Notes under the pieces: model-generated | Database searches by the model: none | Told to the model about the DNA's origin: nothing | Seen by the model: the letters and a program-made list of their open reading frames with translations, nothing else | NCBI GenBank assembly: GCA_964545975.1 | Contig: CAZJHY010000001.1 | Coordinates: forward strand, 24,094-88,093 | Origin: an uncultured Clostridia bacterium | GTDB taxonomy: Bacteria > Bacillota > DTU025 > MWDF01 | Direction: 5' to 3' | DNA: 64,000 nucleotides | Shown: piece after piece, positions 1 to 64,000 of the stretch | Layout of the letters: each line of letters opens with the position of its first letter | Numbering within the stretch: position 1 is the first letter of the stretch | Position numbers and translations under genes: made by a program

Positions 1-328
1 AATCGTTTCCATATTGCGTGCGGCATTACTGATTAATATATTGCCTGCATGTATGGCATATCAATCTTCTTTGTGGCATATAGATGCGAAAATAGATAAT
101 GGAACAATGGGAACGGCTTGTGGTTACAGATTTGTAAAACTTTGTTGTATATCGCATCGCCACATGGCAAAGAACGAATAAAGTGCCATAGTATAAGCCG
201 ATTGCAGAACAATGGGGATTTTTGTGGAGAATGGAAGAGGATTTTCAATAACGATGGGGAATATCAATATTATATGAAATCCTTACCACATATGAGCGCA
301 GGTAAGTCTGTAGAAGGAAGGTGCGGCG

Positions 329-1339
329 ATGGCAACGATATACGAAATTGCCAAAGCGGCGAAGGTGTCACCCTCCACCGTGTCGCGGGCGCTTTCAGGA
401 AACGGTTACGTTAGCAGAGAGAAGAAGGAAAGAATAGAAGCAGTAGCTGCGACGCTATATTACAGGCCGAACGCGCTTGCAAGGGCCTTGGTTACGAAGA
501 GGAGCAATACGATTGCATTCGTTGTAGCTGATATCGGAAATCCTTTCTTCCCGGCGATTGCCCGCGGGGTGGAGGACGAGGCAAGCTCCAGCAACTACAA
601 CGTCATACTATGCAACACAGATTCGAACAGGATAAAAGCCGATGAATACATAAGGGCATTGAGCAGCAGGCAGACTGATGGGGTGATATTCTGCACAGCC
701 AGCGTAAATGACAGGCACGTGAAGGAAGTAATCTCCGGGGGCATCCCTGTAGTGCTCGGCTACCCTAGCAAGACTATCAAGTGCGACACTGTGTCCTGCG
801 ACAATCTGCACGGAGGGATGATCGCAACGGAACACCTCATAGGGTTGGGACATACGACTATCGGCATAATCAGCGCCCTTGTCAAAAGGGTTACAGGAGG
901 AGACAGGCTCAGAGGATATAAGAAGGCGCTTTCAAAACACGGACTGCCGCTTCGCAAGGAACTCATAGTTGAGGGCGATTACAGCATGGAAAGCGGCTAT
1001 GAGAAGGCCAGGCTTCTTCTCAGGCTTAAAGACCGGCCTACGGCGATTTTCGCTACGAACGACCTAATGGCGATAGGCGCCATGAATGCGATAGAGGAGA
1101 TCGGGCTAAGGGTGCCAGATGACATCGCGATTATCGGATACGACGACATACCGATGGCATCCATAGTGAAACCCAAGCTTACCACGGTCGCTCAGCCGAA
1201 ATATGAGATAGGGCAGCTTGCCTGCAAGGCGATCCTTGAAAGGATGGGCAACCCCAATAAACCATGGGAGAATACTGTCCTTAAGCCAAAGCTGATTGTT
1301 AGGAACTCAAGCGTGGTTATGGATACCGGCAGGTCCTAG
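329..1339 (+). CDS. LacI-family transcriptional regulator
   Basis: The N-terminus has a LacI-type helix-turn-helix (MATIYEIAKAAKVSPSTVSRALSG). The C-terminal part looks like a periplasmic-binding-protein-like sugar-binding core (FATNDLMAIGA, IIGYDD). Confidence 0.9.
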   Translation: MATIYEIAKAAKVSPSTVSRALSGNGYVSREKKERIEAVAATLYYRPNALARALVTKRSNTIAFVVADIGNPFFPAIARGVEDEASSSNYNVILCNTDSNRIKADEYIRALSSRQTDGVIFCTASVNDRHVKEVISGGIPVVLGYPSKTIKCDTVSCDNLHGGMIATEHLIGLGHTTIGIISALVKRVTGGDRLRGYKKALSKHGLPLRKELIVEGDYSMESGYEKARLLLRLKDRPTAIFATNDLMAIGAMNAIEEIGLRVPDDIAIIGYDDIPMASIVKPKLTTVAQPKYEIGQLACKAILERMGNPNKPWENTVLKPKLIVRNSSVVMDTGRS

Positions 1340-1379
1340 GAGCAGGATATGCATGGACACGAAGAATAACAGGAAAGGA

Positions 1380-2579
1380 ATGACCCAGATGTCTGTATTC
1401 GAGCTAAACCCAGCAGAAAGAATGAGGCAGGTTCCGTTCTCCGGGATCCGCCGGATGTTCGAGAAGGCCAAAGCCCTTGAAAGAGAGGGTAAAGACGTAA
1501 TCATGATGGAGACCGGGCGTCCAGACTTCGACACCCCGGCCCACATCAAGCTGGCTGCCATGAAGGCCCTCGAACTGGGTCATGTGCACTACACATCCAA
1601 TTTCGGAATACCGGAGCTAAGGTCCGCCATAGCAGACAAGCTTAGAACTGAAAACGGGCTAAACTATGATTACGAAACGGAAATCATCGTGACCGCCGGA
1701 GCCTCAGAGGCTGTACTTGATGCGTTCCTTGCATTCCTCAACCCGGGCGATGAGGTCCTCTTCCCCGAACCAAGCTGGTTGAACTACGCCGCCGCCGCAA
1801 GATTGACCGGAGCTGTTCCTGTTCCCATGCCTATGAGGGAGAAGGCGAATTTCCAGCTGGACCCCCAAGAGATTGAGAAGCTCATCACGCCAAAGACCAA
1901 GGCTATGGTGCTAGTATCCCCTCATAACCCTACAGGCACAGTCCAGCGTGGAGAAGTGGTGAAAGCGCTTGCTGAAATCGCCGTTAGGCACAACCTTCTT
2001 GTGATATCGGACGAGATATACGAGAGAATCATATTCGGGACAGCCAGACATGTAAGCATTGCATCCTTTCCCGGCTTGAAAGAGAGGACCATTGTCATCA
2101 ATGGTTTCTCCAAGGCCTACTCAATGACAGGCTGGAGGCTCGGATATCTGGCTGCCACGCCTCAACTCATACAGGCGATGAACAGAGTTCACCAGTACAA
2201 TACCGCGTGTGCGAACTCCTTTGCCCAGGAAGGCGCCGTGGCAGCGCTAAGAGGCCCGCAGGACTGCGTAAGGGACATGGTCGCTGAGTTTTCGAGAAGG
2301 CGCGACCTTGTTATAGGAGAGCTTCAGTCCATGAAGGGGATTACCTGCCCTACACCTGAGGGGGCTTTCTATGCGTTCATCAATGTCAGCGGCTTGAACC
2401 TTACCTCAGAGGAGTTCTGCGAAAAGCTTATAGAGGAAACGTACGTATCCTCTGTGCCAGGACCAGTATTCGGGGAGGCGGGGCGCGGCTTTGCCAGATT
2501 TTCCTATGCTACCTCCTACGAGAAGCTCCAGGAGGCAATGCGCAGGATCAGGAAATTCACCGAGAAATATGCCGAATAG
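1380..2579 (+). CDS. Class I/II pyridoxal-phosphate aminotransferase (AspC-like)
   Basis: Motifs seen: SGIRRMFE, NPTG, and the PLP-lysine motif FSKAYSMTGWRLGY. The ORF opens at 1296 but overlaps the LacI gene. The start is more likely ATG 1380 or 1389, downstream of AGGAAAGGA. Confidence 0.85.
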   Translation: MTQMSVFELNPAERMRQVPFSGIRRMFEKAKALEREGKDVIMMETGRPDFDTPAHIKLAAMKALELGHVHYTSNFGIPELRSAIADKLRTENGLNYDYETEIIVTAGASEAVLDAFLAFLNPGDEVLFPEPSWLNYAAAARLTGAVPVPMPMREKANFQLDPQEIEKLITPKTKAMVLVSPHNPTGTVQRGEVVKALAEIAVRHNLLVISDEIYERIIFGTARHVSIASFPGLKERTIVINGFSKAYSMTGWRLGYLAATPQLIQAMNRVHQYNTACANSFAQEGAVAALRGPQDCVRDMVAEFSRRRDLVIGELQSMKGITCPTPEGAFYAFINVSGLNLTSEEFCEKLIEETYVSSVPGPVFGEAGRGFARFSYATSYEKLQEAMRRIRKFTEKYAE

Positions 2580-2605
2580 ATCGGAAGAGGCATCAATCAA
2601 GAACT

Positions 2606-4324
2606 ATGAGAAGCGAGGTGTATCGATTGGCATTTCTGCATTCTAAGGAGGAAAGCGTAGAAAGGTTGTCAGGGCTAAGCCTTAAAGGAACCATGCTCAC
2701 CACGACCCAGTATCACGACAGAAGGCATGTGCTGCCTTTTGTCCTTGAGAAGGGCGGCAAGAGCTATTTCCTGGTAAGGGAGATGGATAGCGGCAATGTA
2801 CAGGGGGCTGGATTCAATGCTCTTCCGCAGGTTCATTTCATGCCGTATTTCCTGCCTGGCGTGAAATCGGAGATTCCGGGCAATATGGCCAAGGTTGTCC
2901 TTTCCATGCTCGGGAAGGAACCTCTTGTTGTTGACGTCGAAATGCCCGTATCGGTATATAGGGAGCTCAAGGCATCAGCCGATGTCTCCATTGAGAAGCT
3001 TCCGACAAAACCGGTAGAGGCTTTCCGGATGACTGCCAAGCAAGTCCTATCAAAGTTCAACCATCACAGGGCGGACGTTGTAAGGGCTGCCAACGAGATT
3101 ACGGCGGGGCACCCGCAGTACAAGAGGCTTAATGCGCTATACAACCAGAAGGGAGATCCTTTCGGGATATTGGATGCCAAGGGCAAAGCAGCAGGGATAG
3201 GGGCTTTTCTTGGCACATGGGTTACTGACTTCCAGGAGCTCAGCGGACTTAAGGGCACCCTTTCAGAGTGCTGCGGTTATGCTGCGCTTTATCTTGCAGA
3301 GAAGGCCGAAACATGGATAATTGTCCCGGCTGGAGATGCCAAGGGGTATTCGAGCTCCTTCAGGTCGTTCGGAAGCTTCGCAGAGGCAGTGAGGGAACTT
3401 TCTGCAGGCGCAGTAGTCGGCATAGAGGAGGACACTCTGGGAGCGGAGCGCTTCGAGACCATGGCAAGACAGGGCGTGGCGATGAAGGACGCAGGGGCGA
3501 TGCTGAAAGAATGGCGCGACGAGAAAGTCAAATTCGACGTGCCATACTTCGTGCTTGCGGCGATGGCGACAAGATATGCAATGGAGGGAGCCTACGACTT
3601 CGCCGACCTTGCCATCAGGGCGAATGTGGCTGTGACTGAAAGGGAAGTGGACAGCGTATACCGCTCAAGGCTGGACGAATTTGCCAAGAAGTACAAGCTG
3701 CAGGTAGAGCTCAAGTTCTTCTTCGTGAACACACACGCAGGTTCACGGACCATCTTCCCTTCAAGGCCGACTGACTACGTAATCCATAAGGGAATCAACT
3801 CACTCAAGCTTGATTCGGGCATATTCGTGTTCGATGACGGCTTGTTCCATGCCTCGAGCGACATAGCTCGGACAGTCACGACAACGGAAGCTGCCGACGA
3901 AGTCGCGGACATCATGGAGAGGGTGCTCGTAGAGCAGACAATACCCGGTATCAAACCGGGAATGACAGGCGATGAGATACATCGTATGGGAGTAAACCAG
4001 ATGGCTGAGCAGGCAGAAGTGTTCCAGAGGAACGGATACATGCCTAGCTCATTCTCATGGAGGGATGGCTATCCCAGGGACATCGGACACTCCATGGATC
4101 GCCAGGAGACTACGCATTTCCATTTCAAACCAGGCGCTGCACTTAAAGTTCTCTCCGGAATGGTCGGTTGCATAGAGTACCATTGCGCTTACGACAATCA
4201 TGCGATAGCGGCAGAGGACACTTTCGTGCTGGATGATCAGGGCGCAATCATAATCAGCAGGGGTGCCGAGGAGTTCGGCCCCGACGGAAAAGTAACGAAG
4301 AGGCGCCGCTTGACTCGTATCTAG
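2606..4324 (+). CDS. M24-fold (creatinase/Xaa-Pro peptidase-like) hydrolase with a long uncharacterised N-terminal region
   Basis: The C-terminal roughly 230 aa shows the pita-bread pattern LDSG, SSDIARTV, GHSMD, CIEYH and AAEDTFVL, which gives five candidate metal ligands (D, D, H, E, E). I do not recognise the N-terminal roughly 330 aa. The start is ambiguous (2606 or ATG 2693). Confidence 0.55.
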   Translation: MRSEVYRLAFLHSKEESVERLSGLSLKGTMLTTTQYHDRRHVLPFVLEKGGKSYFLVREMDSGNVQGAGFNALPQVHFMPYFLPGVKSEIPGNMAKVVLSMLGKEPLVVDVEMPVSVYRELKASADVSIEKLPTKPVEAFRMTAKQVLSKFNHHRADVVRAANEITAGHPQYKRLNALYNQKGDPFGILDAKGKAAGIGAFLGTWVTDFQELSGLKGTLSECCGYAALYLAEKAETWIIVPAGDAKGYSSSFRSFGSFAEAVRELSAGAVVGIEEDTLGAERFETMARQGVAMKDAGAMLKEWRDEKVKFDVPYFVLAAMATRYAMEGAYDFADLAIRANVAVTEREVDSVYRSRLDEFAKKYKLQVELKFFFVNTHAGSRTIFPSRPTDYVIHKGINSLKLDSGIFVFDDGLFHASSDIARTVTTTEAADEVADIMERVLVEQTIPGIKPGMTGDEIHRMGVNQMAEQAEVFQRNGYMPSSFSWRDGYPRDIGHSMDRQETTHFHFKPGAALKVLSGMVGCIEYHCAYDNHAIAAEDTFVLDDQGAIIISRGAEEFGPDGKVTKRRRLTRI

Positions 4325-4355
4325 TGGACCAAGCCAAATTAAGGAGGACAGAACA

Positions 4356-5480
4356 ATGAAGCGTCTAATGGCAATGATGACACTAATGCTTGCGCTGCTC
4401 ATGGTTTCGGCGATGGTCGGGGCTGCCGCAGTGCCGTTCAAGGTCGGTTGCATAGTGCCCCTGACCGGCGGATCTGCAGCAAACGGCATGTACATCAAGA
4501 GGGGTTCTGAACTGGCGATTGCGGAAATCAACGCAAACGGTGGATTGGGCGGACGTCCCATAGAGCTCATAATGGCCGACGACGCAGGTGTACCGGCGAC
4601 TTCGGTCTCTGCCATGAACAAGCTCGTCTACCAGGACAAGGTCGACTTCCTCATCGGCGGCAACATCAGCTCGACAGTGCTTGCTCACATGCAAATCTCC
4701 GAGAAGGAAGGAATACCTTACATAGTGACCACAGCTTCCAATGCACAGATCACCACCAAAGCAAACAAATGGACAGTAAGGCTTCACCAGAATGACCTTA
4801 CTCAGGCAGTCCAACTTGCCGACTTCGTCGTGAACGTAATCAAGAAGACGAAGGTCGCTGTGATGTTTGACACAGGAGACTATGGCACCGGATGCAAGAA
4901 CGCCTTCAACGAGCAGCTCATTAAGCTGGGCTACCAGCCTCTTATCACAGTAGGCTTCAATACCGGCGACAAAGACTTCATGTCGCAGGTAATCCAGGTC
5001 AAGGGCAAGAACCCTGACGCGGTGATGGTGTTCGCAGTTCAGGCGGAGGCTGCCATAGTGACCAACCAGCTCAGGCAGATGGGCGTCAATGGAACCATCT
5101 GTGGCACCGGCGGCTACATTGTGCCTAAGTATATCGAGCTTGCTCCCGGATCCTCAGAAGGCGCGGTCGGAATGACAACCTACAGCCCGTTCGATCTGAC
5201 TCCCGAAATAAAGAAGTTCACTGATGCTTATCAGAAGACTTACGGCGAAGTTGCCACGCATCATGCCTGGAATACCTACGAGGCGTACATGTACCTGCTC
5301 AAGCCCATAACCGACAAGGTAGGGACTTCCGACAAGGCTGCTATTATGAACGCCTTGAAGTCATGGAAGTGGACAGTGGGAAGCAACTCCAAGTATTTCG
5401 ACGAGACTGGTCAGGTGATAATGCCCTCGATATTCATCTCGGTGCAGAATGGTCAGTGGAGACCCTTCAAGGCGCAGTAG
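4356..5480 (+). CDS. ABC transporter substrate-binding protein, branched-chain amino acid (LivK/LivJ) family
   Basis: It has a signal peptide, an AAGGAGG ribosome-binding site and the typical Leu/Ile/Val-binding-protein fold sequence (FKVGCIVPLTGGSAANG). Confidence 0.9.
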   Translation: MKRLMAMMTLMLALLMVSAMVGAAAVPFKVGCIVPLTGGSAANGMYIKRGSELAIAEINANGGLGGRPIELIMADDAGVPATSVSAMNKLVYQDKVDFLIGGNISSTVLAHMQISEKEGIPYIVTTASNAQITTKANKWTVRLHQNDLTQAVQLADFVVNVIKKTKVAVMFDTGDYGTGCKNAFNEQLIKLGYQPLITVGFNTGDKDFMSQVIQVKGKNPDAVMVFAVQAEAAIVTNQLRQMGVNGTICGTGGYIVPKYIELAPGSSEGAVGMTTYSPFDLTPEIKKFTDAYQKTYGEVATHHAWNTYEAYMYLLKPITDKVGTSDKAAIMNALKSWKWTVGSNSKYFDETGQVIMPSIFISVQNGQWRPFKAQ

Positions 5481-5491
5481 AGATTTTCCAA

Positions 5492-5524
5492 GGGCCGGGC
5501 CGCAGAATACCCGCGGTTCGGCCC
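5492..5524 (+). promoter_or_regulatory. Intercistronic GC-rich stem-loop after the substrate-binding protein gene
   Basis: GGGCCG(GG)CCGC ... GCGG(TT)CGGCCC forms an imperfect hairpin of about 10 bp. It lies between the stop at 5480 and the permease start at 5549. Confidence 0.5.
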
Positions 5525-5548
5525 ATCTCATGAATCGGGGGGATACGC

Positions 5549-6466
5549 TTGAGTTTTCTTACTCTTATACAGTACATCATTAGCGGACTTGCGATAGGCA
5601 GCATATATGCGTTGATAGCCGTCGGTTATGCTATGATTTGGAAAGCCATGGGTGTCCTGAATTTCTCGCAGGGCCAGGTCTTCATGCTGGGCGGGTTCTT
5701 CGGCCTAACATCCCTCAGGCTTATGGGAACTCCTAGTGCAGGAACCCTTCCGGTAATAATCGGAGTCGCCGTTTTCGTGGGAGGGCTGGCAATCTTGCTT
5801 GCGCTCTTCACTCAGACATTCGTGTTCGCTCCGATACAGAGAAGAACCCCGCCCGAGAGGCTTAAGGTGAATATGCTGGTCTCAACAATGGCCGTGGGCA
5901 TAATACTGGAAAATGCCGCAAGGCTCATATGGGGTACGGAGCCGATATTCTTTCCCAGGATATTCGGTTCAAGGGTATTCATGTTCGCAGACATATTCAT
6001 ACCTGAGCACTATATAAGGATCATCGGGCTTGCCGTGGTGCTGGTCGTGTTTCTTCAGGTACTCCTTTACAAGACAAAAATGGGCCGCGCTATGAGGGCC
6101 ATCGCACAGGACAGAGATACGGCTGCATTAATGGGTGTGAACGTGAAACAGGGTATCTATATAACGCTGTGCGTGACTTATGTCCTAGGAGCCCTGGCAG
6201 GCATGCTGGTTGCACCCCTGCTATATGTATCGTTTGACTACGGTGGGCTATTCGGCCTTAAAGGCTTCACTGCCGCTGTCATCGGCGGCATAGGCACTGT
6301 ACCGGGGGCAATTATAGGAGGGCTTGTCTTGGGCGTTGTAGAGAATGTGGGAGCTGGTCTCATAGATGCCACATACAAAAGCGCAATCGCATTCCTAATC
6401 TTGATCCTTGTGCTGCTGATTAAGCCATCCGGCCTGCTCGGCAAGCGCACGGTTCAGAAAGTGTAG
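5549..6466 (+). CDS. Branched-chain amino acid ABC transporter permease (LivH-like)
   Basis: Polytopic membrane protein with a TTG start, in operon position after the substrate-binding protein. The sequence looks LivH-like. Confidence 0.9.
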   Translation: MSFLTLIQYIISGLAIGSIYALIAVGYAMIWKAMGVLNFSQGQVFMLGGFFGLTSLRLMGTPSAGTLPVIIGVAVFVGGLAILLALFTQTFVFAPIQRRTPPERLKVNMLVSTMAVGIILENAARLIWGTEPIFFPRIFGSRVFMFADIFIPEHYIRIIGLAVVLVVFLQVLLYKTKMGRAMRAIAQDRDTAALMGVNVKQGIYITLCVTYVLGALAGMLVAPLLYVSFDYGGLFGLKGFTAAVIGGIGTVPGAIIGGLVLGVVENVGAGLIDATYKSAIAFLILILVLLIKPSGLLGKRTVQKV

Positions 6467-6473
6467 GGCTGCG

Positions 6474-7451
6474 ATGAGGAAAAAACTGCCTAAGGTGACA
6501 ATCTGGATAGCGGTTGCACTTGCAGCACTCCTTCTGCCGACCGTATCACAGCAGTATACAGTCCATATAATGGTTCTAGCCGGGATATATCTTGTGATGG
6601 CCGTAGGCTTGAGCCTTGTAAGCGGGTTTGCCGGACAGCTGTCGCTGGGGCAGGCTGCCTTCTATGCGGTTGGGGCTTACATATCGGGCCTGCTTGCGGT
6701 CAATACAGGGCTCTCATTCTGGCTTGCGCTTATTGTCGGGACAGCCGCAGCCGGCCTTCTGGGGATAATACTCGGATTGCCGACGCTAAGGCTTTCGGGC
6801 GTCTATCTTACTGTGGCGACGGTAGGCTTCGGCGAGATAGTAAGGCTTGTCCTCCTTAACTGGACACCGGTCACCAGAGGGGCGATGGGAGTGCGCGGAG
6901 TGCCACCTCCATCACTTTTCGGGTTTCTGATAGACGATCCTTACAAATACTACTACCTCGTTCTTGCAGCAGTCGTCGTGAGCCTCTTCATTGCTTCGAG
7001 GATCGTCAACTCAAGGATAGGAAGGGCGTTCATCTCCGTTGCCGACAAAGAGGTGGCGGCAAAATCGGTAGGCATAAACCCTACTTACTATAAGACCTTA
7101 GCCTTTGTGATGGGAGCATGCTTCGCAGGAGCGGCGGGAAGCCTCTATGCGCACTATATTGGCTATATCCACCCTGATGCCTTCACTCAGGCTGAATCGA
7201 TAATGGTGGTCACGATAATGGCAGTGGGCGGTGTCAGGAGTTTTCTGGGTATAACGGTCTCAGCGCTGGTGCTTGTGACGGCCATGGAATACCTGAGGGC
7301 ATTCTCTGAGTTCAGGCTGATAATGTATGCTCTTATGCTGGTGCTTAGCCTGATATTCATGCCTAATGGGGTCGGTGGTTATGTTTCGGCGCTCATGTCC
7401 AAGTCGAGCAGGAAAAAAGCTAAAGCGACCGGAGAAGGGAGGGCATCCTGA
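6474..7451 (+). CDS. Branched-chain amino acid ABC transporter permease (LivM-like)
   Basis: Polytopic membrane protein with the LivM-type motif QLSLGQAAFYAVGAY. Confidence 0.9.
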   Translation: MRKKLPKVTIWIAVALAALLLPTVSQQYTVHIMVLAGIYLVMAVGLSLVSGFAGQLSLGQAAFYAVGAYISGLLAVNTGLSFWLALIVGTAAAGLLGIILGLPTLRLSGVYLTVATVGFGEIVRLVLLNWTPVTRGAMGVRGVPPPSLFGFLIDDPYKYYYLVLAAVVVSLFIASRIVNSRIGRAFISVADKEVAAKSVGINPTYYKTLAFVMGACFAGAAGSLYAHYIGYIHPDAFTQAESIMVVTIMAVGGVRSFLGITVSALVLVTAMEYLRAFSEFRLIMYALMLVLSLIFMPNGVGGYVSALMSKSSRKKAKATGEGRAS

Positions 7452-8227
7452 TGGCTGACATGCTAAGAGTGGACAACCTCACAATGATGTTCGGCGGACT
7501 TGCTGCCCTTAAGGATGTGTCGCTGAATGTAGAGCAGGGAGAGCTCCTCTCAGTAATCGGGCCCAACGGTTCGGGAAAGACAACCCTGTTCAATGTGATT
7601 ACCGGAATCTATGTACCAACATCCGGGAAAGTAGGCTTTGACGGGCAGGACATCACGCGCTTGAGTGCATATGGTATATCAGCGCGGGGATTGGCGAGGA
7701 CCTTTCAGAACATCAACCTCTTTGATTCAATGACAGTCCTGGATAACGTTAAGGTGGGGCAGCACAGCTCTACCAAATCTGGTGTTGTCGATGCTGTACT
7801 GCGCAGCAGGCGCTACAAGCAGGAGGAGATGGAAACTGAAGCAAGGGCTAAGGAGCTCGTGGATTTCGTGGGCCTCTCGAAAGTATCCGGCGAGCTTGCC
7901 AAGAACCTTCCTTACGGAGAACAAAAAAGGCTGGAGATAGCAAGATCGCTTGCATCGAGCCCTAAGATGCTTCTTCTGGACGAACCTACCGCAGGTTTGA
8001 ACACGAGCGAGAAGGCAATGGTCGCGGACCTGATAAAAGCCGTACATGCTAAGGGGATAACCATAGTTCTCATAGAGCATGATATGCGCGTTGTTATGGG
8101 TATTTCCAGGAGGATCATAGTGCTTGACCATGGTGAGAAGATCGCTTCGGGCAACCCGATGGAGGTCAAGACCGACAAGAGGGTTATTGAGGCATACTTG
8201 GGAAAGCAGACAGCTGCAAATTGCTGA
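7451..8227 (+). CDS. ABC transporter ATP-binding protein (LivG-like)
   Basis: Walker A GPNGSGKTT, signature-like YGEQKRLEIAR and Walker B LLLDEP. The start overlaps the upstream stop. Confidence 0.9.
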   Translation: MADMLRVDNLTMMFGGLAALKDVSLNVEQGELLSVIGPNGSGKTTLFNVITGIYVPTSGKVGFDGQDITRLSAYGISARGLARTFQNINLFDSMTVLDNVKVGQHSSTKSGVVDAVLRSRRYKQEEMETEARAKELVDFVGLSKVSGELAKNLPYGEQKRLEIARSLASSPKMLLLDEPTAGLNTSEKAMVADLIKAVHAKGITIVLIEHDMRVVMGISRRIIVLDHGEKIASGNPMEVKTDKRVIEAYLGKQTAANC

Positions 8228-8952
8228 GTCTGGAGGGAACGCCGTTGCTTAGAATTAAGGGACTGAATGTATATTATGGTGCCATCCACGCCCTTAAGGG
8301 CATATCCCTTGAAGTCAACGAGGGCGAGATAGTAACCCTGATAGGATCGAACGGAGCAGGGAAAAGCACCACGATTAAAACCATAAGCGGGCTGATCGCT
8401 CCACACTCAGGAAGCGTGGAATTCCTTAACAAGCAGATAGGTGGCTTCCCTGCCCATCAGATCAATGCAATGGGTATCATCCAGATCCCCGAGGGAAGGA
8501 GGGTATTCCCTGAGATGACCGTCGGGGAGAACCTTCTGATAGGGGCATTCCTAAGAAAGGACACGAAAGGAATCAAGGATGATCTTGATAAGGTCTACGA
8601 CAGGTTTCCAAGGATGAAGGAAAGAGAAAGACAGGTAGCAGCAACTCTCAGCGGAGGAGAGCAGCAGATGCTGGCCGTCGGTAGGGCGCTAATGGCGCGC
8701 CCGAAGCTCCTGCTCCTAGATGAGCCGTCGATGGGCTTGGCTCCGATACTCGTAGACGAAGTGTTCGAGATAGTACAGGAGATCAACAGGCAGGGAACGA
8801 CGATACTTCTCGTCGAGCAGAACGCCAAGATGGCTTTAAGCGTTGCCAACAGGGGTTATGTGCTGCAGACGGGTGAGGTTGCGCTTTCGGGCACCGCCTG
8901 TGAACTGCTTCAGACTGAGGAGGTTAGAAAAGTATACCTAGGAGAGAGCTAG
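8221..8952 (+). CDS. ABC transporter ATP-binding protein (LivF-like)
   Basis: Walker A GSNGAGKST, signature LSGGEQQML and Walker B LLLDEPS. Confidence 0.9.
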   Translation: MLSLEGTPLLRIKGLNVYYGAIHALKGISLEVNEGEIVTLIGSNGAGKSTTIKTISGLIAPHSGSVEFLNKQIGGFPAHQINAMGIIQIPEGRRVFPEMTVGENLLIGAFLRKDTKGIKDDLDKVYDRFPRMKERERQVAATLSGGEQQMLAVGRALMARPKLLLLDEPSMGLAPILVDEVFEIVQEINRQGTTILLVEQNAKMALSVANRGYVLQTGEVALSGTACELLQTEEVRKVYLGES

Positions 8953-8980
8953 CGACATAACATTAACGGAGGTGCAACCA

Positions 8981-9868
8981 ATGTCTCTTAAGGTCAGAGG
9001 AATCATCCCTGCAATGGTCACGCCATTCGACAAAGACGGCAAGTTAAATCTGCCAGCGCTAAGGAAGCTTACGGATCACCTGATAGATGCAGGAGTCCAT
9101 GGGCTCTTCGCAGTAGGAGGCCAGGGCGAGTTCTGGGCTTTGGATGCTGAGGAGAAGAAGAAGGTAATTGAGACCGTCGTCGATGAGACCCGTGGCCGTG
9201 TGCCGGTATATGCAGGCACGGGAGCTGAGACCACCTGGGAAACCATCAAGCTGACCCAGATGGCCGAAGCGGCAGGCGCTGATGCCGTGTCGATAATAAC
9301 CCCTTACTATGTTGCCCCATCACAGGACGAGATGCTAGAGCACTACAAGATGGTGGCCAAGGCTACAAAGCTGCCAGTACTCATATATAACAATCCTCCA
9401 AGAACTGGGAATAACGTTTCGCCTGCCACCATGGAGAAGGCTTCCAAAGTGGAGAATATTGTTGGGGTGAAGGATTCGGGTGGCGACATGACGCAGGCTT
9501 GTGAATACATCAGGCGTACAAACAAGGATTTTGCAGTCCTGATGGGTCGCGATACGATGATTTTCGCCGGGCTATGTGTCGGCGCTAAGGGATCGATAAC
9601 CGCAACAGCAAACGTTGCTCCGAGGCTCGTCGTGGAGATTTTTGAAGCCTTCGTTGCCGGAGATATGGCAAGGGCGATTAAGGGCCAAGAGCAGCTAGCT
9701 CCTTTACGCTTAGCTTTTGAGCTAGGAACATTCCCTGTGGTAATCAAGGAAGGCCTTGAGCTGATAGGAATCGAGGCAGGGCCAACAAGAATGCCGGTGG
9801 GACCTATGAAGCCTGACAAGCGGGAAGAGCTGAAGAAGGTCCTCATAGATATGGGTCTTGTCAATTAA
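8981..9868 (+). CDS. DapA-family (dihydrodipicolinate synthase / N-acetylneuraminate lyase family) class I aldolase-lyase
   Basis: The N-terminal motif PAMVTPF...DG..N and GLFAVGGQGEF fit the family. ATG 8981 follows GGAGGTG with good spacing, whereas the GTG at 8972 lies inside that ribosome-binding site. Confidence 0.85.
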   Translation: MSLKVRGIIPAMVTPFDKDGKLNLPALRKLTDHLIDAGVHGLFAVGGQGEFWALDAEEKKKVIETVVDETRGRVPVYAGTGAETTWETIKLTQMAEAAGADAVSIITPYYVAPSQDEMLEHYKMVAKATKLPVLIYNNPPRTGNNVSPATMEKASKVENIVGVKDSGGDMTQACEYIRRTNKDFAVLMGRDTMIFAGLCVGAKGSITATANVAPRLVVEIFEAFVAGDMARAIKGQEQLAPLRLAFELGTFPVVIKEGLELIGIEAGPTRMPVGPMKPDKREELKKVLIDMGLVN

Positions 9869-9901
9869 CCGGGCAATAGAAACAGGCAGACAGTCAATAA
9901 T

Positions 9902-9940
9902 AGCCCCCTTGCCAGAGAGTTTATGGTAGGGGGCTTCTTG
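9902..9940. terminator. Hairpin between convergent genes (probable bidirectional terminator)
   Basis: AGCCCCCT (9902-9909) pairs with AGGGGGCT (9928-9935) and is followed by TCTTG. It sits between the DapA-like (+) and MarR (-) gene ends. Confidence 0.5.
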
Positions 9941-9991
9941 ATATTATGAGTATGCTCTGTAGCATGGATATCGAGTTTCTGGCAAAGGTCA

Positions 9992-10414
9992 TTACATTCG
10001 CAATATCCTATAGGCACCTTTATAAAGTGCTGAGAACTCCTCTTCAGTCAAATTCAGGCACTCTGCCATCTTGTCGGGAATGCCCTTGGCCTTGGCCTTC
10101 AAATCCTTGCCTTCCTTCGTAAGGTTGATTATGACGCTTCTCTCATCCCTGGGATCTCTCGCCCTGGTTATAAGCCTCTGCCCTTCAAGCGATTTAAGAA
10201 GGGGAGTGAGAGTCCCCGAGTCGAGGAAGAGCCTCTCTCCGATGTCCTTGAGCCCTATCCCGTCCTCCTCCCACAGCACAAGCATCACGATGTATTTTGT
10301 ATAAGTGAGTTGTAAAGGCTCAAGGAAGGGCCTGTATCTTTTTATTATCTCCCTGGAGCAAGCATATAGAGGGAAACACAACTGAGCGTCCAGCTTCAAT
10401 AGGTCCTTTTCCAT
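9992..10414 (-). CDS. ohrR: MarR-family regulator, OhrR-like (organic hydroperoxide sensor type)
   Basis: It has a winged-helix MarR core and the N-terminal LDAQLCFPLY motif, which carries the conserved sensing Cys typical of OhrR. Confidence 0.8.
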   Translation of the reverse strand: MEKDLLKLDAQLCFPLYACSREIIKRYRPFLEPLQLTYTKYIVMLVLWEEDGIGLKDIGERLFLDSGTLTPLLKSLEGQRLITRARDPRDERSVIINLTKEGKDLKAKAKGIPDKMAECLNLTEEEFSALYKGAYRILRM

Positions 10415-10437
10415 ACGCAGCCCTCCCTGTATGCTGC

Positions 10438-10971
10438 CTATAGCAGCTCCGCTATCTTACCGTCAAGGTCTTCGGGCTTTACCGTGGGTGAGAACCTTCC
10501 AACGACCTTGCCGTTTCTATCCACGAGGAATTTCGTGAAGTTCCATCGGATGTCGTCTCCCAGCACTGTCTGCTTGAGCTCCTCTAGCCGTTTTTTGAAC
10601 CTAGGCATATCCTCGTTCTCAAGTTCCGCCCTCGCCTCTTTCTTGAGGAAGGTTATCAATGGTTCGGCATTTTGCCCGTTAACATCTATCTTGGAGAAAG
10701 TCCTGAACTTGGTGCCGAAATTGAGCTGGCAGAACTCAACTATCTCGTCATTTGTCCCCGGAGCCTGGTTCAGGAATTGGTTGCTGGGGAAGTCGAGCAC
10801 CTCAAAGCCCCTGTCGCGGTATTTCTCATACAGGGCTTCAAGCCCCTTATATTGAGGTGTGAAGCCGCATTTGGTTGCGGTGTTAACTATTAGAAGAACT
10901 TTTCCCTTGTAATCGGACATGGACAAATCGTTGTACTTTGCGTCCTTGACCTTGAAATCATATATCGTCAT
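10438..10971 (-). CDS. Glutathione peroxidase family protein (Cys-type)
   Basis: Motifs VNTATKCGFTPQY, LDFPSNQF and WNFTKFLV. The active-site residue is encoded by TGC (Cys), not TGA. Confidence 0.92.
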   Translation of the reverse strand: MTIYDFKVKDAKYNDLSMSDYKGKVLLIVNTATKCGFTPQYKGLEALYEKYRDRGFEVLDFPSNQFLNQAPGTNDEIVEFCQLNFGTKFRTFSKIDVNGQNAEPLITFLKKEARAELENEDMPRFKKRLEELKQTVLGDDIRWNFTKFLVDRNGKVVGRFSPTVKPEDLDGKIAELL

Positions 10972-11008
10972 GGGATAACCTCCTCGATGTTAACATGTTA
11001 GACGATTA

Positions 11009-11036
11009 AATTGTATCAAATACAAACGGCATGTCA
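11009..11036 (-). promoter_or_regulatory. Sigma-70-type promoter of the gpx-ohrR operon
   Basis: The minus strand reads TTGACA (11036-11031), a 16-nt spacer, then TACAAT (11014-11009). The gpx start codon at 10971 is about 38 nt downstream and has a GAGGAGG ribosome-binding site. Confidence 0.6.
11010..11024. promoter_or_regulatory. Candidate OhrR operator palindrome
   Basis: TTGTAT-CAA-ATACAA is a perfect 6-3-6 inverted repeat overlapping the spacer and -10 element. It is flanked by the near-identical 10-mers ATGTTAACAT (10986-10995) and ATGTCAACAT (11030-11039). Confidence 0.5.
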
Positions 11037-11065
11037 ACATCATCCAAGGGGCTCTCCTTGATTTT

Positions 11066-11713
11066 CTACTTGTTCTGCCCGTAAGTCCTGCCGAGGGTGG
11101 AGACCAATGCCTTCACCTGTTCGTCAGTTAGTGAGGATGCCCTGCCTATTTGCGAGGCGTGTATATAGCACGAGCACATCTTCTCCAGAAGCTCGCACCT
11201 TTCAAGGGCCTTCTCAGGCGTGTCAGCGACGCAGACTGACCCGTGATTGGACATTATTGCTGCATTCTTGCTTCCTAGCGCCTTCGCGACGTTCTTTGCT
11301 AGGTCGTCGCTTCCAGACATAGCATAATCCGCTACCTCTACAGCGCCTCCGAAGCTGAAAGCGCATATATCAGTTATGACCGGAAGAGGCATCCTTGCTA
11401 CGCCAAGGGCTATCGCCATGGGTGAATGAACATGAACGACGGCTTTAACCTCAGGCCTGGCAATGTAGATCTCCCTGTGCAGCATGCTTTCTACCGAGGG
11501 CTTAAGCTTTGATGAGGAATACAGTGTCGCCAGATCCAGCTCTACTATCTGCTCAGGGGAAAGCGCCTCATAAGGTATGCCGCTGGGGGTTATCAGCATC
11601 CCGGTTCCTGATTCATTCCTGCAGCTGACATTCCCTCCGGTGCCTATAGTAAGCCCCATTTCCATCATCTTGATGCCGGTCTGGATAATTCTTCTGTTAA
11701 GCTGCTCGTTCAT
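11066..11713 (-). CDS. Class II aldolase/adducin-domain protein (FucA/AraD-like)
   Basis: Motifs GTGGNVSCR and VVHVHSP. It is transcribed divergently from the sugar operon. Confidence 0.85.
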   Translation of the reverse strand: MNEQLNRRIIQTGIKMMEMGLTIGTGGNVSCRNESGTGMLITPSGIPYEALSPEQIVELDLATLYSSSKLKPSVESMLHREIYIARPEVKAVVHVHSPMAIALGVARMPLPVITDICAFSFGGAVEVADYAMSGSDDLAKNVAKALGSKNAAIMSNHGSVCVADTPEKALERCELLEKMCSCYIHASQIGRASSLTDEQVKALVSTLGRTYGQNK

Positions 11714-12002
11714 CTTTCTCCTCCATCTGTGGCTGTTGTATTGCCAGTACGAAATTATACAGTCAATTGCATATTAATATAGCACAATAACCTAACCAGG
11801 TGCGAAGGAGCACGCTGTTTTTAATGTGAGTCAAATACATTGCAAAAGCACAGCATAAAAGCGGTATTGCTTGCATCAGCAGGACACTGCTTCCTGAATA
11901 CTGGATTCAGCTTCCTGACGCTTGTCTAGGCAGTTTGATGTATATTTTCCTCCACATAAATGATATTCTATATTAAAGCGTTTCCGGATAGTTGTATATT
12001 AT

Positions 12003-12011
12003 TGGTACAAT
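12003..12011 (+). promoter_or_regulatory. Candidate extended -10 promoter element for the sugar/RLP operon
   Basis: TGGTACAAT matches the TGn-TAnAAT pattern. It lies about 140 nt upstream of the GTG start at 12152. I see no good -35 element. Confidence 0.3.
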
Positions 12012-12151
12012 CTCCATTAGTATACAATCCAGAAAGGGGTGTTCGGCAGGCAGCTAACCACGGTAGTACCAAAATTACTAGCGACCAATCGCAAGTGGGA
12101 CAAGAAATCAATCTCCAGCGAGAAGTATAAGCAATTAGGGGAGGGAATCTT

Positions 12152-13162
12152 GTGAAGAGAACATTGTTAATCGCGGTTGTACTAGTCATGGCACTAACCA
12201 TCGTAACCGGCACTTTCGCAGCGACTACGCCTCTGTTGGTATCGGGCGGCGGTCTTAAGACGACCACTACCGTCAAGGCCAACTCGAAGTATCTCATCGC
12301 TTGCATCGTTAAGAACTCCACCAATCCTTACATGATCAAGCAGCTTGACGGCTTCAAAGCCGCCGGCGCATTCATGGGCTTCGACGCCGTCGCACTGGCT
12401 CCCGCCAAGGCCGACAACATCGAAGAGCAGGTCAAGATAATCGAAGACCTCATCCAGAAGGGCGTCAAGGGCCTCGTCATCCATCCTTCCGACTCCAACG
12501 GCATAGTCCCGATAGTCGAGAAGGCCATGTCGCTCGGCATCCCCGTGGTCGTAATAGGTACCCCGGCGAATACCGACAAGATATTCTTCCGCACCGGCAT
12601 GGACTATACCGACTCTGGCCGCAAGATCACCGAAGCTGCCATCCAGAAGATGGGCGGCAAGGGCAACGTCATAATACTTGAGGGCCCGCCCCAGGCGATC
12701 AACGCCAAGGAAAGGCTCAACGGCATGCTCGAAACTATAGCCAAGTACCCCGGCGTAAAGGTGCTTGACTCCCAGACCGCAAACTTCAACAGGCTCAACG
12801 CCCTCCAGGTCATGGAGAACCTCCTTCAGAAGCACAAGGACGTGCAGGGAGTCTTCGCGGCCAACGACGAGATGGCCCTCGGCGCGATCCAGGCTCTTGA
12901 AGCCGCCGGCAGGAAGAACGTGGTAGTCTCCGGCGTCGACGGAAGCAAGGACGCCTCGCAGGCGGTCCTCGAAGGCAGGCTCACAGTGACCTCGAATGCA
13001 GACCCCTATTCCAGCTCCTGGTGCGCCGCAGCATACATCGTGAAGTACTTGAACGACGGCACCATGCCGCCCTCCAAGTTCATCCCGTATCCCGCTGAAG
13101 TCGCCATCATCGACAAGAGCAACGTTCAGAACTACATCAACAACGACGCGTGGTGGAAGTAG
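12152..13162 (+). CDS. Sugar ABC transporter substrate-binding protein (RbsB-like, Peripla_BP_4)
   Basis: Signal peptide, GTG start after GGGGAGGG, and RbsB-like core sequences (VKNSTNPYM, AANDEMALGA, VSGVDGS). Confidence 0.88.
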   Translation: MKRTLLIAVVLVMALTIVTGTFAATTPLLVSGGGLKTTTTVKANSKYLIACIVKNSTNPYMIKQLDGFKAAGAFMGFDAVALAPAKADNIEEQVKIIEDLIQKGVKGLVIHPSDSNGIVPIVEKAMSLGIPVVVIGTPANTDKIFFRTGMDYTDSGRKITEAAIQKMGGKGNVIILEGPPQAINAKERLNGMLETIAKYPGVKVLDSQTANFNRLNALQVMENLLQKHKDVQGVFAANDEMALGAIQALEAAGRKNVVVSGVDGSKDASQAVLEGRLTVTSNADPYSSSWCAAAYIVKYLNDGTMPPSKFIPYPAEVAIIDKSNVQNYINNDAWWK

Positions 13163-13180
13163 TCTCATAGAAGTCCTGCT

Positions 13181-13210
13181 ATGGAGCCCTGTCGCAAGAC
13201 GGGGCTCCAT
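13181..13210 (+). promoter_or_regulatory. Intercistronic stem-loop after the substrate-binding protein gene
   Basis: ATGGAGCCC (13181-13189) pairs with GGGCTCCAT (13202-13210), a 9-bp stem. The ATG at 13181 is part of the stem, so it is unlikely to be the ATPase start. Confidence 0.55.
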
Positions 13211-13231
13211 GCACCCAAGGGGGCGTTATTT

Positions 13232-14752
13232 TTGGAGATAGTACCTATCCTCGAAGCGAGGAACATCAGCAAGGAGTTCCCGGGCGTAAAGGCGTTGGAT
13301 GAAGTATCCATACAGGTAAGGCCCGGCGAGGTCCATGTACTGATAGGAGAGAACGGGGCCGGAAAGAGCACGCTGTCCAAGATACTCATGGGAGTGTATA
13401 CCAGCGACAAGGGCGAGATCCTGTTCGATGGTAAGCCCGCCCACATTAGGAACCCTCATGACGCAAGGGCATTAGGCATATGCGGTGTCCATCAGGAGTT
13501 CATGCTTGTACCCTGGATGAACGTCGCACAGAACATCTTCATCAACAGAGAGCCCAGGATTTGGCCGGGGCTTCCCTTCATAGACCACAAGAAGATGCAC
13601 GAGGACAGCAGGAAGCTGCTTTCCTCCTTCAACGTGAACATCAACACCAAGCAGCCGGTGAAATACCTGGACACCGCGCTCCAGCAGATGGTGGAGATAG
13701 TAAAGGCGCTATCTACGAACCCCAAGGTCCTGATACTTGACGAACCGACTGCAGTCCTCACGGACAGGGAGGTCAACAGCCTCTTCGCCCATATAGAGGA
13801 GCTGAGAAGCCGAGGGGTTGCGATCATATACATATCGCACAGGCTTCCTGAGATCAGAAGGATAGGCGACAGGGTCACGGTCCTAAGAGACGGGAAGTAT
13901 GTAGCAACGGTTGACATCAAGGACACCCCCGACGAGGAGCTCATCAAGATGATGGTGGGCAGGAGCGTTTCGCAGCTTTATACCAGAAACCGCCAGGTTC
14001 CCGGGAAAGAGGCCCTGAGGCTTGAGAATTTCAGCGTGAAGGGCGGACCGCAGAATGTCGACCTGGTGCTGCACTACGGAGAGATCATTGGGCTTGCGGG
14101 CCTGATTGGTTCAGGGCGCACCGAGCTTGTCAGGGGCATCATGGGAATTGACCAGCAGACAGGCGGTTCCCTTTACATCGATGGCAACAAAGTCACGGTC
14201 GGAAGCCCTGACAAGGCGATAGGACTGGGGCTGGGGCTTCTGCCTGAGGACCGCAAGAGGTATGGCCTCGCCCTTAAGACGAACATCGCCTGGAATACCA
14301 TAATGGCGAGCCTCAAGCGGGAGTTCCCCAAGGGAGTAGTAAGGGAGCGCAAGGTGCGCGACATCGCCCAGGGCTATGTTAAGCAGCTGAAAATCGCCAC
14401 AGACTCGGTATCTAAGGTGGTGGGCTTCCTAAGCGGAGGCAACCAGCAGAAGGTTGTCGTCGCCAAGTGGATCAACACCAAGGCCAAGATCCTCATCTTC
14501 GACGAACCTACAAGGGGCATCGACGTGGGGGCCAAGGCAGAGGTGCACGCCCTCATGGACAAACTGGTGGCCGAAGGAAACGCGATCATAATGATTTCCT
14601 CCGACCTGCCGGAAGTCCTCGGGATGAGCGACCGCGTCTACACGATATTCCAGTGCCGTTCCATGGGGGACTGCTGCTTCCAGGAGGCGAACCAGCAGAG
14701 AATCGGCTCCCTTATGCTGGGAGTGGGGGTGAAGACAGATGCAAACCAGTAA
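13232..14752 (+). CDS. Sugar ABC transporter ATP-binding protein, duplicated ATPase (RbsA-like)
   Basis: Two nucleotide-binding domains are present (GENGAGKST; LSGGNQQKV; ILIFDEPTRGID). The preferred start is TTG 13232, 9 nt after AAGGGGG. The ORF itself opens at 13181. Confidence 0.88.
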   Translation: MEIVPILEARNISKEFPGVKALDEVSIQVRPGEVHVLIGENGAGKSTLSKILMGVYTSDKGEILFDGKPAHIRNPHDARALGICGVHQEFMLVPWMNVAQNIFINREPRIWPGLPFIDHKKMHEDSRKLLSSFNVNINTKQPVKYLDTALQQMVEIVKALSTNPKVLILDEPTAVLTDREVNSLFAHIEELRSRGVAIIYISHRLPEIRRIGDRVTVLRDGKYVATVDIKDTPDEELIKMMVGRSVSQLYTRNRQVPGKEALRLENFSVKGGPQNVDLVLHYGEIIGLAGLIGSGRTELVRGIMGIDQQTGGSLYIDGNKVTVGSPDKAIGLGLGLLPEDRKRYGLALKTNIAWNTIMASLKREFPKGVVRERKVRDIAQGYVKQLKIATDSVSKVVGFLSGGNQQKVVVAKWINTKAKILIFDEPTRGIDVGAKAEVHALMDKLVAEGNAIIMISSDLPEVLGMSDRVYTIFQCRSMGDCCFQEANQQRIGSLMLGVGVKTDANQ

Positions 14753-15704
14753 GCTCATGGGCTTTTTGAGGAAGGTCCCGCCGGCGACATACATCATACT
14801 GCTCATGATAGCCATATACGGCATCGCCGCGCCCGGCTTCTTCACCCTTGGAAACCTCGAGAACGTCGGAAACCAGGCGGCCCCCCTTCTCATCGTCGCC
14901 ATAGGTGTGACCATGGTCATCATGACGGAGGGTACAGACCTTTCGATCGGTTATGTGATGGGCATGGTCGGAGTCGTTGTATCGATTATGCTTAGGGCGA
15001 AAATCTGGATAGGCTGGGCGTTCCTTGCCGGCATCGCGGTAGGGGTGTTCTGCGGCTTCATAAACGGCGTCGCAGTCGCAAAGCTCAAGCTTCCTCCGTT
15101 CATTGCTACGCTTGGTACCGGAAACGTCATATTCGGAATAGGCCTCGTCATAACCGAAGGATACTCCATACAGGCACTTGATCCTGCGCTGCTTTTTCTG
15201 GCAAGCGGCAAGGTGTTCGGAATAAGCATGCCGATACTGATTGCCACGGTGGTCTTCGGGTTATGCTGGGTACTCATGAACTACACGCCGTTCGGGCGCA
15301 ACATAGTCTCTCTCGGAGGCAACTCCGAGGCGCTTAGAGGCGTTGGCCTTAACGTCGGGAAAGCCTCCATATCGGTATACATGATGTGTGGCTTCCTTGC
15401 GGCAATAGGAGGCCTCATAGTGGCGTCAAGGACAGGCTCAGGCTATTCGGCGGCTGCCATGGGATGGGAGTTCGACGCCATCGGAGCCAGTATAATCGGC
15501 GGTACATCCTTCGAGGAGGGCAATGGATCCATAAGCAGGACCGTAATTGGTGTCGCGCTCATATCGATACTCAGAAACGGCCTTAATGTCGTGGGCGTGC
15601 CGAACATGTACCAGTACGCGCTCATCGGCGCCATAGTGCTGACGGCCATAATCCTGGACGTTCGCTTCAGGCAGGCCGCGAAGGGAGGCGTCAAGAGAGT
15701 ATGA
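14739..15704 (+). CDS. Sugar ABC transporter permease (RbsC-like)
   Basis: Polytopic protein with the RbsC-type motif TGGIDLS/GTDLSIG. Confidence 0.9.
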   Translation: MQTSKLMGFLRKVPPATYIILLMIAIYGIAAPGFFTLGNLENVGNQAAPLLIVAIGVTMVIMTEGTDLSIGYVMGMVGVVVSIMLRAKIWIGWAFLAGIAVGVFCGFINGVAVAKLKLPPFIATLGTGNVIFGIGLVITEGYSIQALDPALLFLASGKVFGISMPILIATVVFGLCWVLMNYTPFGRNIVSLGGNSEALRGVGLNVGKASISVYMMCGFLAAIGGLIVASRTGSGYSAAAMGWEFDAIGASIIGGTSFEEGNGSISRTVIGVALISILRNGLNVVGVPNMYQYALIGAIVLTAIILDVRFRQAAKGGVKRV

Positions 15705-16696
15705 ACGAAGGTTCAAGGATGAAGGACACCCCCAAGGCGGTCGCAATCGTAAACGACAGGCTCAAGGCAAGGGAGGCCATAGCTCCCCTCTTCAGGCTCA
15801 CGTTCCTGATAGTCCTCATGATCGCACTTTCCATACTCAGCGAGGACTTCTTCACATGGAGCAACCTAATTAACGTTCTCAGGCAGTCGACTTTCCTGAT
15901 AGTAATCGGCCTCGGGCTCACAGGGGTGCTGCTTACCGGAGGCATCGACCTGTCCGTAGGCGGTGTGCTCGCATTCGTGGGCTGCGCGACTGGACAGATG
16001 ATGAGATCCGGCGTTCCGCTTTATCTTGCAGTGCCAATCGGTCTTCTAATCGGAGCGGGAGTCGGATGCTTCAACGGTTTCATGGTGGGGTACATCAAGC
16101 TTCCTCCGTTTGTGGCCACTTACGGTTCCAAGTGGATATCCGAGGGCATGGCGCTGCTTCTTATGCAGGGGCAGGTCATCTACGGCTTCCCGAGGGTGTA
16201 CCGCTGGATCGGCATCGGCTACATAGGACCCATACCAGTGCCCATCATAATTGCTGCCATCCTTGCGGTAATAATGAACTTCCTGTTCGTGAAGACCGTA
16301 TTCGGCAGGCAGGTATATGCACTGGGCGCCAACAAGGAAGCAGCATTCTACTCGGGCATCAAAGTCAAGAAGAACATCATGGTGGTATACACCCTTGCTG
16401 GCCTCATGGCGGGCATTGCCGGCCTTCTGATGCTTGCAAGGCTTGACGCCGCCGAGGTGAACATGGGAGAGGCCCTGCAGCTGCAGTCCCTCGCCGCGGT
16501 CATCATCGGGGGTGCATCCCTTCGCGGAGGCGAGGGCAGCATATTCGGCACGATAATTGGCGCCATAACCCTTACGCTGGTCGTAAACGGGCTTAACCTG
16601 CTTGGCGTGCGCTCTTTGTGGCACTCAGTGGTGCTCGGCGGCGTCATCCTGGCATCCGTGATAATGGACCTGCGCATGAAGAAGCTGGCGCAATAA
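15701..16696 (+). CDS. Sugar ABC transporter permease (RbsC-like, second copy)
   Basis: Polytopic protein with LTGGIDLSVGG. Its start forms an ATGA overlap with the upstream permease gene. Confidence 0.9.
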   Translation: MNEGSRMKDTPKAVAIVNDRLKAREAIAPLFRLTFLIVLMIALSILSEDFFTWSNLINVLRQSTFLIVIGLGLTGVLLTGGIDLSVGGVLAFVGCATGQMMRSGVPLYLAVPIGLLIGAGVGCFNGFMVGYIKLPPFVATYGSKWISEGMALLLMQGQVIYGFPRVYRWIGIGYIGPIPVPIIIAAILAVIMNFLFVKTVFGRQVYALGANKEAAFYSGIKVKKNIMVVYTLAGLMAGIAGLLMLARLDAAEVNMGEALQLQSLAAVIIGGASLRGGEGSIFGTIIGAITLTLVVNGLNLLGVRSLWHSVVLGGVILASVIMDLRMKKLAQ

Positions 16697-16727
16697 GGAT
16701 TAGCAGAAAGAAAAAGGAGGAACACCA

Positions 16728-17537
16728 ATGGCCAACCTTACGATCAGACCCATAAACACCGGTTACGCGGAAACCTACAAGAAGCAGTACCAGTACCATC
16801 ATTCTACCCACAAGTACCACAACGTCGACGACGGAAAGCTTCTTCTGCCCTGCATGGCATTCCTTATCGAGGGCGGAGACAAGCTCGTGCTGGTAGACAC
16901 CGGCATGTCCAACACCGAGATAGCCAACAAGTATCATCATCCGGGTTCGTACCAGCCTGACGGCTTTGCGATACATGAGCAGCTGGCGAAGCTGGGCATC
17001 AAGTGCGAGGACATCGACATTGTCATCTTCACGCACATGCACTGGGACCACATGCACAACATGGAGAAGTTCGTAAACGCCAGGTTCATCGCCCACAAGA
17101 AGGAATGGGAGTTCTGCCAGAACCCCATCCCGCTGTACTACAAATCATACGAGCATCCCAAGCTCGGCATAAAGGCTCCCTTCACTGGCCTTAAGATCGA
17201 GACCGTAGAGGGCGAGCAGGAGATAGTCCCCGGCATAAGGGTGTTCGAGAGCTTCGGGCATTCGCCGGGCCACATGTCCGTGGAAGTCGACTGCGAGGAC
17301 GGATCCTACATCCTCTGCGGCGATGCGGTATTCATCTACGACAACCTTAAGCCCGTGCCGGACATGTTCTATGAGATTACTCCCCCGGCCAGGTATGCCA
17401 ACATCGTCGAGTGCTGGAACAGCATAGTCGAGATGAAGCATAGGGCCAAGGAGCAGCGCTTCATACTGCCCTCCCATGAGCCTGAGATAGAGGAGCTCGC
17501 GAAGAAGTACGGAACTTTCCCGATACCCAAGAAGTAA
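16728..17537 (+). CDS. Metallo-beta-lactamase-fold hydrolase, lactonase-like (AiiA/UlaG-type fold)
   Basis: The HxHxDH motif appears as THMHWDHMHN. GHSPGH, CGD and SHEP follow, in the order expected for the zinc ligands. Confidence 0.8.
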   Translation: MANLTIRPINTGYAETYKKQYQYHHSTHKYHNVDDGKLLLPCMAFLIEGGDKLVLVDTGMSNTEIANKYHHPGSYQPDGFAIHEQLAKLGIKCEDIDIVIFTHMHWDHMHNMEKFVNARFIAHKKEWEFCQNPIPLYYKSYEHPKLGIKAPFTGLKIETVEGEQEIVPGIRVFESFGHSPGHMSVEVDCEDGSYILCGDAVFIYDNLKPVPDMFYEITPPARYANIVECWNSIVEMKHRAKEQRFILPSHEPEIEELAKKYGTFPIPKK

Positions 17538-17619
17538 CATCACACCGATTGGGGGTGCGGCCGGGAGGCAGGTCCAAGGGGGCGCGGGCCTCCGAAGACA
17601 GCCAACCCGGCCTTGTCAT

Positions 17620-18843
17620 ATGAAGACTATCGCAGTGATAACCTCGCTGGACACGAAGGGGAAAGAGACCCTCTATATAAAGGATGCGATCGAGAGGTTC
17701 GGCTCGAAGGCTCTCATCATAGACGTAGGGGTCAAGGAGCCGCCATATTTCACGCCTGATATCGCAAGGCACGAGGTGGCCGCCGCCGCCGGCATCGACT
17801 GGGATACGGTGAAGGACAAGGAGAAAAGGGTGAGGATAAGCACCATGACCTCAGGCCTTGAGGTGCTTATACCCAAGCTATATGCCGAGGGGAAGCTTTC
17901 GGCCGTGTTCTCGATGGGAGGCCTTCAGAACACAACGATGGGAACATCGGCGATGAAGACCCTGCCGCTCGGGGTGCCTAAGCTCATGCTTTCCACGATG
18001 GCGTCCAGCAACAGGCCTTTCGGTCCGTTCGTGGGAACCAAGGACATGACCCTCATGCACTCGGTGGGCGACATCCTAGGGGTAAACCCCGTCACCAAGG
18101 CCGTGATGGATAACGCCGTCGGAGCCATCGTGGGGATGGCGGAGCACGCCGGAAACAGGGTGCAGAAAACTGACAGGATCCTTGTGGGTGCCACTATGCT
18201 CGGCGTAACGAACGACGGAGTGAGCCGCGCGGTATCCTACCTCGAGGAGGCAGGCTACGACGTGGTCACCTTCCATGCGAACGGTGCGGGAGGACCGGCC
18301 ATGGAGGAGCTCATAGGACAGGACACGATAGACGCCGCGATGGATCTTACGCTGCATGAGATAGACGCTGAATTCTTCGGGGGGCACTGTTCGGGGGCGA
18401 CCAACAGGCTCCTTATGGCCGCCGAGAAGGGGATACCCCAGGTTGTTTCGCTTGGTGCCTCCGACGTCATAGACTATGAGGTCGTGGACCTCGACAAGGT
18501 AAGGGAGTATGGAAGGCGCAAGTTCGTCTATCAGCACCCCACCATCCAGCACATAAAGCTCATAGAGGAAGAGGCGCACAAGGTCGGGACGGTAATCGGG
18601 GAGAGGCTCTCAAAGGCCAAGGGTCCCCTAACCCTCGTCATACCTAGGGGAGGCTTCCACCAGAGCAGCTACAAAGGCGGTCCCATATGGGATCCTGCCA
18701 TCGACGAGATAATCATAGGACACATACTAAGCAGGATTGCGCCTTCCACAAGGGTGGTAGAGACCGCAGCCCATATCAACGAGCCCGCCTTCAGCAGGGT
18801 GGCGGCCGATGAGATGATTAAGCTTCTGAAGGCCATGCGCTAA
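17620..18843 (+). CDS. UPF0261 / Tm-1-like ATP-binding domain protein
   Basis: The N-terminus MKTIAVITSLDTKGKE matches my memory of the UPF0261 family. The length is about 400 aa. This call rests on recollection, not a search. Confidence 0.7.
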   Translation: MKTIAVITSLDTKGKETLYIKDAIERFGSKALIIDVGVKEPPYFTPDIARHEVAAAAGIDWDTVKDKEKRVRISTMTSGLEVLIPKLYAEGKLSAVFSMGGLQNTTMGTSAMKTLPLGVPKLMLSTMASSNRPFGPFVGTKDMTLMHSVGDILGVNPVTKAVMDNAVGAIVGMAEHAGNRVQKTDRILVGATMLGVTNDGVSRAVSYLEEAGYDVVTFHANGAGGPAMEELIGQDTIDAAMDLTLHEIDAEFFGGHCSGATNRLLMAAEKGIPQVVSLGASDVIDYEVVDLDKVREYGRRKFVYQHPTIQHIKLIEEEAHKVGTVIGERLSKAKGPLTLVIPRGGFHQSSYKGGPIWDPAIDEIIIGHILSRIAPSTRVVETAAHINEPAFSRVAADEMIKLLKAMR

Positions 18844-18875
18844 GCAGGGCCAGAAGCCTCACAAGGAGGATTCCG

Positions 18876-20132
18876 ATGTTCTACGGACTGCCTTTCGACA
18901 ACCCCGAGTCCATTTATGGCAGGGATTACGTTCTGGGCACCTATTTCGTGACCGGCGTCACAGGAGACGATGCGCTTAATAAGCTGGGCATGTTTGCAGT
19001 CGGCCAGTCCACCGGCACGTGGATGCCGGTGCCCGGCATAACCAGGCAGATGGTGGAGGATCATCAGGGAAGAGTCGTCGGATGCTATCCGGTGCCCGCC
19101 CAGGAGCCCGGCGCCTACGTTCTTAGGGTGGCGTTTCCCTACAGCAACATAGGCGGGTCCATCTCGATGCTGCTTACCACGCTTGCGGGAAACGACGCTT
19201 CGACTGCGCTGTGCGCGAAGCTCATAGACGTGGAGCTTGTCGGCAAGGCGAAGTCGGCCTTCCACGGTCCGCACTTCGGAATAGACGGGGTGAGGAAGCT
19301 CACGGGAGTCTACGACAGGCCCATAGTCATGAATATGATCAAGCCTTGCACGGGCTTTCCGGCTACGGCAGGGGCGGAGTTCTTCTACGCGTCCGGATCA
19401 GGCGGCGTAGACATAATAAAAGATGACGAGCTTATGGGCAACACCAGCTTCAATTCCGTCGCCGACAGGGTGAGGGAGTATGGTAAGGCTCAAGCGAGAA
19501 TCGGAGGAGAGAGGGGCAAGGCCCCTATATACCTTCCCAATGTGACCGACAGGCACGATAAAATGCGCGACAACATCAAGGCGGCGATAGACGGCGGAGC
19601 GAAGGGCGTCATGGTCAACTTCGTCTTCACCGGACTCGACAGCCTTGCCGCGCTTACATCGGAGTTCGGCGACAAGGTGATGTTCCTCGCTCATGCGGCA
19701 GGAGTTGGCGTCATGACCGGTTATCCGCAGGGCTTAAGCACCTCGCTTCTTCTAGGAAGGCTCGGAAGGCTGGCAGGCGCGGACGCGGTGGTCACCCTTT
19801 ATCCTCTCGGCATGGGAGGAGACGGCTTCCAGGAGCTTCAGATGACGGTGCAGAAGCACAGGCTGCCTCTGGGAGATGTCAAGCAAGCCTTGACCGTGGT
19901 CGGAGGAGGCGTCACGCCGCTTACCGTACCGTTTGCGGTGAAGAGCTTCGGCAAGGACATAATCATCGCCGTTGGCGGTGGCATCCAGGGCCACCCGGAC
20001 GGGGCGACGGCAGGCGCAAAGGCCATGATGGCTGCGGTGGATGCGACCATGAAGGGCGTAAGCCTGGAAGACGCGGTTAAGGACAGCCCGGAGCTCGGAA
20101 GGGCGATAACCAGATGGGGCAAGAAGGCTTAA
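18876..20132 (+). CDS. RuBisCO-like protein (form IV RLP)
   Basis: Three blocks align without gaps, by eye, to RbcL: RPIVMNMIKPCTG...GGVDIIKDDE, TVVGGGV and AVGGGIQGHPDG. The protein is only 418 aa. No small subunit, phosphoribulokinase or cbb genes are nearby. Confidence 0.85.
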   Translation: MFYGLPFDNPESIYGRDYVLGTYFVTGVTGDDALNKLGMFAVGQSTGTWMPVPGITRQMVEDHQGRVVGCYPVPAQEPGAYVLRVAFPYSNIGGSISMLLTTLAGNDASTALCAKLIDVELVGKAKSAFHGPHFGIDGVRKLTGVYDRPIVMNMIKPCTGFPATAGAEFFYASGSGGVDIIKDDELMGNTSFNSVADRVREYGKAQARIGGERGKAPIYLPNVTDRHDKMRDNIKAAIDGGAKGVMVNFVFTGLDSLAALTSEFGDKVMFLAHAAGVGVMTGYPQGLSTSLLLGRLGRLAGADAVVTLYPLGMGGDGFQELQMTVQKHRLPLGDVKQALTVVGGGVTPLTVPFAVKSFGKDIIIAVGGGIQGHPDGATAGAKAMMAAVDATMKGVSLEDAVKDSPELGRAITRWGKKA

Positions 20133-20154
20133 GGGCCGCCCGAATGATGACCGT

Positions 20155-20793
20155 ATGGAGGTAAAGCAGATGGAAGATCTTATCATGAGCATAAAAAGGG
20201 ACGTGGAGCTCGCCTGCAGGAGGGCGTACACGAGGGGAATACAGACCGGAAGCGGCGGAAACGTCAGCGCAAGGATACCGGGCACGGACCATATGATAGT
20301 GAAGCCAAGCAAGGTGTCGCTCATCGAATGCGACCCCGAGACGCTTATCATAACCGACTTCGACGGAAACTTGGTGCAGGGCTCTCTTCCTCCTACGAGG
20401 GAGGCGGTGCTTCACGGCTGGCTGTATAAGAAGTTCGGCAAGATCGGAGCGGTGGTTCACACCCATTCGCCCTGGGCTATATCCTGGTCCTTCACCAGGA
20501 GGGACCTTCCCAATATTACCATGCATACTCAGCTTAAGCTGGGATGCCCCATCCCGGTCAGGTTCTTCTCCAGCCCCAAGGGGGTTCTGAAGGAGGAGAT
20601 GCCAGAAGTCTACGGCCTTTTCGAGAAGGAACCGAACCTCGCCGCCTTCATACTCGGTGCGCACGGTGTGGTCGCAGTCGGCGACAATATCATAGAGGCC
20701 GAGCACACGGCGGAGCTCATAGAGGAGACGGCACAGATAGCATACCTGCACGAGATGGGATTGAAGCTCGGGATGTTCCCCGAGGGCAGATAA
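20155..20793 (+). CDS. Class II aldolase/adducin-domain protein
   Basis: Motifs GSGGNVSAR and VVHTHSP. Confidence 0.85.
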   Translation: MEVKQMEDLIMSIKRDVELACRRAYTRGIQTGSGGNVSARIPGTDHMIVKPSKVSLIECDPETLIITDFDGNLVQGSLPPTREAVLHGWLYKKFGKIGAVVHTHSPWAISWSFTRRDLPNITMHTQLKLGCPIPVRFFSSPKGVLKEEMPEVYGLFEKEPNLAAFILGAHGVVAVGDNIIEAEHTAELIEETAQIAYLHEMGLKLGMFPEGR

Positions 20794-20822
20794 GACGAAG
20801 ACAATCCGAACGGAGTGATCAT

Positions 20823-21284
20823 ATGTACAGGAAGATGGTAATAGGCTGCGACGAGGCGGCCTGTGAGCTGAAAAACGCCCTTATCGAGGTCCTTAAGAAG
20901 AAGGGAATTGAGTATGAGGACGTCGGAGTGCCGGATGCAAGCGACAAGACCTATTATCCCCTGGTGGCAGAGAAGGTGGCCGAGGCGATAATAGAAAGCG
21001 GCTATGAGAAGCACGGGATGCTCCTCTGCGGAACGGGCATCGGCATGGCCATATCCGCGAACAAGCACCCCGGGGTATTTGCCGCTGTATGCCACGACCA
21101 GTATTCTACCGAGAGGGCGAAGCTGAGCAACAACTGCAACGTCATCTGCATGGGGGCAAGGGTCATAGGGCCAGAGCTTGCCAAGAAGAACCTGGAGCAA
21201 TGGCTTGAGCTGACGTTCAAGGACGGCTCCTCGACCCCTAAGGTGGAGGCTGTGAAGGATATCGAGAAGAGGCATATGAAATGA
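20823..21284 (+). CDS. RpiB/LacA/LacB-family sugar-phosphate isomerase
   Basis: MVIGCDEAA, and LLCGTGIGMAISANK containing the catalytic Cys. The start is ATG 20823. The longer ORF from 20544 overlaps the aldolase gene and is rejected. Confidence 0.88.
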   Translation: MYRKMVIGCDEAACELKNALIEVLKKKGIEYEDVGVPDASDKTYYPLVAEKVAEAIIESGYEKHGMLLCGTGIGMAISANKHPGVFAAVCHDQYSTERAKLSNNCNVICMGARVIGPELAKKNLEQWLELTFKDGSSTPKVEAVKDIEKRHMK

Positions 21285-22075
21285 GGAGCCCGCTTCTTGT
21301 CGGCACGAACCTCAAGATGTACAAGGGCGTGAAGGAGACGCTGGAGTTCCTTTCGCGCCTTGCGGGAAACGTCAGCCACATAGGCAGCGAAGACATGACG
21401 CTCTTCGTCATACCCTCCTACCTTGCCCTTCATGCGGCATGCGGGTCTGATGCGCACAGCAGGATACTCCTTGGCGCGCAGAATCTGCACTGGGAGGACT
21501 CCGGGCAGTTCACCGGTGAGATATCCCCCATGATGCTCAAGGAGATAGGCATAGATATCGCTGAGATCGGCCACTCGGAACGAAGGCAGCTTTTCGGTGA
21601 GACGGACGTGACAGTGGGGCTTAAGGCCAAGGCAGCGCTCAGGCACGGCATGAGGGCCCTGGTATGCATAGGGGAGACCGCAGACGACAAGGCGTCGGGC
21701 ATTACCTATGAGAAGCTGAGGATGCAGGTGAAGGTGGCCTTAAAGGGGATTTCTGCGGATGAGCTCGAGGGGCTTTGGGTAGCATACGAGCCGGTATGGG
21801 CCATCGGGATCCACGGGGTCCCGGCTGAGCCCGGATACGCCGAGAAGAGCCACAGGATGATAAAAGACGTGCTGGAAGAGCTTTACCCTAATAAGGGCGC
21901 AGGCGTTCCCGTGCTGTACGGCGGAAGCGTCAACATGGAAAACGCCATGGAGCTCATCGTCCAGCCGAGCATAGACGGCTTGTTCATAGGAAGGACCGCT
22001 TGGGACGCGGACAGGTTCGCGTCGCTGATCAAGGATGTCCTCCCCTTGTGGAAGGCCAAGGCTGAGAGAGAATAG
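21281..22075 (+). CDS. Triosephosphate-isomerase-family protein (TpiA/EryH/LerI-like)
   Basis: Motifs NLKMY, GHSERR, AYEPVWAIG and YGGSVN. Its start forms an ATGA overlap with the RpiB-like gene. Confidence 0.88.
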   Translation: MRSPLLVGTNLKMYKGVKETLEFLSRLAGNVSHIGSEDMTLFVIPSYLALHAACGSDAHSRILLGAQNLHWEDSGQFTGEISPMMLKEIGIDIAEIGHSERRQLFGETDVTVGLKAKAALRHGMRALVCIGETADDKASGITYEKLRMQVKVALKGISADELEGLWVAYEPVWAIGIHGVPAEPGYAEKSHRMIKDVLEELYPNKGAGVPVLYGGSVNMENAMELIVQPSIDGLFIGRTAWDADRFASLIKDVLPLWKAKAERE

Positions 22076-22104
22076 GGCAAGGCTTACGAAGGCGGTGTGA
22101 TGCA

Positions 22105-22776
22105 ATGGCGGACATGGTCATGGAGGCGAAAAGGCAGTTAATAGAGATCGGAAGGCAGATAGCTGCCAAGGGACTTGTGATAGGACCCGGCGGAAATACC
22201 AGCTTAAGGGCAGGCGCCCTCATGGTGATATCCGCCAGCGGCTCTTCATTCGAGTGCTCCGACGAGAGCGACTACGTCGCGATAGACATAGAGACAGGAA
22301 AACAGGCCGACGGCGGCAAGAGGCCGTCTTCCGAAGTGCTGATGCACCTTGAGTGCTACAGGAGGCGCCCGGATGTAAACGCTGTAGTCCATACCCATCC
22401 GACGTGGTCGACATCTGTAGCAAGCTCGGGCACCAAGATGCCCCCGATGTTCCCGGATTACGTCGTGTTCGTGGGCAAGCCCGCGACCCTGGATTACGTG
22501 ATACCGACGACGAAGCTTCTGGCCGATGCCGTGGCCGAAGTCATAGGGGAGCATAATGTGGTGCTCATGAGCAATCACGGGGTGCTTGCCGTCGCAGGCG
22601 ACCTCAAGATGGCGCTATTAAGGGTGGAGCTGGCAGAGGAGAACGCAAGGATGCTCGTGATAGCAAACTCCCTCGGCAAGCCGCGATCCCTTACGGATGC
22701 CGAAGTCCAGGCGATATTTGACCTGGAGAGCGAGAAGTACAGGCAGAGGCTTCTGAAAAACGAGGGCGGGAAGTAG
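22105..22776 (+). CDS. Class II aldolase/adducin-domain protein
   Basis: Motifs GPGGNTSLR and VVHTHP. Confidence 0.85.
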   Translation: MADMVMEAKRQLIEIGRQIAAKGLVIGPGGNTSLRAGALMVISASGSSFECSDESDYVAIDIETGKQADGGKRPSSEVLMHLECYRRRPDVNAVVHTHPTWSTSVASSGTKMPPMFPDYVVFVGKPATLDYVIPTTKLLADAVAEVIGEHNVVLMSNHGVLAVAGDLKMALLRVELAEENARMLVIANSLGKPRSLTDAEVQAIFDLESEKYRQRLLKNEGGK

Positions 22777-22798
22777 TCCTAAAAAGGAGGACGCACCA

Positions 22799-24271
22799 TT
22801 GTCCGACAGGCTTTTCATGGGGATAGACGTGGGCACGGGCGGAGCCAGGGTCATAGTCTGCGACGAGTACGGGTTGCCCCTGGCGGAAAGCTCGAGGCCG
22901 TTTGCCGCAGGTGCCGGCGCATCTGACATGCCCCAGGGCTGGCATCAGCAGTCGCCCGCAGCCTGGTGGGACGCGACTTCCGCATGTATAAGGCAGGTCA
23001 TGGGCTCACCCGGACTCGGCGGAAATCCTGGCAGGGTGTTCTCTGTTTCCGTCACATCCACATCAGGTACTGTGATCCCGCTTAGGGAGGATTGCGAACC
23101 GCTCTGGGATGCGGTCATGTACAACGACAGCAGGTCGTCCGCGCAGGCGGAAAGGGCGAACGAGGCGCTTAAGGAATTATGCGGGAAGCTCGCCTACAGG
23201 TTCGACACATCCTTCGGGCTTCCGAAGATGCTATGGTTCATGGACAGCAAGCCTGAGCTGTTCAGAAGGACCAGATTCTTCGTCCACGCTGGCGATTATA
23301 TTATCGGGAAGCTCTGCGGCTGCTTCGGTTTCACCGACTATTCCAACTCGCTGAAGTCTGGATACGACATCGATGAGCTGATATGGCCGAAGGAGATAGA
23401 GGAGAAACTGGGCGTCCCGGCGTCCAAACTGCCGGAAGTGCTCGCCCCGGGCACGGTAGTCGGGAAGGTCTGCGCCGCCTGCTCCGCAGAGACGGGCCTT
23501 CCGGAAAGCACCAACGTCGCGCTGGGCATGACGGACGGCTGCGCCTCGCAGATTGCATCGGGTGCCGCGTCCTTAGGCGACTGGAACACCACGATCGGCA
23601 CAACGCTTGTAATCAAGGGGGTCACCGAGAGGCTCCTCTTCGACCCGAAGGGAAGGATATACAGCCACAGGCATCCCGACGGGCACTGGATGCCAGGCGG
23701 GGCCAGCAACGTCGGCGGCGACTGCATAAGAAGCAACTTCCGCGACGATGAGCTGGATACGCTGAACGCGTCCGTGCGCCCTGAGAAGCCGACAGGCATG
23801 CTGGTGTACCCTCTGGAGAAGAAGGGCGAGAGGTTCCCGAACAGAGATCCTTTGGCAGAGGGGTTCATAATGGGAAGCCCATCAGGAAGGCCCGAGCTCT
23901 ATCAGGCCTACCTTGAGGGTGTTGCGCTGGTGGAGAAGATGTCATACGAGATGCTTCAGAGCTTGGGGGCGGCAATCGGTGACACGATCTTTGCGGCGGG
24001 AGGCGCCACGAAAAGCGAGCCATGGCTCAAGGTAAGGTCGAATATGCTCGACCGGCGCATTGCAGTCCCGGAGATTGCAGGAGGATTCATGGGAGCCGCC
24101 ATACTAGCAGCTTCCCTCTCCCATTGGGGCTCGCTCGGTGAGGCTGCCAAAAACATGGTAAAAATTTCCAAGACGATATGCCCGGACCCTGCCGCTGTCG
24201 ATGCCTATAAGGATAAGTACGGGCAGTTCATAAGAGAGATGGGAAGCAGGGGATATACCCTGGAGGGATGA
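22799..24271 (+). CDS. FGGY-family carbohydrate kinase
   Basis: N-terminal MGIDVGTGGARV and C-terminal FAAGGATKS, typical of xylulokinase/ribulokinase-type kinases. TTG start after AAGGAGG. Confidence 0.85.
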   Translation: MSDRLFMGIDVGTGGARVIVCDEYGLPLAESSRPFAAGAGASDMPQGWHQQSPAAWWDATSACIRQVMGSPGLGGNPGRVFSVSVTSTSGTVIPLREDCEPLWDAVMYNDSRSSAQAERANEALKELCGKLAYRFDTSFGLPKMLWFMDSKPELFRRTRFFVHAGDYIIGKLCGCFGFTDYSNSLKSGYDIDELIWPKEIEEKLGVPASKLPEVLAPGTVVGKVCAACSAETGLPESTNVALGMTDGCASQIASGAASLGDWNTTIGTTLVIKGVTERLLFDPKGRIYSHRHPDGHWMPGGASNVGGDCIRSNFRDDELDTLNASVRPEKPTGMLVYPLEKKGERFPNRDPLAEGFIMGSPSGRPELYQAYLEGVALVEKMSYEMLQSLGAAIGDTIFAAGGATKSEPWLKVRSNMLDRRIAVPEIAGGFMGAAILAASLSHWGSLGEAAKNMVKISKTICPDPAAVDAYKDKYGQFIREMGSRGYTLEG

Positions 24272-24275
24272 TGAT

Positions 24276-25673
24276 ATGAGCATTTACAAGGCCTGCGACA
24301 TAAGGGGAGTCTACCCTTCGTCGCTCGACGAGAAGACGTCATACGATATAGGAGCGGCTTTGGGGGAGATGCTCGGCCCTGTAAGCATGCTCGTCGCAGG
24401 CGACGTGAGGGTCAGCACGCCGCCTTTGAAGCAAAGCCTTATAAACGGCCTTGTGGACGCCGGATGCGAAGTAGTGGACATCGGCATGGCCCCGACCCCG
24501 GCCTTCTACTACGCGCTTCATAAGCTGGGCACCGAGTCGGGCGTGACGGTGACGGCATCCCATAATCCGGCCAAGTACAACGGCTTCAAGATAGCGCCGC
24601 ACGGGCAGCCCATGACTGAAGACGTGATGGACGACCTGAGGAAGATGGTCGAAGCTGGAGGATTCAAGCCATATGGGCAAGGGAGCGTAAGGAAGGCTGA
24701 GGTCATCGAGGATTACAAGAGATTCGTGCTTGATAAGATAGGAGAGCTAACGGGAACGAAGTGCAGCGCTCATGGTTCGAGTAATGCCCTCAAAGCCGTG
24801 GTGGACTGCGGCAACGGCTGCTACAGCACGATAGCCCCTGAAGTTCTAAGGCAAGCTGGCATCGCGGTTGAGGAGCTCTATTGCTGGGAGGATGGAACTT
24901 TCCCTAACAGGGAGCCAAACCCAGCTGTAGCTGAGAATCTCGAGGCTTTATGCGGCAAGGTCAGAGATACGGGGGCAGACCTTGGCATTGCCTTCGACGG
25001 GGACGGTGACAGGGTGGTCTTCGTGGACGAGCTGGGCAAAGTGGTCCCTAGCGACAATGCGATAGCACTTTTCGCCGGCTTCCTCCTTAAGAATCACCCC
25101 GGCTCGAAGGTGGTTTTCGACATCAAGTGCTCAAGCCTTGTGTCGGATTCGATCAAGGCGGCGGGCGGCATTCCAGTGATGGAGAAGTCAGGCCACGCTT
25201 ACATCAAGAACAACCTGCTGAGAAACGGCGCGGTTTTCGCAGGCGAGATCAGCGGGCACTTCTTCTTCCAGGTGCTCAAGGGGGATGACGGGCTGTTCGC
25301 GGCTCTTCTGATGGCCGAGATCATGATGTCGGAGGGCAGAAGCCTGGGGAAGATGGTGGAGTCGCAGCCGAAGTACTTCACTACAAGAGACTTCAGGATA
25401 CCGTTCTCGGGGAGCACGGCCGAGCTGTTCGGAAGGCTCAAAGCGCGCCTTGAGGCAAGCGGAGGCGCAAACCTGTCGTACCTGGACGGCATAAGGGCGG
25501 AGTTTTCTGAAGGCTGGGGGCTTATAAGGGCATCAGTCACTGAGCCACTGGTTACGCTGAGGTTCGAGGGGAAGTCGTTGGAGAGCCTTGATAGGATAAG
25601 GGATAGCTTCCTTGCTGCAGATGAGGACTTGCTTGATGCCGTAAGGGAGGTTTGGGCAAACCATCTTCCTTAG
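24276..25673 (+). CDS. Phosphomannomutase/phosphoglucomutase-family phosphosugar mutase
   Basis: Active-site loop TASHNPAKYNGFK, metal loop FDGDGDR and GEISGH. Confidence 0.9.
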   Translation: MSIYKACDIRGVYPSSLDEKTSYDIGAALGEMLGPVSMLVAGDVRVSTPPLKQSLINGLVDAGCEVVDIGMAPTPAFYYALHKLGTESGVTVTASHNPAKYNGFKIAPHGQPMTEDVMDDLRKMVEAGGFKPYGQGSVRKAEVIEDYKRFVLDKIGELTGTKCSAHGSSNALKAVVDCGNGCYSTIAPEVLRQAGIAVEELYCWEDGTFPNREPNPAVAENLEALCGKVRDTGADLGIAFDGDGDRVVFVDELGKVVPSDNAIALFAGFLLKNHPGSKVVFDIKCSSLVSDSIKAAGGIPVMEKSGHAYIKNNLLRNGAVFAGEISGHFFFQVLKGDDGLFAALLMAEIMMSEGRSLGKMVESQPKYFTTRDFRIPFSGSTAELFGRLKARLEASGGANLSYLDGIRAEFSEGWGLIRASVTEPLVTLRFEGKSLESLDRIRDSFLAADEDLLDAVREVWANHLP

Positions 25674-25685
25674 CCGAATGGACGT

Positions 25686-26372
25686 CTACTTCTCGGTGAA
25701 CTCCCTCATATAGCACTCGTATTTGCTGCAGTTCACCTGTATTCTCCTGTTTACGCTCCGGATGAATCCTTCGTTGGCAAGCTCGTTCATTAGCTTGCTT
25801 ACGGTCACCCTTGCAGCTCCTACGATGACTCCCAGCTCATAGTGCGTGTATCTCACCTTGAGCTCATACCAGCCGGGGTCGGCCTCGGCTTCCCTGTCGA
25901 CAGAGGAGCAGAGAAGCCTTGCTATCCTGTCCTTGCATGAGTTGAAGGTCAGGTTTTCAATCTCGAACCTGGTAATCAGGAGCTTCGTCGCCAGGCAACG
26001 GATGAATGCGTCCCTGAAGACAGCGCTGCTGTCCAGAAGCTGCCTCACCTTGTCCGGCGGTATCTTGCAAAGGACGACATCGGTCTCGGCTTGGGAGTAA
26101 AGTCCGGTCTTCCTTCCCAGGTAGAAGCCCATCTCACCGAAGAGCCAGCCCGGAGTGAGAGCATAGAGGACCTTTTCAAGCCCGTCCTCGTTCGCCATGA
26201 AATGCTTGGTCCTGCCCGACTTGATGTACAAGACGCCGCCGAAATCGCTCCCGGGCACAGAGAAGAGCGTCTTGGCAGGATAGGTAACCCTAATCGAGTT
26301 CTGCTCGATTATCTTCTCCAGTGCCTCGTTGTATGCATCGGGCATTAAGAGCCCCGTCTCCTCAAGGCGCAA
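25686..26372 (-). CDS. Crp/Fnr-family transcriptional regulator
   Basis: It has a cNMP-binding-like beta-barrel (GWLFGEMGF) and a C-terminal helix-turn-helix (THYELGVIVGAARVTVSKLMNEL). Confidence 0.85.
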   Translation of the reverse strand: MRLEETGLLMPDAYNEALEKIIEQNSIRVTYPAKTLFSVPGSDFGGVLYIKSGRTKHFMANEDGLEKVLYALTPGWLFGEMGFYLGRKTGLYSQAETDVVLCKIPPDKVRQLLDSSAVFRDAFIRCLATKLLITRFEIENLTFNSCKDRIARLLCSSVDREAEADPGWYELKVRYTHYELGVIVGAARVTVSKLMNELANEGFIRSVNRRIQVNCSKYECYMREFTEK

Positions 26373-26598
26373 AATGAACCACCTCCTGCAACTTTCATTC
26401 TACCATCACTGGAGATCCTTTTCCCTCTGCCTTGAGTTGAGGTGAAAAAGGTTTCATTAGCAGCAATGATGCAGAGCTGTTCCGTATTGCCGCAATTGTA
26501 ACAAAGTATACAAATCCTATTCATATACTGAAATACTTTGAGCTTCGTCCTATATTTGAATCGGAGGCCATTAATCTTCCCGCATAAGGAGGGATATC

Positions 26599-27513
26599 TT
26601 GATAAAACCTACCGGCTCATGGGTGGCGATGCCGACCCCTTTCAATCAGGATGAAACCATCGACTTCGGTGGATTCAAGACGCTCATCGACAGGCAGATA
26701 GAGTACGGGACCTCTTTATTGTTCGTGCTCGGATCGTGCGGAGAGACCACGCTTCTTACGATTGATGAGAAGAAGCAGATAGTCAAGCAGGTCGTAGCGA
26801 TGACCAAGGGGCGCATTCCGGTGTTCTTCAACGCATCCGCCCCCACTACGGCCCAGAGCGTAGAGTTTGCCAAGTTCTGCGAGGCGGAGCACGCCGACGG
26901 TGTGATATTCACCGTGCCGCCATATGTGCTCATACCGCAGAATGCGGTATATGAGCACCTCAACACGTGCATGTCAGCGACCGGCCTTCCCTGCGGAATC
27001 TACAACAACCCTTCCAGGGTGGGCGTGCACATCGAACCTGAGACGATAGCGAAGCTTTCGGCCAACAATCCCAACTTCATAGTGGACAAGGAAGCCATGC
27101 CCAGCGTAAAGCAGCTTGTGGAAGTCAAGCGCAAGTGCGGCGACAACATCAACATACTCTGCTGCGACTTCCCTAACTACTCCATAGTGCTTCCAACACT
27201 AGCAATAGGTGGAAACGGAACCGCGAACATAGGAGGAAACGTCATACCTGAGGAGATGGCCGCAATCTCCAGGCCGTGGGACAGCATCGAGAAGATGTTT
27301 GAGGCGCGCGAGCTGTACTTCAAGTATTTCCCCGTCCTTCAGGGCCTGTATATGTTCTCGAACCCCATCGTGGTCAAGGCGGCCATGAAGATGCTCGGCC
27401 TTCCCGGCGGGCCGCTCAGGAAGCCCTACCTAGAGCTCTCAGGGCAGAAGTACGACGAGTTCGAGGCGCTCCTCAAGGAAATGGGCATAGTCGAGAAATA
27501 TGGCGTCAAGTAA
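26599..27513 (+). CDS. DapA-family class I aldolase-lyase (second paralog)
   Basis: Motifs VAMPTPF, VLGSCGE and GIYNNP. TTG start 5 nt after AAGGAGGG. Confidence 0.85.
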   Translation: MIKPTGSWVAMPTPFNQDETIDFGGFKTLIDRQIEYGTSLLFVLGSCGETTLLTIDEKKQIVKQVVAMTKGRIPVFFNASAPTTAQSVEFAKFCEAEHADGVIFTVPPYVLIPQNAVYEHLNTCMSATGLPCGIYNNPSRVGVHIEPETIAKLSANNPNFIVDKEAMPSVKQLVEVKRKCGDNINILCCDFPNYSIVLPTLAIGGNGTANIGGNVIPEEMAAISRPWDSIEKMFEARELYFKYFPVLQGLYMFSNPIVVKAAMKMLGLPGGPLRKPYLELSGQKYDEFEALLKEMGIVEKYGVK

Positions 27514-27602
27514 GCTCGAAAGACCTGATCGAATAGAATTGGCAAGTTGCTTCGAAGCATAGTGGGAAGCAGATAAAAAGAAACGAAGGAGGAAGACCTG
27601 TC

Positions 27603-28577
27603 ATGAAGAAGACTTCCATGCGCCTGATGCTGGCAGCAGCCCTCGTGATCTCGATCATGTTCTCGTCCGTGGCAGCCGCACCTAAGTTCCTTACCATATC
27701 CACCGGCCCTGTGGGCGGGGAATGGTACATACTTGGCGGAATACTCTCCGAGCTCCTGAAACCGGTGCTTCCTGACACCAAGGTAACCGCAACAACCGGC
27801 GGCGGCGTCGCAAACCTCAGCACAGTGGCCTCCGGCAAGAGCGACATAGGCACCACGCAGGATCAGCTCCTGTATGATGCCCGCAATGGCACGACTGACT
27901 TCACCTCAGGAAAGCTCACCAACGTCGTCGCCATCGGATACCTGGCAGACATCTACATGAGCGTATTCCTCGTGCGCGAGGACTACAACATAACATCTCT
28001 TGATGACCTTGCAGCCAGGAAGATCGGCATGCGCATACTAACCGCCCCCACGGGCTCGACGCCTTCAAGGGCCGCGGTCAGGATGCTTGAGGAATACGGA
28101 GTGACCCCCGATCTCCTTAAGTCATGGGGGGGAAGCTTGAGCTACGTCGCCTATGCGGACGCAAGCTCGATGATCAGGGACGGCCATGCCGACGCCTATG
28201 TGGGCCCCATCATGCCCGCCATCATAGAGCTCACCGTCTCCCGCAAGATGAAGATGCTGCCGGTGAAAGAGACCGTCCTTAAGGCCATGACTGCCAAGTA
28301 CGCATATGGCAGGGCCACAATACCCGCTGGAGCATATGACTTCGTGAAGGCCAACACGCCCGTCATGACCGAGTCGCCCGTCCTCATCGTCAGGGATGAC
28401 GTCGACGAGCAGACCGTATACCTCATAACCAAGGCGATAGCCGAGAACCCTGCGAAGATCCAGGGCGCCGGCGCGACCTATGCAAAGTTCGACCCCAAGA
28501 TGATGCCCAACATATCGGGCGGTCCCATACATCCCGGAGCCCTCAGGTACTATAAGGAGAAGGGCTGGGTCAAGTAG
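27603..28577 (+). CDS. TAXI-family TRAP transporter solute receptor
   Basis: A signal peptide is followed by LTISTGPVGGEWYILGG, which is characteristic of TAXI receptors. Confidence 0.85.
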   Translation: MKKTSMRLMLAAALVISIMFSSVAAAPKFLTISTGPVGGEWYILGGILSELLKPVLPDTKVTATTGGGVANLSTVASGKSDIGTTQDQLLYDARNGTTDFTSGKLTNVVAIGYLADIYMSVFLVREDYNITSLDDLAARKIGMRILTAPTGSTPSRAAVRMLEEYGVTPDLLKSWGGSLSYVAYADASSMIRDGHADAYVGPIMPAIIELTVSRKMKMLPVKETVLKAMTAKYAYGRATIPAGAYDFVKANTPVMTESPVLIVRDDVDEQTVYLITKAIAENPAKIQGAGATYAKFDPKMMPNISGGPIHPGALRYYKEKGWVK

Positions 28578-28594
28578 GCTTCCTTAAAGCAGCA

Positions 28595-28617
28595 GAGGGG
28601 CCGGAAACCGGCCCCTC
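28595..28617 (+). promoter_or_regulatory. Intercistronic perfect 10-bp GC hairpin after the solute-receptor gene
   Basis: GAGGGGCCGG-AAA-CCGGCCCCTC, located between the stop at 28577 and the permease start at 28626. Confidence 0.55.
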
Positions 28618-28625
28618 CAAGACTT

Positions 28626-30506
28626 ATGGGGGTATATGCCATGAAGGACAACAAGATACTTAAGTCGGTCCTGGCGGTGCTTTCGCTCGCCTTTCTGTGC
28701 TTTCATCTCTATACAGCGGTCTACGGCACTTTCATCCCTCAGCTTCAGCGGCCGCTCCACCTGGCGTTCGCCGTCGTAATCGGCTTCCTGGCATATCCCA
28801 TGTTCCAGAAGAGGGACTACAAGTGGCTCGACATAATCCTTGCTCTGATATCGGCAGGGGCTTACGGGTACATTGCCGTGAAAGCCCAGGAGATATCGAT
28901 GAGGCAGACAATGGTGAGCCCCCTTTCGGCTCTTGACCTTATAGTAGGCGCAGTGATCATTGTGCTGCTTCTGGAGCTTACGAGAAGGGCCGTCGGCTGG
29001 ATAATGAGCTTCGTTGCCATAGTATTCCTCATCTATGCCGTGGCGGGCCCTTACTTGCCGGATCTTATCTCCCACAGGGGATTTCCCATCGCGGACCTCA
29101 TCGACTATCAGGTATTCGGCCTGGACGGCATCTATTCCATACCGCTTAGCATCTCTGCGACATACATCGTCCTGTTCATCATCCTGGGCACCTTGATGGA
29201 GTATACCGGGGCGGGCGATGTGATAATGGACATCGGCAAGGCAGTGGCGGGAGGATTCAGAGGCGGCCCCGCAAAGGTCGCGACTATATCCTCAGCCCTG
29301 TTCGGATCGATTTCAGGAAGCGCCGCTGCCAATGTATATGCAACAGGCACCTTCACCATCCCTATGATGAAGAAGATAGGATACAGCCCAGCGTTCTCTG
29401 GGGCCGTCGAGGCTGTCGCATCGACAGGAGGCCAAATAATGCCCCCCGTAATGGGCGCTGCGGCCTTCCTCATGGCTGAGCTTCTGGGAATGCCCTACAT
29501 CGAGATATGCAAAGTGGCCCTCATCCCGGCCATACTCTACTATGTATCCCTGTTCATAGTCCTGGATTTCGAGGCGGCAAGGATAGGAATCAAGGGGCTT
29601 GACAGGAAGGACCTGCCTAAGTGGAAGGACATCCTTCCCAGGCTCTACCTGATGCTTCCCCTGATAGTCCTGGTAGCGATACTTATGATGGGCTATACGC
29701 CGTTCCGCTCCGCTTATTATGCGATAGTGCTCACCTTCGCGCTCAGCTTCTTCAGCAAGAAGACGCGGTTTACAGTAGCGACCTTCATCGACGCAATGGT
29801 AGTGTCGGCGAAGCGCACAGTGATGATAGCGGCAGCCTGCGGGGCGGCGGGCATCGTAATAGGGGTGATAACGCTGACCGGAGTGGGGCTGTCCCTCTCC
29901 AGCGTGATAATCTCCCTGTCAGGCGGAGTGAAGATACTGGCGCTTATCATGGTGATGATATCTGCGATAATCATGGGGATGGGAACCCCCACAACAGTCG
30001 CCTACATCGTTGTATCGACCCTTGCTGTGCCTATCATGAAGGACCTGGGGTACGCAGCCCTTCCCTCGCACCTTTTCGTATTCTACTTTGCTGTGCTCTC
30101 AATGATAACCCCGCCTGTTGCGCTTGCTGCCTATGCGGCGGCTGACATCGCCAAGGAGAGCTCCATGAAAATCGGCTTCACCGCGATGAGGATAGGGGCA
30201 ATCGTGTTCACCATACCGTTCATCTTCCTTCTGGACCCGCCACTTCTCATGCAGGGTTCATGGGGGATGATAGCCTTCAGGTTCGTGATGACGGTGTTCT
30301 CGGCTGTGGCCTTCGCCGGAGCGGCGACAGGATGGTTCGGTAAGAGCATCAATATCATAGGAAGGCTGCTCATGCTAGCGATATTCGGACTGATAATCTC
30401 GCCTGAGACGGTGACTACATTCATCGGTCTGGGCCTTCTCTGTGGGATGTGGTTTCTTAAGGGTCTGTTTGAAGTAAAGCGCGTGGCTAATGCGGGACGC
30501 GCTTAA
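28626..30506 (+). CDS. TRAP transporter fused permease (TAXI-associated 4TM/12TM fusion)
   Basis: A 626-aa polytopic protein directly after the TAXI receptor gene. Confidence 0.85.
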   Translation: MGVYAMKDNKILKSVLAVLSLAFLCFHLYTAVYGTFIPQLQRPLHLAFAVVIGFLAYPMFQKRDYKWLDIILALISAGAYGYIAVKAQEISMRQTMVSPLSALDLIVGAVIIVLLLELTRRAVGWIMSFVAIVFLIYAVAGPYLPDLISHRGFPIADLIDYQVFGLDGIYSIPLSISATYIVLFIILGTLMEYTGAGDVIMDIGKAVAGGFRGGPAKVATISSALFGSISGSAAANVYATGTFTIPMMKKIGYSPAFSGAVEAVASTGGQIMPPVMGAAAFLMAELLGMPYIEICKVALIPAILYYVSLFIVLDFEAARIGIKGLDRKDLPKWKDILPRLYLMLPLIVLVAILMMGYTPFRSAYYAIVLTFALSFFSKKTRFTVATFIDAMVVSAKRTVMIAAACGAAGIVIGVITLTGVGLSLSSVIISLSGGVKILALIMVMISAIIMGMGTPTTVAYIVVSTLAVPIMKDLGYAALPSHLFVFYFAVLSMITPPVALAAYAAADIAKESSMKIGFTAMRIGAIVFTIPFIFLLDPPLLMQGSWGMIAFRFVMTVFSAVAFAGAATGWFGKSINIIGRLLMLAIFGLIISPETVTTFIGLGLLCGMWFLKGLFEVKRVANAGRA

Positions 30507-30520
30507 GACGGAGGTTACAT

Positions 30521-30907
30521 ATGCCTGATCTTAGAATGCTTGACGGGGCCATTGCAGGTGTCCTTCATCTGGAGGAGCACTCGGACCTCTTCTCTGAGCT
30601 GAGGGAGTTCCTCACCGAAGGAGGATGGACCGAGGTGGTCATCACAGGATGCGCCGGTTCCCTTGAGAAAGCGGTGGCAAATTACCCCAGGGACATGACG
30701 CTTCCTCCCATAGTGGAGCATGTGGTCATGGAAGGGGCATACGAGGTGTGCACCCTGAACGGGAACGTAACCTGGTACGAGGGGAAACCCAAGGTGCACA
30801 TACACGGATCGTTTGCGGAGAAGGGCACCAAGGTCTACGGAGGGGCCATCGGGGACGGCACCAGGATATTCAAGTCTGCGGACCTGTTCGTCCTCTGCCA
30901 TAAGTAG
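30521..30907 (+). CDS. PPC (DUF296)-domain protein
   Basis: About 128 aa. The pattern G.AGSL....Y.....EG.YEV..L.G......GKPKVHIHGSF......YGG resembles the PPC/DUF296 domain. Confidence 0.5.
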   Translation: MPDLRMLDGAIAGVLHLEEHSDLFSELREFLTEGGWTEVVITGCAGSLEKAVANYPRDMTLPPIVEHVVMEGAYEVCTLNGNVTWYEGKPKVHIHGSFAEKGTKVYGGAIGDGTRIFKSADLFVLCHK

Positions 30908-30912
30908 TCGCA

Positions 30913-30941
30913 GCAGCCCGCCTCGACCAGAGGCGGGCTGC
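30913..30941 (+). terminator. Strong 12-bp GC hairpin after the TRAP/PPC operon (terminator-like, no U-tract)
   Basis: GCAGCCCGCCTC-GACCA-GAGGCGGGCTGC, beginning 6 nt after the stop at 30907. Confidence 0.5.
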
Positions 30942-31249
30942 CTCACTGGCAAAACTTTACATAGTGCAATATATATGTTTTAATACTGTTGTCGGTCCGC
31001 CCTCAGGACCGAATTCCATCCTATTGTCATCGATTTGCCGCCAAGGCTTTGTTTACGTAGTTTGAGGGGTGTATACGAAATGACGATTATTACCTGTTGG
31101 CACAGATAACTGAATAGGGTTCATGAAGGCGGCGAGGCTCCTGTTCATTCATGTGGGCCTTTCGGTCCTTCGCTTTCCCGCGGAGGGGGCTTAACCTCCC
31201 CGCTTCAAGATAGAACCGGTGCTGTTTACTAAGAAAGGGGTGTCTACAA

Positions 31250-31618
31250 ATGGCTTCAGTAAGGGATCTGACTTCATTCATCAGAAGACCGGGCGCGTTC
31301 GAGAGCATAAGGTGTGGAGTATGCGGAAGCATATGTGATGTGGAGAGGGGCGCGATGGGGCCTACGTGCTTCGTGGAGGCCATGGCCGGCAGGTCAAGAG
31401 AACATGACAGGTTCGAGTGCCCTCACACAGGCGAGGCTTGGCACGACAGGTGCCTCATATTCCACTCTGCATGGAGGCACATCGACGACTGGGAGCTGAC
31501 AGAAGTCGCCCGCGAGGAGCTTCTGGCGGCAGTGAGGGAGAATGCCGGGGGCGACAATGCTGAATGGGTGGAATCCGCCTCCGAATGCGAAGGCGGCGCG
31601 GTCAGGTGGCGGGAATAA
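31250..31618 (+). CDS. Hypothetical small Cys/His-rich protein (possible zinc-ribbon)
   Basis: An AAAGGGG ribosome-binding site lies 8 nt upstream, and the gene has its own terminator. CGVCGS ... ECPH could form a zinc-binding knuckle pair. I recognise no family. Confidence 0.45.
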   Translation: MASVRDLTSFIRRPGAFESIRCGVCGSICDVERGAMGPTCFVEAMAGRSREHDRFECPHTGEAWHDRCLIFHSAWRHIDDWELTEVAREELLAAVRENAGGDNAEWVESASECEGGAVRWRE

Positions 31619-31637
31619 GGGTACTGCTTGAACAGTT

Positions 31638-31665
31638 AGGAGGGCGCAAGCCCTCCTTTATTCTT
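31638..31665 (+). terminator. Rho-independent terminator
   Basis: AGGAGGGC-GCAA-GCCCTCCT followed by TTATTCTT. Confidence 0.8.
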
Positions 31666-31772
31666 ATGGTATATTCCTGCGCTTTTTGGTATTAATTATT
31701 TCATATGGATATCGGGAAAAGGTAGCGTCCTTCGGCAGGAACTAGCCTCGGTTATCTTCAGGGAGGGAACAT

Positions 31773-32711
31773 ATGCCGTTCAGCAGGAACGAAAAGATGG
31801 GATATGCAGCGTTTTTAGGAGCCTCGCTCATCTGGGGCTTCTCTTTCATGTTCACCAAGAGGGCGCTTGACCACTTGGACGGGAGGCTGTTCGACCTTCT
31901 GACATACAGGTTTGTAATCAGCTCCGCAGTCATGCTAATCCTGTGGGCGGCAAAGGCAATAAAGATAGACTTCAGGGGCAAGGACATGAAGGGCCTAATG
32001 GTGATGGCTATACTTCAACCCGGCGCCTACTTCATCTTCGAGACCATGGGCATCGACAGGGTGGCGACCTCTGAAGTGGGCCTCATCCTAGCGATGTTCC
32101 CCATAGTCACGACCGTCTTCGGCGTAGCCTTCCTGAAAGAGAAGGTCACGTCGAAGCACTGGGGATTCATCATCTTCTCCGTGATAGGCGTGGTAATAAT
32201 AAACGGGTTCGGATACAAACCGGGAAGCAGCACCAACCTGGGAAGGCTACTTCTGATGATGGCGGTGCTAATCGGCACTATTTACAACATGCTTTCAAGG
32301 AAGCTGTCCACTCAGTTCACAGCCGAGGAGAGGACGCTTGCGATGATGGTCCTCGGTGCGGTATTCTTCGGGGCCATCTCCCTGACAAACCACATCAAGG
32401 CGGGAACGCTTGGCATGCTAGTGACCAGCCTCATTGATCCAAGCTTCACTTTCTCTATCGCCTACCTATCTATAGGCTGCTCGCTGTTGGCCTTCTTCTT
32501 CGTCAGCTTTTCGGCAACGCACCTTGAGCTTTCCAGGGCTTCCGTGCTGGGTAACACCAACACGCTTGTGTCGGTTCTGGCCGGAGTTCTGATTCTGAAG
32601 GAGCCCTTCTATTGGTACCACGTCCTGGGGGGCCTGGTGATAGTATCAGGCGTCATAGGTGCGGCGCTTGCATCAAGGGCTATGGTGAGCGATACAAGGA
32701 AGCTGACCTAA
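31773..32711 (+). CDS. EamA/DMT-family transporter
   Basis: About 10 transmembrane segments with a duplicated EamA architecture. Confidence 0.85.
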   Translation: MPFSRNEKMGYAAFLGASLIWGFSFMFTKRALDHLDGRLFDLLTYRFVISSAVMLILWAAKAIKIDFRGKDMKGLMVMAILQPGAYFIFETMGIDRVATSEVGLILAMFPIVTTVFGVAFLKEKVTSKHWGFIIFSVIGVVIINGFGYKPGSSTNLGRLLLMMAVLIGTIYNMLSRKLSTQFTAEERTLAMMVLGAVFFGAISLTNHIKAGTLGMLVTSLIDPSFTFSIAYLSIGCSLLAFFFVSFSATHLELSRASVLGNTNTLVSVLAGVLILKEPFYWYHVLGGLVIVSGVIGAALASRAMVSDTRKLT

Positions 32712-32895
32712 GGTCGGTAAGGCTGACATTGCCGTCCGCCTGATGCATCATTTTGCCTGGGGAAACCTGCACCCCTGGCGTTCTATCTTTCTGCGCCAGA
32801 TTCATAATATTATAAGGTTATCAGGGGAAATGTAAACAAGTGCTTCAGTAGTAAGGTCCAGTTGCAAGCCTTGAAGAAGGAAAGCGGTGGAGACG

Positions 32896-34758
32896 ATGAG
32901 AGAAACCATTGTTATCGGTGCAGGGCTGTCGGGTCTGGCAGCAGCAAGCCTTTTAGCCAAAAGGGGACTTAAGGTTACCGTCGTGGAGCACGCATTCAAG
33001 CCGGGCGGCTCATGCGGCATCTTCAAAAGGGACGGAGCGATATTCGACCAAGGCGCCGCGATGATGTACGGTTTCGGCAAAAGGGGCTTCAACTCCCATC
33101 GCTTCATATTCAACTGCCTTGAAGAACCTATAGACGTGATTAGAAACGAAGCGCTCTACGACGTCCATTACCAAGGGCACAGGATCAGGTTCCATAGGGA
33201 CATCGACAGGTACATCGATGAGCTGACAAAGGTGTTTCCGAACGAGAAGGAGAACCTCAGGCGCTTCTACGCAGACATGAAGGTGCTCTACAATGACGTT
33301 ATAGCAAACGAACCCAACTTCACGACTCCGGACAGGACCGACCGTATAGGGGCTATAAAGCAGGTGCTTAAGCACCCGGTCTCCTTCATCAAGTTCCTTA
33401 CATACCTGAACAGGAGCACTGAGAGCGTCCTCAGGAGCTACTTCAAGGATGGGGCGATACTGGCCTACTTCAACAAGCTCACTTCGACATACTGCTATAC
33501 TGATGTATCCGAGACACCTGCTGTAATGGCCGCTGTGATGTTCGTTGACAACCATATGGGCGGAAGCTTCTACCCCAAAGGCTCCACCATATTCGTTCCA
33601 GGTAAGCTAGAGAAGTCGATAGAGGAGCATGGGGGCACCATGCTTTACGAGAAGACTGTAGAGAGGATATTGGTGGAGAACAACAGGGCTACGGGCGTCC
33701 TGCTTGATGACGGCACCCGGCTAATGGCCGACGCAGTCATTTACTCAGGCACTGTATGGAACCTCTATGGCAAGCTTCTTGAGGATGCGCCGGTACCTGA
33801 TACCAGGAGGAAGTGGGCGCAGGGCCTCAAAGCCTCTTATCCGAGCGTTCTTCTGTACACCATCGTGAAAAAGGATGCCATCCCGGAAGGCACCGGCCCC
33901 ATCACTCTTTTCTCGAACGACTCGGACCGCCTCGACGATAACGAGGTCACTACCTATATCTTCAGCATCGACGACCCTTCCATATGCCCTCCGGACTGCC
34001 ATGCGGTGACTGTCATAGGGCCTACCTACAAGAAGTGGCCCGAATTCACCGAGCGCTATCAGTCCTCAGAAGAGTACAGGAGGCTCAAGTCCGAGGAGGA
34101 AGAAAGGCTTCTTGCCCTTCTTGAAAGCAAGTTCCCCGGCTTCAGCTCGAAGGTGGTGCACAAGGAGGTGGCAACGCCCCTTAGCATAGAAAGGTATACC
34201 ATGAAGAACCGCGGAAGCGTGGCAGGCCCGCTGCAGTCCATGGGGCAGCACATGTTCAGGAGGCTTCATATCAATTCTGAGTTCACAGGGCTGTACTATT
34301 GCGGGGAATCGACGATCATGGGCACCGGGACTCCGACTGTCACAGTCTCTGGGATCAGCGCGGCGAACGCCCTTCTTAAGGAGCTTGGCATGGAGGAGTT
34401 CAAATATCGCGAGGGGATGAAGGATTACGTGCGCGAGCATGCTCCCGGAGCAGTCGTCGTACAGGACGAAGAGCCGAAGGGCGATATAACCGAGCTGGCT
34501 AGGCTTGCGTGGAGATGCGAATTCTGCGAGCATCCGGCCTGTATGGCTGGCATCGGGCTTGATATCCGCGGCATCAACAGGAGGCTTGCTGTAGGCAACG
34601 TCTGCGGAGCAAACAAGCTGGCAAAAGCCTCCCCGCAAGCAGATGACGCCCTTGAAGCTGCCGAGAGAAGGTGCGTGCTCGGCAGGAGGGGCGAGCCGGT
34701 CGCAATCAAGAGGATCATAGGCATGCTTACGAGAACAGAAGACCCGGATTGTATGTGA
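32896..34758 (+). CDS. FAD-dependent oxidoreductase (phytoene-desaturase/CrtI-like) with a Cys-containing C-terminal tail
   Basis: Rossmann dinucleotide-binding motif VIGAGLSGLAAASLLAKRGLKVTVVE...GG, and a CrtI-like C-terminus (YYCGESTIMGTGTP). An extra tail of about 110 aa starts RCEFCEHPAC. Start is ATG 32896 (or GTG 32887). Confidence 0.78.
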   Translation: MRETIVIGAGLSGLAAASLLAKRGLKVTVVEHAFKPGGSCGIFKRDGAIFDQGAAMMYGFGKRGFNSHRFIFNCLEEPIDVIRNEALYDVHYQGHRIRFHRDIDRYIDELTKVFPNEKENLRRFYADMKVLYNDVIANEPNFTTPDRTDRIGAIKQVLKHPVSFIKFLTYLNRSTESVLRSYFKDGAILAYFNKLTSTYCYTDVSETPAVMAAVMFVDNHMGGSFYPKGSTIFVPGKLEKSIEEHGGTMLYEKTVERILVENNRATGVLLDDGTRLMADAVIYSGTVWNLYGKLLEDAPVPDTRRKWAQGLKASYPSVLLYTIVKKDAIPEGTGPITLFSNDSDRLDDNEVTTYIFSIDDPSICPPDCHAVTVIGPTYKKWPEFTERYQSSEEYRRLKSEEEERLLALLESKFPGFSSKVVHKEVATPLSIERYTMKNRGSVAGPLQSMGQHMFRRLHINSEFTGLYYCGESTIMGTGTPTVTVSGISAANALLKELGMEEFKYREGMKDYVREHAPGAVVVQDEEPKGDITELARLAWRCEFCEHPACMAGIGLDIRGINRRLAVGNVCGANKLAKASPQADDALEAAERRCVLGRRGEPVAIKRIIGMLTRTEDPDCM

Positions 34759-35010
34759 AAATATTCACAGCTAAGCGAAGGAATCCGCCCAAGAGCCATA
34801 CAAGCAAATAAGAGTCACAATACTGCCTGAGGCCTTTCCTTAGCTCGAACAAGGACGGAACGGGCATACTACGCTCCGTATATGGCGATTTCACTGCTAC
34901 TGCAACTATCATTGCTAAGTAGACCTGGAAACAGCGGCAACCGGAGAGGCGACCAATCAGTAAGCCATGGCTTACCGGAACCGCCGGAGCCAACTGCCCC
35001 AATTTGAAAA

Positions 35011-35019
35011 TGGTATAAT
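35011..35019 (+). promoter_or_regulatory. Candidate extended -10 promoter element
   Basis: TGGTATAAT lies about 83 nt upstream of ATG 35102. Confidence 0.35.
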
Positions 35020-35101
35020 CCTCAGTAATGATGCGACCTGGCGGGATGCCGGGTCGTTCGGGCGCCGAGGGCAGAAAAGCTTCGCGCCCGGGAGGGATAC
35101 C

Positions 35102-35758
35102 ATGGCAGCGGACCCAAGGCAGGAGATAGTTTCGACAGGGCAGTACCTTCTTTCCCATCAGCTCGCATGGGGAAGCACCGGCAACATCAGCGCGCGCTTC
35201 GACGACAGCTCATTTTTCATAAGCGCATCAGGTGCGAGCCTCGGGACCCTTACGACCGAGAGCCTCTCTTTGTGCAAGGTCAACGGCGAGATGGTCACCC
35301 ACAACGTAACCCCGTCGAAAGAGCATAGGGTGCACGCCGCAGTCTATATAAACGATCCGAAGGCGCGGGCCGTGATACACACTTCGCCTCCTTATGTGTC
35401 GCTGATAGCGGCAGCCAGGAATTTCGGGGATTTCACCGTGGAGCATTTCATCGAAGCGGCTGTCATGCTGCAGAAGGTAGCATGGATAACGTTCATGCTG
35501 CCCGGAAGCGCTGAGATAATTGAGGCTGTTGGTAAAGCAGCAAAGGAATCCGATGTGCTCATGATGCAGAACCACGGCATCATGGTGACAGGCGAGAGCA
35601 TGAGGAAGGCGCTCAACAAGGTGGACACTATGGAGTTCCTTTGCCGCATGGTTATAACCGCCAGGTCCGCCGGGATAGACCTCAGGGCGCTTTCTAGGGA
35701 AGAGCTGGAGATGCTTCTAAGCGATTCGCGAGCAAGGAACCTAAACTACGGCTCCTGA
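35102..35758 (+). CDS. Class II aldolase/adducin-domain protein (fourth paralog)
   Basis: Motifs GSTGNISAR and VIHTSPP. Start is ATG 35102 after GGGAGGG. The ORF extension from 34967 has no supporting signal. Confidence 0.8.
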   Translation: MAADPRQEIVSTGQYLLSHQLAWGSTGNISARFDDSSFFISASGASLGTLTTESLSLCKVNGEMVTHNVTPSKEHRVHAAVYINDPKARAVIHTSPPYVSLIAAARNFGDFTVEHFIEAAVMLQKVAWITFMLPGSAEIIEAVGKAAKESDVLMMQNHGIMVTGESMRKALNKVDTMEFLCRMVITARSAGIDLRALSREELEMLLSDSRARNLNYGS

Positions 35759-35856
35759 TTTGTTAGAATCCATAGCAGGGAAAGCCTGTTCCCGACCATC
35801 TAAAGTAGGGATTAACTATCATCACCACTGCACTGGTCTGCTAGAGAGATTCGGCA

Positions 35857-37152
35857 GTGGCGGATTTCTGCTCGGAGGATATGGCAATGAACAAGATGAA
35901 ACAAGAGCATATTAGGGCTGGTAAAGGCGAAGTCCTTTTCTTCATTGTCCTCCTTGCCGCTTATTTTCTTACATACTTTTTCAGAGTGTCAGCCTCTGTG
36001 GTTATGCCCATGATTGCTTCTCAGTGGGGGCTTACTGCCACCATTACAGGGCTTCTTTCATCAATGTACTTCTATACATATGCCTTGATGCAACCGATAA
36101 GTGGCGTGCTTAACGACAGCTTCGGACCCTCCAGGGTAGTGTCGGCAGGACTGCTTGTCGCAGGATCGGGGGCTCTGCTGATGGCTTTCGCAAGAGGGGC
36201 TTTTATAATGGGACTGGGACGCCTTCTGACAGGGCTCGGTCTTGCGCCGATGCTGTCCGGAGCCCTTGTTTTCCAGGGCGCTGCCTTTAACCCGGAAAGG
36301 TATTCGACATATTCAGGACTAATTCTGTTCATCGGAAACTTGGGAGCGGTAAGCTCTGTGGTGCCTCTTCAGAAGGCGTTGGACGCATGGGGAAGAGAGA
36401 GCGTTTTCACTGGCATATTCCTTATCACGTTATTAATCGCAGCCTTGCTCATCATAGGAAGAGGGTTTGACAAGGTTGCAATTCGGAGCACAGGCAGAAA
36501 AACATCATTATTAGTTGCCATCAAAGGCCTTGGTCCAGCTTTTAAGGTAGTTTTCTCTTCGAGGCCACTAATTGCGATTACTTTCATATGGTGCGGTTCG
36601 ATGAGCGCGCTTATGTCCTTGCAAGGCTTATGGGCAGTGACATGGAGCAGGCAGATCTATGGATCGGGAGAAGGAGTTGCCGGTCTATGGGCAACCTTGA
36701 TAGGAGTAGGTGTAATGGCAGGAAGTCTTGCGGGTGCATCGGTTCTTATGAACAGGAAGCGACGCAGAATGGCTGTGGTGCAACTACAGGTTCTACTCCT
36801 GGCTTCATGGGCGGTTCTTCTTGCTGGCATGCACTATGTATTGCCATTCTGGTTCACTGCGGGAGTATGCTTTCTAATCGGAGCGATTGTTGGGTTCTTG
36901 CATACGCATCTTACCGCGGCAGTGAACGAGCTTGCTCCTGTAGGGCAGGGAGGTTCTGTGTTCGGGGCAGCTAACATGCTCATCTTCGGCTCTGTGATAA
37001 TCATGCAGTCATTAACCGGGGTAATCATAACGAGGATATCAGGAGGAAGCGGATACAGCTCTGAAGCATTCCTGGGAGCCTTTGGCATGGTAGGGTTAGT
37101 GTTGCTGCTAGGAATGCTTGCAGTACCAGCATTATTAAGTGAAGATAGATGA
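35857..37152 (+). CDS. MFS transporter
   Basis: Twelve-transmembrane-like hydrophobic profile with a G..LGRL loop. The start is ambiguous (GTG 35857, or an ATG at 35881 or 35887). Confidence 0.8.
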   Translation: MADFCSEDMAMNKMKQEHIRAGKGEVLFFIVLLAAYFLTYFFRVSASVVMPMIASQWGLTATITGLLSSMYFYTYALMQPISGVLNDSFGPSRVVSAGLLVAGSGALLMAFARGAFIMGLGRLLTGLGLAPMLSGALVFQGAAFNPERYSTYSGLILFIGNLGAVSSVVPLQKALDAWGRESVFTGIFLITLLIAALLIIGRGFDKVAIRSTGRKTSLLVAIKGLGPAFKVVFSSRPLIAITFIWCGSMSALMSLQGLWAVTWSRQIYGSGEGVAGLWATLIGVGVMAGSLAGASVLMNRKRRRMAVVQLQVLLLASWAVLLAGMHYVLPFWFTAGVCFLIGAIVGFLHTHLTAAVNELAPVGQGGSVFGAANMLIFGSVIIMQSLTGVIITRISGGSGYSSEAFLGAFGMVGLVLLLGMLAVPALLSEDR

Positions 37153-37651
37153 ATCTGCACAAGCGCTCCGCGTAAAGCAGCAACCATGATGCTAGTCAAT
37201 AATAGTGGAGTAATCGGCGATAAAATGGCTATCTGAGGGAGCAGAGACATGAAGAGGAGCATGAACTTCCGTGCTCAAGAAGTTCAGCTGGGTTCACCAG
37301 TCGAGGAAATATTCTAAAAATGCTAACCAGAGAGCATTTCTTAGGCGGAGACTGTGTTCGTAGGGATTCCTCCGGAAGGCATTTGTCCTGAAGTAATATT
37401 AATCAGGAAAACTCTAAGTTCAGGGAGGCACTTGAGGAGCCAGGCATGGATAGGGTCATGTTGCAGGATTCGTAATCCTATCAGAAGAATTCTGTAACCT
37501 ACCCGCCACTGCAAGATAATCCGCATGTATCGCTCTAAGGCAATAGAAGCAAGTGCAGGCTTCCTAGGAAAAAAGGCTAGCAATCACATGCGCATTCGTG
37601 GCGCCATTTAAGAGAAGAGGTCTTTGTGTGGCAGGGGAGAAAGGGAAGATC

Positions 37652-38182
37652 ATGGACAAAAACATTGAAGCTAAGTTAATTAAAAGGGCATTTGAAACAG
37701 GGTTCAATTATGAGAAGACTTATCGCGGGTGCGCACAGTGCACATTGGCAACTTTCTTCGACATTTCCGGGCACACGGATCCTGCACTTTTCAAAGCTGC
37801 AAGCGGTTTATCGGCCGGAATCGGAATCAATGGAGACGGTTCCTGTGGCGGATACACAGGAGGGGTGCTCTTCATGAGTTCGCTCGTTGGGCGCAGGCTT
37901 GATCGCATACCTATCGATAGAGACAGGGCAGCCCAGCTGAAATCCTATGAGATGGCGCAAAAGCTCCATGACAAGTTCATTGAGACTTATGGCAGCGTCA
38001 CTTGTGCTGAGATTCATAAGAGCATCTTCGGTAAGTCCTATTGCTTAAGGGAACCTGGAGTACTGGAAGCATTCGAAGAGGCGGGCGCCCATGTTGATAA
38101 GTGCACAACCGTTGTAGGGAATGCATGTGCCTGGGTGGCGAAAATTCTAATAGACGAAGGATTGCTCAATATCGAAGAATGA
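37652..38182 (+). CDS. C_GCAxxG_C_C-family putative redox-active protein
   Basis: The conserved Cys spacing of that family is present: YRGCAQCTL ... DGSCGGYTGG ... VTCAEI ... KCTTVVGNAC. Start is ATG 37652 after GGGGAGAAAGGGAAG. Confidence 0.55.
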   Translation: MDKNIEAKLIKRAFETGFNYEKTYRGCAQCTLATFFDISGHTDPALFKAASGLSAGIGINGDGSCGGYTGGVLFMSSLVGRRLDRIPIDRDRAAQLKSYEMAQKLHDKFIETYGSVTCAEIHKSIFGKSYCLREPGVLEAFEEAGAHVDKCTTVVGNACAWVAKILIDEGLLNIEE

Positions 38183-38567
38183 TGCCCTGGGTGTTCCAAT
38201 TTACCTCGAGCAATACTGGCTTCGTCATTCTGAATTGCCCTCATGCGAGAATTCCCATTTATGAGGTTTGAGGTGGATTTCCATTTGGTGAGGCTCGGGC
38301 ATATCTTCAGTGGCAGAGTGCAGAAGGCAAAGCGCCTTATTGTTGTTGTCCTGCTAGGCGCGGACGATGACCATCTTTCTGCTGATTGGCCAACTAAAGG
38401 TAAGGGGAACGCAGGTCATATTGTTGAATGCAGAAATGCACGGAAATCTCTGTGCCGTTTAGCTAACAATGGAAACCGGTTCATTAGCAATACCTGTATA
38501 AAGGGAATGGCTATGATGACGTAGAAGATACCCACATATGAAGGATGATAGCTAAGGAGATGTTTAT

Positions 38568-39245
38568 ATGAAGCTTTTGAGAGCGTCTAAGATCCTACTT
38601 GTGATGATAATACTAGTTATGCTTTCCGGGTGTTTAAATGCCAGCTACTATTTCAATTTTGCAGATGAGCAGTCTGTTTCGAATGCCGAGGGCGAATGGT
38701 TGCTGCAGGGGGAGGGCCTCACCGGGTTCAATGCTTTCGGGATTTATGTAAACGGAGTGTGTCTAACATCCCCTTTGAAATTCGCAGGAGACTTCTCGGT
38801 AACAGCCAACTTCTGGCTTGGAGTTACTGCCGAGTATCCGGGTTATGTTGGGGTCGTGCTCTCTGATTTGCCCTTCGAGGGATTACCCGGAAATTGGTTG
38901 GACATCGAATTCTTAGACTTAGCCACAGATAACGAGACGCTCAGGATAACAGACAGCGACGGTACTGAGTTATTCACCCATGCGGATGCATTAGGCGAGA
39001 TAAAGGCATTGAACAAAGGTCATTGGAACAAGCTGGAGGTCAGTAAGAAAGGCAATAGGATCACCCTGAGCGTGAACTCGAGAAGGCTTTCTGCGTTCGA
39101 CATTGTTTATTGCTCGGCTGACTACCTGTACTTAAATATCGTATCTGAGTCAAGTTCCGTAGAGGATCCAACCGACCCATCGCTTGGCTTCATACTAAAA
39201 GATGTGAAGGTCGATTACATGGAAGGACAGGCCGCAACTTTGTAA
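38568..39245 (+). CDS. Predicted lipoprotein of unknown function (possibly a concanavalin/LamG-like fold)
   Basis: The signal peptide carries a lipobox (VMLSGC), and the gene has an AAGGAG ribosome-binding site. The fold guess comes from ...HWNKLEVSKKGNRITLSVN... and is weak. Confidence 0.55.
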   Translation: MKLLRASKILLVMIILVMLSGCLNASYYFNFADEQSVSNAEGEWLLQGEGLTGFNAFGIYVNGVCLTSPLKFAGDFSVTANFWLGVTAEYPGYVGVVLSDLPFEGLPGNWLDIEFLDLATDNETLRITDSDGTELFTHADALGEIKALNKGHWNKLEVSKKGNRITLSVNSRRLSAFDIVYCSADYLYLNIVSESSSVEDPTDPSLGFILKDVKVDYMEGQAATL

Positions 39246-39278
39246 GAGCCCCGTTCAAGATACTGAGAACGAAAGCTT

Positions 39279-39311
39279 ACCGGCCCTCCTAAGCAGGGCC
39301 GGTTTCTTGTT
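39279..39311 (+). terminator. Rho-independent terminator
   Basis: ACCGGCCCT-CCTAAGC-AGGGCCGGT followed by TTCTTGTT. Confidence 0.8.
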
Positions 39312-39590
39312 AAGATCGCACAAGATTTTCCCTTGGTAGGACCAAGGCGGGAAGCTTTCTGCGATCAAGCAGTCAAATGATTGTTGTAATCGCCAGCGCG
39401 CGGCCTTCAGGCTATTTAAGTGCAGATATATGAAGTTGACTGAAATGAGTCTGGAATAATTGTTTGCTGATATGAGTATGTGAAATAAATATTTATGTTT
39501 GAGAAGCGCGAAATATGGTGTAGGATTTAGTTGGTTGTCATACCATCATACAAAGCAAGCCTAAATGCTAATGAAGGTTATGGTGGAACG

Positions 39591-40286
39591 ATGAGGATAC
39601 AGCCAATAGAACGTAGTACCCTGCCGGATGCCATTATCGAGCGGATTAAAGGAATGATCATCGACGGGAATCTCAAACCCGGCGACAAGCTCCCTCCCGA
39701 AAGGGATCTGGCTGCCAGCATGCAAGTAGGGAGAGCCACTGTAAGGGAGGCTCTAAAGGCGTTATCTTCAATCGGTCTCCTGCAAAGAAGCACCGAAGGG
39801 ACATATATAAAAGAGAAGATCGAGTACTTCCAGCAACCTCTTACATACAGCCTAATAATGGACCACATAACGCTCAAGGAGCTAATCGAGGCTAGAAGGA
39901 TACTTGAAGTCAAGATTTCTGAATTGGCAGCATTAAGGGCTACTGACGAAGAAATCGCTGGCATAGAAGATGCTGTTATGATACAGAAGATGCACCCGAG
40001 AGATACAGATTACCTCTTCTATGAGGCCGACTTGAAGTTTCATCTGACATTAGCAGCTGCTGCAAAGAATAGGGTTCTCAGCGAGACCATTGTCTGTACA
40101 AGGCATTTGTTGTTTAAGGCGCAGCAGGCAGTGGGTAAACTCCCGGGAATGACAGATAAAGCCCTAGTTAGTCATTCAGCCCTCTTGGAAGCAATCAAGA
40201 GCAAAGATGCCGAGAAGGCCAGAAGCGTAATGGAAGATCATATAGATGACGTGGAAGAAGGCTTCAGGAAGCTCAACTTGATTTAG
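39591..40286 (+). CDS. GntR-family regulator, FadR subfamily (FCD domain)
   Basis: Winged-helix motif KLPPERDLAASMQVGRATVREALKAL, followed by an all-helical C-terminal domain. Start is ATG 39591. Confidence 0.88.
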   Translation: MRIQPIERSTLPDAIIERIKGMIIDGNLKPGDKLPPERDLAASMQVGRATVREALKALSSIGLLQRSTEGTYIKEKIEYFQQPLTYSLIMDHITLKELIEARRILEVKISELAALRATDEEIAGIEDAVMIQKMHPRDTDYLFYEADLKFHLTLAAAAKNRVLSETIVCTRHLLFKAQQAVGKLPGMTDKALVSHSALLEAIKSKDAEKARSVMEDHIDDVEEGFRKLNLI

Positions 40287-40321
40287 TTGGCGATTGGCCT
40301 TCTTTTCTATTTGGGTTCATC

Positions 40322-40335
40322 ATTGGTAGGACAAT
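40322..40335. promoter_or_regulatory. Candidate FadR-subfamily (PdhR/LldR-type) operator
   Basis: ATTGGT-AGG-ACAAT resembles the ATTGGTnnnACCAAT box with one base missing. A second ATTGG occurs 14 nt downstream. The site is about 150 nt upstream of the operon start. Confidence 0.3.
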
Positions 40336-40482
40336 GCGACCATTGGCAATCGCTACAAAAAAGCCATGACTGATGCTGAAGCATAATGAAAATGCTAAGA
40401 CTATTGCGAGTAGCGAGATACCATTAATAGCAATAGATAGGGGCAAGAACCGAACATTCCATCTTGTTAGGAGGAATATCAG

Positions 40483-41451
40483 ATGAGTGGGATCAAGAAA
40501 GTGCTCGTTACAGACTACGTATTCCCCAACTTAGATCCGGAGAAGGCGATCATTGGAGCTGCTGGCGGAGAAGTCATATTCGCCGGAAAAGACGCCGATG
40601 ATGCCAAGATCTTGGAGCTTGCCAAGGACGCGGATGCAATCCTCAACTGCTACAAGAAGATACCTGCCGAGCTTTACTCAACTGCAAGTAAGTGCAAGCT
40701 CATCGTAAGATACGGCATCGGCACAGACACCATAGACATCCCAGAGGCCACGAAGCACCATATTGCGGTGAGCAATATGCCCGACTATTGCATAGACGAG
40801 GTTTCAGACCACGCTTTGACACTCATACTAAGCAGCATAAGGAAGATCACCACTGCCAACAAGCTTATCAAGAGCGGAACTTGGAGCCTCGGTCCTTTGA
40901 AGCCGATAAGAAGACTTAAGACCCTCACGCTTGGTTTGCACGGCTTCGGCCGCATCCCGAGGATGGTAGCTGAGAAGGCGAAGTCATTCGGGTTTAAGAT
41001 CATCGCCTGCGATCCGTACATTAGCAAGGAGTTGGCCGATAAGATGGGAGTCCAGACGGTAAGCTTCGATGAGCTTTGCGCAATGTCGGACGTCATATCG
41101 ATACATGCCCCCCTTACGAAGGAGACCAGCGAGATATTCAACGGAGAAGCTTTTGCAAAGATGAAAGACGGTGTAGTGATAGTTAACACAGCAAGAGGCG
41201 GGCTTATAAAAGAAGCCGACCTGGTTGAGGCACTTAAGTCTGGCAAAGTCGGGGCTGCTGGCTTAGACGTAACCAATCCCGAGCCACCGGCAAAGAACAA
41301 TCCGCTATTCGACTTCGATAATGTGACCTTCACACCGCATGAGGCATGGTATAGCGAGGAAGCGTTGGTAGAGCTACAGAACAAGGCAGCTGGCGAAATT
41401 GCCCGCTCACTTAAGGGAGAACCTCTCAAGTACCAACTCAATAAGCTCTAG
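40483..41451 (+). CDS. D-isomer-specific 2-hydroxyacid dehydrogenase family (NAD-binding)
   Basis: Motifs GLHGFGRIPRMVAEKA and IHAPLT, plus the catalytic R/E/H context (NTARGGLI, TPHEAW). Confidence 0.88.
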   Translation: MSGIKKVLVTDYVFPNLDPEKAIIGAAGGEVIFAGKDADDAKILELAKDADAILNCYKKIPAELYSTASKCKLIVRYGIGTDTIDIPEATKHHIAVSNMPDYCIDEVSDHALTLILSSIRKITTANKLIKSGTWSLGPLKPIRRLKTLTLGLHGFGRIPRMVAEKAKSFGFKIIACDPYISKELADKMGVQTVSFDELCAMSDVISIHAPLTKETSEIFNGEAFAKMKDGVVIVNTARGGLIKEADLVEALKSGKVGAAGLDVTNPEPPAKNNPLFDFDNVTFTPHEAWYSEEALVELQNKAAGEIARSLKGEPLKYQLNKL

Positions 41452-41462
41452 GAAGGGTGCAG

Positions 41463-42677
41463 ATGTATAAGACTGCCTGGAGAATTGCGCCTAGGGAGTA
41501 TCCCGGGGTGCCCAATATTAGAGAGGCCGTCAAAGAAGCTCTAAGGAAGCCTTTGGGGATTGGCCTTGCTGAACTGGTCAAGCCTGGCAACAAAGTAGCG
41601 ATTGCCGTGGATGATCTTACCAGGCCTACACCACAGGCGGAGCTTCTACCCGTCATCCTAGATGAGCTGGCAATGCTGGGCATCGACGAAAAGGACATAA
41701 CAATTATCATCGGGCTCGGTGCGCACAGGCGCATGAGCAAGGCAGAGATCGAGACCCGTTTCGGGGCTGCAGCGCAGAGGGTAGGCGCAATAATCAACCA
41801 CGATGTGGAAGACTGTATAGCGATAGGAAGGACCTCAACGGGTGGCGATATTGCCGTTAATAGGATTTTCTGTGAGGCTGATGCCAAAATTGCGGTTGGT
41901 TGCATTCTGCCCCACATATATGCGGGGTGGAGCGGCGGCGCAAAAATGATTCAACCTGGAATATCCAGCGTGAAGACCACAACGCACGTACACAGAATTG
42001 CCAATTTGCACCTTTACGAGATACTCGGCAATACCGAGAACCTCGTGAGAATTGAAATGGAACAGATAGCAGCACTTGCTGGTCTGAAATTCATTATCAA
42101 TGTCGTGCTCAATGACAAAAACGAAGTTATCGCCGTCGTCGCTGGGGACACAGTGGAGGCTCACAGGAAGGGCGTCGGCAAAGCCGAGAAGGTTTACGGT
42201 TGGAACGGCTTGAAACCCGTGGACGTAGCGGTAGCGTACGCACCTGGTGTAGCAACAGACCTCTGGCAAAGCGCAAAGAGCCTTACGGTCGGTGCGATGG
42301 CAATCAAGCAGGGTGGAACTGTGGTGCTAGTCGCAGCCTGCCCCGAGGGGATTGCGCCTGGGCACCCGATAATAAAGGAATTGGGAACAGCCTCTTTCGA
42401 AGAGGTGCTGTACAAGGTAGATAATGGGCTCTTGGAAGATACGGTAGGGGCGTTGGTCCATATGACCATAGCCAAATGCCGGGAAAAAGGCAGGGTGATA
42501 CTAGTGTCATCCGGCATATCAAAACAAGAGGCAACCTGTCTGGGAATGGAGTCAGCAGCCGATGTGGAAGAGGCATTGAGAATGGCCGTCAGCCGTTACA
42601 ATGTTGCGCCTGAGGTCGGCTTCATAGAGTGCGCTGGCGAGTTGTCTATTTCAATTAAGGAGGAATACTGCAAATGA
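41463..42677 (+). CDS. LarA-like nickel-pincer-cofactor-dependent 2-hydroxyacid racemase/epimerase homolog (DUF2088)
   Basis: Motifs VDDLTRPTP, GLGAHRRM and LPHIYAGWSGGAK. These carry His and Lys at the positions recalled for the LarA catalytic His residues and the cofactor-tethering Lys. Start is ATG 41463 or GTG 41457. Confidence 0.8.
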   Translation: MYKTAWRIAPREYPGVPNIREAVKEALRKPLGIGLAELVKPGNKVAIAVDDLTRPTPQAELLPVILDELAMLGIDEKDITIIIGLGAHRRMSKAEIETRFGAAAQRVGAIINHDVEDCIAIGRTSTGGDIAVNRIFCEADAKIAVGCILPHIYAGWSGGAKMIQPGISSVKTTTHVHRIANLHLYEILGNTENLVRIEMEQIAALAGLKFIINVVLNDKNEVIAVVAGDTVEAHRKGVGKAEKVYGWNGLKPVDVAVAYAPGVATDLWQSAKSLTVGAMAIKQGGTVVLVAACPEGIAPGHPIIKELGTASFEEVLYKVDNGLLEDTVGALVHMTIAKCREKGRVILVSSGISKQEATCLGMESAADVEEALRMAVSRYNVAPEVGFIECAGELSISIKEEYCK

Positions 42678-43924
42678 GCGAATGGAAAAAGGAAGAGCTA
42701 AACGGCAAACCTTGGTTCGACAATGAGAAATTCTGGGGATCCCCGCATAACTACTCGCCCAGTATCACGAAGCTTCTACCTAAGAGCGTCTATATCCATG
42801 ACGTGACTCTCCGGGACGGCGAGCAGACCCCGGGAGTGGCATTCAAAGCTGACGAAAGAATAGTTATCGCCGAAGCCCTTAACGAATTGGGAGTGGCGAG
42901 AATCGAAGCCGGGATGCCCATAGTCTCCAAGGATATCGCCAACGGCATAAAGAAGCTCGTCAATATGAACCTCAAGTCGCAGGTAGTCGCCTTCGCCAGA
43001 GCACATAAGGACGACATCAATGCCTCTCTCGACTGTGGTGTTAAGGCAATCGTAGTAGAGCATACAGTAAACCCGTACCTTTGCAGATGGGGCTATGACC
43101 TCACAGAGGACAAGGTAATCGAGAGGCTCATCACCAGCGTCAGGATGGCTAAGGACAATGGTCTGCATACAACGTTCATGGGTTGGGACTTCTTCAGAGC
43201 CCCGCTCGATTTCTCCAAGAAGATCTACACAGAAGTAGTCAAGAACGCACATCCCGACGCCCTTACATTAGTAGACACCCTCGGCGTTGCCACACCGGCA
43301 GCAGTCCAGGAGACCTTCGTCGAGTTCAGGAAGATGTTCCCCGATATGGTGCTTGAGTTCCACGTGCATAACGACTATGGTATGGCAGTAGGCGCAGTCC
43401 TCGCAGCAGTGATTGGCGGCGCAAACGGCATCCACACCGCAATGAACGGCATAGGCGAGAGGACCGGCAACGTTGCGACAGAGGAAGTCTGTATGGCCCT
43501 TGAAATGCTCTGGGGCATAAAGACCGGCGTAGACACCACCAAGTTCATGTATGTCAGCAAGATAGTGGAGGAGATCTCCAAGTTCAAGCTCGCCAAGAAC
43601 AAGCCCATAGTCGGCGAACACCTCTTCGATATCGAATCCGGCGTTGTTACCCATATCGTCAACGAGATGAATAAGCAGGGCTTCAAGCCTGTTATGACAC
43701 CGTTCACACCCGAAATGGTTAATCAGAAGCCCGTCCGTTTCGTCCTTGGCAAGGGATCAGGAAAGGTCACCATTCTACAGCATTTGGACAAGCTTGGTAT
43801 CAAGTGCACTGATGAGCAGGCAGACGAGATAACCGAAGAAGTCAAGGCCTACGGAAGAGTCATGAAGGCTCTACTCAGCGATGACGACCTCGTAAGAATA
43901 ACTAAGCGCATCCTGGCAAAGTAA
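42674..43924 (+). CDS. HMGL-like / 2-isopropylmalate-homocitrate-citramalate synthase family (DRE-TIM metallolyase) protein
   Basis: Motifs HDVTLRDGEQTPG and HVHNDYGMAV...NGIGERTGN. It has no LeuA-type C-terminal regulatory domain. Its start forms an ATGA overlap with the LarA-like gene. Confidence 0.85.
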   Translation: MSEWKKEELNGKPWFDNEKFWGSPHNYSPSITKLLPKSVYIHDVTLRDGEQTPGVAFKADERIVIAEALNELGVARIEAGMPIVSKDIANGIKKLVNMNLKSQVVAFARAHKDDINASLDCGVKAIVVEHTVNPYLCRWGYDLTEDKVIERLITSVRMAKDNGLHTTFMGWDFFRAPLDFSKKIYTEVVKNAHPDALTLVDTLGVATPAAVQETFVEFRKMFPDMVLEFHVHNDYGMAVGAVLAAVIGGANGIHTAMNGIGERTGNVATEEVCMALEMLWGIKTGVDTTKFMYVSKIVEEISKFKLAKNKPIVGEHLFDIESGVVTHIVNEMNKQGFKPVMTPFTPEMVNQKPVRFVLGKGSGKVTILQHLDKLGIKCTDEQADEITEEVKAYGRVMKALLSDDDLVRITKRILAK

Positions 43925-43959
43925 GGGTCCAGCTAAAAAAGAAAGGAGTCTAAAAAAGA

Positions 43960-45099
43960 ATGAAGCTGAACAGAATTCTAGTTGCATTCTCAATCCTGGC
44001 GCTAATGATGGTAGCGACAGTAGGAGCAGCAGCTCCGAAGACTTACAAAATCGCCCATCTATCGCCACTGACCGGCTCCGCATCATCCTACGGCTACTAC
44101 ATGGTAAACGCCGCCAAGATGGCCGTTGAGGAAATCAACGCCAAAGGTGGAGTCAACGGAGTAATGCTGGAGTACATGGAAATCGATGAGACTTCCAACT
44201 CGGCTCAAGCCATTGACGCAGCTTACAAGGCAGTCGCATGGGATCCGCTAGTAATACTAGGCCCCAACCGCTCCGGCGGTGTACTTGCCGCAGAGTTCGT
44301 ATGGAAAGAGGCCAAGATCCCCACAATAACCGACGGAACGAGCGCTGAGACAACTAGGAAGGGCAACCCCTATACTTTCAGGATGCAGATCTCCTCTGAG
44401 TATTGGATCCCGTTGCTCGTCCGTACGGCCGTTGAAGTATACAAGTCGAAGAAGATTGCCGTCATGTACGGCCTCAATGACTATTCCAAGGCCAACTGGG
44501 TTGCCACTGAACCCGCGATGAAGAAGTACGGCATCACCCCAGTAACGGTTCAGACGTTCAACGACGGCGACCAGGACTTCACAGCCCAGCTGCTGAAGGT
44601 AAAGGCCTCCGGCGCCGATGCTCTGTTCGTATACTCCTACACGCCTGAAATCGGCATGATCCTCAAGCAGAGGGCCGAGCTTGGTATGCCTAACCTGCTC
44701 GTATTCAGCGAGCGCGCGGCAAGCGTCCCCTCAGTTGAGGACCTCGCTGGCACCAAGAACTATGAGGGTCTCGTCTGCACAACCACCCTGTCCCCCGGAG
44801 ACCCAAGGCCAGGCGTGCAGAAGTTCATTAAGGACTACGAAGCCAAGTATAAGCACATCGTATCCTCGACGCATATCAATCACTACGACTCCGTATACAT
44901 CGTAGCTGACATTATCAAGAGGGTCGGTCCCGACCGTGAGAAGATCAGGCAGGAACTCGCCAAGCTGGATTACGTAGGCGTACTAGGCCACTATGTAGCC
45001 GATAAGGAAGGCAACTTCGTACACACCATGTACACCCAGGTCCGCGAGAACGGCAAGTGGAAGCTGCTCTTGACGGAGGAGTATCCGGTAGTAAGGTAG
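43960..45099 (+). CDS. ABC transporter substrate-binding protein (Leu/Ile/Val-binding family, second system)
   Basis: Signal peptide followed by YKIAHLSPLTGSASSYG. Confidence 0.9.
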   Translation: MKLNRILVAFSILALMMVATVGAAAPKTYKIAHLSPLTGSASSYGYYMVNAAKMAVEEINAKGGVNGVMLEYMEIDETSNSAQAIDAAYKAVAWDPLVILGPNRSGGVLAAEFVWKEAKIPTITDGTSAETTRKGNPYTFRMQISSEYWIPLLVRTAVEVYKSKKIAVMYGLNDYSKANWVATEPAMKKYGITPVTVQTFNDGDQDFTAQLLKVKASGADALFVYSYTPEIGMILKQRAELGMPNLLVFSERAASVPSVEDLAGTKNYEGLVCTTTLSPGDPRPGVQKFIKDYEAKYKHIVSSTHINHYDSVYIVADIIKRVGPDREKIRQELAKLDYVGVLGHYVADKEGNFVHTMYTQVRENGKWKLLLTEEYPVVR

Positions 45100-45113
45100 T
45101 CTAGTAACAGTCG

Positions 45114-45137
45114 CCCGGCGCGGGTAACCGCGCCGGG
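45114..45137 (+). promoter_or_regulatory. Intercistronic perfect 10-bp GC hairpin with a GTAA tetraloop after the substrate-binding protein gene
   Basis: CCCGGCGCGG-GTAA-CCGCGCCGGG, located between the stop at 45099 and the permease ribosome-binding site AAGGAGG (45154-45160). Confidence 0.6.
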
Positions 45138-45169
45138 TAACCTTGCTTATCGTAAGGAGGCTTAAGCCC

Positions 45170-46057
45170 TTGAACCTCACAACTTTGATTCAATTGGTTA
45201 TCAACGGACTGGCCATGGGCCTTCTCTATGCGCTTCCCGCGCTGGGCATCTCCCTTATCTGGAACGCCTCCGGGCTTTTCAACTTCGCTCAAGGGGACCT
45301 GCTTACATTTGGGGCATACATCATGCTATCGCTCTTCAGCAAAGTGGGCCTGCCTTACGTGCTGTCCTTCCTGCTCACATTTCTGCTTTTGGGTTCGATA
45401 GGCTACATACTCAGCTCAATCTACTTCTACCCGATGTTCCGGGCTAGGATAAACCCCCAGATCATACTAATAGGCACGGTCGCCCTTTCTGTATTCATAA
45501 GGAATGCGATCCTTCTAATCTGGGGCCCCCATGCTCAGTCCTACCAGAACCCGTTCGGCTCGTCCGCCATCCAGTTTGGCGAGGTATATGTCATGCCGCA
45601 CATTTTCGGCATATTCATAATAGTCACCCTGCTGTTGGGCGCTTTACAGCTGTTCCTCAGGGGCACGATCACAGGCATCGGCATGAGGGCGGTCGCCCAA
45701 AGGCCCGTAGCCTCGTCTCTGATGGGAATAAAGAACAACAGGATGGTGGCCCTCACATTCTTCATGTCGACAGGCATAGCTGCTGTGTCAGGCATATTGA
45801 TCGCCCCAATACTTCCTCTGACGCCTGAAACCGGCGGCATGATAGCCATCAAGGCCTTCGCTGCGGTACTTATCGGAGGCCTGGGAAGCTTCTCAGGAGC
45901 GCTCGTAGGAGGCATAGCCGTCGGCATAACCGAGATGGTTTTTGCCACCTTGCTGGCTCCGACCTACAAGGACGTCTTCATATTCATAGTCCTTGCGATA
46001 TTCCTGGTATTAAGGCCCGGCGGCATATTCAGGGCCCAGATATCAGAGAAAGTGTAG
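45170..46057 (+). CDS. ABC transporter permease (LivH-like)
   Basis: Polytopic membrane protein. The preferred start is TTG 45170, 9 nt after AAGGAGG. The ORF opens at TTG 45143. Confidence 0.85.
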   Translation: MNLTTLIQLVINGLAMGLLYALPALGISLIWNASGLFNFAQGDLLTFGAYIMLSLFSKVGLPYVLSFLLTFLLLGSIGYILSSIYFYPMFRARINPQIILIGTVALSVFIRNAILLIWGPHAQSYQNPFGSSAIQFGEVYVMPHIFGIFIIVTLLLGALQLFLRGTITGIGMRAVAQRPVASSLMGIKNNRMVALTFFMSTGIAAVSGILIAPILPLTPETGGMIAIKAFAAVLIGGLGSFSGALVGGIAVGITEMVFATLLAPTYKDVFIFIVLAIFLVLRPGGIFRAQISEKV

Positions 46058-46067
46058 GAGGGGTCAC

Positions 46068-47021
46068 ATGCGTGCAGTGTTAAAGTTTTTGAAGGACAAA
46101 GCATTCTTCGCCCTGGCGCTGTTCCTTGTGATCGCACCTTATGTGATGCAGCGCTACCAGTTCTACATCCTGCAGCGCGGGGTGCAGAACTCGATACATG
46201 TGCTGGGCTTGGTCATACTAGTAGGCTTCACGGGCCTTCTGTCATTGGGTCATGCGGGCTTCGTGGCGCTGGGGGCCTACGCCTACGGGATTGCAATGGT
46301 GAAGCTGGGGCTTCCTGTATGGGCGGCGCTCATTATAGCGCCCCTATTCTCTATGCTCATCAGCATGTTGCTGGCATATCCTTCCTTCAAGCTATCGGGC
46401 CCGTTCCTAGTGGTTATCACGATAGCCTTCGGCGAGATAGTGAGGATATTGATACTTAACCTGCAGGGCATCACAGGAGGTCCTTACGGACTGACGGGGT
46501 ACAAAGTGCTCTTCACAAACTCCAAGGTGCTCTACTACGTCATGCTCGGAACATTGTTCCTGCTTGCCCTGTTTGTTCGGAGGCTCGGCAACTCCAGAAT
46601 CGGACTTGCTTTCAAGGCAATCAAGGAGGACGAGGTCGCAGCAGACGTCATGGGCGTAAACGTCAGGAAGCACAAGCTCATGGCATTCATGCTAAGCTCG
46701 GCGCTGGCCGGCCTTTCAGGCGTGTTCCTTGCGAGCCTTACAAGGTACATCAACCCAGACTCGTTCACGTTCGCGGAGAGCTCGACCTACCTTCTGATGG
46801 TGGTCATGGGCGGTATGCAGAATGTGTTCGGCGCGATAACCTCGACCATAGTCATCACAGCGCTCCCTGAGGTGTTGAGGTTCCTTGCGCGCAGCAGGCT
46901 GCTTATATACTCACTAACGCTTCTGGTATATCTCAGGATGTACGGCAACAAGGGCGGCCTACTGCAGATGTTCGGCATTAAGCCCAAGAAGGCGAATATA
47001 AATACAGGTTCGAGGAGCTGA
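46068..47021 (+). CDS. ABC transporter permease (LivM-like)
   Basis: Polytopic membrane protein with LLSLGHAGFVALGAY. Confidence 0.88.
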   Translation: MRAVLKFLKDKAFFALALFLVIAPYVMQRYQFYILQRGVQNSIHVLGLVILVGFTGLLSLGHAGFVALGAYAYGIAMVKLGLPVWAALIIAPLFSMLISMLLAYPSFKLSGPFLVVITIAFGEIVRILILNLQGITGGPYGLTGYKVLFTNSKVLYYVMLGTLFLLALFVRRLGNSRIGLAFKAIKEDEVAADVMGVNVRKHKLMAFMLSSALAGLSGVFLASLTRYINPDSFTFAESSTYLLMVVMGGMQNVFGAITSTIVITALPEVLRFLARSRLLIYSLTLLVYLRMYGNKGGLLQMFGIKPKKANINTGSRS

Positions 47022-47025
47022 GACT

Positions 47026-47808
47026 ATGGAACTACTAAGGACTGAGGGCATAGTCAGGAAGTTCGGCGGCCTTGTGGCTGTCAGCGAACTTTGCGTGAAC
47101 GTCAACGAGGGCGAGATAGTGGCACTTATCGGTCCCAACGGTTCAGGAAAGACCACAGCCCTGAACCTCATCACGGGCATCTACTCATGCGATGAGGGAA
47201 AGATACTGCTGAAGGGCCAGGAGATCCAGAGCGCGGCCCCCTTCTCGATAACGCAGAAGGGAATAGCCAGGACCTTCCAGAACATAAGGATACTCGAGTC
47301 CCTCTCCGTTTTCGACAACGCGAGGCTTGGAACCATATTCTCCACGAAGTCCAACCTGCTGGACATCGCCCTTGAGACGCCAAGGTTCAGAAGGGAGAAG
47401 AAGGCGGTGACAGAGGAGGTCAACAAGGTCCTGGATTTCGTGGGACTTCTGGACCAGGCGAATGAGATTGCCGCCAACTTGCCTTACGGCAAGAAGAGGG
47501 CGCTTGAGATCGCAAGGGCGCTTGTAACGAAGCCCAACCTGCTTCTTCTGGACGAGCCCGCGGCTGGTCTGAATACGCAGGAAGTCTACAACCTAATGGA
47601 GCTCATTAAGAAGATAAGAGGCCTTGGCATCACCATATTCCTGGTAGAGCATAGGATGGAGCTAGTCGGCGGCCTCGCTGACAGGGTCTACGTGCTCAAC
47701 TACGGCAAAAAGATCTGCGAGGGCCCGTTCTGCGACATCAAAGAGGACACCTCCGTCATCGAGGCGTATCTCGGCAAGAGGAGGCAGGTCGATGCTAAAG
47801 GTAGATAA
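47026..47808 (+). CDS. ABC transporter ATP-binding protein (LivG-like)
   Basis: Motifs GPNGSGKTT, YGKKRALEIAR and LLLDEPAAG. Confidence 0.9.
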   Translation: MELLRTEGIVRKFGGLVAVSELCVNVNEGEIVALIGPNGSGKTTALNLITGIYSCDEGKILLKGQEIQSAAPFSITQKGIARTFQNIRILESLSVFDNARLGTIFSTKSNLLDIALETPRFRREKKAVTEEVNKVLDFVGLLDQANEIAANLPYGKKRALEIARALVTKPNLLLLDEPAAGLNTQEVYNLMELIKKIRGLGITIFLVEHRMELVGGLADRVYVLNYGKKICEGPFCDIKEDTSVIEAYLGKRRQVDAKGR

Positions 47809-48517
47809 GGTCGTAGTCGCCTACGGCGTAGCCCCGGTAATCCATGAAGTCTCGCTTACCGTCCCCGACGGCAAGATCGTAACGCTCCTCGGTGCCAACG
47901 GCGCCGGCAAGTCTACGATACTGAAGACCATATCCGGCCTCTTGAAGCCCATAAGCGGAGAGGTAACATTCGACGGAGCGGTAATATCAAAGGAGCCGCC
48001 CGAAGCGATAGTAAAAAGAGGTATAGCTCACGTTCCGGAGGGAAGGCTCGTGTTCCCCGGGCTCACTGTGCTTGAGAACCTGAAGATGGGATCCTACGTG
48101 ATAAGGCACAAGCGGAAGAACCTCAAAGAGAACTTAGAAAAGGTGTATGAGCTGTTCCCCAGGCTACTTGAGAGGAAGAACCAGACCGCCGGTACGCTAT
48201 CAGGCGGAGAGCAGCAGATGCTCGCCATCGGCAGGGGCCTCATGAGCGAGCCTAAGCTTCTTATGCTTGACGAGCCGTCGCTGGGGCTTGCTCCCGTAAT
48301 CATCGACAGCATCATCGACAAGATAATCGAGATCAACAAGCAGGGGATGACCATCCTCCTGATAGAGCAGAACGCGCATCTGGCCCTTGAAGTCTGCGAC
48401 TATGGTTACTTGCTTTCTGTCGGCAACATAATGATGCACGGCGAGAAGCAGAAGCTGGTGAGCGAAGAGGGCATGATTAATGCCTATCTGGGCGGAGGCA
48501 AGCAGGAGGCCGTCTGA
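47792..48517 (+). CDS. ABC transporter ATP-binding protein (LivF-like)
   Basis: Motifs GANGAGKST, LSGGEQQML and LMLDEPS. Confidence 0.9.
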   Translation: MLKVDKVVVAYGVAPVIHEVSLTVPDGKIVTLLGANGAGKSTILKTISGLLKPISGEVTFDGAVISKEPPEAIVKRGIAHVPEGRLVFPGLTVLENLKMGSYVIRHKRKNLKENLEKVYELFPRLLERKNQTAGTLSGGEQQMLAIGRGLMSEPKLLMLDEPSLGLAPVIIDSIIDKIIEINKQGMTILLIEQNAHLALEVCDYGYLLSVGNIMMHGEKQKLVSEEGMINAYLGGGKQEAV

Positions 48518-49704
48518 TGAAGATCCTTATATGCAATGTGGGTAGCACTTCATTGAAGTACCGCCTGTTCGAGGACACTGCATGGGAATGCATATCAAAG
48601 GGCAAGGTGGAGAGGATCGGCAGCGATAGCTCCACCTTCCAGTTTTCATTGCTCAATGGGGCAGTCCAAAGCGGCACAGTCGCGATAACGGACTATGAGT
48701 CCGCGATATCCCTGATGCTAGAGCACCTGGTGGGGGCTGCAGCTCCGCTAAAAAGCCTGGAAGAGCTGTCTGCCGTAGGCTTCAAGGTAGTGCACGCTAA
48801 GGGCATAACTGGCGTGCAGCTGCTGGATGAGCGGGTCATAAAGGCCATGGAGGACTACAACTCCATAGCGCCTGCGCATAATCCCCCCTATATAAAGGCC
48901 ATTAAGATATTCTCCAAACTTCTTCCCGGAGTGCCGATGGTGGGAAGCTTCGAGACCGGCTTTCATTCCAGGATGCCGAGATGCGCATATCTCTACGGCA
49001 TACCCTATGAGTGGTATGAGAAGTACGGTATAAGAAGGTACGGATTTCACGGGGCATCGCACCAGTACGTATCGGAGAGGATCACGGCGCTTCTCGGTCA
49101 CAGGCCAAAGAGGCTTATTACATGCCACCTTGGCGGAAGCTCATCGCTTTGCGCCATCAAGGACGGCGTATCTATAGATACTAGCCTTGGCTTCTCTCTT
49201 CAAAGCGGCGTCGAGCACCAATACAGGTGCGGGGACATCGATTCATTTATCATGCCGTTTCTTATGAAAAGCGCAGGTATGAGCGAGGAAGATATCGAGA
49301 TTGGCATGACGAAGAAGGGCGGCTTAGCCGGAATCTCCGGGCTGTCGGGAGACATAAGGGACCTTGAGGAGGCTTCGGGGGCCGGCAACGACCGCGCCCT
49401 TGCGGCGCTCGAAGTGTTCGCCTATGAGGTGAAGAAATACATAGGGGCATATGCCGCGGCTTTAGGAGGCGCCGATGCCATCTGCTTTGCAGGCGGAATC
49501 GGTGAAAACGGTTCAAAGATGCGCGCAAGGATTCTGAAAGGTATGGAATACCTGGGTATCGAGATAGACGAAACAAAAAATTACGAGCTCAAGGGCGAAG
49601 GGGAGATTTCTGCGCCTGAATCCAAAGTGAAGGTCTTCATAATCCCGACCGATGAAGAGCAGATAGTAGCTAAGCTAACAATAAACCTTGTAAAAGGGGC
49701 ATAG
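48517..49704 (+). CDS. Acetate/propionate/butyrate kinase family (ASKHA) acyl-phosphate kinase
   Basis: N-terminal ILICNVGSTSLKY, plus GFHGASH and the family length of about 395 aa. Its start codon shares one base with the ATPase stop codon (TGATG). Confidence 0.85.
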   Translation: MKILICNVGSTSLKYRLFEDTAWECISKGKVERIGSDSSTFQFSLLNGAVQSGTVAITDYESAISLMLEHLVGAAAPLKSLEELSAVGFKVVHAKGITGVQLLDERVIKAMEDYNSIAPAHNPPYIKAIKIFSKLLPGVPMVGSFETGFHSRMPRCAYLYGIPYEWYEKYGIRRYGFHGASHQYVSERITALLGHRPKRLITCHLGGSSSLCAIKDGVSIDTSLGFSLQSGVEHQYRCGDIDSFIMPFLMKSAGMSEEDIEIGMTKKGGLAGISGLSGDIRDLEEASGAGNDRALAALEVFAYEVKKYIGAYAAALGGADAICFAGGIGENGSKMRARILKGMEYLGIEIDETKNYELKGEGEISAPESKVKVFIIPTDEEQIVAKLTINLVKGA

Positions 49705-49732
49705 TTGCCGGTTGTCCGGTAGAGGAGCAAAA

Positions 49733-50020
49733 ATGGACAAGCGTACATTGATGATTAATGAGGAAGACAACGTTGCGACTGCTATGCAAAAGATCATGCC
49801 AGGAGACAAGCTGGACGGTTACGTCGCCCTTCAGGTGATACCGTTCGGGCACAAGGTTTCGGTAGTCCCGATTATGAAGGGAGAGCACATTATCAAATAT
49901 GGCGAAGTGATAGGGGTCGCCAGCGTCGATATAAGAGCTGGTGAACACGTGCATATTCACAACATGGATGGGATCAGGGGAAGAGGGGATGTTTACTCAG
50001 AACCGGGTCATAAGGAGTAG
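49733..50020 (+). CDS. SAF-domain small subunit of a split UxaA/GarD/SuyAB-family dehydratase/lyase
   Basis: The sequence INEEDNVATA ... IPFGHKV ... GEHIIKYGEVIG ... AGEHVHIHN matches the altronate-dehydratase N-terminal (SAF) module. Start is ATG 49733 after GAGGAG. Confidence 0.8.
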   Translation: MDKRTLMINEEDNVATAMQKIMPGDKLDGYVALQVIPFGHKVSVVPIMKGEHIIKYGEVIGVASVDIRAGEHVHIHNMDGIRGRGDVYSEPGHKE

Positions 50021-50023
50021 ACA

Positions 50024-51196
50024 ATGAATCAAAATACAAACCAGTTCATGGGGTACCTCAGGGAGAACGGCACAGTCGGCGTTAGGAACTACGTTTTAAT
50101 CCTACCTACCGTAGTTTGCGCCAATGCCACTGCAAGATCGATTGCTTCCATGGTGCCGGGCAGCACCGTTGTAACTCACCAGCACGGTTGTGCCCAGCTA
50201 GGAGCGGATTTTGCGCAGACACAAAGGACGCTTATTGGCTTAGGAAAGAACCCTAATGTCAGATCTGTACTTGTTGTGGGGCTCGGCTGCGAGAACATGG
50301 AAGGTGAGGTTGTCGCGGTTTCAATTGCAACAACTGGCAAGAAAGTAGAGCTCATCACCATACAGAAGCTTGGCGGCACATTGAAGGCAACCGAGCTGGG
50401 AGTTCGCATCGCATCTGAGATGATGCGATCAAAGTCAACCGACTTAAGGGTCCCAGTAGGAATAGAGAAGCTTACGCTCGCACTCGAGTGCGGGGCCTCT
50501 GATTCGACTTCGGGAATAACAGCTAACCCCGCAACCGGGATTGCTGTGGATATGCTTGTCGAAAAGGGAGGCTCAGCCATACTCTCAGAGACTCCGGAAA
50601 TGATAGGAGCGGAACACATTCTGGCCAAGAGATGCTTCTCGATAGTAGTTAAAGACGCCTTGTACGGTATTATCGGAGATGCTGAGAGGGGCATAAGTGG
50701 CATGGGCGTAGACGTTAGAGGCTCGAATCCGACACCTGGGAATATTGCAGGTGGCTTAAGCAGCATAGAGGAGAAGTCCCTTGGTTGCATCTACAAGGCT
50801 GGGTCTGGCAAGATAATGCAGGTAGTCAGATATGCCGAGACACCCACCGAGAAGGGTCTTGTTATAATGGACACACCAGGTCATGATGTAGAATCGATGA
50901 CAGGGATGGCTGCAGGTGGTGCTCAGGTTTGCGTTTTCACGACCGGCCTTGGCGCAGTAACAGGATTTCCTATAATGCCTGTCATCAAGGTATGCGGCAA
51001 TCCTAGGACAAGCGCCTTCATAAGCGATAACATTGATATCGACGCGGGCCAAGTGCTAGATGGCAAGGCTAGCCTCCAGCAGGTGGCGGAGCAGATTTTA
51101 TGCGAGGTCATGGAAGTCTCGTCGGGCAAAGCCACCAAGGCTGAGAGCCTCGGATATGCAGACATCGCGATTAACAGAATCGGCCCTACTACATGA
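50024..51196 (+). CDS. UxaA-family large subunit (altronate/galactarate dehydratase C-terminal or SuyB-like)
   Basis: Motifs GYLRENGTVGVRNYVLILPTV.CAN, HQHGC and GLGCE, typical of the UxaA C-terminal domain. It begins 3 nt after the small-subunit stop. Confidence 0.85.
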   Translation: MNQNTNQFMGYLRENGTVGVRNYVLILPTVVCANATARSIASMVPGSTVVTHQHGCAQLGADFAQTQRTLIGLGKNPNVRSVLVVGLGCENMEGEVVAVSIATTGKKVELITIQKLGGTLKATELGVRIASEMMRSKSTDLRVPVGIEKLTLALECGASDSTSGITANPATGIAVDMLVEKGGSAILSETPEMIGAEHILAKRCFSIVVKDALYGIIGDAERGISGMGVDVRGSNPTPGNIAGGLSSIEEKSLGCIYKAGSGKIMQVVRYAETPTEKGLVIMDTPGHDVESMTGMAAGGAQVCVFTTGLGAVTGFPIMPVIKVCGNPRTSAFISDNIDIDAGQVLDGKASLQQVAEQILCEVMEVSSGKATKAESLGYADIAINRIGPTT

Positions 51197-52215
51197 TTGT
51201 AGATAAGGAAATGAGGGATTCTTCGGAAAGGTACAGAATGCAGAAGTTCAAGAAATGGGTCGAAGAGAACGGCTTGAGGTTCGCTTTCTTCAGAAGCTGC
51301 GATATCGACATGGCGGTGTCTAGGGTACGCAACCTTGCTCCTGCCATAGACCAGGTGATCTTCAATAGGTATTTCGAAAGCTTCAAGACGTCTGGCGAGC
51401 TTGGGCTTTCAGCGGAAGAGCTGGCTCTCATTATCTACATCCCCAAGGAAGTCCGCACTGTTCAGTTCGAACTCTGCGATAAACGATATGAGGCGAGCAT
51501 CCCACCGCCCATATACTGCGATGAACCTTCCGATATCGATGAGTTCGACAAGGCGGTGAACGATAGGCTCGACGGTAAAGCAAGACCAGTAAGATTGCCC
51601 ATGAAATCATTGAGCGTGCTGCTTGGCATCTCACGCTATGGCAGGAACAACATCACCTATATCGATGGATTAGGAAGCCTTTTCATCATGCGATCTTATG
51701 CGGTGAAGGGGCTTGATGAGAACGATATCGAAATCAGCAAGCCGCTGGGTGGGTTCATCGATGAGGACTTGCAATGCCCGGAGTGCGATGGCTGTTTCGC
51801 ATGTATTGCCTCATGCCCTACAGGCGCTATCTCAAACGATCGTTTCCTATTGCATGCTGAGAGGTGTATGACCTACCATAACAAGAATGACAAGGAATTT
51901 CCAGCATGGATTGACGGAAGCTCTCACAATTGCATCTTCGGATGCCTTCAATGCCAAGTCTGCTGCCCGATGGATTTTGGCAAGCTAATCAAGAAGCCAT
52001 CGGGAGTAGTTTTCGATGAAGATGAGACCAGGTACCTTGTAGGAATCCACGAGACTTCTGAAGTCAAGGCCATCGAGGCAGGAATTGAAAGTAAGCTCGC
52101 AAAACTGGGCATAGCATATCTGAGAGAGTTGATGCCAAGAAACCTAAGAGCCCTCTTCGCAAGCGGGAATCTTATAAACACGGAGCCAAAGTTGGAGGAA
52201 ACTGATGCCAAGTAA
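51193..52215 (+). CDS. QueG/reductive-dehalogenase-like 4Fe-4S dicluster protein
   Basis: Two ferredoxin-type Cys motifs are present (CPECDGCFACIASCPTGAI and CIFGCLQCQVCCP). The upstream LPMKSLSVLLGISRYGRNN resembles the epoxyqueuosine-reductase core. Its start forms an ATGA overlap with the UxaA-like gene. Confidence 0.55.
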   Translation: MIVDKEMRDSSERYRMQKFKKWVEENGLRFAFFRSCDIDMAVSRVRNLAPAIDQVIFNRYFESFKTSGELGLSAEELALIIYIPKEVRTVQFELCDKRYEASIPPPIYCDEPSDIDEFDKAVNDRLDGKARPVRLPMKSLSVLLGISRYGRNNITYIDGLGSLFIMRSYAVKGLDENDIEISKPLGGFIDEDLQCPECDGCFACIASCPTGAISNDRFLLHAERCMTYHNKNDKEFPAWIDGSSHNCIFGCLQCQVCCPMDFGKLIKKPSGVVFDEDETRYLVGIHETSEVKAIEAGIESKLAKLGIAYLRELMPRNLRALFASGNLINTEPKLEETDAK

Positions 52216-53095
52216 AAGAAGTCAACAACTTCTAGGCTACCTTTTCATAATGTTCACTGGGGTGATGTTCGGCTCGTTGGAAGTCGCTTCCAAGCTTGTG
52301 CCCCATATAAACCCATTCCAGATGAACTTCGTTCGTTTTTTGATCGGAGGGCTAGTCATCATACCGTTCGCATTGTACGAAGTTAGATCCAGGAAGCTCA
52401 AAGTAAGCTTCGGAGATATCGTCTATTCAGGGTTCCTGGGGTTGATCTTGGTCGGTTTCTCCATGACGCTCATGCAGGTAGGAATATCGAAAGTGCCTGC
52501 ACCTCAGGTAGCTTTTATATTCGCCTCTAACCCGATAATCATCGCTGTGCTCGCGGCCTTCATATTAAAGGAGAAGCCGGGGTTGTTCACCTTCATATTC
52601 ATAGCACTGGGCATGACAGGCATAGTGTTCATTGTCGACCCCTTCCAGAAATCATTCAACCTGGACGTGTTATACCCTATAGCGGCTGTGACCCTTATGG
52701 GGACCTATATAGTGCTTGCTAGGAAGCTGTCCATGAGGCTTGGAAGCCTATATGTAACTGGTACGGCGATAATCCTGGGAACAATAGGATTAGGCATATT
52801 CAACCTGATTATCGGAAAGGGGTTATTCTCTGACATAAGGCCTGCGGATGTTCCTATCGTTTTCTTCATGGGGGCGTTCATCTCAGGGCTTGCGTACGTT
52901 ACCTATTTCAAGGGTATGGAGTTCATTAACACGAGCACGGGCAGCATTACATTCTTTTTAAAGGCCATAACTGCGACTGTACTATCCATATTGGTACTGA
53001 AGGATACCCCTGCGTTGTCCACGTACATAGGTGCAGCTTTCATCTTGGCCGGTACCGTGGTCCTAATAATCTCAAACAACCGTGCAGTTCGGTAA
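52205..53095 (+). CDS. EamA/DMT-family transporter
   Basis: Ten-transmembrane-like protein whose start overlaps the upstream gene by 11 nt. Confidence 0.8.
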   Translation: MPSKRSQQLLGYLFIMFTGVMFGSLEVASKLVPHINPFQMNFVRFLIGGLVIIPFALYEVRSRKLKVSFGDIVYSGFLGLILVGFSMTLMQVGISKVPAPQVAFIFASNPIIIAVLAAFILKEKPGLFTFIFIALGMTGIVFIVDPFQKSFNLDVLYPIAAVTLMGTYIVLARKLSMRLGSLYVTGTAIILGTIGLGIFNLIIGKGLFSDIRPADVPIVFFMGAFISGLAYVTYFKGMEFINTSTGSITFFLKAITATVLSILVLKDTPALSTYIGAAFILAGTVVLIISNNRAVR

Positions 53096-53145
53096 AGAAG
53101 TAGCGTAAAGACGTCACTACAATACTAAGAATGGAGGTAATCTGA

Positions 53146-53331
53146 ATGCCAATCATCGAGGTTAAGGTGCTTGAAGGTAAGTCCATCGAGCAGAAGCGCA
53201 AGGTGGCGGAAGGAATTACTCAGGTGTGCATAAACGAGTTCGGTGTAGCTCCAGATGCGGTAAGGGTAATCTTCACGATTATGAGGAAGGAAGACTTTGC
53301 GGTCGCTGGAAAGCTTAGAAGCGACAGCTAG
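53146..53331 (+). CDS. 4-oxalocrotonate tautomerase family protein
   Basis: A 61-aa protein starting MPIIEVKVLEG with the catalytic Pro1. The gene has a GGAGG ribosome-binding site. Confidence 0.8.
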   Translation: MPIIEVKVLEGKSIEQKRKVAEGITQVCINEFGVAPDAVRVIFTIMRKEDFAVAGKLRSDS

Positions 53332-53482
53332 TAGCATCAAATAGCTGGGAGCAAGAGAAGGTGCGACCCCAAAGCCCTCTTTTTCATACTATATGCTTCA
53401 CATCTTGAGAGGCAGTCGGAGAGAGGGTTGCTTATGGTGGTTCTTGGACCTTAGAACGTACGAGGGAGAATTCTCCATAATG

Positions 53483-53526
53483 GTGACCTGCCCCCGAAGC
53501 TAGTGGCATCCAAGGGGGAAGGTCAC
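53483..53526. other. Long imperfect hairpin between convergent genes
   Basis: GTGACCTGCCCCC (53483-53495) pairs with GGGGGAAGGTCAC (53514-53526). The stem is 13 bp with one mismatch and the loop is 18 nt. Confidence 0.5.
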
Positions 53527-53608
53527 TTCGCTTATGCAGACGCTGCCTCCTTTGCATATTCTGAGTGCGCCTCTATGTCCACTTAGGGGGGATCATATCA
53601 ACCCGCCC

Positions 53609-54442
53609 CTACCTTTCCTGTTTTACTTGTTCATAACGCACTTCCACCTGATAATAGGACCTTATGTGCCGAAAGCCGCAGGCGATTGCGGTCCTGAAAG
53701 AAGGGGTGTTATCGGAGTAGCAGTTCCAGCCAACTTTCTGCATGCCATGGTCGCTGCACTCCACGAGGAACCTGTCTGTAAGGGCTTTGGCTATGCCGCG
53801 CCCTCTGTGATCTTCCAGGACTTCTATCCCTATCTCGCATCCGACCGAACACATATACTCGCTCAGGCACCATCCGGCCAGAGCGTTTCCGTGAATCGCA
53901 GCAACTCCCAGGAAACCGTCGGATTTCTTTGTCATGCTGTCGAAGCGGTAAGCGCATTCAGATCTGAGAAGGTCAATATCCGATATCGTGTCGTCTCTCA
54001 ATAGGTCATTTTCGACATCTGCGAAGCGGTAGCCCTCGATTAGAGGGTGAGGCATCGATTCGAAAGGCAGGGAAGCCTCAAGATACTCCCTGCCCCGTGC
54101 AGTATGCGCAATTCCCTTCAGCATCCCCGACAGGGCGTCACCGATGGTTCGGTCGAATGCCCGCACGATCGCCCTGTCATGGGCGTGCCCCTCGAGCTTT
54201 CGCAAGGACACCTCTTTTCTGACGAACTTTCCGAGGAAATCTGCGTCCTGCTGTGTGTTTATTGATCCGGCCAGGTAGAGCTTGTTCTCAAACCTTATCG
54301 CCCCGAAACGAGGGTTCTCTTCGTCGTCCACCCAGGCATCGCAATCTTTTATCCCCTCAAGCACCGCAACAAGGCGGACTATCCGGGAGCTGTCCCCGAG
54401 CAGTTCGATTACCTGCCTTATAGTTTTCCTTCGGAAATGCAT
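53609..54442 (-). CDS. GNAT-family N-acetyltransferase with an extra N-terminal domain
   Basis: The C-terminal region has the acetyl-CoA-binding pattern EDHRGRGIAKAL. Start is ATG 54442 after GGAGGCAGAAG. The ORF opens at 54487. Confidence 0.7.
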   Translation of the reverse strand: MHFRRKTIRQVIELLGDSSRIVRLVAVLEGIKDCDAWVDDEENPRFGAIRFENKLYLAGSINTQQDADFLGKFVRKEVSLRKLEGHAHDRAIVRAFDRTIGDALSGMLKGIAHTARGREYLEASLPFESMPHPLIEGYRFADVENDLLRDDTISDIDLLRSECAYRFDSMTKKSDGFLGVAAIHGNALAGWCLSEYMCSVGCEIGIEVLEDHRGRGIAKALTDRFLVECSDHGMQKVGWNCYSDNTPSFRTAIACGFRHIRSYYQVEVRYEQVKQER

Positions 54443-54590
54443 CTTCTGCCTCCGCGCCTGAAAAGGGCTTTGGCAACCACGCCCCATAGGCGCTTTTTGC
54501 CATTATGAACCGGACTGGGGCTTTTTTCAACTGCCAGACAGGGCGACGGGCTGCGTTAATTGCAGCCCGTCACTGCATTTACCCTTCTTG

Positions 54591-55016
54591 CTACTTGGCA
54601 GGCATATCGGGCCTCTCAAGCTCACCATAGGCCTTAAGAAGGATGCCTATCTGACCTGAGAGCCTCTCCATGCGCCTCATCCAGGAAGCTAGCTGGACCA
54701 TGCCCTCTTCGCTAAGCATGTAGACCCGCCTTGCCGGACCTGTGCCGCTTGTGTCCCACTCGGAGTAGGTGAAACCCATCATGTCCATCCTTCTGAGGGT
54801 GCGATAGACAGCTGCCTGATCCATCTCAGTGTCTGCAACAGATAGCCTGGATGCCTCCTGGGCTATCTGGTACCCGTGCGCCTTTCCCAGCTTTGCAAGG
54901 GCTATGGCGACTACAGGCACCATGAACCTGAACATCTTGCCGAGCCCGTGTCCCTCCATGCCCCCCTCAATGCCGCGCATCCTGCCCAACCCGAAACCGC
55001 CTCTTGCTCCGTGCAT
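54591..55016 (-). CDS. PadR-family transcriptional regulator
   Basis: Motifs HGYQIAQE and VYRTLRRMDMMGF...RRVYMLSEEG. The protein has an unusual Gly/Met-rich N-terminal extension. Confidence 0.8.
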   Translation of the reverse strand: MHGARGGFGLGRMRGIEGGMEGHGLGKMFRFMVPVVAIALAKLGKAHGYQIAQEASRLSVADTEMDQAAVYRTLRRMDMMGFTYSEWDTSGTGPARRVYMLSEEGMVQLASWMRRMERLSGQIGILLKAYGELERPDMPAK

Positions 55017-55143
55017 GATATCACTCCTTTAAGTGTCATTAACATCTATATACATTAAGCATAATGATGTGTCAATAGAGAAAGTAAAGCGATGGCGTTG
55101 ACACGGAAGCTTTGCTGTGCGATTTTCATATTGAGGTGATCGA

Positions 55144-55362
55144 ATGATTGAGATAAGGGGCAGGGTTCCCCTCGAGAAGTACTCCGGTTTCTTACCAGTC
55201 TCTTCTGACACAAAGGTAAGGCAGCTCTTCGACATCCTCGGCATCCCCGAGGATCTCAGAGGTTACATACTTGCCATAAGAAACGGCAAGATAATCCAGC
55301 ACAGCGACATTGTTGCGGACGGAAGCGCAATCGATCTGATTATTATCCCCGAGGGCGGTTGA
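55144..55362 (+). CDS. ThiS/MoaD-like beta-grasp small protein ending in Gly-Gly
   Basis: 72 aa with a GAGGTGA ribosome-binding site. The C-terminus is ...ADGSAIDLIIIPEGG followed directly by the stop codon, which is the classic sulfur-carrier/ubiquitin-like terminus. Confidence 0.55.
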   Translation: MIEIRGRVPLEKYSGFLPVSSDTKVRQLFDILGIPEDLRGYILAIRNGKIIQHSDIVADGSAIDLIIIPEGG

Positions 55363-55496
55363 TCCTCGAAGGCATCCGAAAAACATGTGAAATGTGCCGC
55401 TGAAAAGGCGGCACATCTCTTATACCTGAAGGAATATGTCAACAGATGAAGAAACATACTCCGACGGGCCGACAGCCCGTAAAAGGAGTGAGGCAT

Positions 55497-57107
55497 ATGG
55501 CAATGAGGATGATCAAATTCCTCGCGGCGGCTATCCTTCTATCAATGCTAACCGGCGCAGCCGCCGGAGCGCCTGTTCCTGTGACGCCCCTGATAAACCT
55601 TCCGCCTTCTGTCCTTACTACGAAGATAACCAGCCTTGCCCTCTCAAACCTCATAACCATGGGCGATGTCGAGGGGACCACCTTCGGGGCATCAAGAAAC
55701 CAGATGGTGGCTCTTGACGCTGAGGGCAAGGTGACAAGGACCATAGCGATACCGATAGAGCAGCCCGCAGGCATATCGGCATATACGGCGGGCAAGGCGA
55801 TAGTGGGCGACGCTGGGACCGGCTCGGTTTTCTCGGTGGACGTCAGGTCAGGCCAGGCGATTAAGCTGCTGGACTTAAGGTCCACCCAAGCCGGAAGCCT
55901 GATTGCAGGCGATATCCTGAAAAGCGGCAGGCTTTCGAGCGTGGCATTCGACGGCAAATATGTATACGTGGCGATATCGGCAGGATACTCAAGCTCCATT
56001 TTCGCGGTCGACCCTGCGACCAACAGGGCGCTCATGCAGGCATGGTCGCCTGGAGACGAACCGACCGCCATGCAGTTCACGGCAGGAAACCTCTATGTGC
56101 TGGACGGGGCGAACGGACAGCTGAGGCTCTATGATTCCGCGTTCAAGCTAAGCATGCAGTCCATCGACCTTGCAGTACCCGATGCGAAAGGCATAGTCAT
56201 AAGGGGCAACGAAGTAAGGGTGCTCTCGCCTACGGAAAGGAGCATCACCCTTCTTAAGCCGGACCTGAACCTTCTCAAGATACAGCTGATAGAACCGGTC
56301 TGGCGGCCGATAGATGTGGTGATCGGCCCCATACTCACACTTGCGAGGCACTATGCCCTCCTTATCTGCGGCGATGTCGCCGAGAGCGGGTACGATGAGT
56401 TCTGGAACGACACCGTATGGATGTACAAGACGCTTCTTGACGCAGGGTACAAGGAGGACAATATTTATGTCCTCTATGGCTGGGGAAACGATTACATCTC
56501 AGCCAATCCAAACTACAAGCACGCCAGCAAGGTCACCGACTTCCCGGCTACAGTCGCATGGGTGAACAAAGTCCTGAACGGCTTGAAGAACGGAGACTCC
56601 TCCATAGGGGTCAACAAGCTGACGGCGAATGACAGCCTGTTCATTTGGGTGTTCGACCATGGAGGAGGGGGAAACCCCGCATACTTCTGCCTTAGAGACG
56701 GAGTGTATTACGATTCGGATTTCGCCAACAGCCTGAACCCCCTTCCTTACAGCAAGAGGGCGATTTTCATGCAGCAGTGCAGAAGCGGAGGCTTCCTGGA
56801 CAACATGCAGAATGACAGGAGCTTCGTGTCTACAGCCTGCCTTTGGAGCGAGAATGCGCACAGGTCAGATTCGGAGAATGAAACCTACGGAGGGAAAATA
56901 TACCATCACGGCGAGTACAATTACTATGTAATAAGCGCTTTGGCAGGCAAGACCGCGACTGGCGCCTCCGTGAACGCGGACAGCAACGGAGACGGCAAGA
57001 TAAGCGCCAGGGAGATGCACCAGTTCATGAGCGCCAGGGAGAATCAGCCCGAGACCCCGCAGATATGGGACAGCTTCGGAATAGGTAGCAGCTTCGCGGT
57101 GAAGTAA
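55497..57107 (+). CDS. Secreted beta-propeller-like domain fused to a legumain-like (peptidase C13, caspase-fold) cysteine peptidase
   Basis: It has a signal peptide (MAMRMIKFLAAAILLSMLTGAAAGA). The C-terminal half aligns by eye with legumain: RHYALLICGD, IWVFDHGG (catalytic His) and IFMQQCRSGGF (catalytic Cys). Near the C-terminus is an EF-hand/dockerin-like loop, DSNGDGKISAREM. The ORF opens at 55446. Confidence 0.75.
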   Translation: MAMRMIKFLAAAILLSMLTGAAAGAPVPVTPLINLPPSVLTTKITSLALSNLITMGDVEGTTFGASRNQMVALDAEGKVTRTIAIPIEQPAGISAYTAGKAIVGDAGTGSVFSVDVRSGQAIKLLDLRSTQAGSLIAGDILKSGRLSSVAFDGKYVYVAISAGYSSSIFAVDPATNRALMQAWSPGDEPTAMQFTAGNLYVLDGANGQLRLYDSAFKLSMQSIDLAVPDAKGIVIRGNEVRVLSPTERSITLLKPDLNLLKIQLIEPVWRPIDVVIGPILTLARHYALLICGDVAESGYDEFWNDTVWMYKTLLDAGYKEDNIYVLYGWGNDYISANPNYKHASKVTDFPATVAWVNKVLNGLKNGDSSIGVNKLTANDSLFIWVFDHGGGGNPAYFCLRDGVYYDSDFANSLNPLPYSKRAIFMQQCRSGGFLDNMQNDRSFVSTACLWSENAHRSDSENETYGGKIYHHGEYNYYVISALAGKTATGASVNADSNGDGKISAREMHQFMSARENQPETPQIWDSFGIGSSFAVK

Positions 57108-57151
57108 TGCAACAGAAAACCGAGCCACAGGAACCCGGCTGAGCATCAGGA

Positions 57152-57190
57152 AGCGGCAGGTCAGGACCTGCCGCTTTCCTTCTTGTTCTT
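57152..57190 (+). terminator. Rho-independent terminator (its 3' arm overlaps the last codons of the convergent GGDEF gene)
   Basis: AGCGGCAGGTC-AG-GACCTGCCGCT followed by TTCCTTCTTGTTCTT. Confidence 0.7.
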
Positions 57191-58297
57191 GTACATAAGC
57201 TCGTCAATCCTTCTTAGGAACTGCTCCGCCGTCATCTTCGACTCCGGCATGTATATCGACCAGCCGTAGCTAAGGACCAGAGGGAAAGGAAACCTTTCAA
57301 GCCTGTTGAAGTCGTTGAAGCTCTCCCTTATCCTTTCAACGGTCCTTGTCAGGGCCTCATCCGAGCTCATCTTGGGAGCTATGACCAGGAATTCATCGCC
57401 GCCGTACCTGGCGATGAAGTCGTCTGACCTGAGGCTTCTTTTCAGTATGTCCGCGGTGACTCTAAGCGCCTCATCGCCGGTGCTGTGGCCGTACTTGTCA
57501 TTTATCTCCTTGAAACCGTCTATATCCATGAATATTCCGCTGAAGCCTCCATCCTTGGAGGCGGATCTGATCTGGGAGTTGAGGAAGGAATCTATGTCCC
57601 GCCTGTTAGACACCCCCGTCAGATAATCGGAACCCAGCTCAGTCTCCTGAAGGTTCATATAGGTGAATAGGAGCATAAGCGTCACTCCTGCCCACATCGA
57701 CGGCATGCCGTAAAGGAAAGCCTGCAGTATGCCGCCTGCAGTTGGAGGAACATTGAAAAGCAGGAGGGTATAAAAAGCCCTTTTAGAAAATCTCCGCCTG
57801 TTCAGATAGGTTATGCAAAGTGAGTAGAAGATATAAAGGGTATACATGGCGGCAATCAGCGCGAAACCAGGCCCTCTTTCATATACATTTGCGCTGTCTA
57901 CGCTGAACATGAAACCCGTGTAAGCCGTAGCGAGAGTCGGGATCACCTGCACAAGCCCCGGGATGATGAGGATTGCATTGAGAGTTCTGTTCCATACCGT
58001 GTCCCCGAATATCTTGGAATGCAGGTAGACTATCCATAGATAGAAGGCCAGAGCCCCCGATGTATAATAAGCGATGTTGAAAGCGTAGTTCAGAAGGATG
58101 CAATAAGGATGTGGCCTCTTGTCTACCGCCCAGGCAAGGGCTTCGAAGGCGATGACAAGGATGGTGGCATAGATAAGCCGTATAAATGGCCTCTGCTTAT
58201 GCGACCTCAGCTCGTTCTGATTCCTTATGCCGGTGAGTATAGCCCCCAGAATCATCATTGAGAAGAGGCTCATGCTCACCTGAAGAATCGTATACAT
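57161..58297 (-). CDS. Membrane-anchored diguanylate cyclase (GGDEF domain)
   Basis: The N-terminal part has multiple transmembrane segments. The C-terminal part carries RYGGDEFLVIA and DIDGFKEINDKYGH. Confidence 0.88.
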   Translation of the reverse strand: MYTILQVSMSLFSMMILGAILTGIRNQNELRSHKQRPFIRLIYATILVIAFEALAWAVDKRPHPYCILLNYAFNIAYYTSGALAFYLWIVYLHSKIFGDTVWNRTLNAILIIPGLVQVIPTLATAYTGFMFSVDSANVYERGPGFALIAAMYTLYIFYSLCITYLNRRRFSKRAFYTLLLFNVPPTAGGILQAFLYGMPSMWAGVTLMLLFTYMNLQETELGSDYLTGVSNRRDIDSFLNSQIRSASKDGGFSGIFMDIDGFKEINDKYGHSTGDEALRVTADILKRSLRSDDFIARYGGDEFLVIAPKMSSDEALTRTVERIRESFNDFNRLERFPFPLVLSYGWSIYMPESKMTAEQFLRRIDELMYKNKKESGRS

Positions 58298-58421
58298 GGG
58301 ATCCTCCGGTGATACGATTGTTTGACTTTACAAATACTTTACTACATCCTGCGTTTGAATACCTGCACATACTGATGCTGCCCATGGATTATAATACGAG
58401 TATCGTCAGTGAGGTGATCTG

Positions 58422-60044
58422 ATGGAAAACCCGGCGAGGGATGCTTCGAAGGCGAAGCTATTCAAAGGAGCTGCCATACTTGCGGCTGCCAGCCTGTTTG
58501 CAAGGGTCCTGGGGGCAGTGTACCGCATACCTCTGGCCAACATGCTTGGAGACGAGGGCATGGGTCTGTTCGAGATGGCAAACCCCATATACTTCTTCCT
58601 GCTTTCGATATCCGTATCGGGCATACCACTTGCCATATCGAAGCTCATAGCTGAGAAGAAGGCAAAAGAGGACGGCCTGGGGGCAAGCAGGGTAGTGAAG
58701 GTCGCAGTGGCAATGATGGCAGCGGCAGGGCTTGCCGCGAGCCTCTCGCTTTTCATCCTTGCTCCCTATATTGCAGAGAGGGTCTTCCACGATCCAAGGT
58801 CGGTTCTTCCCCTGCGGGCGATTTCACCTGCGCTTGCGTTCATGACGGTCATGTCTGCGATGAGGGGCTACTTCCAGGGGATGCAAAGAATGGGTCCATC
58901 GGCTGTCTCCCAGATGATCGAGCAGGTGGCTAGGGTGGCCTTCATGCTGCTTATGGCGATGCTGCTTCTCCCGAAGGGCATCGAATACGGCGCGGCTGGC
59001 GCTGCAAGCGGTGCTGCAGTTGGCGCCTTCATGGGGATGGGCTTCCTGCTTATGGCCTACTACCTTCTCAGGAAAAGGACTGACTACCACATACCACGCG
59101 GGAATGCCGCTCAAGAATCCGGCAAGGGCATAGCCTACAGGATACTGAGGCTTGCCGTGCCGGTGTCGATAACAGGATCCCTGGCATCGATAAAAAGCGT
59201 CATAGATGCGGCTATCGTGCCTGGAAGGCTCGCTCGCGCCGGGTTTGCCCAAAGCGAGGCCACCGCGCTCTACGGCCAGTTCAACGGCATGGCCTATCCT
59301 ATAGTGTACTTCCCCACTTCAATAACAGCCGGCATAGCATCTGCCGCCGTGCCTTCAATTGCGGAATGCCACGCCAGGGGGGATGCAGCAGGAATCCGCG
59401 AAAGGTCGATATATGTCCTGAAGCTGACCAGCATAATCGCCATACCGGCAACAGCGGGGCTGCTGGTCCTGGCCTCCCCTATTACCTCCCTGCTGTACGG
59501 AAGGCCGGATGTAGGCCCGATTCTCGCAACGCTTTCGGCGGCGAGCGCCCTTCTGTGCCTGCAGCAGACCAGCGCGTCCATATTAAGCGGAATGGGGTTC
59601 GTTGCAGACCCTCTAATAAGCGCGCTCATAGGGGTGCTGGCGAAAATCGCCCTTGAGTTCTGGCTGACGTCCATGCCCGGGCTCAATGTGAAGGGGGCTG
59701 CCATCAGCACGGTGGTCGGATCGCTTATTACAGTTGTGATTAACCTCATGAGGGTTGAGAAGAGGCTTGGCATAAAGGTGGGCTATGCCAAAGCATTCTC
59801 GGGTCCGATGGTAGCCTCACTGATCATGGGTGCCGCAGTATTCGCGTTCAGGGCGCTTGCTTTGCGGCTCTTGCCCGAAGGCAGGCTCATAACAGTTGCA
59901 GCGGTGGGAGTAGGAGGCGCGGTCTATGCCGCAGCAGTGCTTCTCATGGGCATAATGACTGCAGAGGAGCTGGAGGCTATACCGCTTATGGGAAGGCATG
60001 CGGCAAGGCTTTCGTCCAAATTGGGGGCAAGGAGGGGCAGATGA
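58422..60044 (+). CDS. MOP-superfamily flippase (SpoVB/MurJ/polysaccharide-biosynthesis-protein-like)
   Basis: About 14 transmembrane segments. The N-terminus is FKGAAILAAASLFARVLGAVYRIPLANMLGDEGMG. Confidence 0.8.
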   Translation: MENPARDASKAKLFKGAAILAAASLFARVLGAVYRIPLANMLGDEGMGLFEMANPIYFFLLSISVSGIPLAISKLIAEKKAKEDGLGASRVVKVAVAMMAAAGLAASLSLFILAPYIAERVFHDPRSVLPLRAISPALAFMTVMSAMRGYFQGMQRMGPSAVSQMIEQVARVAFMLLMAMLLLPKGIEYGAAGAASGAAVGAFMGMGFLLMAYYLLRKRTDYHIPRGNAAQESGKGIAYRILRLAVPVSITGSLASIKSVIDAAIVPGRLARAGFAQSEATALYGQFNGMAYPIVYFPTSITAGIASAAVPSIAECHARGDAAGIRERSIYVLKLTSIIAIPATAGLLVLASPITSLLYGRPDVGPILATLSAASALLCLQQTSASILSGMGFVADPLISALIGVLAKIALEFWLTSMPGLNVKGAAISTVVGSLITVVINLMRVEKRLGIKVGYAKAFSGPMVASLIMGAAVFAFRALALRLLPEGRLITVAAVGVGGAVYAAAVLLMGIMTAEELEAIPLMGRHAARLSSKLGARRGR

Positions 60045-60367
60045 TGCTAAACGAGCTGGCAGCAAGGCTCAATGACACCGCCGTAAGGCACGGATGGTGG
60101 GATGAGGACAAGCCTTTTCCGGAGGTGATAGCCCTTTGCCATAGCGAGCTGTCTGAAGCCCTGGAGGAGTACCGGGCGCACAGAAGGCTGGATGAGGTCT
60201 ATTTGAACGGCGGCAAACCGGAGGGGATACCGGTAGAGCTGGCTGACTGCATGATAAGGATACTTGATTTCTGCGGAAGGCATGGCATCGACATAGATGC
60301 AGCCCTGGAGGCTAAGGCTGCCTATAACGAATCAAGGCCATTCAGGCACGGCGGAAAGAGGATCTGA
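60041..60367 (+). CDS. MazG-like nucleotide pyrophosphohydrolase domain protein
   Basis: CHSELSEALEEY and ELADCMIRILD match the EExxE/ExxD helix pair of the all-alpha NTP pyrophosphatases. Its start forms an ATGA overlap with the flippase gene. Confidence 0.55.
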   Translation: MMLNELAARLNDTAVRHGWWDEDKPFPEVIALCHSELSEALEEYRAHRRLDEVYLNGGKPEGIPVELADCMIRILDFCGRHGIDIDAALEAKAAYNESRPFRHGGKRI

Positions 60368-60395
60368 TAGGCAAGGCATAATGGCGAAGGACTCA

Positions 60396-60438
60396 TTAAG
60401 GCGCTGCGGCGTAGGATGGGTTGCCTGCGGCGCCTTAA
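60396..60438. terminator. Hairpin between convergent genes
   Basis: TTAAGGCGC (60396-60404) pairs with GCGCCTTAA (60430-60438). The 3' arm includes the MFS stop codon. Confidence 0.45.
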
Positions 60439-61646
60439 AGCTGCTTGAAACCCCTGACCTTAAGAAGAAACAGCGAGGCTGACATTATTAGAAGCCCTGT
60501 CACGGCGGGGAAGTAGAACACGAGGTCCATATTCGCACGCGCCACAAGGCTGAAAAGTGCAAGGCTTATTGGAGACAGAAGCGATGTAATGAAATGTGTG
60601 AAAGCGGTCATCTTTCCCCTCATGTTGTCAGGGGTATGCGAAAGCAGGAGCACACCGGCGTTTATCGTTATGATGACCATCATGAAGCCAGAGACCACGC
60701 TAATAGCGTAGAACCACCAAAGTGTGGGGATCATTATCCAGGAGATAAGCGCTAATCCTATGCCTATGCCCGCAAGGACTATCATGGGCGAGCGCCTTCT
60801 GGGGTTCTTCATCGTACCCATCATCACAGACCCGGTAATGCTCCCGATGCTAAGAAACGTCATCACGAGCCCAAGCTCGGTAGCCGTCTTTCCCAGCCTG
60901 TCCTTAATGATGTACGGGACGGTCACGCTTGAAAGCGGCGCGAGGGCGAAGTTCATCAGGCCGAACACGAGCAGAATCCCGATTATGGTGGGAGTGCCGA
61001 AAGTGAAGTCCACGGCTTTCTTGAGGGCCTTCCAGCCATCTGCCTCGTTGTCTAAGGGCATGTATCCGCACCTTATGAACACCTCGGAGATTCCTGACAG
61101 CATCAGGGCGATAGCGTTCACCAGGAAAGCCGTCGCATAACCGAAGCTTGATACAAGCAGGCCACCGATGACAGGACCGAAGATGCCGACCATGCCGCCG
61201 AAGGCCTGCGTAACGCTTTGGGCTCTTTGCAGGTTCTCCACCCCGACGAGCTGGGGTATCAAGGCCGAGCATGCGGGGCTGAAGAAAGAGGAGATTATCC
61301 CGATCAGCACGCTTGACAGGACGACGTGCCAAATCCGAAGCCTGCCGTAAAAGGCGAGAAGGGCTATGGCTCCTATCACCGCCGCCCGGCAGAAGTCCAT
61401 GCTGTATACTATCCTCCTCCTGTCCAGCCTGTCGGCAAGCACTCCAAGGTAAGGGCCGAGCACGAGGGCGGGTATCATCGCCGCCATTGTCAGCAGCCCT
61501 GTGGTTCCGGGGGAGCCCGTTACGTTATAAAGCCACCAGATGAGGGCAACCTGGTGTATGCTGTCTCCGCAAAGCGAAGTGAAGTAACCTATGGCTAGCA
61601 GAGCGAAGTTCCTGTTGATAAGCGGATTGAAGCGCAAAGCATCCAC
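60435..61646 (-). CDS. MFS transporter (MFS_3/EntS-like)
   Basis: Twelve-transmembrane-like protein with the LADRLDRRRI loop. Confidence 0.85.
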   Translation of the reverse strand: MDALRFNPLINRNFALLAIGYFTSLCGDSIHQVALIWWLYNVTGSPGTTGLLTMAAMIPALVLGPYLGVLADRLDRRRIVYSMDFCRAAVIGAIALLAFYGRLRIWHVVLSSVLIGIISSFFSPACSALIPQLVGVENLQRAQSVTQAFGGMVGIFGPVIGGLLVSSFGYATAFLVNAIALMLSGISEVFIRCGYMPLDNEADGWKALKKAVDFTFGTPTIIGILLVFGLMNFALAPLSSVTVPYIIKDRLGKTATELGLVMTFLSIGSITGSVMMGTMKNPRRRSPMIVLAGIGIGLALISWIMIPTLWWFYAISVVSGFMMVIITINAGVLLLSHTPDNMRGKMTAFTHFITSLLSPISLALFSLVARANMDLVFYFPAVTGLLIMSASLFLLKVRGFKQL

Positions 61647-61726
61647 TCCTTAATAAAGACTGACAGGCCGGCGCCTCCATAAGCTTGCCAGTTATGGCCT
61701 CGATTATTCCTTACTGCATAATTCTA

Positions 61727-62929
61727 TCAAAGCTCCCTGTATCCCTTTATGGCGAGCATGCCCAATGTTATCGATAATATGAGAATCCCGCTTACGACCG
61801 GGTAGTAGAAGATCAGCCCTTCATTGGACTTGGCCGCAAGGCTGAAGAGCGACAGGCCTATTGGTGCCATGAACTGGGTTAACGAGTTCATGAAGGCGCT
61901 AAGTTTTCCCATCATCCGGTCCGGTGTGACCTGCACGAAGATTACTCCGGCGTTGATGTTTATGAGAGATGCGGCGAAACCCACAGCCGCGTTGATTACA
62001 TACAGCCACATGAGCTGCGGAAGAATCACCCATGAGGCTAAGAATCCGCCCATTACGACAGCGCCGGCTGTAATCAGGTTTGAGCGCCTCTTCGGGTTCT
62101 TGAGCACCCCCATAAGAAGCGAGCCTGCGATACCACCGACGCTTATCGCCGTCATTGAGAAGCCCAGCTCCGCTGATCCTGCTGCAAGTCTTGCCTTGAT
62201 GAGATATGGGAGAGTGAGCGAGCCGAGGTGCGAGACAGAGAAGTTCATCATTGCGAAAACGAGGAGGATTCCCATTATAGTGGGCATTCCAAGTGCGAAG
62301 CGCATCGCCTCGGCCATCTCTGCGAAATGGCCCCGCTTGGAAGCATGCACAGCCTGCTTATACTTTATGAACATCTCCGATACGGCAGACAGGACGAAGG
62401 AGATTGCGTTCATAAGGAACACCGCCGAATAGCCTATGGCCGCAACAAGCGCGCCGCCCAGAGCCGGGCCGATTATCCCGACCATACCCATCATCATCTG
62501 AAGCATGCCCTGCGCCTTCTGCAGCTTGTCCATGCCTACCAGGCCCGGGATCATAGCACTCACGGCGGGATTGAACAATGAGGAGCATGCGCTCACAAGC
62601 ACGCTTGATGCCACGAGGTGCCAAGTCCTCAGGCTCCCTGTGAAGGACAGGACCGCTACTGCCGCGATGACAGCCCCTCTTGCATAGTCCATCATGTACA
62701 CTATCTTGCGCCTGTCCCACCTGTCGGCAAGCACCCCCATGTAAGGGGAGAGAAGTATCGATGGTATCATGGATGCAAGGGACAGGAGTCCGGTGGTGGA
62801 GGGCGAACCGGTCACATTGTAGATCCACCAGATAAGGGCCACCCTATGGATGCCGTCGCCGATTGCGGAGACGAACTGCCCTATGGAAAGCAGGGCGAAA
62901 TCCCTATTGATTAGAGGGTTGACCGCCAT
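61727..62929 (-). CDS. MFS transporter (tandem paralog of the previous gene)
   Basis: Collinear with the neighbouring MFS protein over its whole length (NPLINR.FALL, VALIWW.YNVTGSP.TTGLL, LADR.DRR.IVY). Confidence 0.85.
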   Translation of the reverse strand: MAVNPLINRDFALLSIGQFVSAIGDGIHRVALIWWIYNVTGSPSTTGLLSLASMIPSILLSPYMGVLADRWDRRKIVYMMDYARGAVIAAVAVLSFTGSLRTWHLVASSVLVSACSSLFNPAVSAMIPGLVGMDKLQKAQGMLQMMMGMVGIIGPALGGALVAAIGYSAVFLMNAISFVLSAVSEMFIKYKQAVHASKRGHFAEMAEAMRFALGMPTIMGILLVFAMMNFSVSHLGSLTLPYLIKARLAAGSAELGFSMTAISVGGIAGSLLMGVLKNPKRRSNLITAGAVVMGGFLASWVILPQLMWLYVINAAVGFAASLININAGVIFVQVTPDRMMGKLSAFMNSLTQFMAPIGLSLFSLAAKSNEGLIFYYPVVSGILILSITLGMLAIKGYREL

Positions 62930-62953
62930 GGTTATCCTCCTTTGCAGGTATCT

Positions 62954-63754
62954 CTACAGTTTTATTAAGCTTCGTTTCCTTTCGCTGAACGTAGCCGCAC
63001 AGGTGAAACCGGCCGACTTCGCATATTCGGCCAGATCTCCGAAACCATAGGCTACATGCTCCGGGTAGTGCGCATCTGAGGCGAGGCTTATATGGCATCC
63101 GGCTTTGAAGGCGGCTTTCAGGAGCATCCTGCCGGGATAGTATTCGCCCACCGGCTTTCTCAACCCTGCCGAGGAGACCTCAAGGCAGGTATCCGATCCC
63201 GCAGCAGCTTCAGCAAGCGCCCTGTGCCATCCAGCAAGCTCCTCATCGAAGCCTGGTCCGGGCCTAATGCCGAAGACCTTGATAACGTCCGGGTGGGCGA
63301 AGATGTCGAACATCCCGGAAGAGACCGCCTTCACCGCCGTCTTGAAATATGACCTCCAGACATCCTCGACGGACATGCCCTCCCATGCCTCCGATTTCCA
63401 ATCGAAGACCCAGCCTTCCAGCCAGTGCACAGAACCAATGCAGTAGTCGAACGGGTTAGACTCAAGATATGCCCTCAGCTCGTTTTCGGTCTCGGGTATG
63501 TAGTCGGCTTCGATTCCAACCTTTGCGCCGGATGCCTTCACGGCATCTATGTAGGAGGAGGTGGACCAGCCGAGAAGAGGGATTCCTTCCGGCAGAGGCC
63601 TACCTAAAAGCGCGGGCCCCATGTCAAGGTTGTGAAGATGCTCTGATATGCCGTAGTCGCTCAAACCGGCCTTCCTTGCCGCCTCCGCATAAAGCCTAAG
63701 GTATCCGGGTTCTGGAGAACCGTTCTCAATGTGCATGTGATAGTCCGCTGCCAA
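62954..63754 (-). CDS. PHP-family histidinol-phosphatase-like hydrolase
   Basis: N-terminal DYHMHIE, then SEH, GSVHW, FAHPD and ASDAH, which are the metal-binding motifs of the PHP fold. Confidence 0.8.
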   Translation of the reverse strand: MAADYHMHIENGSPEPGYLRLYAEAARKAGLSDYGISEHLHNLDMGPALLGRPLPEGIPLLGWSTSSYIDAVKASGAKVGIEADYIPETENELRAYLESNPFDYCIGSVHWLEGWVFDWKSEAWEGMSVEDVWRSYFKTAVKAVSSGMFDIFAHPDVIKVFGIRPGPGFDEELAGWHRALAEAAAGSDTCLEVSSAGLRKPVGEYYPGRMLLKAAFKAGCHISLASDAHYPEHVAYGFGDLAEYAKSAGFTCAATFSERKRSLIKL

Positions 63755-64000
63755 AACAATGCCCCCTATCGGAGTAGAATCGCCGTCATGCTTCGTTTCA
63801 TATTATGATTAAGATATCATAGCTTGGAGGAGCGCGCCTCCCCGGCACCTTGTTATTTCCCACGGGAGGCGCTTCGCTGGTGATTATTGATTGGCCGAGC
63901 CTCTTAAGGGATTATCCTGTCACCTGCATCTGGCCTTGGGAAACCAAAGGGTCGGGAGAAGGCGGTATGGCAGGAAGGAAGGCGCCGGTAAGCGCAATGG

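Follow-up and report, generated by a model that had tools for sequence, protein, structure and literature searches.

The RLP gene and its operon

The window, by which we mean the whole stretch of 64,000 nucleotides from an uncultured Clostridia bacterium analysed here (GCA_964545975.1 CAZJHY010000001.1:24094-88093), harbours a gene for a RuBisCO-like protein (RLP) within an operon of 13 co-directional genes, which are separated by gaps of no more than 82 nt or overlap by up to 14 nt. The gene order is kept in relatives whose RLPs are 61-82% identical. The genes of the operon and its flanks, numbered from the first nucleotide of the window, are the following:

11066-11713, minus strand: third class II aldolase/adducin-family gene, divergent from the operon (Pfam Aldolase_II, 6.3e-48)
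12152-13162, plus strand: first gene of the operon, for the solute-binding protein of an ABC importer, of the ribose-binding-protein type (Pfam Peripla_BP_4, 4.6e-59)
13181-16696, plus strand: ABC ATPase (13181-14752) and two permeases (14739-15704 and 15701-16696), recognised as ORFs, with ABC_tran/BPD_transp_2 homologues at the same positions in loci L001 and L002
16728-17537, plus strand: metallo-beta-lactamase-fold (MBL) hydrolase, lactonase-like (Pfam Lactamase_B, 3e-24)
17620-18843, plus strand: protein of the UPF0261 (Tm-1-like, MarK) family, put forward as an ATP-dependent kinase (both Pfam UPF0261 domains, N-terminal 4e-54 and C-terminal 2e-61)
18864-18869, plus strand: Shine-Dalgarno sequence AGGAGG of the RLP gene, seen by inspection of the sequence
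18876-20132, plus strand: RLP gene, 418 aa, N123/C177 clade (ORF, Pfam and alignments)
20155-20793, plus strand: class II aldolase-family gene, FucA/AraD/OtnC-like, here AldA (Pfam Aldolase_II, 9.4e-37)
20823-21284, plus strand: RpiB-like isomerase (Pfam LacAB_rpiB, 6.2e-47)
21281-22075, plus strand: TIM homologue, LerI-type (best PDB match 11EF, 202.5 bits)
22105-22776, plus strand: second class II aldolase-family gene, here AldB (Pfam Aldolase_II, 1.7e-42)
22799-25673, plus strand: FGGY carbohydrate kinase (22799-24271) and phosphomannomutase/phosphoglucomutase-family mutase (24276-25673), both by Pfam
25686-26372, minus strand: regulator of the Crp/Fnr family that converges on the operon's end (NCBIfam CRP-family matches, all under cut-off)

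The AGGAGG ribosome-binding site lies 6 nt 5' of the RLP start codon ATG. The solute-binding protein found its best PDB matches in 2IOY and D-ribose-binding proteins, a likeness that is only generic, and the nearest NCBIfam and PDB relatives of the MBL hydrolase were 4-pyridoxolactonase and AiiA-type lactonases, all far under the cut-offs. AldA was nearest to the PDB entries 6BTD (fuculose-phosphate aldolase), 6VOP and AraD, and reached no equivalog cut-off in NCBIfam. The divergent class II aldolase arrangement recurs in L001, there as two fragments. AldB is restricted to the closest relatives and some loci without UPF0261, and the FGGY kinase (13/83 related loci) and the mutase (4/83) are lineage-specific additions.

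Active-site residues and clade membership

The RLP matched the Pfam RuBisCO_large domain PF00016 with 135.8 bits (2.5e-39; cut-off 30.1) and the N-terminal domain PF02788 with 21.2 bits, barely above the cut-off of 20.7. An AlphaFold2 model (pLDDT 90.7) predicts the full RuBisCO large-subunit fold, with TM scores of 0.85-0.90 to RuBisCO and RLP structures, and the solved structures in this comparison were at most 33% identical to it. Both Pfam domains and the predicted fold place the protein in the RuBisCO large-subunit superfamily. The nearest public proteins are P0001 (97% identical) and one from an uncultured Clostridia MAG (L004, 96%); an exact-sequence look-up returned no matching record.

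The RLP was aligned to spinach RbcL (the reference being 100% identical over residues 1-475 to PDB 1IR1/8RUC) in two ways, pairwise by phmmer (E 3e-26) and by MAFFT together with 117 homologues and three MtnW structures. The two alignments agree on the register of the blocks, and the KDDE block of the RLP aligns with spinach GGLDFTKDDE free of gaps. The codons of the active site are, with spinach numbering in brackets:

19017-19022, plus strand: T48-W49 (T65, W66), the share of the N-terminal domain in the P1 phosphate site; invariant in 117/117 homologues
19191-19193, plus strand: N106 (N123), the position of the catalytic Lys98 of MtnW; Asn in 116/117 homologues, Lys in 4NAS, 2OEK and 2ZVI
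19341-19349, plus strand: K156-P157-C158 (K175, P176, K177 replaced by Cys), within the clade motif NMIKPC; K175 and C177 invariant
19419-19430, plus strand: K182-D183-D184-E185 (K201, the carbamate site; D203 and E204, metal ligands); invariant in 117/117 homologues
19692-19697, plus strand: H273-A274 (H294 kept, R295 replaced by Ala) in both alignments; position 295 is Tyr in 101/117 homologues
19902-19910, plus strand: G343-G344-G345 (S379 replaced by Gly; G380 and G381 kept) in both alignments
19974-19979, plus strand: G367-G368 (G403, G404), P1 phosphate-binding glycines, in both alignments

The residues kept are thus K156, K182/D184/E185, H273, G344/G345 and G367/G368 of the RLP, equivalent to K175, K201/D203/E204, H294, G380/G381 and G403/G404 of spinach; T65, W66 and N123 are retained as well. 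Replaced are K177 by C158, R295 by A274, H327 by V306 and S379 by G343, and further H298 by Val and E60 by Gly. The original prediction had named the conserved positions K175, K201, D203, E204, H294, G380/G381 and G403/G404 and the replacements of K177 by Cys, R295 by Ala, H327 by Val and S379 by Gly, and both alignments bear out all of these. The blocks did not shift: KDDE stays on K201, D203 and E204, and K177, H327 and K334 are not restored. Met had also been suggested in place of K334 in loop 6. The loss of this lysine holds, since residues 301-323 contain no Lys or Arg and no shift of register could recover it, but the assignment of Met is only nominal because loop 6 aligns poorly. In sum, the distal phosphate site (R295, H298, H327) and the pair serving CO2 and the carboxylate (K334, E60) are lost.

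The residue set of bona fide RuBisCO (forms I-III) is therefore incomplete (K177C, R295A, H298V, H327V, S379G, E60G and no Lys or Arg in loop 6), and the loss of several carboxylase residues with retention of the K201/D203/E204 metal site agrees with the definition of form IV. From its residues, the protein is predicted to be a non-CO2-fixing, non-carboxylating relative of RuBisCO, and it belongs to a large clade, named here after N123 and C177.

In the alignment of 117 homologues, no member of the clade departs from the RLP at K175, at H294, in the triad of carbamate and metal ligands or in any part of the P1 phosphate site. Judged from the aligned sequences, the signature of the clade is G60, T65, W66, N123, M173, K175, C177, K201, D203, E204, H294, Y/F295, G379, G381, G403 and G404, with a loop 6 devoid of Lys. 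Ala295 in the RLP of the window is atypical in this respect, Tyr being the residue in 101 of the 117. C177 had been proposed as an unusual clade marker, and it is indeed present in 117/117 homologues; outside the clade it is seen in 4NAS (MtnW of Alicyclobacillus) and in further RLP groups whose residue 123 is K, D or E, and it marks the clade only together with N123 (116/117). The pair N123 and C177 (motif NMIKPC plus GN-D) is the better marker. The residue mapping is the same in 53 UPF0261-linked and 28 non-linked members, which argues for one shared reaction.

A scan of genome contigs, aided by the pattern [VIL][LM]NMIKPC for the retrieval of relatives, gave 311 confirmed relatives' loci. 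From a search of the whole library at E <= 1e-30 came 164 representative clusters, a count that takes in adjacent groups of RLPs and RuBisCO. Clostridium magnum DSM 2767 and Lactonifactor longoviformis DSM 17459 are examples of cultured carriers. The relatives come from at least five phyla, gut and rumen Bacillota among them; the clade is common in anaerobic Bacillota and is also found in Acidobacteriota, Chloroflexota, Actinomycetota and Spirochaetota. In a neighbour-joining tree the RLP lies inside a clade of 50 sequences with a bootstrap value of 100, and the wider N123/C177 group received 41-65. MtnW was the nearest labelled group in this tree, whose deep nodes have bootstrap values of 10-40 and which holds references for a minority of the named clades (IV-Photo, IV-NonPhoto, IV-DeepYkr, IV-AMC, IV-GOS, IV-Aful). 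Many clade members are named '2,3-diketo-5-methylthiopentyl-1-phosphate enolase' by JGI. Full-text literature searches gave no description of an N123/C177 clade, nor of a link between UPF0261 and an RLP.

By sequence, the closest characterised proteins are MtnW/YkrW of Geobacillus kaustophilus (2OEK), Bacillus subtilis (2ZVI) and Alicyclobacillus (4NAS), with E-values of 2e-60 to 8e-55, 30-33% identity and the same fold. MtnW and the RLP of the window both keep the Mg/carbamate triad, K175, H294 and the P1 glycines, both are devoid of K334, R295, H327 and E60, and 4NAS likewise has Cys at 177. They differ at position 123, that of the general base Lys98 of G. kaustophilus MtnW, and at position 379: MtnW has Lys123 and Ser379, whereas the RLP has Asn123 and Gly379, in addition to the Met173 of its clade. 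The R. rubrum RLP (5-methylthioribulose-1-phosphate 1,3-isomerase, 3QFW) also enolises a ketose 1-phosphate with a single phosphate, reprotonates it elsewhere and does not carboxylate, but it stands further from the RLP of the window than MtnW does (E 9.4e-33), acts on another substrate and belongs to a SAM/MTA context.

Partner genes across related loci

Neither N123, the residue that best separates the RLP of the window from MtnW, nor the genomic context had entered the original prediction, and it is the context that points to the class of substrate. Linkage was counted in 83 related loci, of which 38 are complete loci of the UPF0261 type and 13 complete loci of other types. Among the 83, UPF0261 was found in 58, RpiB in 54, the TIM homologue in 54, a class II aldolase-family gene in 53 and the MBL hydrolase in 44, and UPF0261 is located directly upstream of the RLP gene in 41 of its 58 loci. 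Of the complete loci, 32/38 of the UPF0261 type and 12/13 of other types encode a homologue of RpiB or TIM. The complete UPF0261-type loci also contain a class II aldolase-family gene (33/38), the MBL hydrolase (32/38), ABC transporter genes (29/38) and a GntR/FCD regulator (25/38; 40/83 overall). A PTS EIIC occurs in 9/83 loci, none of them with UPF0261, and FGGY kinases are found in most of the remaining loci that have neither. Some UPF0261-type loci are without LerI and DerI and carry aldehyde:ferredoxin oxidoreductase and URO-D-family genes instead.

The UPF0261 family occurs in bacteria, archaea and plants (Tm-1). Its one proven activity is that of the ATP-dependent kinase MarK of Novosphingobium aromaticivorans, reported in 2025 to act on aromatics (PMC12624787). 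The activating Lys of MarK is residue 16, equivalent to the ATP-contacting Lys20 of Tm-1 (PMC12624787). The best PDB match of the protein upstream of the RLP, which has both domains of the family, was the UPF0261-domain protein 9MPY (1.3e-43), with Lys13 of the query aligned to Lys16. This entry, the closest solved relative, is taken to be MarK E16K because the activating Lys is placed at residue 16 and equated with Lys20 of Tm-1, so that the protein of the window has Lys where that of MarK aligns. MarK phosphorylates phenolic aromatics, whereas the setting here is one of carbohydrates, and the protein is proposed to be the kinase that supplies the RLP with its substrate; a sugar or acid-sugar target is what we infer from this setting. 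The HpeHI/AcvAB acetovanillone kinases were considered as a precedent and dropped, as they are not UPF0261 proteins according to the MarK paper (PMC12624787).

For the TIM homologue, 11EF ('L-erythrulose-1-phosphate isomerase') scored 202.5 bits and no triose-phosphate isomerase more than 179, and the protein carries the LerI-type loop-6 motif EPVWAIGIHGVPA. By score and motif it is shown to be LerI-type. LerI outscores E. coli TpiA for 54 of the 55 TIM homologues adjoining RLPs of the clade, and 44 of the 55 have the LerI-type loop-6 motif. The RpiB homologue scored 154 bits against the NCBIfam model for D-erythrulose-4-phosphate isomerase (cut-off 240) and 162 against the RpiB subfamily model; a PDB search with it found no DerI structure.

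The nearest likeness in gene content is to the OiaC/OiaX clusters of D-apiose catabolism on R. etli p42f and R. leguminosarum pR132501, where an RLP is likewise found beside a kinase, a LerI-type TIM homologue, RpiB and a ribose-type ABC importer. These clusters contain a GntR-family regulator, as do many loci of the clade, and their pathway ends at erythrose 4-phosphate via L-erythrulose 1-phosphate. The TIM and RpiB homologues of the window are 49% and 44% identical to those of the R. etli apiose cluster. The shared link to LerI-/DerI-type isomerases is a likeness of pathway and not one of homology-level membership: OiaX (one annotated sequence, R. leguminosarum) has R295, K334, Gly123, Ala177 and Phe66, with about 30% identity between the RLPs. 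Their kinase, OiaK, is of the DUF1537 four-carbon acid sugar kinase family, which is absent from all 83 loci of the clade, whereas the candidate kinase here is UPF0261; and their oxidoreductases (Gfo/Idh/MocA, ApnO-like) have no counterpart in the operon.

Actinomycete and Peptoniphilaceae loci with FGGY, GlpD-like, RLP, TIM and RpiB genes were also considered as Brucella-like ery operons. This reading was left as suggestive, since the nearest plasmid relatives of the GlpD-like protein sit with glpK and a bona fide GlpK is encoded in L048. Where UPF0261 is absent, the GlpD-like, FGGY and Dak genes may simply serve glycerol metabolism.

Proposed reaction and alternatives

Mg-dependent chemistry of the enolisation type on a phosphorylated substrate, and not CO2 fixation, had been predicted originally, and the prediction gains from the invariance of the P1 and metal sites, the loss of the P2 and CO2 residues and the presence of UPF0261, PTS or FGGY in the loci. 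Very probably, the RLP is an enolising, non-carboxylating enzyme that acts on a monophosphorylated keto sugar on a route to erythrose 4-phosphate, and its probable reaction is a new rearrangement of a sugar phosphate towards that product. That this is specifically a D-/L-erythrulose-1-phosphate 3-epimerase is the assignment we favour, tentatively and at somewhat less than even confidence, from sequence and gene context.

The reaction may be depicted as follows. Lys182 would be carbamylated and bind Mg2+ together with Asp184 and Glu185, and the single phosphate of the substrate would occupy the P1 site formed by T48/W49 of the partner subunit, G345, G367 and G368. The metal would polarise the 2-keto group adjacent to the phosphate-bearing carbon, and removal of the C3 proton, as in the first partial reaction of RuBisCO, would give a 2,3-enediolate. 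Because the residues for C4, C5, the second phosphate and CO2 are gone, the substrate would in effect be ribulose bisphosphate reduced to its front half; the most likely candidate is the 1-phospho-2-ketose erythrulose 1-phosphate. Reprotonation from the opposite face would then amount to 3-epimerisation of D- to L-erythrulose 1-phosphate, elsewhere the step of EryC, and the L-isomer would be converted to D-erythrose 4-phosphate by the adjacent LerI-type TIM and RpiB homologues. RuBisCO itself forms xylulose bisphosphate by misprotonating C3 of its enediolate, which is the same 3-epimerisation. The phosphorylated substrate would be provided by the upstream MarK-family kinase, or in relatives by a PTS or FGGY kinase, and would derive from an imported sugar or lactone on which the MBL hydrolase and a class II aldolase-family enzyme would act. 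Among the candidates weighed for this front end of the pathway (ascorbate-type enediol lactones, D-erythroascorbate, apionolactone, free erythrulose, and DHAP plus formaldehyde), none was singled out.

In the known route, D-Eu1P is converted to L-Eu1P, D-Eu4P and E4P by EryC, LerI and DerI, and D-Eu1P is made or cleaved by FucA-type aldolases (PMC10733421). The conserved set of a FucA-like, an RLP, a LerI-like and a DerI-like protein matches this route with the EryC member missing. EryC (D-erythrulose-1-phosphate 3-epimerase/tetrulose-4-phosphate racemase; Brucella, rhizobia), which acts before LerI/EryH and DerI/EryI, would then be a functional equivalent of the RLP, both reactions being presumed proton transfers beside the keto group of a 1-phospho-2-ketose (PMC10733421). 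The two are non-homologous: EryC has a xylose-isomerase-like TIM barrel (PF01261) and the RLP the RuBisCO fold. No EryC-type protein was found in any of the 83 loci with a single PF01261 probe of limited sensitivity. Taken in all its parts, the proposal is that N123/C177 RLPs form a new class of the RuBisCO superfamily, ketose-1-phosphate 3-epimerases for D-/L-erythrulose 1-phosphate that replace EryC non-homologously, with Cys177 as the proton donor on the opposite face, the upstream UPF0261 protein as the first sugar kinase of its family and a route, so far undescribed, that leads from an imported lactone or sugar to erythrose 4-phosphate; as a whole it is possible but somewhat doubtful.

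Several observations weigh against the epimerase model. It gives neither the MBL hydrolase nor the class II aldolase-family enzyme an explained role; aldehyde:ferredoxin oxidoreductase and URO-D-family genes stand in for LerI and DerI in some UPF0261-type loci; the possible glycerol genes of loci without UPF0261 count against it too; in UPF0261-type loci the lactonase-like MBL hydrolase is near-constant and GntR/FCD regulators are frequent; and the R. etli apiose cluster, with the same layout of RLP, kinase, LerI and DerI, has an RLP annotated as a decarboxylase. Regulators of the GntR/FCD type usually sense carboxylates, and together with the MBL hydrolase they fit a route for acid sugars and hence a decarboxylase.

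The main alternative, though unlikely, is accordingly an OiaC-like decarboxylase: an acid sugar or a lactone would be imported, the MBL hydrolase would open the lactone, UPF0261 would phosphorylate the 3-keto acid so formed, as OiaK does, and the RLP would decarboxylate the beta-keto acid phosphate via a Mg-bound enediolate to L-erythrulose 1-phosphate, which LerI and DerI would carry on to erythrose 4-phosphate. Besides the shared logic of the R. etli p42f cluster, the 49% and 44% identity of its TIM and RpiB proteins to those of the window, the lactonase-like MBL protein and the GntR/FCD regulators of 40 loci, it has a precedent in the decarboxylation of 3-oxo-isoapionate 4-phosphate by an RLP (Carter et al. 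2018, to go by its citation in PMC6302742). The clade is, however, without R295 and K334, both kept by OiaX and by a Bradyrhizobium DUF1537-linked RLP; the RLP of the window is only 29.5% identical to that of R. etli and scored 128 bits against the OiaX model NF042437 (cut-off 700); and Pfam and NCBIfam annotation revealed no oxidoreductase in the operon able to create the keto acid. The same active-site signature is moreover found in PTS-, FGGY- and dehydrogenase-type loci that have no signs of an acid intermediate and no MBL hydrolase, and an OtnC-like class II aldolase-family member could itself decarboxylate.

It is rather improbable that the RLP works on a different sugar phosphate by another proton transfer, of the kind known from MtnW or the R. 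rubrum RLP. This could be tautomerisation of a 2,3-diketo-1-phosphate, after an MtnB-like class II aldolase-family dehydratase and before a hydrolase, or a keto shift (1,3 or 1,2) on the 1-phosphate of a pentulose or deoxy-ketose, from which an aldolase would free DHAP and an aldehyde. In its favour, no characterised relatives are closer than the MtnW proteins (4NAS at 2e-60, then 2OEK and 2ZVI), and a class II aldolase-family gene adjoins the RLP gene in most loci; an RLP, an aldolase-family gene and a HAD phosphatase, mirroring MtnB, MtnW and MtnX, occur together in some loci that lack UPF0261, and the aldehyde:ferredoxin oxidoreductase that replaces LerI and DerI in some UPF0261-type loci fits an aldolase releasing an aldehyde. 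Yet the general base of MtnW is Asn in 116 of 117 clade members, no mtnK-, mtnA-, mtnX- or mtnD-like gene was detected in the operon by Pfam or NCBIfam, and the most constant partners, the LerI-type and RpiB-type isomerases, point to a tetrulose phosphate.

A bona fide DK-MTP-1-P enolase of methionine salvage, as automatic annotation labels many homologues, is highly improbable. MtnW models are the best NCBIfam matches and agree with the JGI naming, but their scores of 265.8 for NF007095 (cut-off 409) and 220 for TIGR03332 (cut-off 513.6) fall far short; this identity was rejected on these scores, on Asn in place of Lys98 and on a context of sugar transport, UPF0261 and tetrulose-phosphate isomerases in which none of mtnK, mtnA, mtnB, mtnX and mtnD was found in the operon, its class II aldolase-family genes being generic and below the MtnB cut-off. 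The chance of a true carboxylase akin to form III is next to nil: form III structures were among the best fold matches and N123, T65 and W66 are RuBisCO-type, but seven residues (K177, R295, H298, H327, K334, S379 and E60) are all replaced, on which this identity was rejected, and no phosphoribulokinase or AMP-pathway gene was present in the operon or the annotated flanking genes.

To our knowledge, only four RLP reactions have been assigned, those of the MtnW enolase, the R. rubrum isomerase, OiaC and OiaX, and most form IV clades are without an assigned function. The label of methionine-salvage enolase carried by many members of the present clade is contradicted by residue 123. Alternative enzymes for erythrulose-phosphate isomerisation are being sought for synthetic formaldehyde-assimilation cycles (PMC10733421), which lends practical interest to this clade of RLPs as candidates. 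A carbohydrate substrate, if true, would be a second activity for the UPF0261 family. Likewise, if the 3-epimerase assignment is true, an RLP reaction equal to the enolisation/epimerisation side-reaction of RuBisCO would inform the origin of carboxylation from a simpler proton-transfer enzyme.

Active site and family placement of the RLP

The RuBisCO-like protein (RLP) is encoded by an ORF of 418 aa at 18876-20132 (+), with an AGGAGG Shine-Dalgarno sequence 6 nt upstream of the ATG. Against Pfam it matched RuBisCO_large (2.5e-39), and its N-terminal domain was barely over the cut-off. Spinach RbcL, identical to PDB 1IR1/8RUC across residues 1-475, was used as alignment reference. In the pairwise phmmer alignment (E 3e-26), RPIVMNMIKPCTG and GGVDIIKDDE of the query were aligned gap-free with RPLLGCTIKPKLG and GGLDFTKDDE of spinach, respectively, and AHAAG was paired with IHRAM, VVGGGV with VASGGI and AVGGGIQGHPDG with QFGGGTLGHPWG. 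Adding 117 full-length homologues plus three MtnW structures and aligning with MAFFT left the residue mapping unchanged.

Active-site positions of spinach RbcL and their equivalents in the RLP.
K175: K156, kept
K201, D203, E204: K182, D184, E185, kept
H294: H273, kept
G380, G381: G344, G345, kept
G403, G404: G367, G368, kept
T65, W66: T48, W49, kept
N123: N106, kept
K177: C158, replaced
R295: A274, replaced
H298: V277, replaced
H327: V306, replaced
S379: G343, replaced
E60: G43, replaced

Both mappings agree with the by-eye alignment of the original prediction, whose pattern of kept and replaced residues was correct and more than chance; in neither were K177, H327 and K334 conserved, or the KDDE motif displaced from K201, D203 and E204. 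K334 had been read as apparently Met. Its loss is upheld, since residues 301-323 (loop 6) hold no Lys and no Arg and K334 can thus not be restored in any register, but the exact pairing with Met is not, as the alignment of loop 6 is unreliable. As a prediction, Mg-dependent enolisation of a phosphorylated substrate, with no fixation of CO2, has good support.

The best NCBIfam models were those of MtnW, at scores far below the cut-offs (265.8 versus 409 and 220 versus 513.6), and the OiaX model scored 128 against a cut-off of 700. The closest solved relatives were MtnW of Alicyclobacillus (4NAS, 2e-60), Geobacillus (2OEK) and B. subtilis (2ZVI), with form III RuBisCO and the C. tepidum RLP just behind; none of the solved structures came from the clade of the query. 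The AlphaFold2 model (pLDDT 90.7) superimposed on form III, MtnW and C. tepidum structures with TM 0.85-0.90 at identities of at most 33%. A neighbour-joining tree built from 195 sequences placed the query inside a 50-member clade (bootstrap 100) within a wider N123/C177 group of 86-88 sequences (bootstrap 41-65); MtnW was the nearest labelled group in this tree, whose deep nodes are not resolved. By homology the protein is classed as a form IV RLP. It lacked those defining features of MtnW and OiaC/OiaX that were tested.

At position 123 the query, like 116 of the 117 homologues, has the Asn of true RuBisCO, whereas MtnW has Lys98 there, which Imker et al. are said to have identified in 2007 as its general base; this numbering agrees with the structure-database alignment to the query. 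Cys177 and Met173 were invariant or almost so across the 117 homologues. Cys177 had been suggested as a clade marker, but it is shared by 4NAS and by further RLP groups having K, D or E at position 123, so that it marks the clade only jointly with Asn123. OiaX of R. leguminosarum and the DUF1537-linked RLP of Bradyrhizobium differ from the query in keeping R295 and K334, and carry Gly or Asn at position 123 and Ala or Ser at position 177. Among the 117 clade members position 295 is mostly Tyr (n = 101) or Phe (n = 10), and Ala is found in the query and one other sequence; A274 (window 19695-19697) is therefore an exception within the clade.

A word-indexed protein search gave 971 matches at E <= 1e-10, the best 120 of which were 43-97% identical and mainly metagenomic. 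An exhaustive search of representatives gave 1704 clusters with a cut-off of E <= 0.001, of which 164 passed E <= 1e-30. Distant matches of the latter search, from other superfamily branches, included fusion proteins (P0216, P0264, P0262 and P0242): IF-2B (MtnA/e2b2-like isomerase) N-terminal to RuBisCO/RLP (742 and 726 aa), an RLP that precedes an APH-type kinase domain (1265 aa) and an RLP joined to a TIR domain (583 aa). Scanning one genome per species with the motifs GG[AG][IV]QGHPxG and [VIL][LM]NMIKPC confirmed 311 loci, of which 80 were retained, from Bacillota (Christensenellaceae, Oscillospiraceae, Erysipelotrichaceae, Clostridium magnum, Lactonifactor longoviformis and Petroclostridium), Acidobacteriota, Chloroflexota, Actinomycetota and Spirochaetota. 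Nearest to the window itself was an uncultured Clostridia MAG (96% identity). Many clade members (P0009, P0011, P0015 and others) are labelled '2,3-diketo-5-methylthiopentyl-1-phosphate enolase' in JGI/IMG, which looks like systematic mis-annotation because they lack the catalytic Lys of that enzyme.

The operon and its conservation

The RLP is gene 7 of a co-directional 13-gene operon with spacings of at most 82 nt and overlaps of up to 14 nt.

Genes of the RLP operon and its immediate neighbours.
Gene 1: 12152-13162, +, ribose-type solute-binding protein
Gene 2: +, ABC ATPase
Genes 3 and 4: +, two permeases
Gene 5: +, MBL-fold lactonase-like hydrolase
Gene 6: 17620-18843, +, UPF0261 protein
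Gene 7: 18876-20132, +, RLP
Gene 8: 20155-20793, +, class II aldolase-family protein
Gene 9: +, RpiB-family isomerase
Gene 10: 21281-22075, +, TIM-family isomerase
Gene 11: 22105-22776, +, second class II aldolase-family protein
Gene 12: +, FGGY kinase
Gene 13: +, PMM/PGM-family mutase
Upstream: 11066-11713, -, third class II aldolase-family gene, divergent
Downstream: Crp/Fnr regulator, convergent

The three class II aldolase/adducin-family paralogues all score below the NCBIfam equivalog cut-offs; aldolase, epimerase, dehydratase and decarboxylase are the candidate roles. The product of gene 8 is closest to FucA-like aldolases and AraD and, read by eye, retains the zinc motif HxH...H as well as the catalytic Glu; closest to the MBL protein are AiiA-type lactonases and 4-pyridoxolactonase. 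The flanks (window 329-9868 and 26599-30506) hold a LacI regulator, an aminotransferase, an M24-like peptidase, a LIV-type amino-acid ABC system, two DHDPS-family genes and a TAXI/DctM-type TRAP transporter, and appear to form independent catabolic units with no relation to the RLP operon.

The gene order was the same in relatives with RLPs 80% and 61% identical. ORFs of 83 related loci were scored against the window proteins and clustered de novo.

Occurrence of partner families in the 83 loci.
UPF0261: 58
RpiB homologue: 54
TIM homologue: 54
Class II aldolase-family: 53
MBL hydrolase: 44
ABC transporter: about 43
GntR/FCD regulator: 37-40
FGGY kinase: 13
PMM mutase: 4

UPF0261 lay directly upstream of the RLP in 41 of its 58 loci. 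At least 6 kb on each side was available for 51 loci. The 38 UPF0261-type loci among these contained MBL (n = 32), aldolase-family (n = 33), RpiB or TIM (n = 32) and ABC genes (n = 29); the 13 loci without UPF0261 contained RpiB or TIM (n = 12), an ascorbate/galactitol-type PTS EIIC (n = 5), an FGGY kinase (n = 4) and a Zn-dependent dehydrogenase (n = 4). PTS EIIC was found in 9 of the 83 loci, never together with UPF0261, and no DUF1537 kinase was detected in any of the 83. The active-site signature did not differ between 53 UPF0261-linked and 28 non-linked clade members, which argues for a common reaction and for placing the RLP, along with the TIM and RpiB homologues, in a shared 'back end' of these pathways.

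Variant loci were also observed. In the cultured clostridia Clostridium magnum DSM 2767 (L067 9971-19162) and Petroclostridium sp. X23 (L055), the genes were DeoR, RLP, Amidohydro_2, a PF09370 'PEP hydrolase-like' protein, UPF0261, a DUF1097 membrane protein, a different MBL (Lactamase_B_2), LerI-like TIM, RpiB, transketolase and PFK. UPF0261 adjoins the PF09370 domain gene here, and the two domains are fused in plant Tm-1-like proteins. Five Erysipelotrichaceae MAGs (L052, L057, L060, L073 and L075) combine the RLP with an ascorbate/galactitol-type PTS (EIIA, EIIB, EIIC), RpiB, a class II aldolase-family gene, a Cof-type HAD phosphatase and a conserved 210-aa protein without a Pfam match, and UPF0261 and MBL are absent. 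Some UPF0261-RLP loci (L012, L020 ~6700-12300) have an aldehyde:ferredoxin oxidoreductase and a URO-D-family (MtaA-like) protein instead of the isomerases LerI and DerI, and a Chloroflexota locus (L056, entry 500-9500) holds three URO-D-family genes, a corrinoid-binding protein, two UPF0261 genes and an MBL gene. These loci hint at some connection with aldehyde or C1 metabolism, for which the models proposed below have no explanation.

UPF0261 and the isomerases

The sole catalytic activity on record for UPF0261 is that of MarK, an ATP-dependent, ADP-forming kinase whose activating Lys, residue 16, has been equated with the nucleotide-contacting Lys20 of Tm-1 (PMC12624787). The window protein matched the UPF0261-domain structure 9MPY (1.3e-43) with K13 aligned to K16; 9MPY is taken to be MarK E16K because the MarK paper places the activating Lys at that residue. 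Mutual exclusion with the PTS and the lack of other kinases in most loci support UPF0261 as the putative kinase of these loci.

The best PDB match of the window TIM was 11EF (LerI), named 'L-erythrulose-1-phosphate isomerase', at 202.5 bits, and all triose-phosphate isomerases scored at most 179 bits. Among the TIM homologues beside clade RLPs, 54 of 55 gave better scores with LerI, and with the TIM of the R. etli apiose cluster, than with E. coli TpiA. The loop-6 motif EPVWAIG(V)NG(I/V)PA was present in 44 of the 55, compared with EPVWAIGTGK(S/T)A in canonical TpiA; the corresponding sequences are EPVWDIGENGIPA in LerI 11EF, EPVWAIGTGKSA in TpiA and EPVWAIGVNGIPA in the R. etli TIM. This motif could distinguish LerI-type isomerases from housekeeping TIM in annotation.

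The R. etli p42f apiose cluster, with a TIM 49% and an RpiB 44% identical to the window proteins, comprises NanR, an OiaX-annotated RLP, a DUF1537 kinase, TIM, RpiB, an ApnO-like protein, a ribose-type ABC transporter and a Gfo/Idh/MocA oxidoreductase. Between the two rhizobial OiaX reference clusters, LerI- and DerI-type isomerases were seen only in R. etli p42f (L088 6352-10235) and not in R. leguminosarum WSM1325 (L084 7938-10537). Such isomerases are expected for the decarboxylase (OiaC) branch, and the OiaX annotation appears to merge two published activities.

A proposed reaction at C3 of erythrulose 1-phosphate

D-erythrulose 1-phosphate, which FucA- and RhaD-type class II aldolases interconvert with DHAP and formaldehyde, is converted by the 3-epimerase EryC to L-erythrulose 1-phosphate, by LerI to D-erythrulose 4-phosphate and by DerI to D-erythrose 4-phosphate (PMC10733421). 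The conserved core of the loci (FucA-like aldolase, RLP, LerI-type and RpiB-type isomerases) is this enzyme set with the RLP in the place of EryC. A jackhmmer search of the 83 loci with a verified PF01261 probe, of limited sensitivity, detected no EryC-type protein. Chemically, erythrulose 1-phosphate is carbons 1-4 of ribulose 1,5-bisphosphate. The residues contacting the C1 phosphate, C2 and C3 are all kept in the clade; those contacting C4, C5, the second phosphate and CO2 are lost. RuBisCO itself forms xylulose bisphosphate through C3 misprotonation of the enediolate. From the EryC-less gene set, the retained C1-C3 contacts and this misprotonation we propose that the carbamate/Mg2+ machinery would enolise C3 of erythrulose 1-phosphate, which would then be reprotonated from the opposite face; speculatively, the invariant Cys177 may be the second proton donor. 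The likeness to EryC lies in the proposed chemistry only, the proteins being unrelated.

The main rival is an OiaC-like decarboxylation giving L-erythrulose 1-phosphate directly. The OiaC branch of apiose catabolism follows the same logic of kinase, RLP, LerI and DerI, although its kinase family and RLP active site differ from those of the query, and this parallel, the lactonase-like MBL protein and the GntR/FCD regulators of the loci are what a decarboxylase would have in its favour. However, R295 and K334 are absent, no oxidoreductase is found among the 13 annotated genes of the window operon, and the same active site occurs in loci without sign of an acid intermediate. A third possibility, an MtnW-like tautomerisation or other keto shift supplying an aldehyde-releasing aldolase, draws on the variant loci in which aldehyde:ferredoxin oxidoreductase and URO-D-family genes replace LerI/DerI, and on those with an RLP, an aldolase-family gene and a HAD phosphatase.

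A literature search without most subscription journals, and hence no proof of absence, found no description of the clade or of the UPF0261-RLP pairing. The RLP clade combines a distinct active-site signature with a new kinase partner, and probably also catalyses a new reaction. Taken by itself, the residue pattern is nothing unusual for an RLP; the interest is raised by the conserved UPF0261-RLP-LerI-DerI module and by a specific and cheaply testable hypothesis for a new RLP function.

Follow-up and report, generated by a model that had tools for sequence, protein, structure and literature searches.

The stretch of DNA analysed here (the window, 64,000 nucleotides) contains at positions 20155-22776 four co-directional genes, which encode a class II aldolase-fold protein (AldA), an RpiB-like protein, a TIM-like protein, and a second class II aldolase-fold protein (AldB). 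The open reading frames and families given for them in a preliminary description of the sequence agree with the results of Pfam searches (Aldolase_II, LacAB_rpiB, TIM, and Aldolase_II, respectively). The ATGA overlap reported there for the RpiB-like and TIM-like genes could also be confirmed at 21281-21284, where the TGA stop codon of the former (21282-21284) overlaps the ATG start codon of the latter (21281-21283). Stop/start overlaps are commonplace in operons and unremarkable alone; tight RpiB/TIM junctions are present also in three other loci (L004, L006, and L094) and, with the two genes in reversed order, in a locus of R. etli (L088). Translation of AldA probably starts at ATG 20170, which is preceded at a distance of 8 nt by GGAGG; the homologues of AldA are of 204-207 aa. 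A 246-aa open reading frame (20544-21284) was rejected as a gene: it is the RpiB-like frame, spuriously extended at its 5' end. In total, the window contains four Aldolase_II genes, the remaining two being AldC and a gene at 34967-35758 on the plus strand. The genes between 12152 and 25673 are all co-directional and tightly spaced (Table 1), and we propose that they form a single 14-gene operon with the RpiB/TIM pair as its lower module.

Table 1. Genes of the proposed operon and those flanking it, in window coordinates
Feature	Position	Strand	Basis or remark
ABC importer	12152..16696	+	four genes
RbsB-like substrate-binding protein	12152-13162	+	Pfam Peripla_BP_4, E = 4.6e-59
ABC ATPase	13181-14752	+	translation
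Two ABC permeases	14739-15704, 15701-16696	+	translation
MBL-fold hydrolase, lactonase type	16728..17537	+	Pfam Lactamase_B, E = 3e-24
UPF0261 (Tm-1-like) protein	17620..18843	+	Pfam UPF0261 + UPF0261_C
RuBisCO-like protein (RLP)	18876..20132	+	Pfam RuBisCO_large, E = 2.5e-39
AldA, class II aldolase-fold	20155..20793 (likely start 20170)	+	Pfam Aldolase_II, E = 9e-37
RpiB-like isomerase	20823..21284	+	Pfam LacAB_rpiB, E = 6e-47
TIM-like isomerase	21281..22075	+	Pfam TIM, E = 1.5e-72
AldB, class II aldolase-fold, FucA-like	22105..22776	+	Pfam Aldolase_II, E = 1.7e-42
FGGY-family sugar kinase	22799-24271	+	Pfam FGGY_N/FGGY_C
PGM/PMM-family phosphomutase	24276-25673	+	Pfam PGM_PMM_I-IV
AldC, class II aldolase-fold	11066..11713	-	Pfam Aldolase_II, E = 6e-48; divergent
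Crp/Fnr-family regulator	25686..26372	-	Pfam HTH_Crp_2 + cNMP_binding; convergent at operon end

The TIM-like protein contains the catalytic motifs NLKMY, GHSERR, and AYEPVWAIGIHG, and the retention of its catalytic Lys, His, and Glu, noticed already in the preliminary description, holds for its family, as N10, K12, H98, and E170 are invariant in an alignment of 37 homologues. Its AF2 model is a TIM barrel (pLDDT 93), with which Foldseek did not separate EryH from canonical TIMs. In the search of PDB, the best match of this protein is the L-erythrulose-1-phosphate isomerase EryH of B. melitensis (11ef; 202 bits, 42% identity), while canonical TIMs reach at most 179 bits. The NF000722 model gives 432 bits for EryH, 424 for the TIM of the R. 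etli apionate cluster, 295.8 for the window protein, which clears the cut-off of 293 by a small margin, and 182 for E. coli TpiA. With TIGR00419, E. coli TpiA scores 360 and the window protein 151.4, while the LerI types reach 127-133. The window protein clears also the cut-off of this generic model (130.6), which does not discriminate TpiA, because the LerI-type TIM of R. etli passes it as well (133).

The reading AIGIHG instead of the canonical AIGTG in the loop that follows the catalytic Glu, to which the preliminary description had drawn attention, is real and is a family signature rather than an idiosyncrasy of the window protein. Loop 6, of the form IGxxGxPA and one residue longer, is common to this protein, EryH 11ef, and the TIM of the R. 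etli apionate cluster, and the motif occurs in all but one of the best 120 homologues; loop 8, DGLF.GR[ST]AW, is shared with EryH. Neither the loop-6 insertion nor the loop-8 motif appears in the five canonical TIMs of the alignment, including those of E. coli, T. maritima, and G. stearothermophilus. A phylogeny of the TIMs had been suggested as a check, and in the neighbour-joining tree the window protein lies inside a 99% clade of non-canonical TIMs, where it groups with the homologue P0009 (75% bootstrap); the wider LerI-type group leaves out all canonical TIMs, its bootstrap being just 65%. These sequence comparisons indicate that the TIM-like protein is most likely of the LerI/EryH type, that is, a proposed L-erythrulose-1-phosphate isomerase.

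In the RpiB-like protein, the CGTG motif aligns with the catalytic Cys66/Thr68 of E. coli RpiB, and GCDEAA and LSNN are found where the E. coli protein has GCDHVG and QHND, so that Glu stands at the position of His10 and Ser at that of His99. Both histidines are replaced in the same way in R. etli DerI and in PDB 5ifz. Their loss is not exclusive to DerI types, because it is seen also in the fungal 3qd5, which is annotated as a putative ribose-5-phosphate isomerase. With the DerI model NF051858, whose short name, EryPhIsonDerIRhiz, suggests that rhizobial sequences are behind it, the window protein scores 154.3 bits, under the cut-off of 240 that R. etli DerI passes (257.9 bits). This score is higher than that obtained with the rpiB model TIGR01120 (126.1 bits), whose equivalog cut-off of 138.65 is failed; with this failure and the replacement of both His10 and His99, the assignment as a canonical RpiB was rejected. 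The protein is most likely of the DerI/EryI type, a candidate D-erythrulose-4-phosphate isomerase. The EryH match and the profile scores lend support to the earlier proposal that the two genes encode a dedicated TIM and RpiB pair of the EryH/LerI and EryI/DerI kind.

The RLP encoded upstream falls in a clade of its own, recognisable by an NMIKPC.G motif. Its nearest named family by score is MtnW (NF007095, 265.8 bits, cut-off 409; TIGR03332, 220 bits, cut-off 513.6), the score with the OiaX model is 128 (cut-off 700), the nearest structure is 4nas (208 bits), and the identity to R. etli OiaX is 29%. The carbamylated-Lys/Asp/Glu motif (KDDE), Lys175, and His294 are kept in common with the 2,3-diketo-5-methylthiopentyl-1-phosphate enolase MtnW/YkrW, from which the window RLP differs in having a conserved Cys at the position of Lys177 and in a context without methionine-salvage genes. 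The assignment as MtnW was rejected on account of the scores, which are under both cut-offs. The UPF0261 protein gives 153 bits with the MarK structure 9mpy and carries the native, ATP-contacting Lys in its D-T-K motif. Kinase activity has been demonstrated for this family (PMC12624787), and we propose that the protein is the ATP-dependent kinase of the pathway. The MBL-fold protein is nearest to the 4-pyridoxolactonase and AiiA models of NCBIfam, both below cut-off, and, among structures, to AiiA lactonases. The FGGY kinase scores 194 with the XylB model, whose cut-off is 380.

The two class II aldolase-fold proteins were described at first as paralogs that bracket the isomerase pair. Their positions are as described, but their identity is just 27%, which makes them distant superfamily members and not recent duplicates. 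Glu and three His metal ligands are kept in both. The Glu73-type metal ligand is retained in AldA but missing from the 6vop protein; AldA scores 62 bits with FucA, 56 with 6vop, and 51 with AraD in PDB, and meets no NCBIfam cut-off (117 of 251 for an epimerase subfamily, 85 of 250 for OtnC). AldB gives 108 bits with FucA 6btd and 130 with NF005302 (cut-off 264). With best scores of 117 against 251 and 130 against 264, the assignment of AldA and AldB, respectively, as FucA, AraD, or OtnC was rejected. The roles of RLP and AldA are inseparable here, and both families have decarboxylases among their relatives.

Whether these genes belong together was assessed at 19 close RLP loci with full flanks, TIM or RpiB being counted as present at an identity of at least 45%. 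The RLP gene adjoins that of a UPF0261 protein in all of them, and AldA orthologues are equally constant (19/19); two further AldA homologues that were looked up, P0337 and P0255, are in RLP/UPF0261 clusters as well. The four importer genes lie before the RLP cluster at 15 of the 19 loci, the MBL lactonase-like gene is found in 14, TIM in 14, and RpiB in 13. Some RLP loci thus lack TIM/RpiB, so that the RLP product may have fates other than a tetrulose phosphate; in L014, L017, and L020, which are among the loci without the pair, genes of an aldehyde:ferredoxin oxidoreductase and a URO-D-family protein are present instead. AldB, the FGGY kinase, and the phosphomutase occur together in only three of the surveyed loci (L001, L009, and L010). 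The gene order of the window is repeated in L001 and L010 at 71-82% identity. L010 also keeps the position and orientation of AldC, which is possibly part of the accessory functions, and has the Crp/Fnr regulator in the same place (74% identity), while a GntR/FCD regulator takes its place in most other clusters. The four-gene cassette of the preliminary description consists of genes that are adjacent, but by neighbourhood conservation it is a composite of three modules, not one unit: AldA forms an upper module with RLP and UPF0261, RpiB and TIM make up a lower module that is facultative, and AldB with the FGGY kinase and the phosphomutase is a lineage-specific accessory module.

A core of the order SBP-ABC-MBL-UPF0261-RLP-RpiB-TIM-AldA-GntR was found again in both Bacillota and Acidobacteriota, the cultured Hydrogenispora ethanolica among them; Muricomes intestini is another cultured carrier of the cluster. 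The core is present without RpiB in an Anaerolineaceae locus (L029), and other Chloroflexota loci are without either isomerase. The carriers are plant-polymer-degrading anaerobes and soil bacteria. No conserved oxidoreductase was found in the core of the close RLP loci, which implies that the substrate arrives at the oxidation level of a keto-acid or lactone, or that redox genes are located elsewhere. Isomerases of the same TIM/RpiB type are encoded also beside Dak-type kinases and an AP_endonuc_2-family protein (L006), a family that we take to be the Pfam family of EryC, and beside tal and tkt in Pasteurella (L089).

In Brucella (EryH/EryI) and mycobacteria (LerI/DerI), a TIM-fold and an RpiB-fold isomerase are encoded side by side, as in the window; the M. 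smegmatis system was compared by its published descriptions alone (PMC10733421, PMC12994016). The His replacements of the window RpiB-like protein are those of the alphaproteobacterial DerI types. The window pair differs from these systems in that it belongs to a separate, NLKMY-marked subclade of Bacillota and Gammaproteobacteria, and in that it appears to be fed by an RLP route instead of by erythritol/threitol kinases and dehydrogenases. The D-apionate cluster of R. etli CFN42 p42f (oiaX-kinase-TIM-RpiB) shares with the window the logic of RLP, kinase, TIM, and RpiB as well as an adjoining RbsB-type ABC importer; the identities are 49% for TIM and 45% for RpiB. The kinase of the D-apionate pathway is a DUF1537 protein (OiaK), unrelated to UPF0261, and the window has MBL lactonase-like and class II aldolase-fold genes beyond the D-apionate cluster set. 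A tblastn search with the DUF1537, 6PGDH_C-type, and Gfo/Idh/MocA proteins of R. etli gave no match in the window. Membership in the OiaX-type D-apionate pathway was rejected with the low OiaX score of the RLP (128 against 700) and the lack of DUF1537 and 6PGDH_C-type (presumed ApnO) proteins in the window. Similar logic is found in the 3-oxo-tetronate pathway (OtnK, OtnC) and its C5/C6 extensions, where phosphorylation of a keto-acid sugar is followed by decarboxylation to a ketose phosphate, the latter step being carried out by an enzyme of the class II aldolase fold; in the case of C5 acids, the proposed product needs LerI/DerI (PMC12994016). The window differs from this pathway in the kinase family, in the presence of RLP, and in the score of AldA with OtnC (85 against 250).

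We consider it probable that the RpiB/TIM pair is of the DerI/EryI and LerI/EryH kind and would constitute the exit of the RLP operon to erythrose-4-phosphate. The substrates and reactions of the following scheme are predicted from family membership, signatures, gene order, and its conservation. The ABC importer would take up a sugar-derived lactone or acid, whose ring would be opened by the MBL-fold lactonase, and the ring-opened product would be phosphorylated by the UPF0261-family kinase. RLP and AldA would then convert the phosphorylated keto-acid to a tetrulose phosphate by enolisation and decarboxylation and/or epimerisation, in either order. The TIM-fold enzyme, with its Lys-His-Glu, would shift the carbonyl group of L-erythrulose-1-phosphate from C2 to C3, yielding D-erythrulose-4-phosphate, and the RpiB-fold enzyme, with its Cys/Thr, would convert the latter to D-erythrose-4-phosphate for the pentose-phosphate and shikimate routes. 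AldB, the FGGY kinase, and the phosphomutase may serve as a lineage-specific side entry. The reactions of LerI and DerI have been defined (PMC10733421), and a path has been proposed in which a kinase and a decarboxylase turn a C5 3-oxo-acid into a tetrulose phosphate that is then taken on by LerI/DerI (PMC12994016). The cross-phylum neighbourhood and the direct oiaX-kinase-TIM-RpiB precedent of R. etli support the link to the RLP in the initial suggestion of a C4 phosphate downstream of it.

Rather unlikely, in our opinion, is that the pair resembles LerI/DerI in fold and signatures and acts on another sugar phosphate produced by this RLP, e.g., a C5 or C6 ketose-1-phosphate along whose chain the carbonyl must be shifted, its end product not being erythrose-4-phosphate. 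The distance of the RLP clade from OiaX and its relative closeness to MtnW-type enolases would fit such a function, as would the sub-threshold DerI score of the RpiB-like protein and the lack of the pair in some cluster variants. A precedent is the R. rubrum RLP, which reportedly (Imker et al. 2008) shifts the carbonyl along a pentulose-1-phosphate. On the other hand, the pocket-shaping residues of loops 6 and 8 match those of EryH, the same TIM/RpiB subclade is found in tetrulose contexts with Dak kinases (the window TIM grouping with P0009), and the products of tal and tkt, which adjoin the Pasteurella relative, are users of erythrose-4-phosphate.

A substrate-specific version of the route to erythrose-4-phosphate would be a D-apiose/D-apionate pathway with non-orthologous replacements, in which the MBL protein would act as apionolactonase, UPF0261 would stand for OiaK and RLP for OiaX, and AldA would perform the hydroxymethyl migration. 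The parallel with R. etli p42f, which extends to the RbsB-type binding protein, and the plant-polymer-degrading or soil-dwelling hosts agree with it, and so does the retro-aldol/aldol chemistry for which the class II aldolase fold is known. We nevertheless regard it as improbable, since two oxidations are needed from apiose and the core is without a conserved oxidoreductase, the R. etli 6PGDH_C-type, Gfo/Idh/MocA, and DUF1537 homologues are absent from the window, the binding protein is just 30% identical to its R. etli counterpart, and the genes linked to one variant cluster encode instead a GH38 mannosidase, a Zn-dependent dehydrogenase, and a lyxose-isomerase-family protein.

That the two proteins are an ordinary triose-phosphate and an ordinary ribose-5-phosphate isomerase, present by chance in a DHAP-releasing sugar operon, is very unlikely: the catalytic residues are intact, TIGR00419 is cleared, NCBI names the whole TIM-like subfamily "triose-phosphate isomerase", and the FucA-like aldolases of the operon would yield DHAP, but the TIGR00419 score is 151 as compared with 360 for E. 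coli TpiA, the phosphate-binding, active-site-closing loops 6 and 8 carry just the alterations seen in EryH, the RpiB-like protein does not reach the RpiB equivalog cut-off, the pair is kept with the RLP cluster across phyla, and the same type is found beside oiaX on rhizobial plasmids. We likewise see hardly any probability that the four genes and the FGGY kinase form a self-contained tetritol/erythrulose pathway in an incidental RLP neighbourhood. Brucella EryA is also an FGGY kinase, and pairs of the LerI/DerI type are found beside sugar kinases in L006 and L089. However, outside the window lineage only L009 has the FGGY kinase, AldB, and mutase along with the pair, whereas in most loci its companions are RLP, UPF0261, and AldA, and all the genes are in one tightly spaced co-directional operon.

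No matching described pathway was found in the literature for the upstream route (MBL, UPF0261, the distinct RLP clade, and AldA). With somewhat less than even confidence, we put forward that the operon may encode an undescribed catabolic route, in which a UPF0261 sugar-acid kinase and a new RLP clade with AldA would lead to a tetrulose phosphate, and LerI/DerI from there to erythrose-4-phosphate. To our knowledge, phosphorylation of aromatics is the sole known activity of the UPF0261 family. If the proposal is true, the route would provide this family with its first carbohydrate substrate, and it would be widespread in anaerobic Bacillota (Christensenellaceae, Oscillospiraceae, Lachnospiraceae, and Hydrogenispora) and Acidobacteriota, and partial in Chloroflexota.

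Comparisons of amino acid sequences place the product of the TIM-like gene among the LerI/EryH-type enzymes, i.e., TIM-fold L-erythrulose-1-phosphate isomerases. Its best PDB matches are the structures named 'L-erythrulose-1-phosphate isomerase' (11ef, 11eg, and 13gn; 202 bits vs. at most 179 bits for canonical TIMs), of which 11ef, assigned in Foldseek to Brucella melitensis and released on 2026-03-04, is 42% identical to the TIM-like protein. The catalytic motifs quoted for this protein in the preliminary description are present, and the catalytic residues N10, K12, H98, and E170 are invariant among 37 homologues. The unusual loop behind the catalytic Glu, noticed there as well, is real and represents a family signature, as loop 6 of the form IG-x-x-G-x-PA occurs in all but one of the top 120 database homologues. 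This loop, longer by one residue, and loop 8 of the form DGLF.GR[ST]AW are common to EryH, the TIM of the R. etli apionate cluster, a Pasteurella paralogue, and all TIMs linked to the RuBisCO-like protein (RLP); the canonical TIMs (those of E. coli, T. maritima, G. stearothermophilus, and two more) have IGT-GK.A and DG.LVGGASL at these positions.

Profile scores and phylogeny point in the same direction. The NCBIfam model NF000722 (cut-off 293), a curated equivalog named 'triose-phosphate isomerase', gives 432 for EryH, 424 for the R. etli protein, and 296 for the TIM-like protein, with E. coli TpiA below the cut-off at 182, while in the case of the canonical TIGR00419 model E. coli TpiA scores 360 vs. 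151 for the TIM-like protein. In effect, NF000722 is a LerI/EryH model under the TpiA name, which spreads mis-annotation. The neighbour-joining tree (Kimura distances, 300 bootstraps, five canonical TIMs included) sets the TIM-like protein apart from canonical TIMs, inside a 99% clade of non-canonical ones, and the wider LerI-type group leaves out all five canonical TIMs with a bootstrap of 65%. The comparison of the AF2 model of this protein with the PDB by Foldseek placed EryH first, yet all TIMs scored nearly alike, and fold comparison therefore has no power to separate EryH from ordinary TIMs. An exact-sequence database look-up of the TIM-like protein gave no record.

The RpiB-like protein leans, as judged from its profile scores and residues, towards the DerI/EryI type, i.e., RpiB-fold D-erythrulose-4-phosphate isomerases. 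It remains below the cut-offs of both the DerI model NF051858 (154 bits, cut-off 240; R. etli DerI 258, E. coli RpiB 120) and the RpiB equivalog TIGR01120 (126, cut-off 138.65; R. etli DerI 113, E. coli RpiB 256). The catalytic CGTG motif is retained, while His10 and His99 of E. coli RpiB are replaced (GCDEAA vs. GCDHVG and LSNN vs. QHND), as they are in R. etli DerI, PDB 5ifz, and every RLP-linked RpiB. Opening of ribose-5-phosphate from its furanose form is the task of the residue equivalent to His99. Since a 4-phosphorylated tetrose cannot form such a ring, the loss of His99 fits the proposed tetrose-phosphate substrate. A counter-example is the fungal protein 3qd5, annotated as a putative ribose-5-phosphate isomerase, which is also devoid of both histidines. 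Action of the isomerase pair on a non-C4 substrate seems to us unlikely, albeit worth keeping in mind.

LerI-type TIMs 51-57% identical to that of the window, each with an adjoining RpiB gene, occur in further contexts. They are encoded together with Dak1/Dak2 kinase subunits and a protein of the AP_endonuc_2 family (loci L006 and L007), in Blautia beside PdxA and an acid-sugar kinase of the DUF1537 family (L002 and L003), and next to dhaK/dhaL, tal, and tkt in Pasteurella (L089). AP_endonuc_2 is the Pfam family of EryC. The D-apionate precedent for the isomerase pair, named in the preliminary description, is found on plasmid p42f of R. etli CFN42 (L088), where oiaX, annotated as a 3-oxo-isoapionate-4-phosphate decarboxylase, which is an RLP, is followed by genes of a four-carbon acid sugar kinase, TIM, RpiB, a 6PGDH_C-type protein, an RbsB-type binding protein, and a Gfo/Idh/MocA oxidoreductase. 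While TIM and RpiB of this cluster are 49% and 45% identical to those of the window, its RLP is just 29% identical to the window RLP, and nothing in the window corresponds to its kinase, 6PGDH_C-type protein, or dehydrogenase. An apiose/apionate pathway (judged here by the R. etli annotation and secondary citations) that operates with non-orthologous enzymes is thus a rather improbable explanation, as the required oxidoreductases are absent; no conserved oxidoreductase was found among the clustered neighbouring ORFs of RLP loci.

The isomerase genes belong to a run of 14 co-directional genes (+ strand, 12152-25673), which overlap or are separated by spacers of 4-82 nt. Pfam E-values for the four genes between 20155 and 22776 range from about 1e-37 to 1e-72. 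The RpiB-like and TIM-like genes overlap as described, with ATGA at 21281-21284 common to the stop codon of the former and the start codon of the latter. The true start of AldA is most likely ATG 20170 and not 20155, because it is preceded by GGAGG 8 nt upstream and the homologues are of 204-207 aa. In the frame of RpiB, the ORF of maximal length (20544-21284, 246 aa) overlaps AldA, is Arg/Gly-rich, and represents an ORF-calling artefact; the real start is ATG 20823, with GGAG upstream. A promoter and terminator scan of 11600-26700 gave counts at shuffle level, which do not define the operon boundaries, and an Rfam scan of the whole window gave no matches. A fourth class II aldolase-fold gene of the window, which has no relation to the operon, encodes a 263-aa protein with an N-terminal extension; its neighbours on the two sides are genes of a flavin amine-oxidase-like protein and of an MFS transporter. 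Two genes of the DHDPS family (DapA-like) flank the operon region, one behind a branched-chain-amino-acid-type ABC system and the other ahead of a TAXI-type TRAP transporter; both are probably parts of separate acid-sugar or amino-acid catabolic units.

Genes of the operon and its surroundings, and occurrence of operon genes in 19 close RLP loci
Feature	Coordinates	Strand	Length and Pfam family	Close RLP loci
Binding protein, RbsB-like	12152-13162	+		15/19
MBL, lactonase-like protein	16728-17537	+		14/19
UPF0261, kinase-family protein	17620-18843	+		19/19
RLP	18876-20132	+		
AldA, class II aldolase-fold	20155-20793	+	212 aa, Aldolase_II	19/19 (AldA-type)
RpiB-like	20823-21284	+	153 aa, LacAB_rpiB	13/19
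TIM-like	21281-22075	+	264 aa, TIM	14/19
AldB, class II aldolase-fold	22105-22776	+	223 aa, Aldolase_II	2/19
FGGY, sugar kinase	22799-24271	+		2/19
PGM, phosphomutase	24276-25673	+		2/19
Branched-chain-amino-acid-type ABC system	4356-8952			
DHDPS-family gene	8972-9868			
DHDPS-family gene	26599-27513			
TAXI-type TRAP transporter	27603-30506			
Fourth class II aldolase-fold gene	34967-35758		263 aa	
Flavin amine-oxidase-like protein and MFS transporter	32887-34758 and 35857-37152			

A scan of the RLP alignment against 185,579 species genomes returned 80 loci, from Bacillota, Acidobacteriota, Chloroflexota, and Actinomycetota. The full gene order, permeases-MBL-UPF0261-RLP-AldA-RpiB-TIM-AldB-FGGY-PGM, is preserved in a metagenomic contig (L001, TIM 71% identical) and in a MAG with an RLP 82% identical (L010); an uncultured Clostridia MAG (L008, 96% identical) is a close relative of the window. 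All operon proteins were mapped onto these loci, with counts taken for the 19 that have RLP identity of at least 47% and full flanks (see the table), and in unbiased clustering of all neighbouring ORFs a GntR/FCD regulator was the only other widely shared family. Two further AldA homologues (P0337 and P0255, 53-57% identical) are both encoded within RLP/UPF0261 clusters, one of which is a complete core in cultured Hydrogenispora ethanolica, and the other, in a Bariatricus MAG, is without TIM and RpiB. These co-occurrences and AldA-homologue contexts indicate that the cassette of four genes, which are indeed present and co-directional, is not one unit and that it is a composite of three modules. 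AldA with RLP and UPF0261 forms an invariant upper trio, RpiB with TIM a frequent yet facultative lower module, and AldB with FGGY and PGM a lineage-specific accessory set. Both genes flanking the isomerase pair encode Aldolase_II proteins, but not close kin: an origin of AldA and AldB by duplication was rejected in view of their 27% identity and differing distributions. In an Aneurinibacillus sp. MAG (L009), RLP is followed by the complete gene set, AldB, FGGY, and PGM among it, and the TIM and RpiB genes are upstream of the binding protein gene. The separate placement of these two genes and their identity of just 40-43% to those of the window suggest that the lower module of L009 was recruited independently.

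This conserved synteny, together with the profile scores and altered loops, makes ordinary housekeeping TpiA and RpiB a most improbable interpretation of the isomerase pair. Apart from this pair, no TIM or RpiB gene, and hence no housekeeping tpiA, is present in the window. A self-contained tetritol pathway based on the FGGY kinase is hardly credible either, given the rarity of the FGGY module.

The RLP retains Lys175, the KDDE motif (carbamylated Lys, Asp, and Glu), His294, and both Gly-rich phosphate sites. In the RLP clade, comprising the window protein and loci L008-L087, a strictly conserved Cys occupies the position of RuBisCO Lys177 (NMIKPC.G), where OiaX and PDB 4nas, the nearest RLP structure, uncharacterised, have Ala; Arg295, His327, and Lys334 of RuBisCO are lost. 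The scores for MtnW (266 vs. 409) and OiaX (128 vs. 700) are under all cut-offs, so assignment to either was rejected. The first catalytic activity reported for the UPF0261 family is that of the ATP-dependent kinase MarK (PMC12624787). The window UPF0261 protein aligns with MarK over the full length and natively bears the Lys whose introduction was needed to activate MarK, which, with its adjoining RLP in 19 of the 19 close loci, suggests a carbohydrate-type kinase role undescribed for this family. The MBL protein is closest to lactonases of the AiiA and 4-pyridoxolactonase types. Metal ligands (Glu and three His) are kept in both aldolase-fold proteins, of which AldB is FucA-like (108 bits) and AldA is about equidistant from FucA, the 6vop protein, and AraD. 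The 6vop protein is of YgbL/OtnC type; AldA was rejected as an OtnC orthologue (score 85 vs. cut-off 250, Glu ligand retained).

Certain clusters differ in their upper part. In a Christensenellaceae MAG (L027, 423-13221) and in L023, a Zn-dependent dehydrogenase replaces MBL, whose gene is missing. In this variant UPF0261, RLP, RpiB, TIM, and AldA are also surrounded by another type of ABC importer, a GH38 glycosidase, and a D-lyxose-isomerase-family protein; L023 shares a chromosome with an MBL-type cluster (L019). RLP/UPF0261/AldA clusters of three Bacillota MAGs (L014, L017, and L020; about 5.6-12.3 kb) contain, instead of TIM, RpiB, and MBL, a tungsten-type aldehyde:ferredoxin oxidoreductase and a URO-D-family protein. 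The first step thus seems to be taken by a hydrolase in some variants and by a dehydrogenase in others, which would fit phosphorylation of a keto-acid sugar by the kinase.

The earlier reading of the isomerase pair as a tetrose-phosphate type acting downstream of the RLP gains support from the observed protein families, motifs, and synteny; every substrate given below, and which of RLP and AldA would act first, is our inference. A substrate taken up by the ABC importer, for which apiose-derived or ascorbate-type lactones are our guesses, would be opened by the MBL enzyme and phosphorylated by UPF0261. RLP and AldA would then convert the product to a tetrulose phosphate by enolisation plus decarboxylation and/or epimerisation. 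According to PMC12994016, decarboxylation of C5 3-oxo-acid phosphates would yield a tetrulose phosphate, for which LerI/DerI are required. Finally, the LerI-type TIM would convert L-erythrulose-1-P to D-erythrulose-4-P, and the DerI-type RpiB the latter to D-erythrose-4-P, by the reactions defined in PMC10733421.

While the LerI/DerI-type isomerase pair is known, its Bacillota branch is new, as is its combination with the RLP clade, UPF0261, the MBL lactonase-like enzyme, and a dedicated aldolase-fold protein, which keeps the known logic of 'RLP to tetrulose-P to LerI/DerI'. The searchable literature yielded no description of this combination, and no paper joining UPF0261 to RuBisCO-like proteins or the RLP clade to lactonases. 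In databases, the whole isomerase subfamily is named 'triose-phosphate isomerase' and 'ribose-5-phosphate isomerase B', and it is therefore mis-assigned in metabolic reconstructions of gut and soil anaerobes. The Bacillota LerI/DerI branch could be of use in synthetic erythrulose-monophosphate cycles of formaldehyde assimilation. The isomerase pair provides a chemical handle on three neighbours of unknown function, namely the RLP clade, UPF0261, and AldA. Should the exit metabolite prove to be a tetrulose phosphate, only a phosphorylated C5 keto-acid, or a compound closely analogous to it, would come into question as the substrate of the RLP, and the function of this large uncharacterised clade would become directly testable, with cultured carriers of the cluster (Hydrogenispora ethanolica, Muricomes intestini, and Lactonifactor longoviformis) as strains open to such testing. 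Our finding is of value mainly because it narrows down the reactions that this large orphan clade of RLPs may catalyse.

Follow-up and report, generated by a model that had tools for sequence, protein, structure and literature searches.

The gene at positions 55144-55362 of the window (the whole 64-kb stretch of DNA that was analysed) encodes a small ubiquitin-like protein (Ubl) that almost certainly belongs to the ThiS/MoaD superfamily and that probably undergoes C-terminal activation and sulfur-carrier chemistry. We lean towards the view that it is a trans-activated sulfur carrier of a subfamily associated with aldehyde:ferredoxin oxidoreductase (AFOR), a tungstopterin enzyme. As to where its sulfur goes, we suggest, more tentatively, that a pterin (W/Mo) cofactor may be the target.

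A genuine gene under strong purifying selection

The open reading frame (ORF) and its translation signal are as follows.

55133-55138, + strand: ribosome-binding site GAGGTG, 5 nt 5' of the Ubl ATG (read from the sequence)
55144-55362, + strand: Ubl ORF of 72 aa, with its ATG at 55144 and its stop codon (included) at 55360-55362

The preliminary description of this locus had reported a 72-aa ORF with a good ribosome-binding site and a Gly-Gly end, and this matches the sequence exactly: the protein (MIEIRGRVPLEKYSGFLPVSSDTKVRQLFDILGIPEDLRGYILAIRNGKIIQHSDIVADGSAIDLIIIPEGG, followed by the stop codon) terminates in PEGG directly before the stop. The GAGGTG site is unchanged across four orthologous loci, in which the start codon is kept too. 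In comparisons with close orthologs on other contigs (93% aa identity), the synonymous sites are 29-45% different and the non-synonymous sites only 3% (dS 0.37-0.68, dN 0.034), corresponding to a dN/dS of 0.05-0.09. The ORF, whose conservation the preliminary description had made a condition of its own reading, is accordingly retained, with homologs found down to 28% identity, and as far as that limit a length of 72-73 aa and the terminal GG are preserved. The Ubl ORF is a genuine gene under strong purifying selection.

A predicted β-grasp protein of the ThiS/MoaD superfamily

No NCBIfam model matched the Ubl at E<=1, a word-indexed single-sequence homolog search returned only the Ubl itself and one variant of 93% identity, and the window sequence alone scored 20.0 bits (E=0.001) against Pfam ThiS (PF02597), for which the gathering score is 22.5. 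When 1.84 billion representative proteins were searched exhaustively with phmmer, 11 matched at E<=1e-3, six of which are full-length proteins of 72-73 aa, and a profile search then added further members to give a family alignment of 13 sequences. The remaining five phmmer matches are long repeat proteins (e.g. P0012, P0016) that share with the Ubl only the short motif L-x-D-I-L-G-V-P-D-E-L and were rejected as non-homologous. P0012, P0014 and P0016 are long secreted proteins with Cys-containing repeats of ~70-80 aa, and their match to the Ubl, which runs through L-x-D-I-L-G-V-P-D-E-L-D-G, looks like a coincidence of motif rather than homology.

The family comprises ~8 clusters at 50% identity, and all of its members are 72-73 aa long, end in GG and come from Bacillota. 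Over the range of 28-100% identity, the invariant positions are M1, Y13, P35, D59, G71 and G72 (GG in 13/13), and a G-x-x-x-L-E-K-Y-S motif characterizes the N-terminus. The HMM search and the structure prediction that the preliminary description had suggested were both run, and they bear out its call of a β-grasp, ThiS/MoaD-type Ubl with a terminal Gly-Gly. At the level of the family, similarity to the PF02597 superfamily is clear, with 9 of the 13 members matching Pfam ThiS (best E=6.8e-6). An AlphaFold2 model built from the family alignment (pLDDT 85.9) has the order b1-h-b2-a1-h-b3-b4-b5, that is, the five-stranded β-grasp of the ThiS/MoaD superfamily in predicted form, and the sequence supplies the exact Gly-Gly terminus of that superfamily. 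Searching with this model, Foldseek returned TtuB as the top match and MTH1743, ThiS, SAMP1 and MoaD among the leading ones.

Comparison of the family profile with the PDB identified SAMP2 of Pyrococcus furiosus (5lda_B, E=7.7e-7) as the best match, along with PF1061 (1rws, E=1.3e-6), MTH1743 (1ryj, E=8e-6) and TtuB (5ztb, E=0.009), and all of these profile alignments are in register up to the terminal GG. SAMP2/PF1061 (5lda, 1rws), MTH1743 (1ryj) and Thermus TtuB (5ztb, 5gha) are similar to the Ubl in size (~65-77 aa) as well, yet their identity to it is only ~15-25% and the N-terminal motif is the window family's own. Moreover, these proteins, whose partners (TtuA, JAMM) are archaeal or from Thermus, serve tRNA thiolation and/or the conjugation of proteins, whereas no such partners occur in the contexts of the Ubl family. 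ThiS (E. coli 1f0z/1zud, Geobacter 2k5p/3cwi) shares with the Ubl the PF02597 domain, a similar size, the fold and the GG terminus, although profile E-values to ThiS chains are ~1 and the ThiF/ThiG/ThiH(O) context of ThiS is seen neither in the window nor at any relative's locus. MoaD (E. coli 1fm0/1jwb, S. aureus 2q5w, human MOCS2A 5mpo) also ends in GG, and the Ubl model has, between its first two strands, the short helix that is listed as a MoaD feature (PMC1949818). The Ubl is, however, shorter than MoaD (72 aa versus ~77-84), the profile reaches MoaD chains with E-values of only 0.7-1.2, and no moaE, moaA or moaC neighbours the Ubl, either within the 64 kb or in its relatives' flanks, so that the MoaE/Moco context of MoaD is lacking there.

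Neighbourhood of the gene in the window

The features on either side of the Ubl gene are the following.

54591-55016, − strand: PadR-family regulator, divergent from the Ubl gene (PF03551, E=2.3e-12)
55017-55143: putative divergent promoter/operator region of 127 nt, common to PadR and Ubl
55389-55419, + strand: G+C-rich stem-loop of 12 bp, 27 nt after the Ubl stop, with a weak T-tract on the + strand
55497-57107, + strand: C13/legumain-like cysteine peptidase, 134 nt 3' of the Ubl gene (PF01650, E=7.4e-9)

The divergent PadR gene and the peptidase 134 nt downstream are placed as the preliminary description had them, and both families are identified by Pfam. The peptidase has an intact His motif (VFDHGGGG) and Cys motif (MQQCRSGGF) and a hydrophobic, signal-peptide-like N-terminus. 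Beyond it, downstream, follow a GGDEF cyclase (− strand), a SpoVB-like flippase, two MFS_3 transporters and a PHP protein.

The preliminary description had also noted that the usual partners of such carriers are missing within 8 kb, and this holds throughout the window, where essentially every plausible gene in the 64 kb was scanned against Pfam and no ThiF/MoeB E1, MoaE, ThiG/ThiH, JAB, PP-loop thiolase or AFOR was detected. Likewise, the window and the flanks on orthologous contigs contain no gene for the Mo/W cofactor, MoaA, MoaC and MoeA are missing from the window and from the relatives' flanks, and thiF, thiG, thiH, thiO, thiC and thiE are absent from the window and from the context of every relative. 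Prokaryotic Ubl conjugation systems (SAMP/JAMM, TtuB, Bil/Bub) differ from the window locus in having an associated E1, E2-like or JAB gene, as no JAB, E1 or E2 domain was detected in the 64 kb. PADLOC gave no matches for the Ubl or its neighbours, Ubl defence systems of the Bil/Bub type included, and an Rfam search around the Ubl gene yielded no match that rose above noise, with no sign of a Moco riboswitch.

The intergenic region between PadR and Ubl is 90% identical among loci in which the synonymous sites of the Ubl gene differ by 29-45%. It contains a promoter-like site at 55039-55068 and an inverted repeat, GTGTCAA-N22-TTGACAC (arms at 55069-55075 and 55098-55104), whose right arm includes a −35-like hexamer, TTGACA. 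This repeat is a possible PadR operator common to both divergent genes. On the other side of the Ubl gene, the hairpin at 55389-55419 was listed as a terminator-like site of the minus strand and is the same palindrome when read on the + strand. It is likely a transcript-end or stabilizing element, and because it follows the Ubl stop, the Ubl gene would be at least partly separated from the peptidase gene in transcription.

Two kinds of gene context among the relatives

Among the relatives of the window Ubl, those at 36-100% identity form its own clade (type A), which a search with the type-A alignment found only in metagenome-assembled genomes (MAGs) of uncultured Clostridia/Bacillota; carriers of the type-A gene include Firmicutes bacterium ADurb.Bin153 (GCA_002070415.1) and the assemblies with contigs CAZNZD010000002.1, CAZHKX010000017.1 and JAKQNF010000033.1. 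A single Dongiaceae match in the search for type-A loci is probably spurious. In type A, the Ubl gene is always divergent from a PadR operon, which is made up of PadR by itself (the case in the window) or of a P-type ATPase followed by PadR. What lies downstream varies: in the window and in relatives of 93% identity the C13 peptidase gene is directly next to the Ubl gene, in a lineage of 46-47% identity the order is Ubl, then VanZ, then C13 peptidase, and in a lineage of 36% identity it is Ubl - VanZ - GGDEF (convergent), with no peptidase. VanZ and the peptidase are not constant partners, and synteny among related genomes simply extends over the type-A region as a whole. The test of neighbourhood conservation proposed in the preliminary description hence had a divided result, the divergence from PadR being kept in all type-A lineages and the adjacency to the peptidase not. 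Neither the window nor the flanks on the orthologous contigs at 36-100% identity hold an AFOR or cofactor gene next to the Ubl gene.

The relatives at 28-35% identity are placed differently: every one of them with a long enough contig lies in an AFOR operon, in contrast to the window gene. The gene order is GntR/FCD - Ubl - RraA-like - Ldh_2 - AFOR - cupin - TRAP DctQMP - ADH, found in Thermovorax subterraneus, in a Tepidanaerobacteraceae MAG and in several metagenome contigs, and a scan of metagenomes added one further GntR-Ubl locus. In the Thermovorax and Tepidanaerobacteraceae relatives, the operon has the following coordinates at three loci.

L009, 7277-15225: GntR/FCD-Ubl-AFOR operon
L011, 4666-12625: GntR/FCD-Ubl-AFOR operon
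L016, 7274-15267: GntR/FCD-Ubl-AFOR operon

One further lineage has a second, independent arrangement, AP_endonuc_2 - Ubl - AFOR, in which the Ubl gene is directly 5' of AFOR, and AFOR is the sole partner common to both arrangements. No E1 gene was found within +/-8 kb of the AFOR-linked loci; since these loci, too, are without a nearby E1, a distant E1 is normal for the Ubl family.

A profile-profile comparison with hhalign unites type A with the AFOR-linked members in a single family (probability of 99.1%, E=5e-19, 72 columns without a gap), and the clade of the window has lost the AFOR linkage. The preliminary description had called the gene an orphan in an atypical context. The orphan state holds at the window locus, but for the family the context is neither truly that of an orphan nor atypical: the relatives outside the window's clade, as far as their contigs are long enough, are all AFOR-linked, which is a published class of context. 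The finding that relatives (28-35% identity) sit in pterin-cofactor (AFOR) contexts also comes close to what the preliminary description had named as contradicting it, namely orthologs in standard thiamine or molybdopterin operons.

In the Thermovorax/Tepidanaerobacteraceae operon, a conserved catabolic one, where the RraA-like protein is of an aldolase/decarboxylase family and the ADH is a Zn-ADH, a tungsten aldehyde oxidoreductase is paired with organic-acid uptake.

A probable sulfur carrier that may act in trans

Molybdopterin synthesis for AOR's tungsten cofactor has been predicted as the task of MoaD genes that are linked to AOR (Iyer, Burroughs & Aravind 2006, PMC1779556), and genes of the ThiS family are AOR-linked too, in archaea (Makarova and Koonin, PMC2948915). 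In Aromatoleum aromaticum, aorD and aorE encode MoaD-like proteins regarded as putative factors in the maturation of the W-cofactor (PMC6365974), and deletion of TK1065, the AOR-adjacent Ubl of Thermococcus kodakarensis, reduced AOR activity to about 54% and abolished FOR activity (PMC11323500). Because such AOR-linked MoaD/ThiS-like genes have been described (PMC1779556, PMC2948915, PMC6365974, PMC11323500), the AFOR-linked part of the Ubl family fits a published class. Akin to the members of that class (those of PMC1779556; AorD/AorE; TK1065/UblC), the Ubl is a small stand-alone β-grasp protein with a GG end and an E1 that is not necessarily adjacent, and it is likened to them by fold and by context, through the relatives of 28-35% identity in AFOR operons of two independent arrangements. 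It differs in that the window Ubl and its clade of 36-100% identity are not beside an AFOR or cofactor gene, and in most AFOR-linked relatives the catabolic RraA-like and Ldh_2 genes stand between Ubl and AFOR, so that even there the two are not strictly adjacent.

A solitary carrier with its E1 encoded elsewhere is not unusual, because MoaD is rarely beside MoeB (PMC1779556) and because tk1093, the Ubl of tRNA thiolation in T. kodakarensis, is monocistronic (PMC11323500). The solitary state of the gene at the window locus is neither rare nor mechanistically puzzling.

In the mechanism that we propose, the Ubl would fold as the predicted β-grasp with a flexible C-terminal tail, the ...PEGG end of which can be seen in the sequence itself. 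Gly72 would be adenylated by an E1 of the MoeB/ThiF type with its gene in another part of the genome, and a persulfide donor would turn the adenylate into a C-terminal thiocarboxylate. The sulfur would then be passed to a small-molecule acceptor, most probably with a MoaE-type partner, to form the dithiolene of molybdo/tungstopterin for AOR-family enzymes, a step that is suggested by the gene context of the relatives and by publications on Ubls adjacent to AOR. In the clade of the window, the Ubl gene is separated from AFOR and stands alone beside the PadR operon, and its product would act in trans, with the legumain-like peptidase next to it as a probable bystander.

Several observations speak against this reading. 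AFOR, MoaE, MoeB and all other genes for the Mo/W cofactor are missing from the 64-kb window and from the flanks on orthologous contigs, and the window Ubl taken singly stays under the ThiS gathering score and matches no NCBIfam model. The AFOR context is known from relatives only 28-35% identical to the window Ubl, and loss of the AFOR linkage across the whole clade of 36-100% identity could mean a change of function. In addition, the closest solved relatives by profile are SAMP2 and TtuB rather than classical MoaD. SAMP2 and TtuB function in the thiolation of tRNA or modify proteins.

As a carrier of the AFOR-associated subfamily, the Ubl is no new kind of system and would be a rare but ordinary representative of a family already known; for the gene, 'MoaD/ThiS family sulfur-carrier protein' is a fitting annotation name. 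The family adds to the ThiS/MoaD carriers a small, previously unannotated subfamily, whose members are mostly called hypothetical and mostly fall under the Pfam/NCBIfam thresholds, and it provides two further examples of the linkage of AOR and Ubl genes, in Bacillota.

Alternative roles

A sulfur carrier could instead serve an acceptor other than the pterin. It might deliver sulfur for tRNA 2-thiouridine, in the manner of TtuB, SAMP2 or UblA and with a PP-loop enzyme of the TtuA/NcsA type encoded elsewhere, or for the thiolation of cysteine, homocysteine or a secondary metabolite, in the manner of CysO, HcyS or QbsE. The rank of SAMP2/PF1061 and TtuB among the solved structures matched by the profile, with TtuB heading the Foldseek list, is in keeping with such a role, as is the loss of AFOR linkage in the clade of the window, and in T. 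kodakarensis the Ubl of tRNA thiolation is likewise encoded by a solitary, monocistronic gene (tk1093, PMC11323500). We nonetheless consider this rather unlikely: PP-loop thiolase, CysM/MetY, JAB and E1 genes are absent from the context of every family member, and AFOR is the only partner that recurs in the family, in independent arrangements.

Alternatively, the Ubl could be a ubiquitin-like protein modifier in the style of SAMP and TtuB, its Gly72 being conjugated to lysines of target proteins, perhaps after having been repurposed under the control of PadR together with envelope genes (VanZ, the secreted peptidase). The terminal GG is invariant, SAMP2, which the Ubl resembles, is a conjugated modifier, and all three Ubls of T. 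kodakarensis carry sulfur and form protein conjugates as well (PMC11323500). The divergence from the PadR operon, kept across the clade of 36-100% identity, and the highly conserved intergenic region would also accord with a repurposed modifier, although the region is syntenic in related MAGs and common descent may be all that keeps the gene next to PadR. No E2-like, JAB/DUB or E1 gene lies near any member, PADLOC found no resemblance to the Ubl defence systems of the Bil/Bub type, and conjugation would in any case be compatible with a role in carrying sulfur. On this balance, a function as a modifier appears improbable.

We give similarly little credence to the idea that, in the window's clade, the carrier has left the tungsten-enzyme operon behind and taken on a new function, its gene forming a conserved divergent pair with the PadR(-ATPase) operon and often being followed by VanZ. 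If this were true, the recruited carrier could be a Ubl inducible by stress that modifies proteins or donates sulfur, in organisms that may be wholly without AFOR. Were the type-A organisms to lack AFOR, MoaE and E1, the clade would have a new role.

That the Ubl works with the C13 peptidase downstream, as a substrate, inhibitor or chaperone, is very improbable. The two genes are on the same strand, 134 nt apart, and co-occur in the locus at 46-100% identity; the preliminary description had raised a link between them as a speculation. It does not withstand the comparison of loci, in which VanZ intervenes at 46-47% identity and the peptidase is missing at 36% identity, nor is there a peptidase beside the AFOR-linked members. 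The peptidase, moreover, has a signal peptide and the Ubl has none, the Ubl already ends at GG and needs no processing, and the 12-bp hairpin stands between the genes. Finally, the notion of a chance ORF or a degenerating remnant without function, for which one could cite the shortness of the Ubl, the score of the window sequence alone under the Pfam threshold and the very small size of the family, is already refuted by the selection analysis (dN/dS 0.05-0.09 with dS 0.37-0.68) and is further contradicted by the length and terminus kept to 28% identity, the confident fold prediction and the conserved ribosome-binding site.

With these alternatives weighed, a trans-activated sulfur carrier remains the reading that we prefer for the window Ubl.

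Other features of the window

The protein encoded by the PadR gene has a Gly/Arg/Met-rich N-terminal extension of ~35 aa (MHGARGGFGLGRMRGIEGGMEGHGLGKMF...) before its winged-helix domain, and its best similarity in NCBIfam is to PhaQ-type repressors, far under the cut-off. The C13 peptidase has an unusual architecture, in which the signal peptide is followed by a β-propeller-like region of ~290 aa (with a weak PQQ_2 match), then by the C13 domain and, at the C-terminus, by an EF-hand/dockerin-like Ca-binding motif (DSNGDGKISAREM).

In the window as a whole there are gene clusters for the catabolism of sugars and organic acids, together with regulators and with transporters of the ABC, TRAP and MFS types. 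Behind a GntR/FCD regulator, the stretch 39531-52215 encodes a 2-hydroxyacid dehydrogenase, a LarA-like protein (lactate-racemase family), an HMGL-like protein, a branched-chain-type ABC transporter, an acetate-kinase-family protein, SAF and altronate/galactarate dehydratase proteins and a QueG-like 4Fe-4S protein, and is a candidate organic-acid pathway. The cluster at 17620-25673 includes a RuBisCO-large-subunit-like protein (18876-20132; PF00016, E=2.5e-39), UPF0261, two class II aldolase-family proteins, RpiB/LacAB, triosephosphate isomerase, an FGGY kinase and PGM/PMM, and a sugar ABC transporter at 12152-16696 goes with it; this cluster looks like a sugar or sugar-acid pathway of the RuBisCO-like-protein (form IV) kind.
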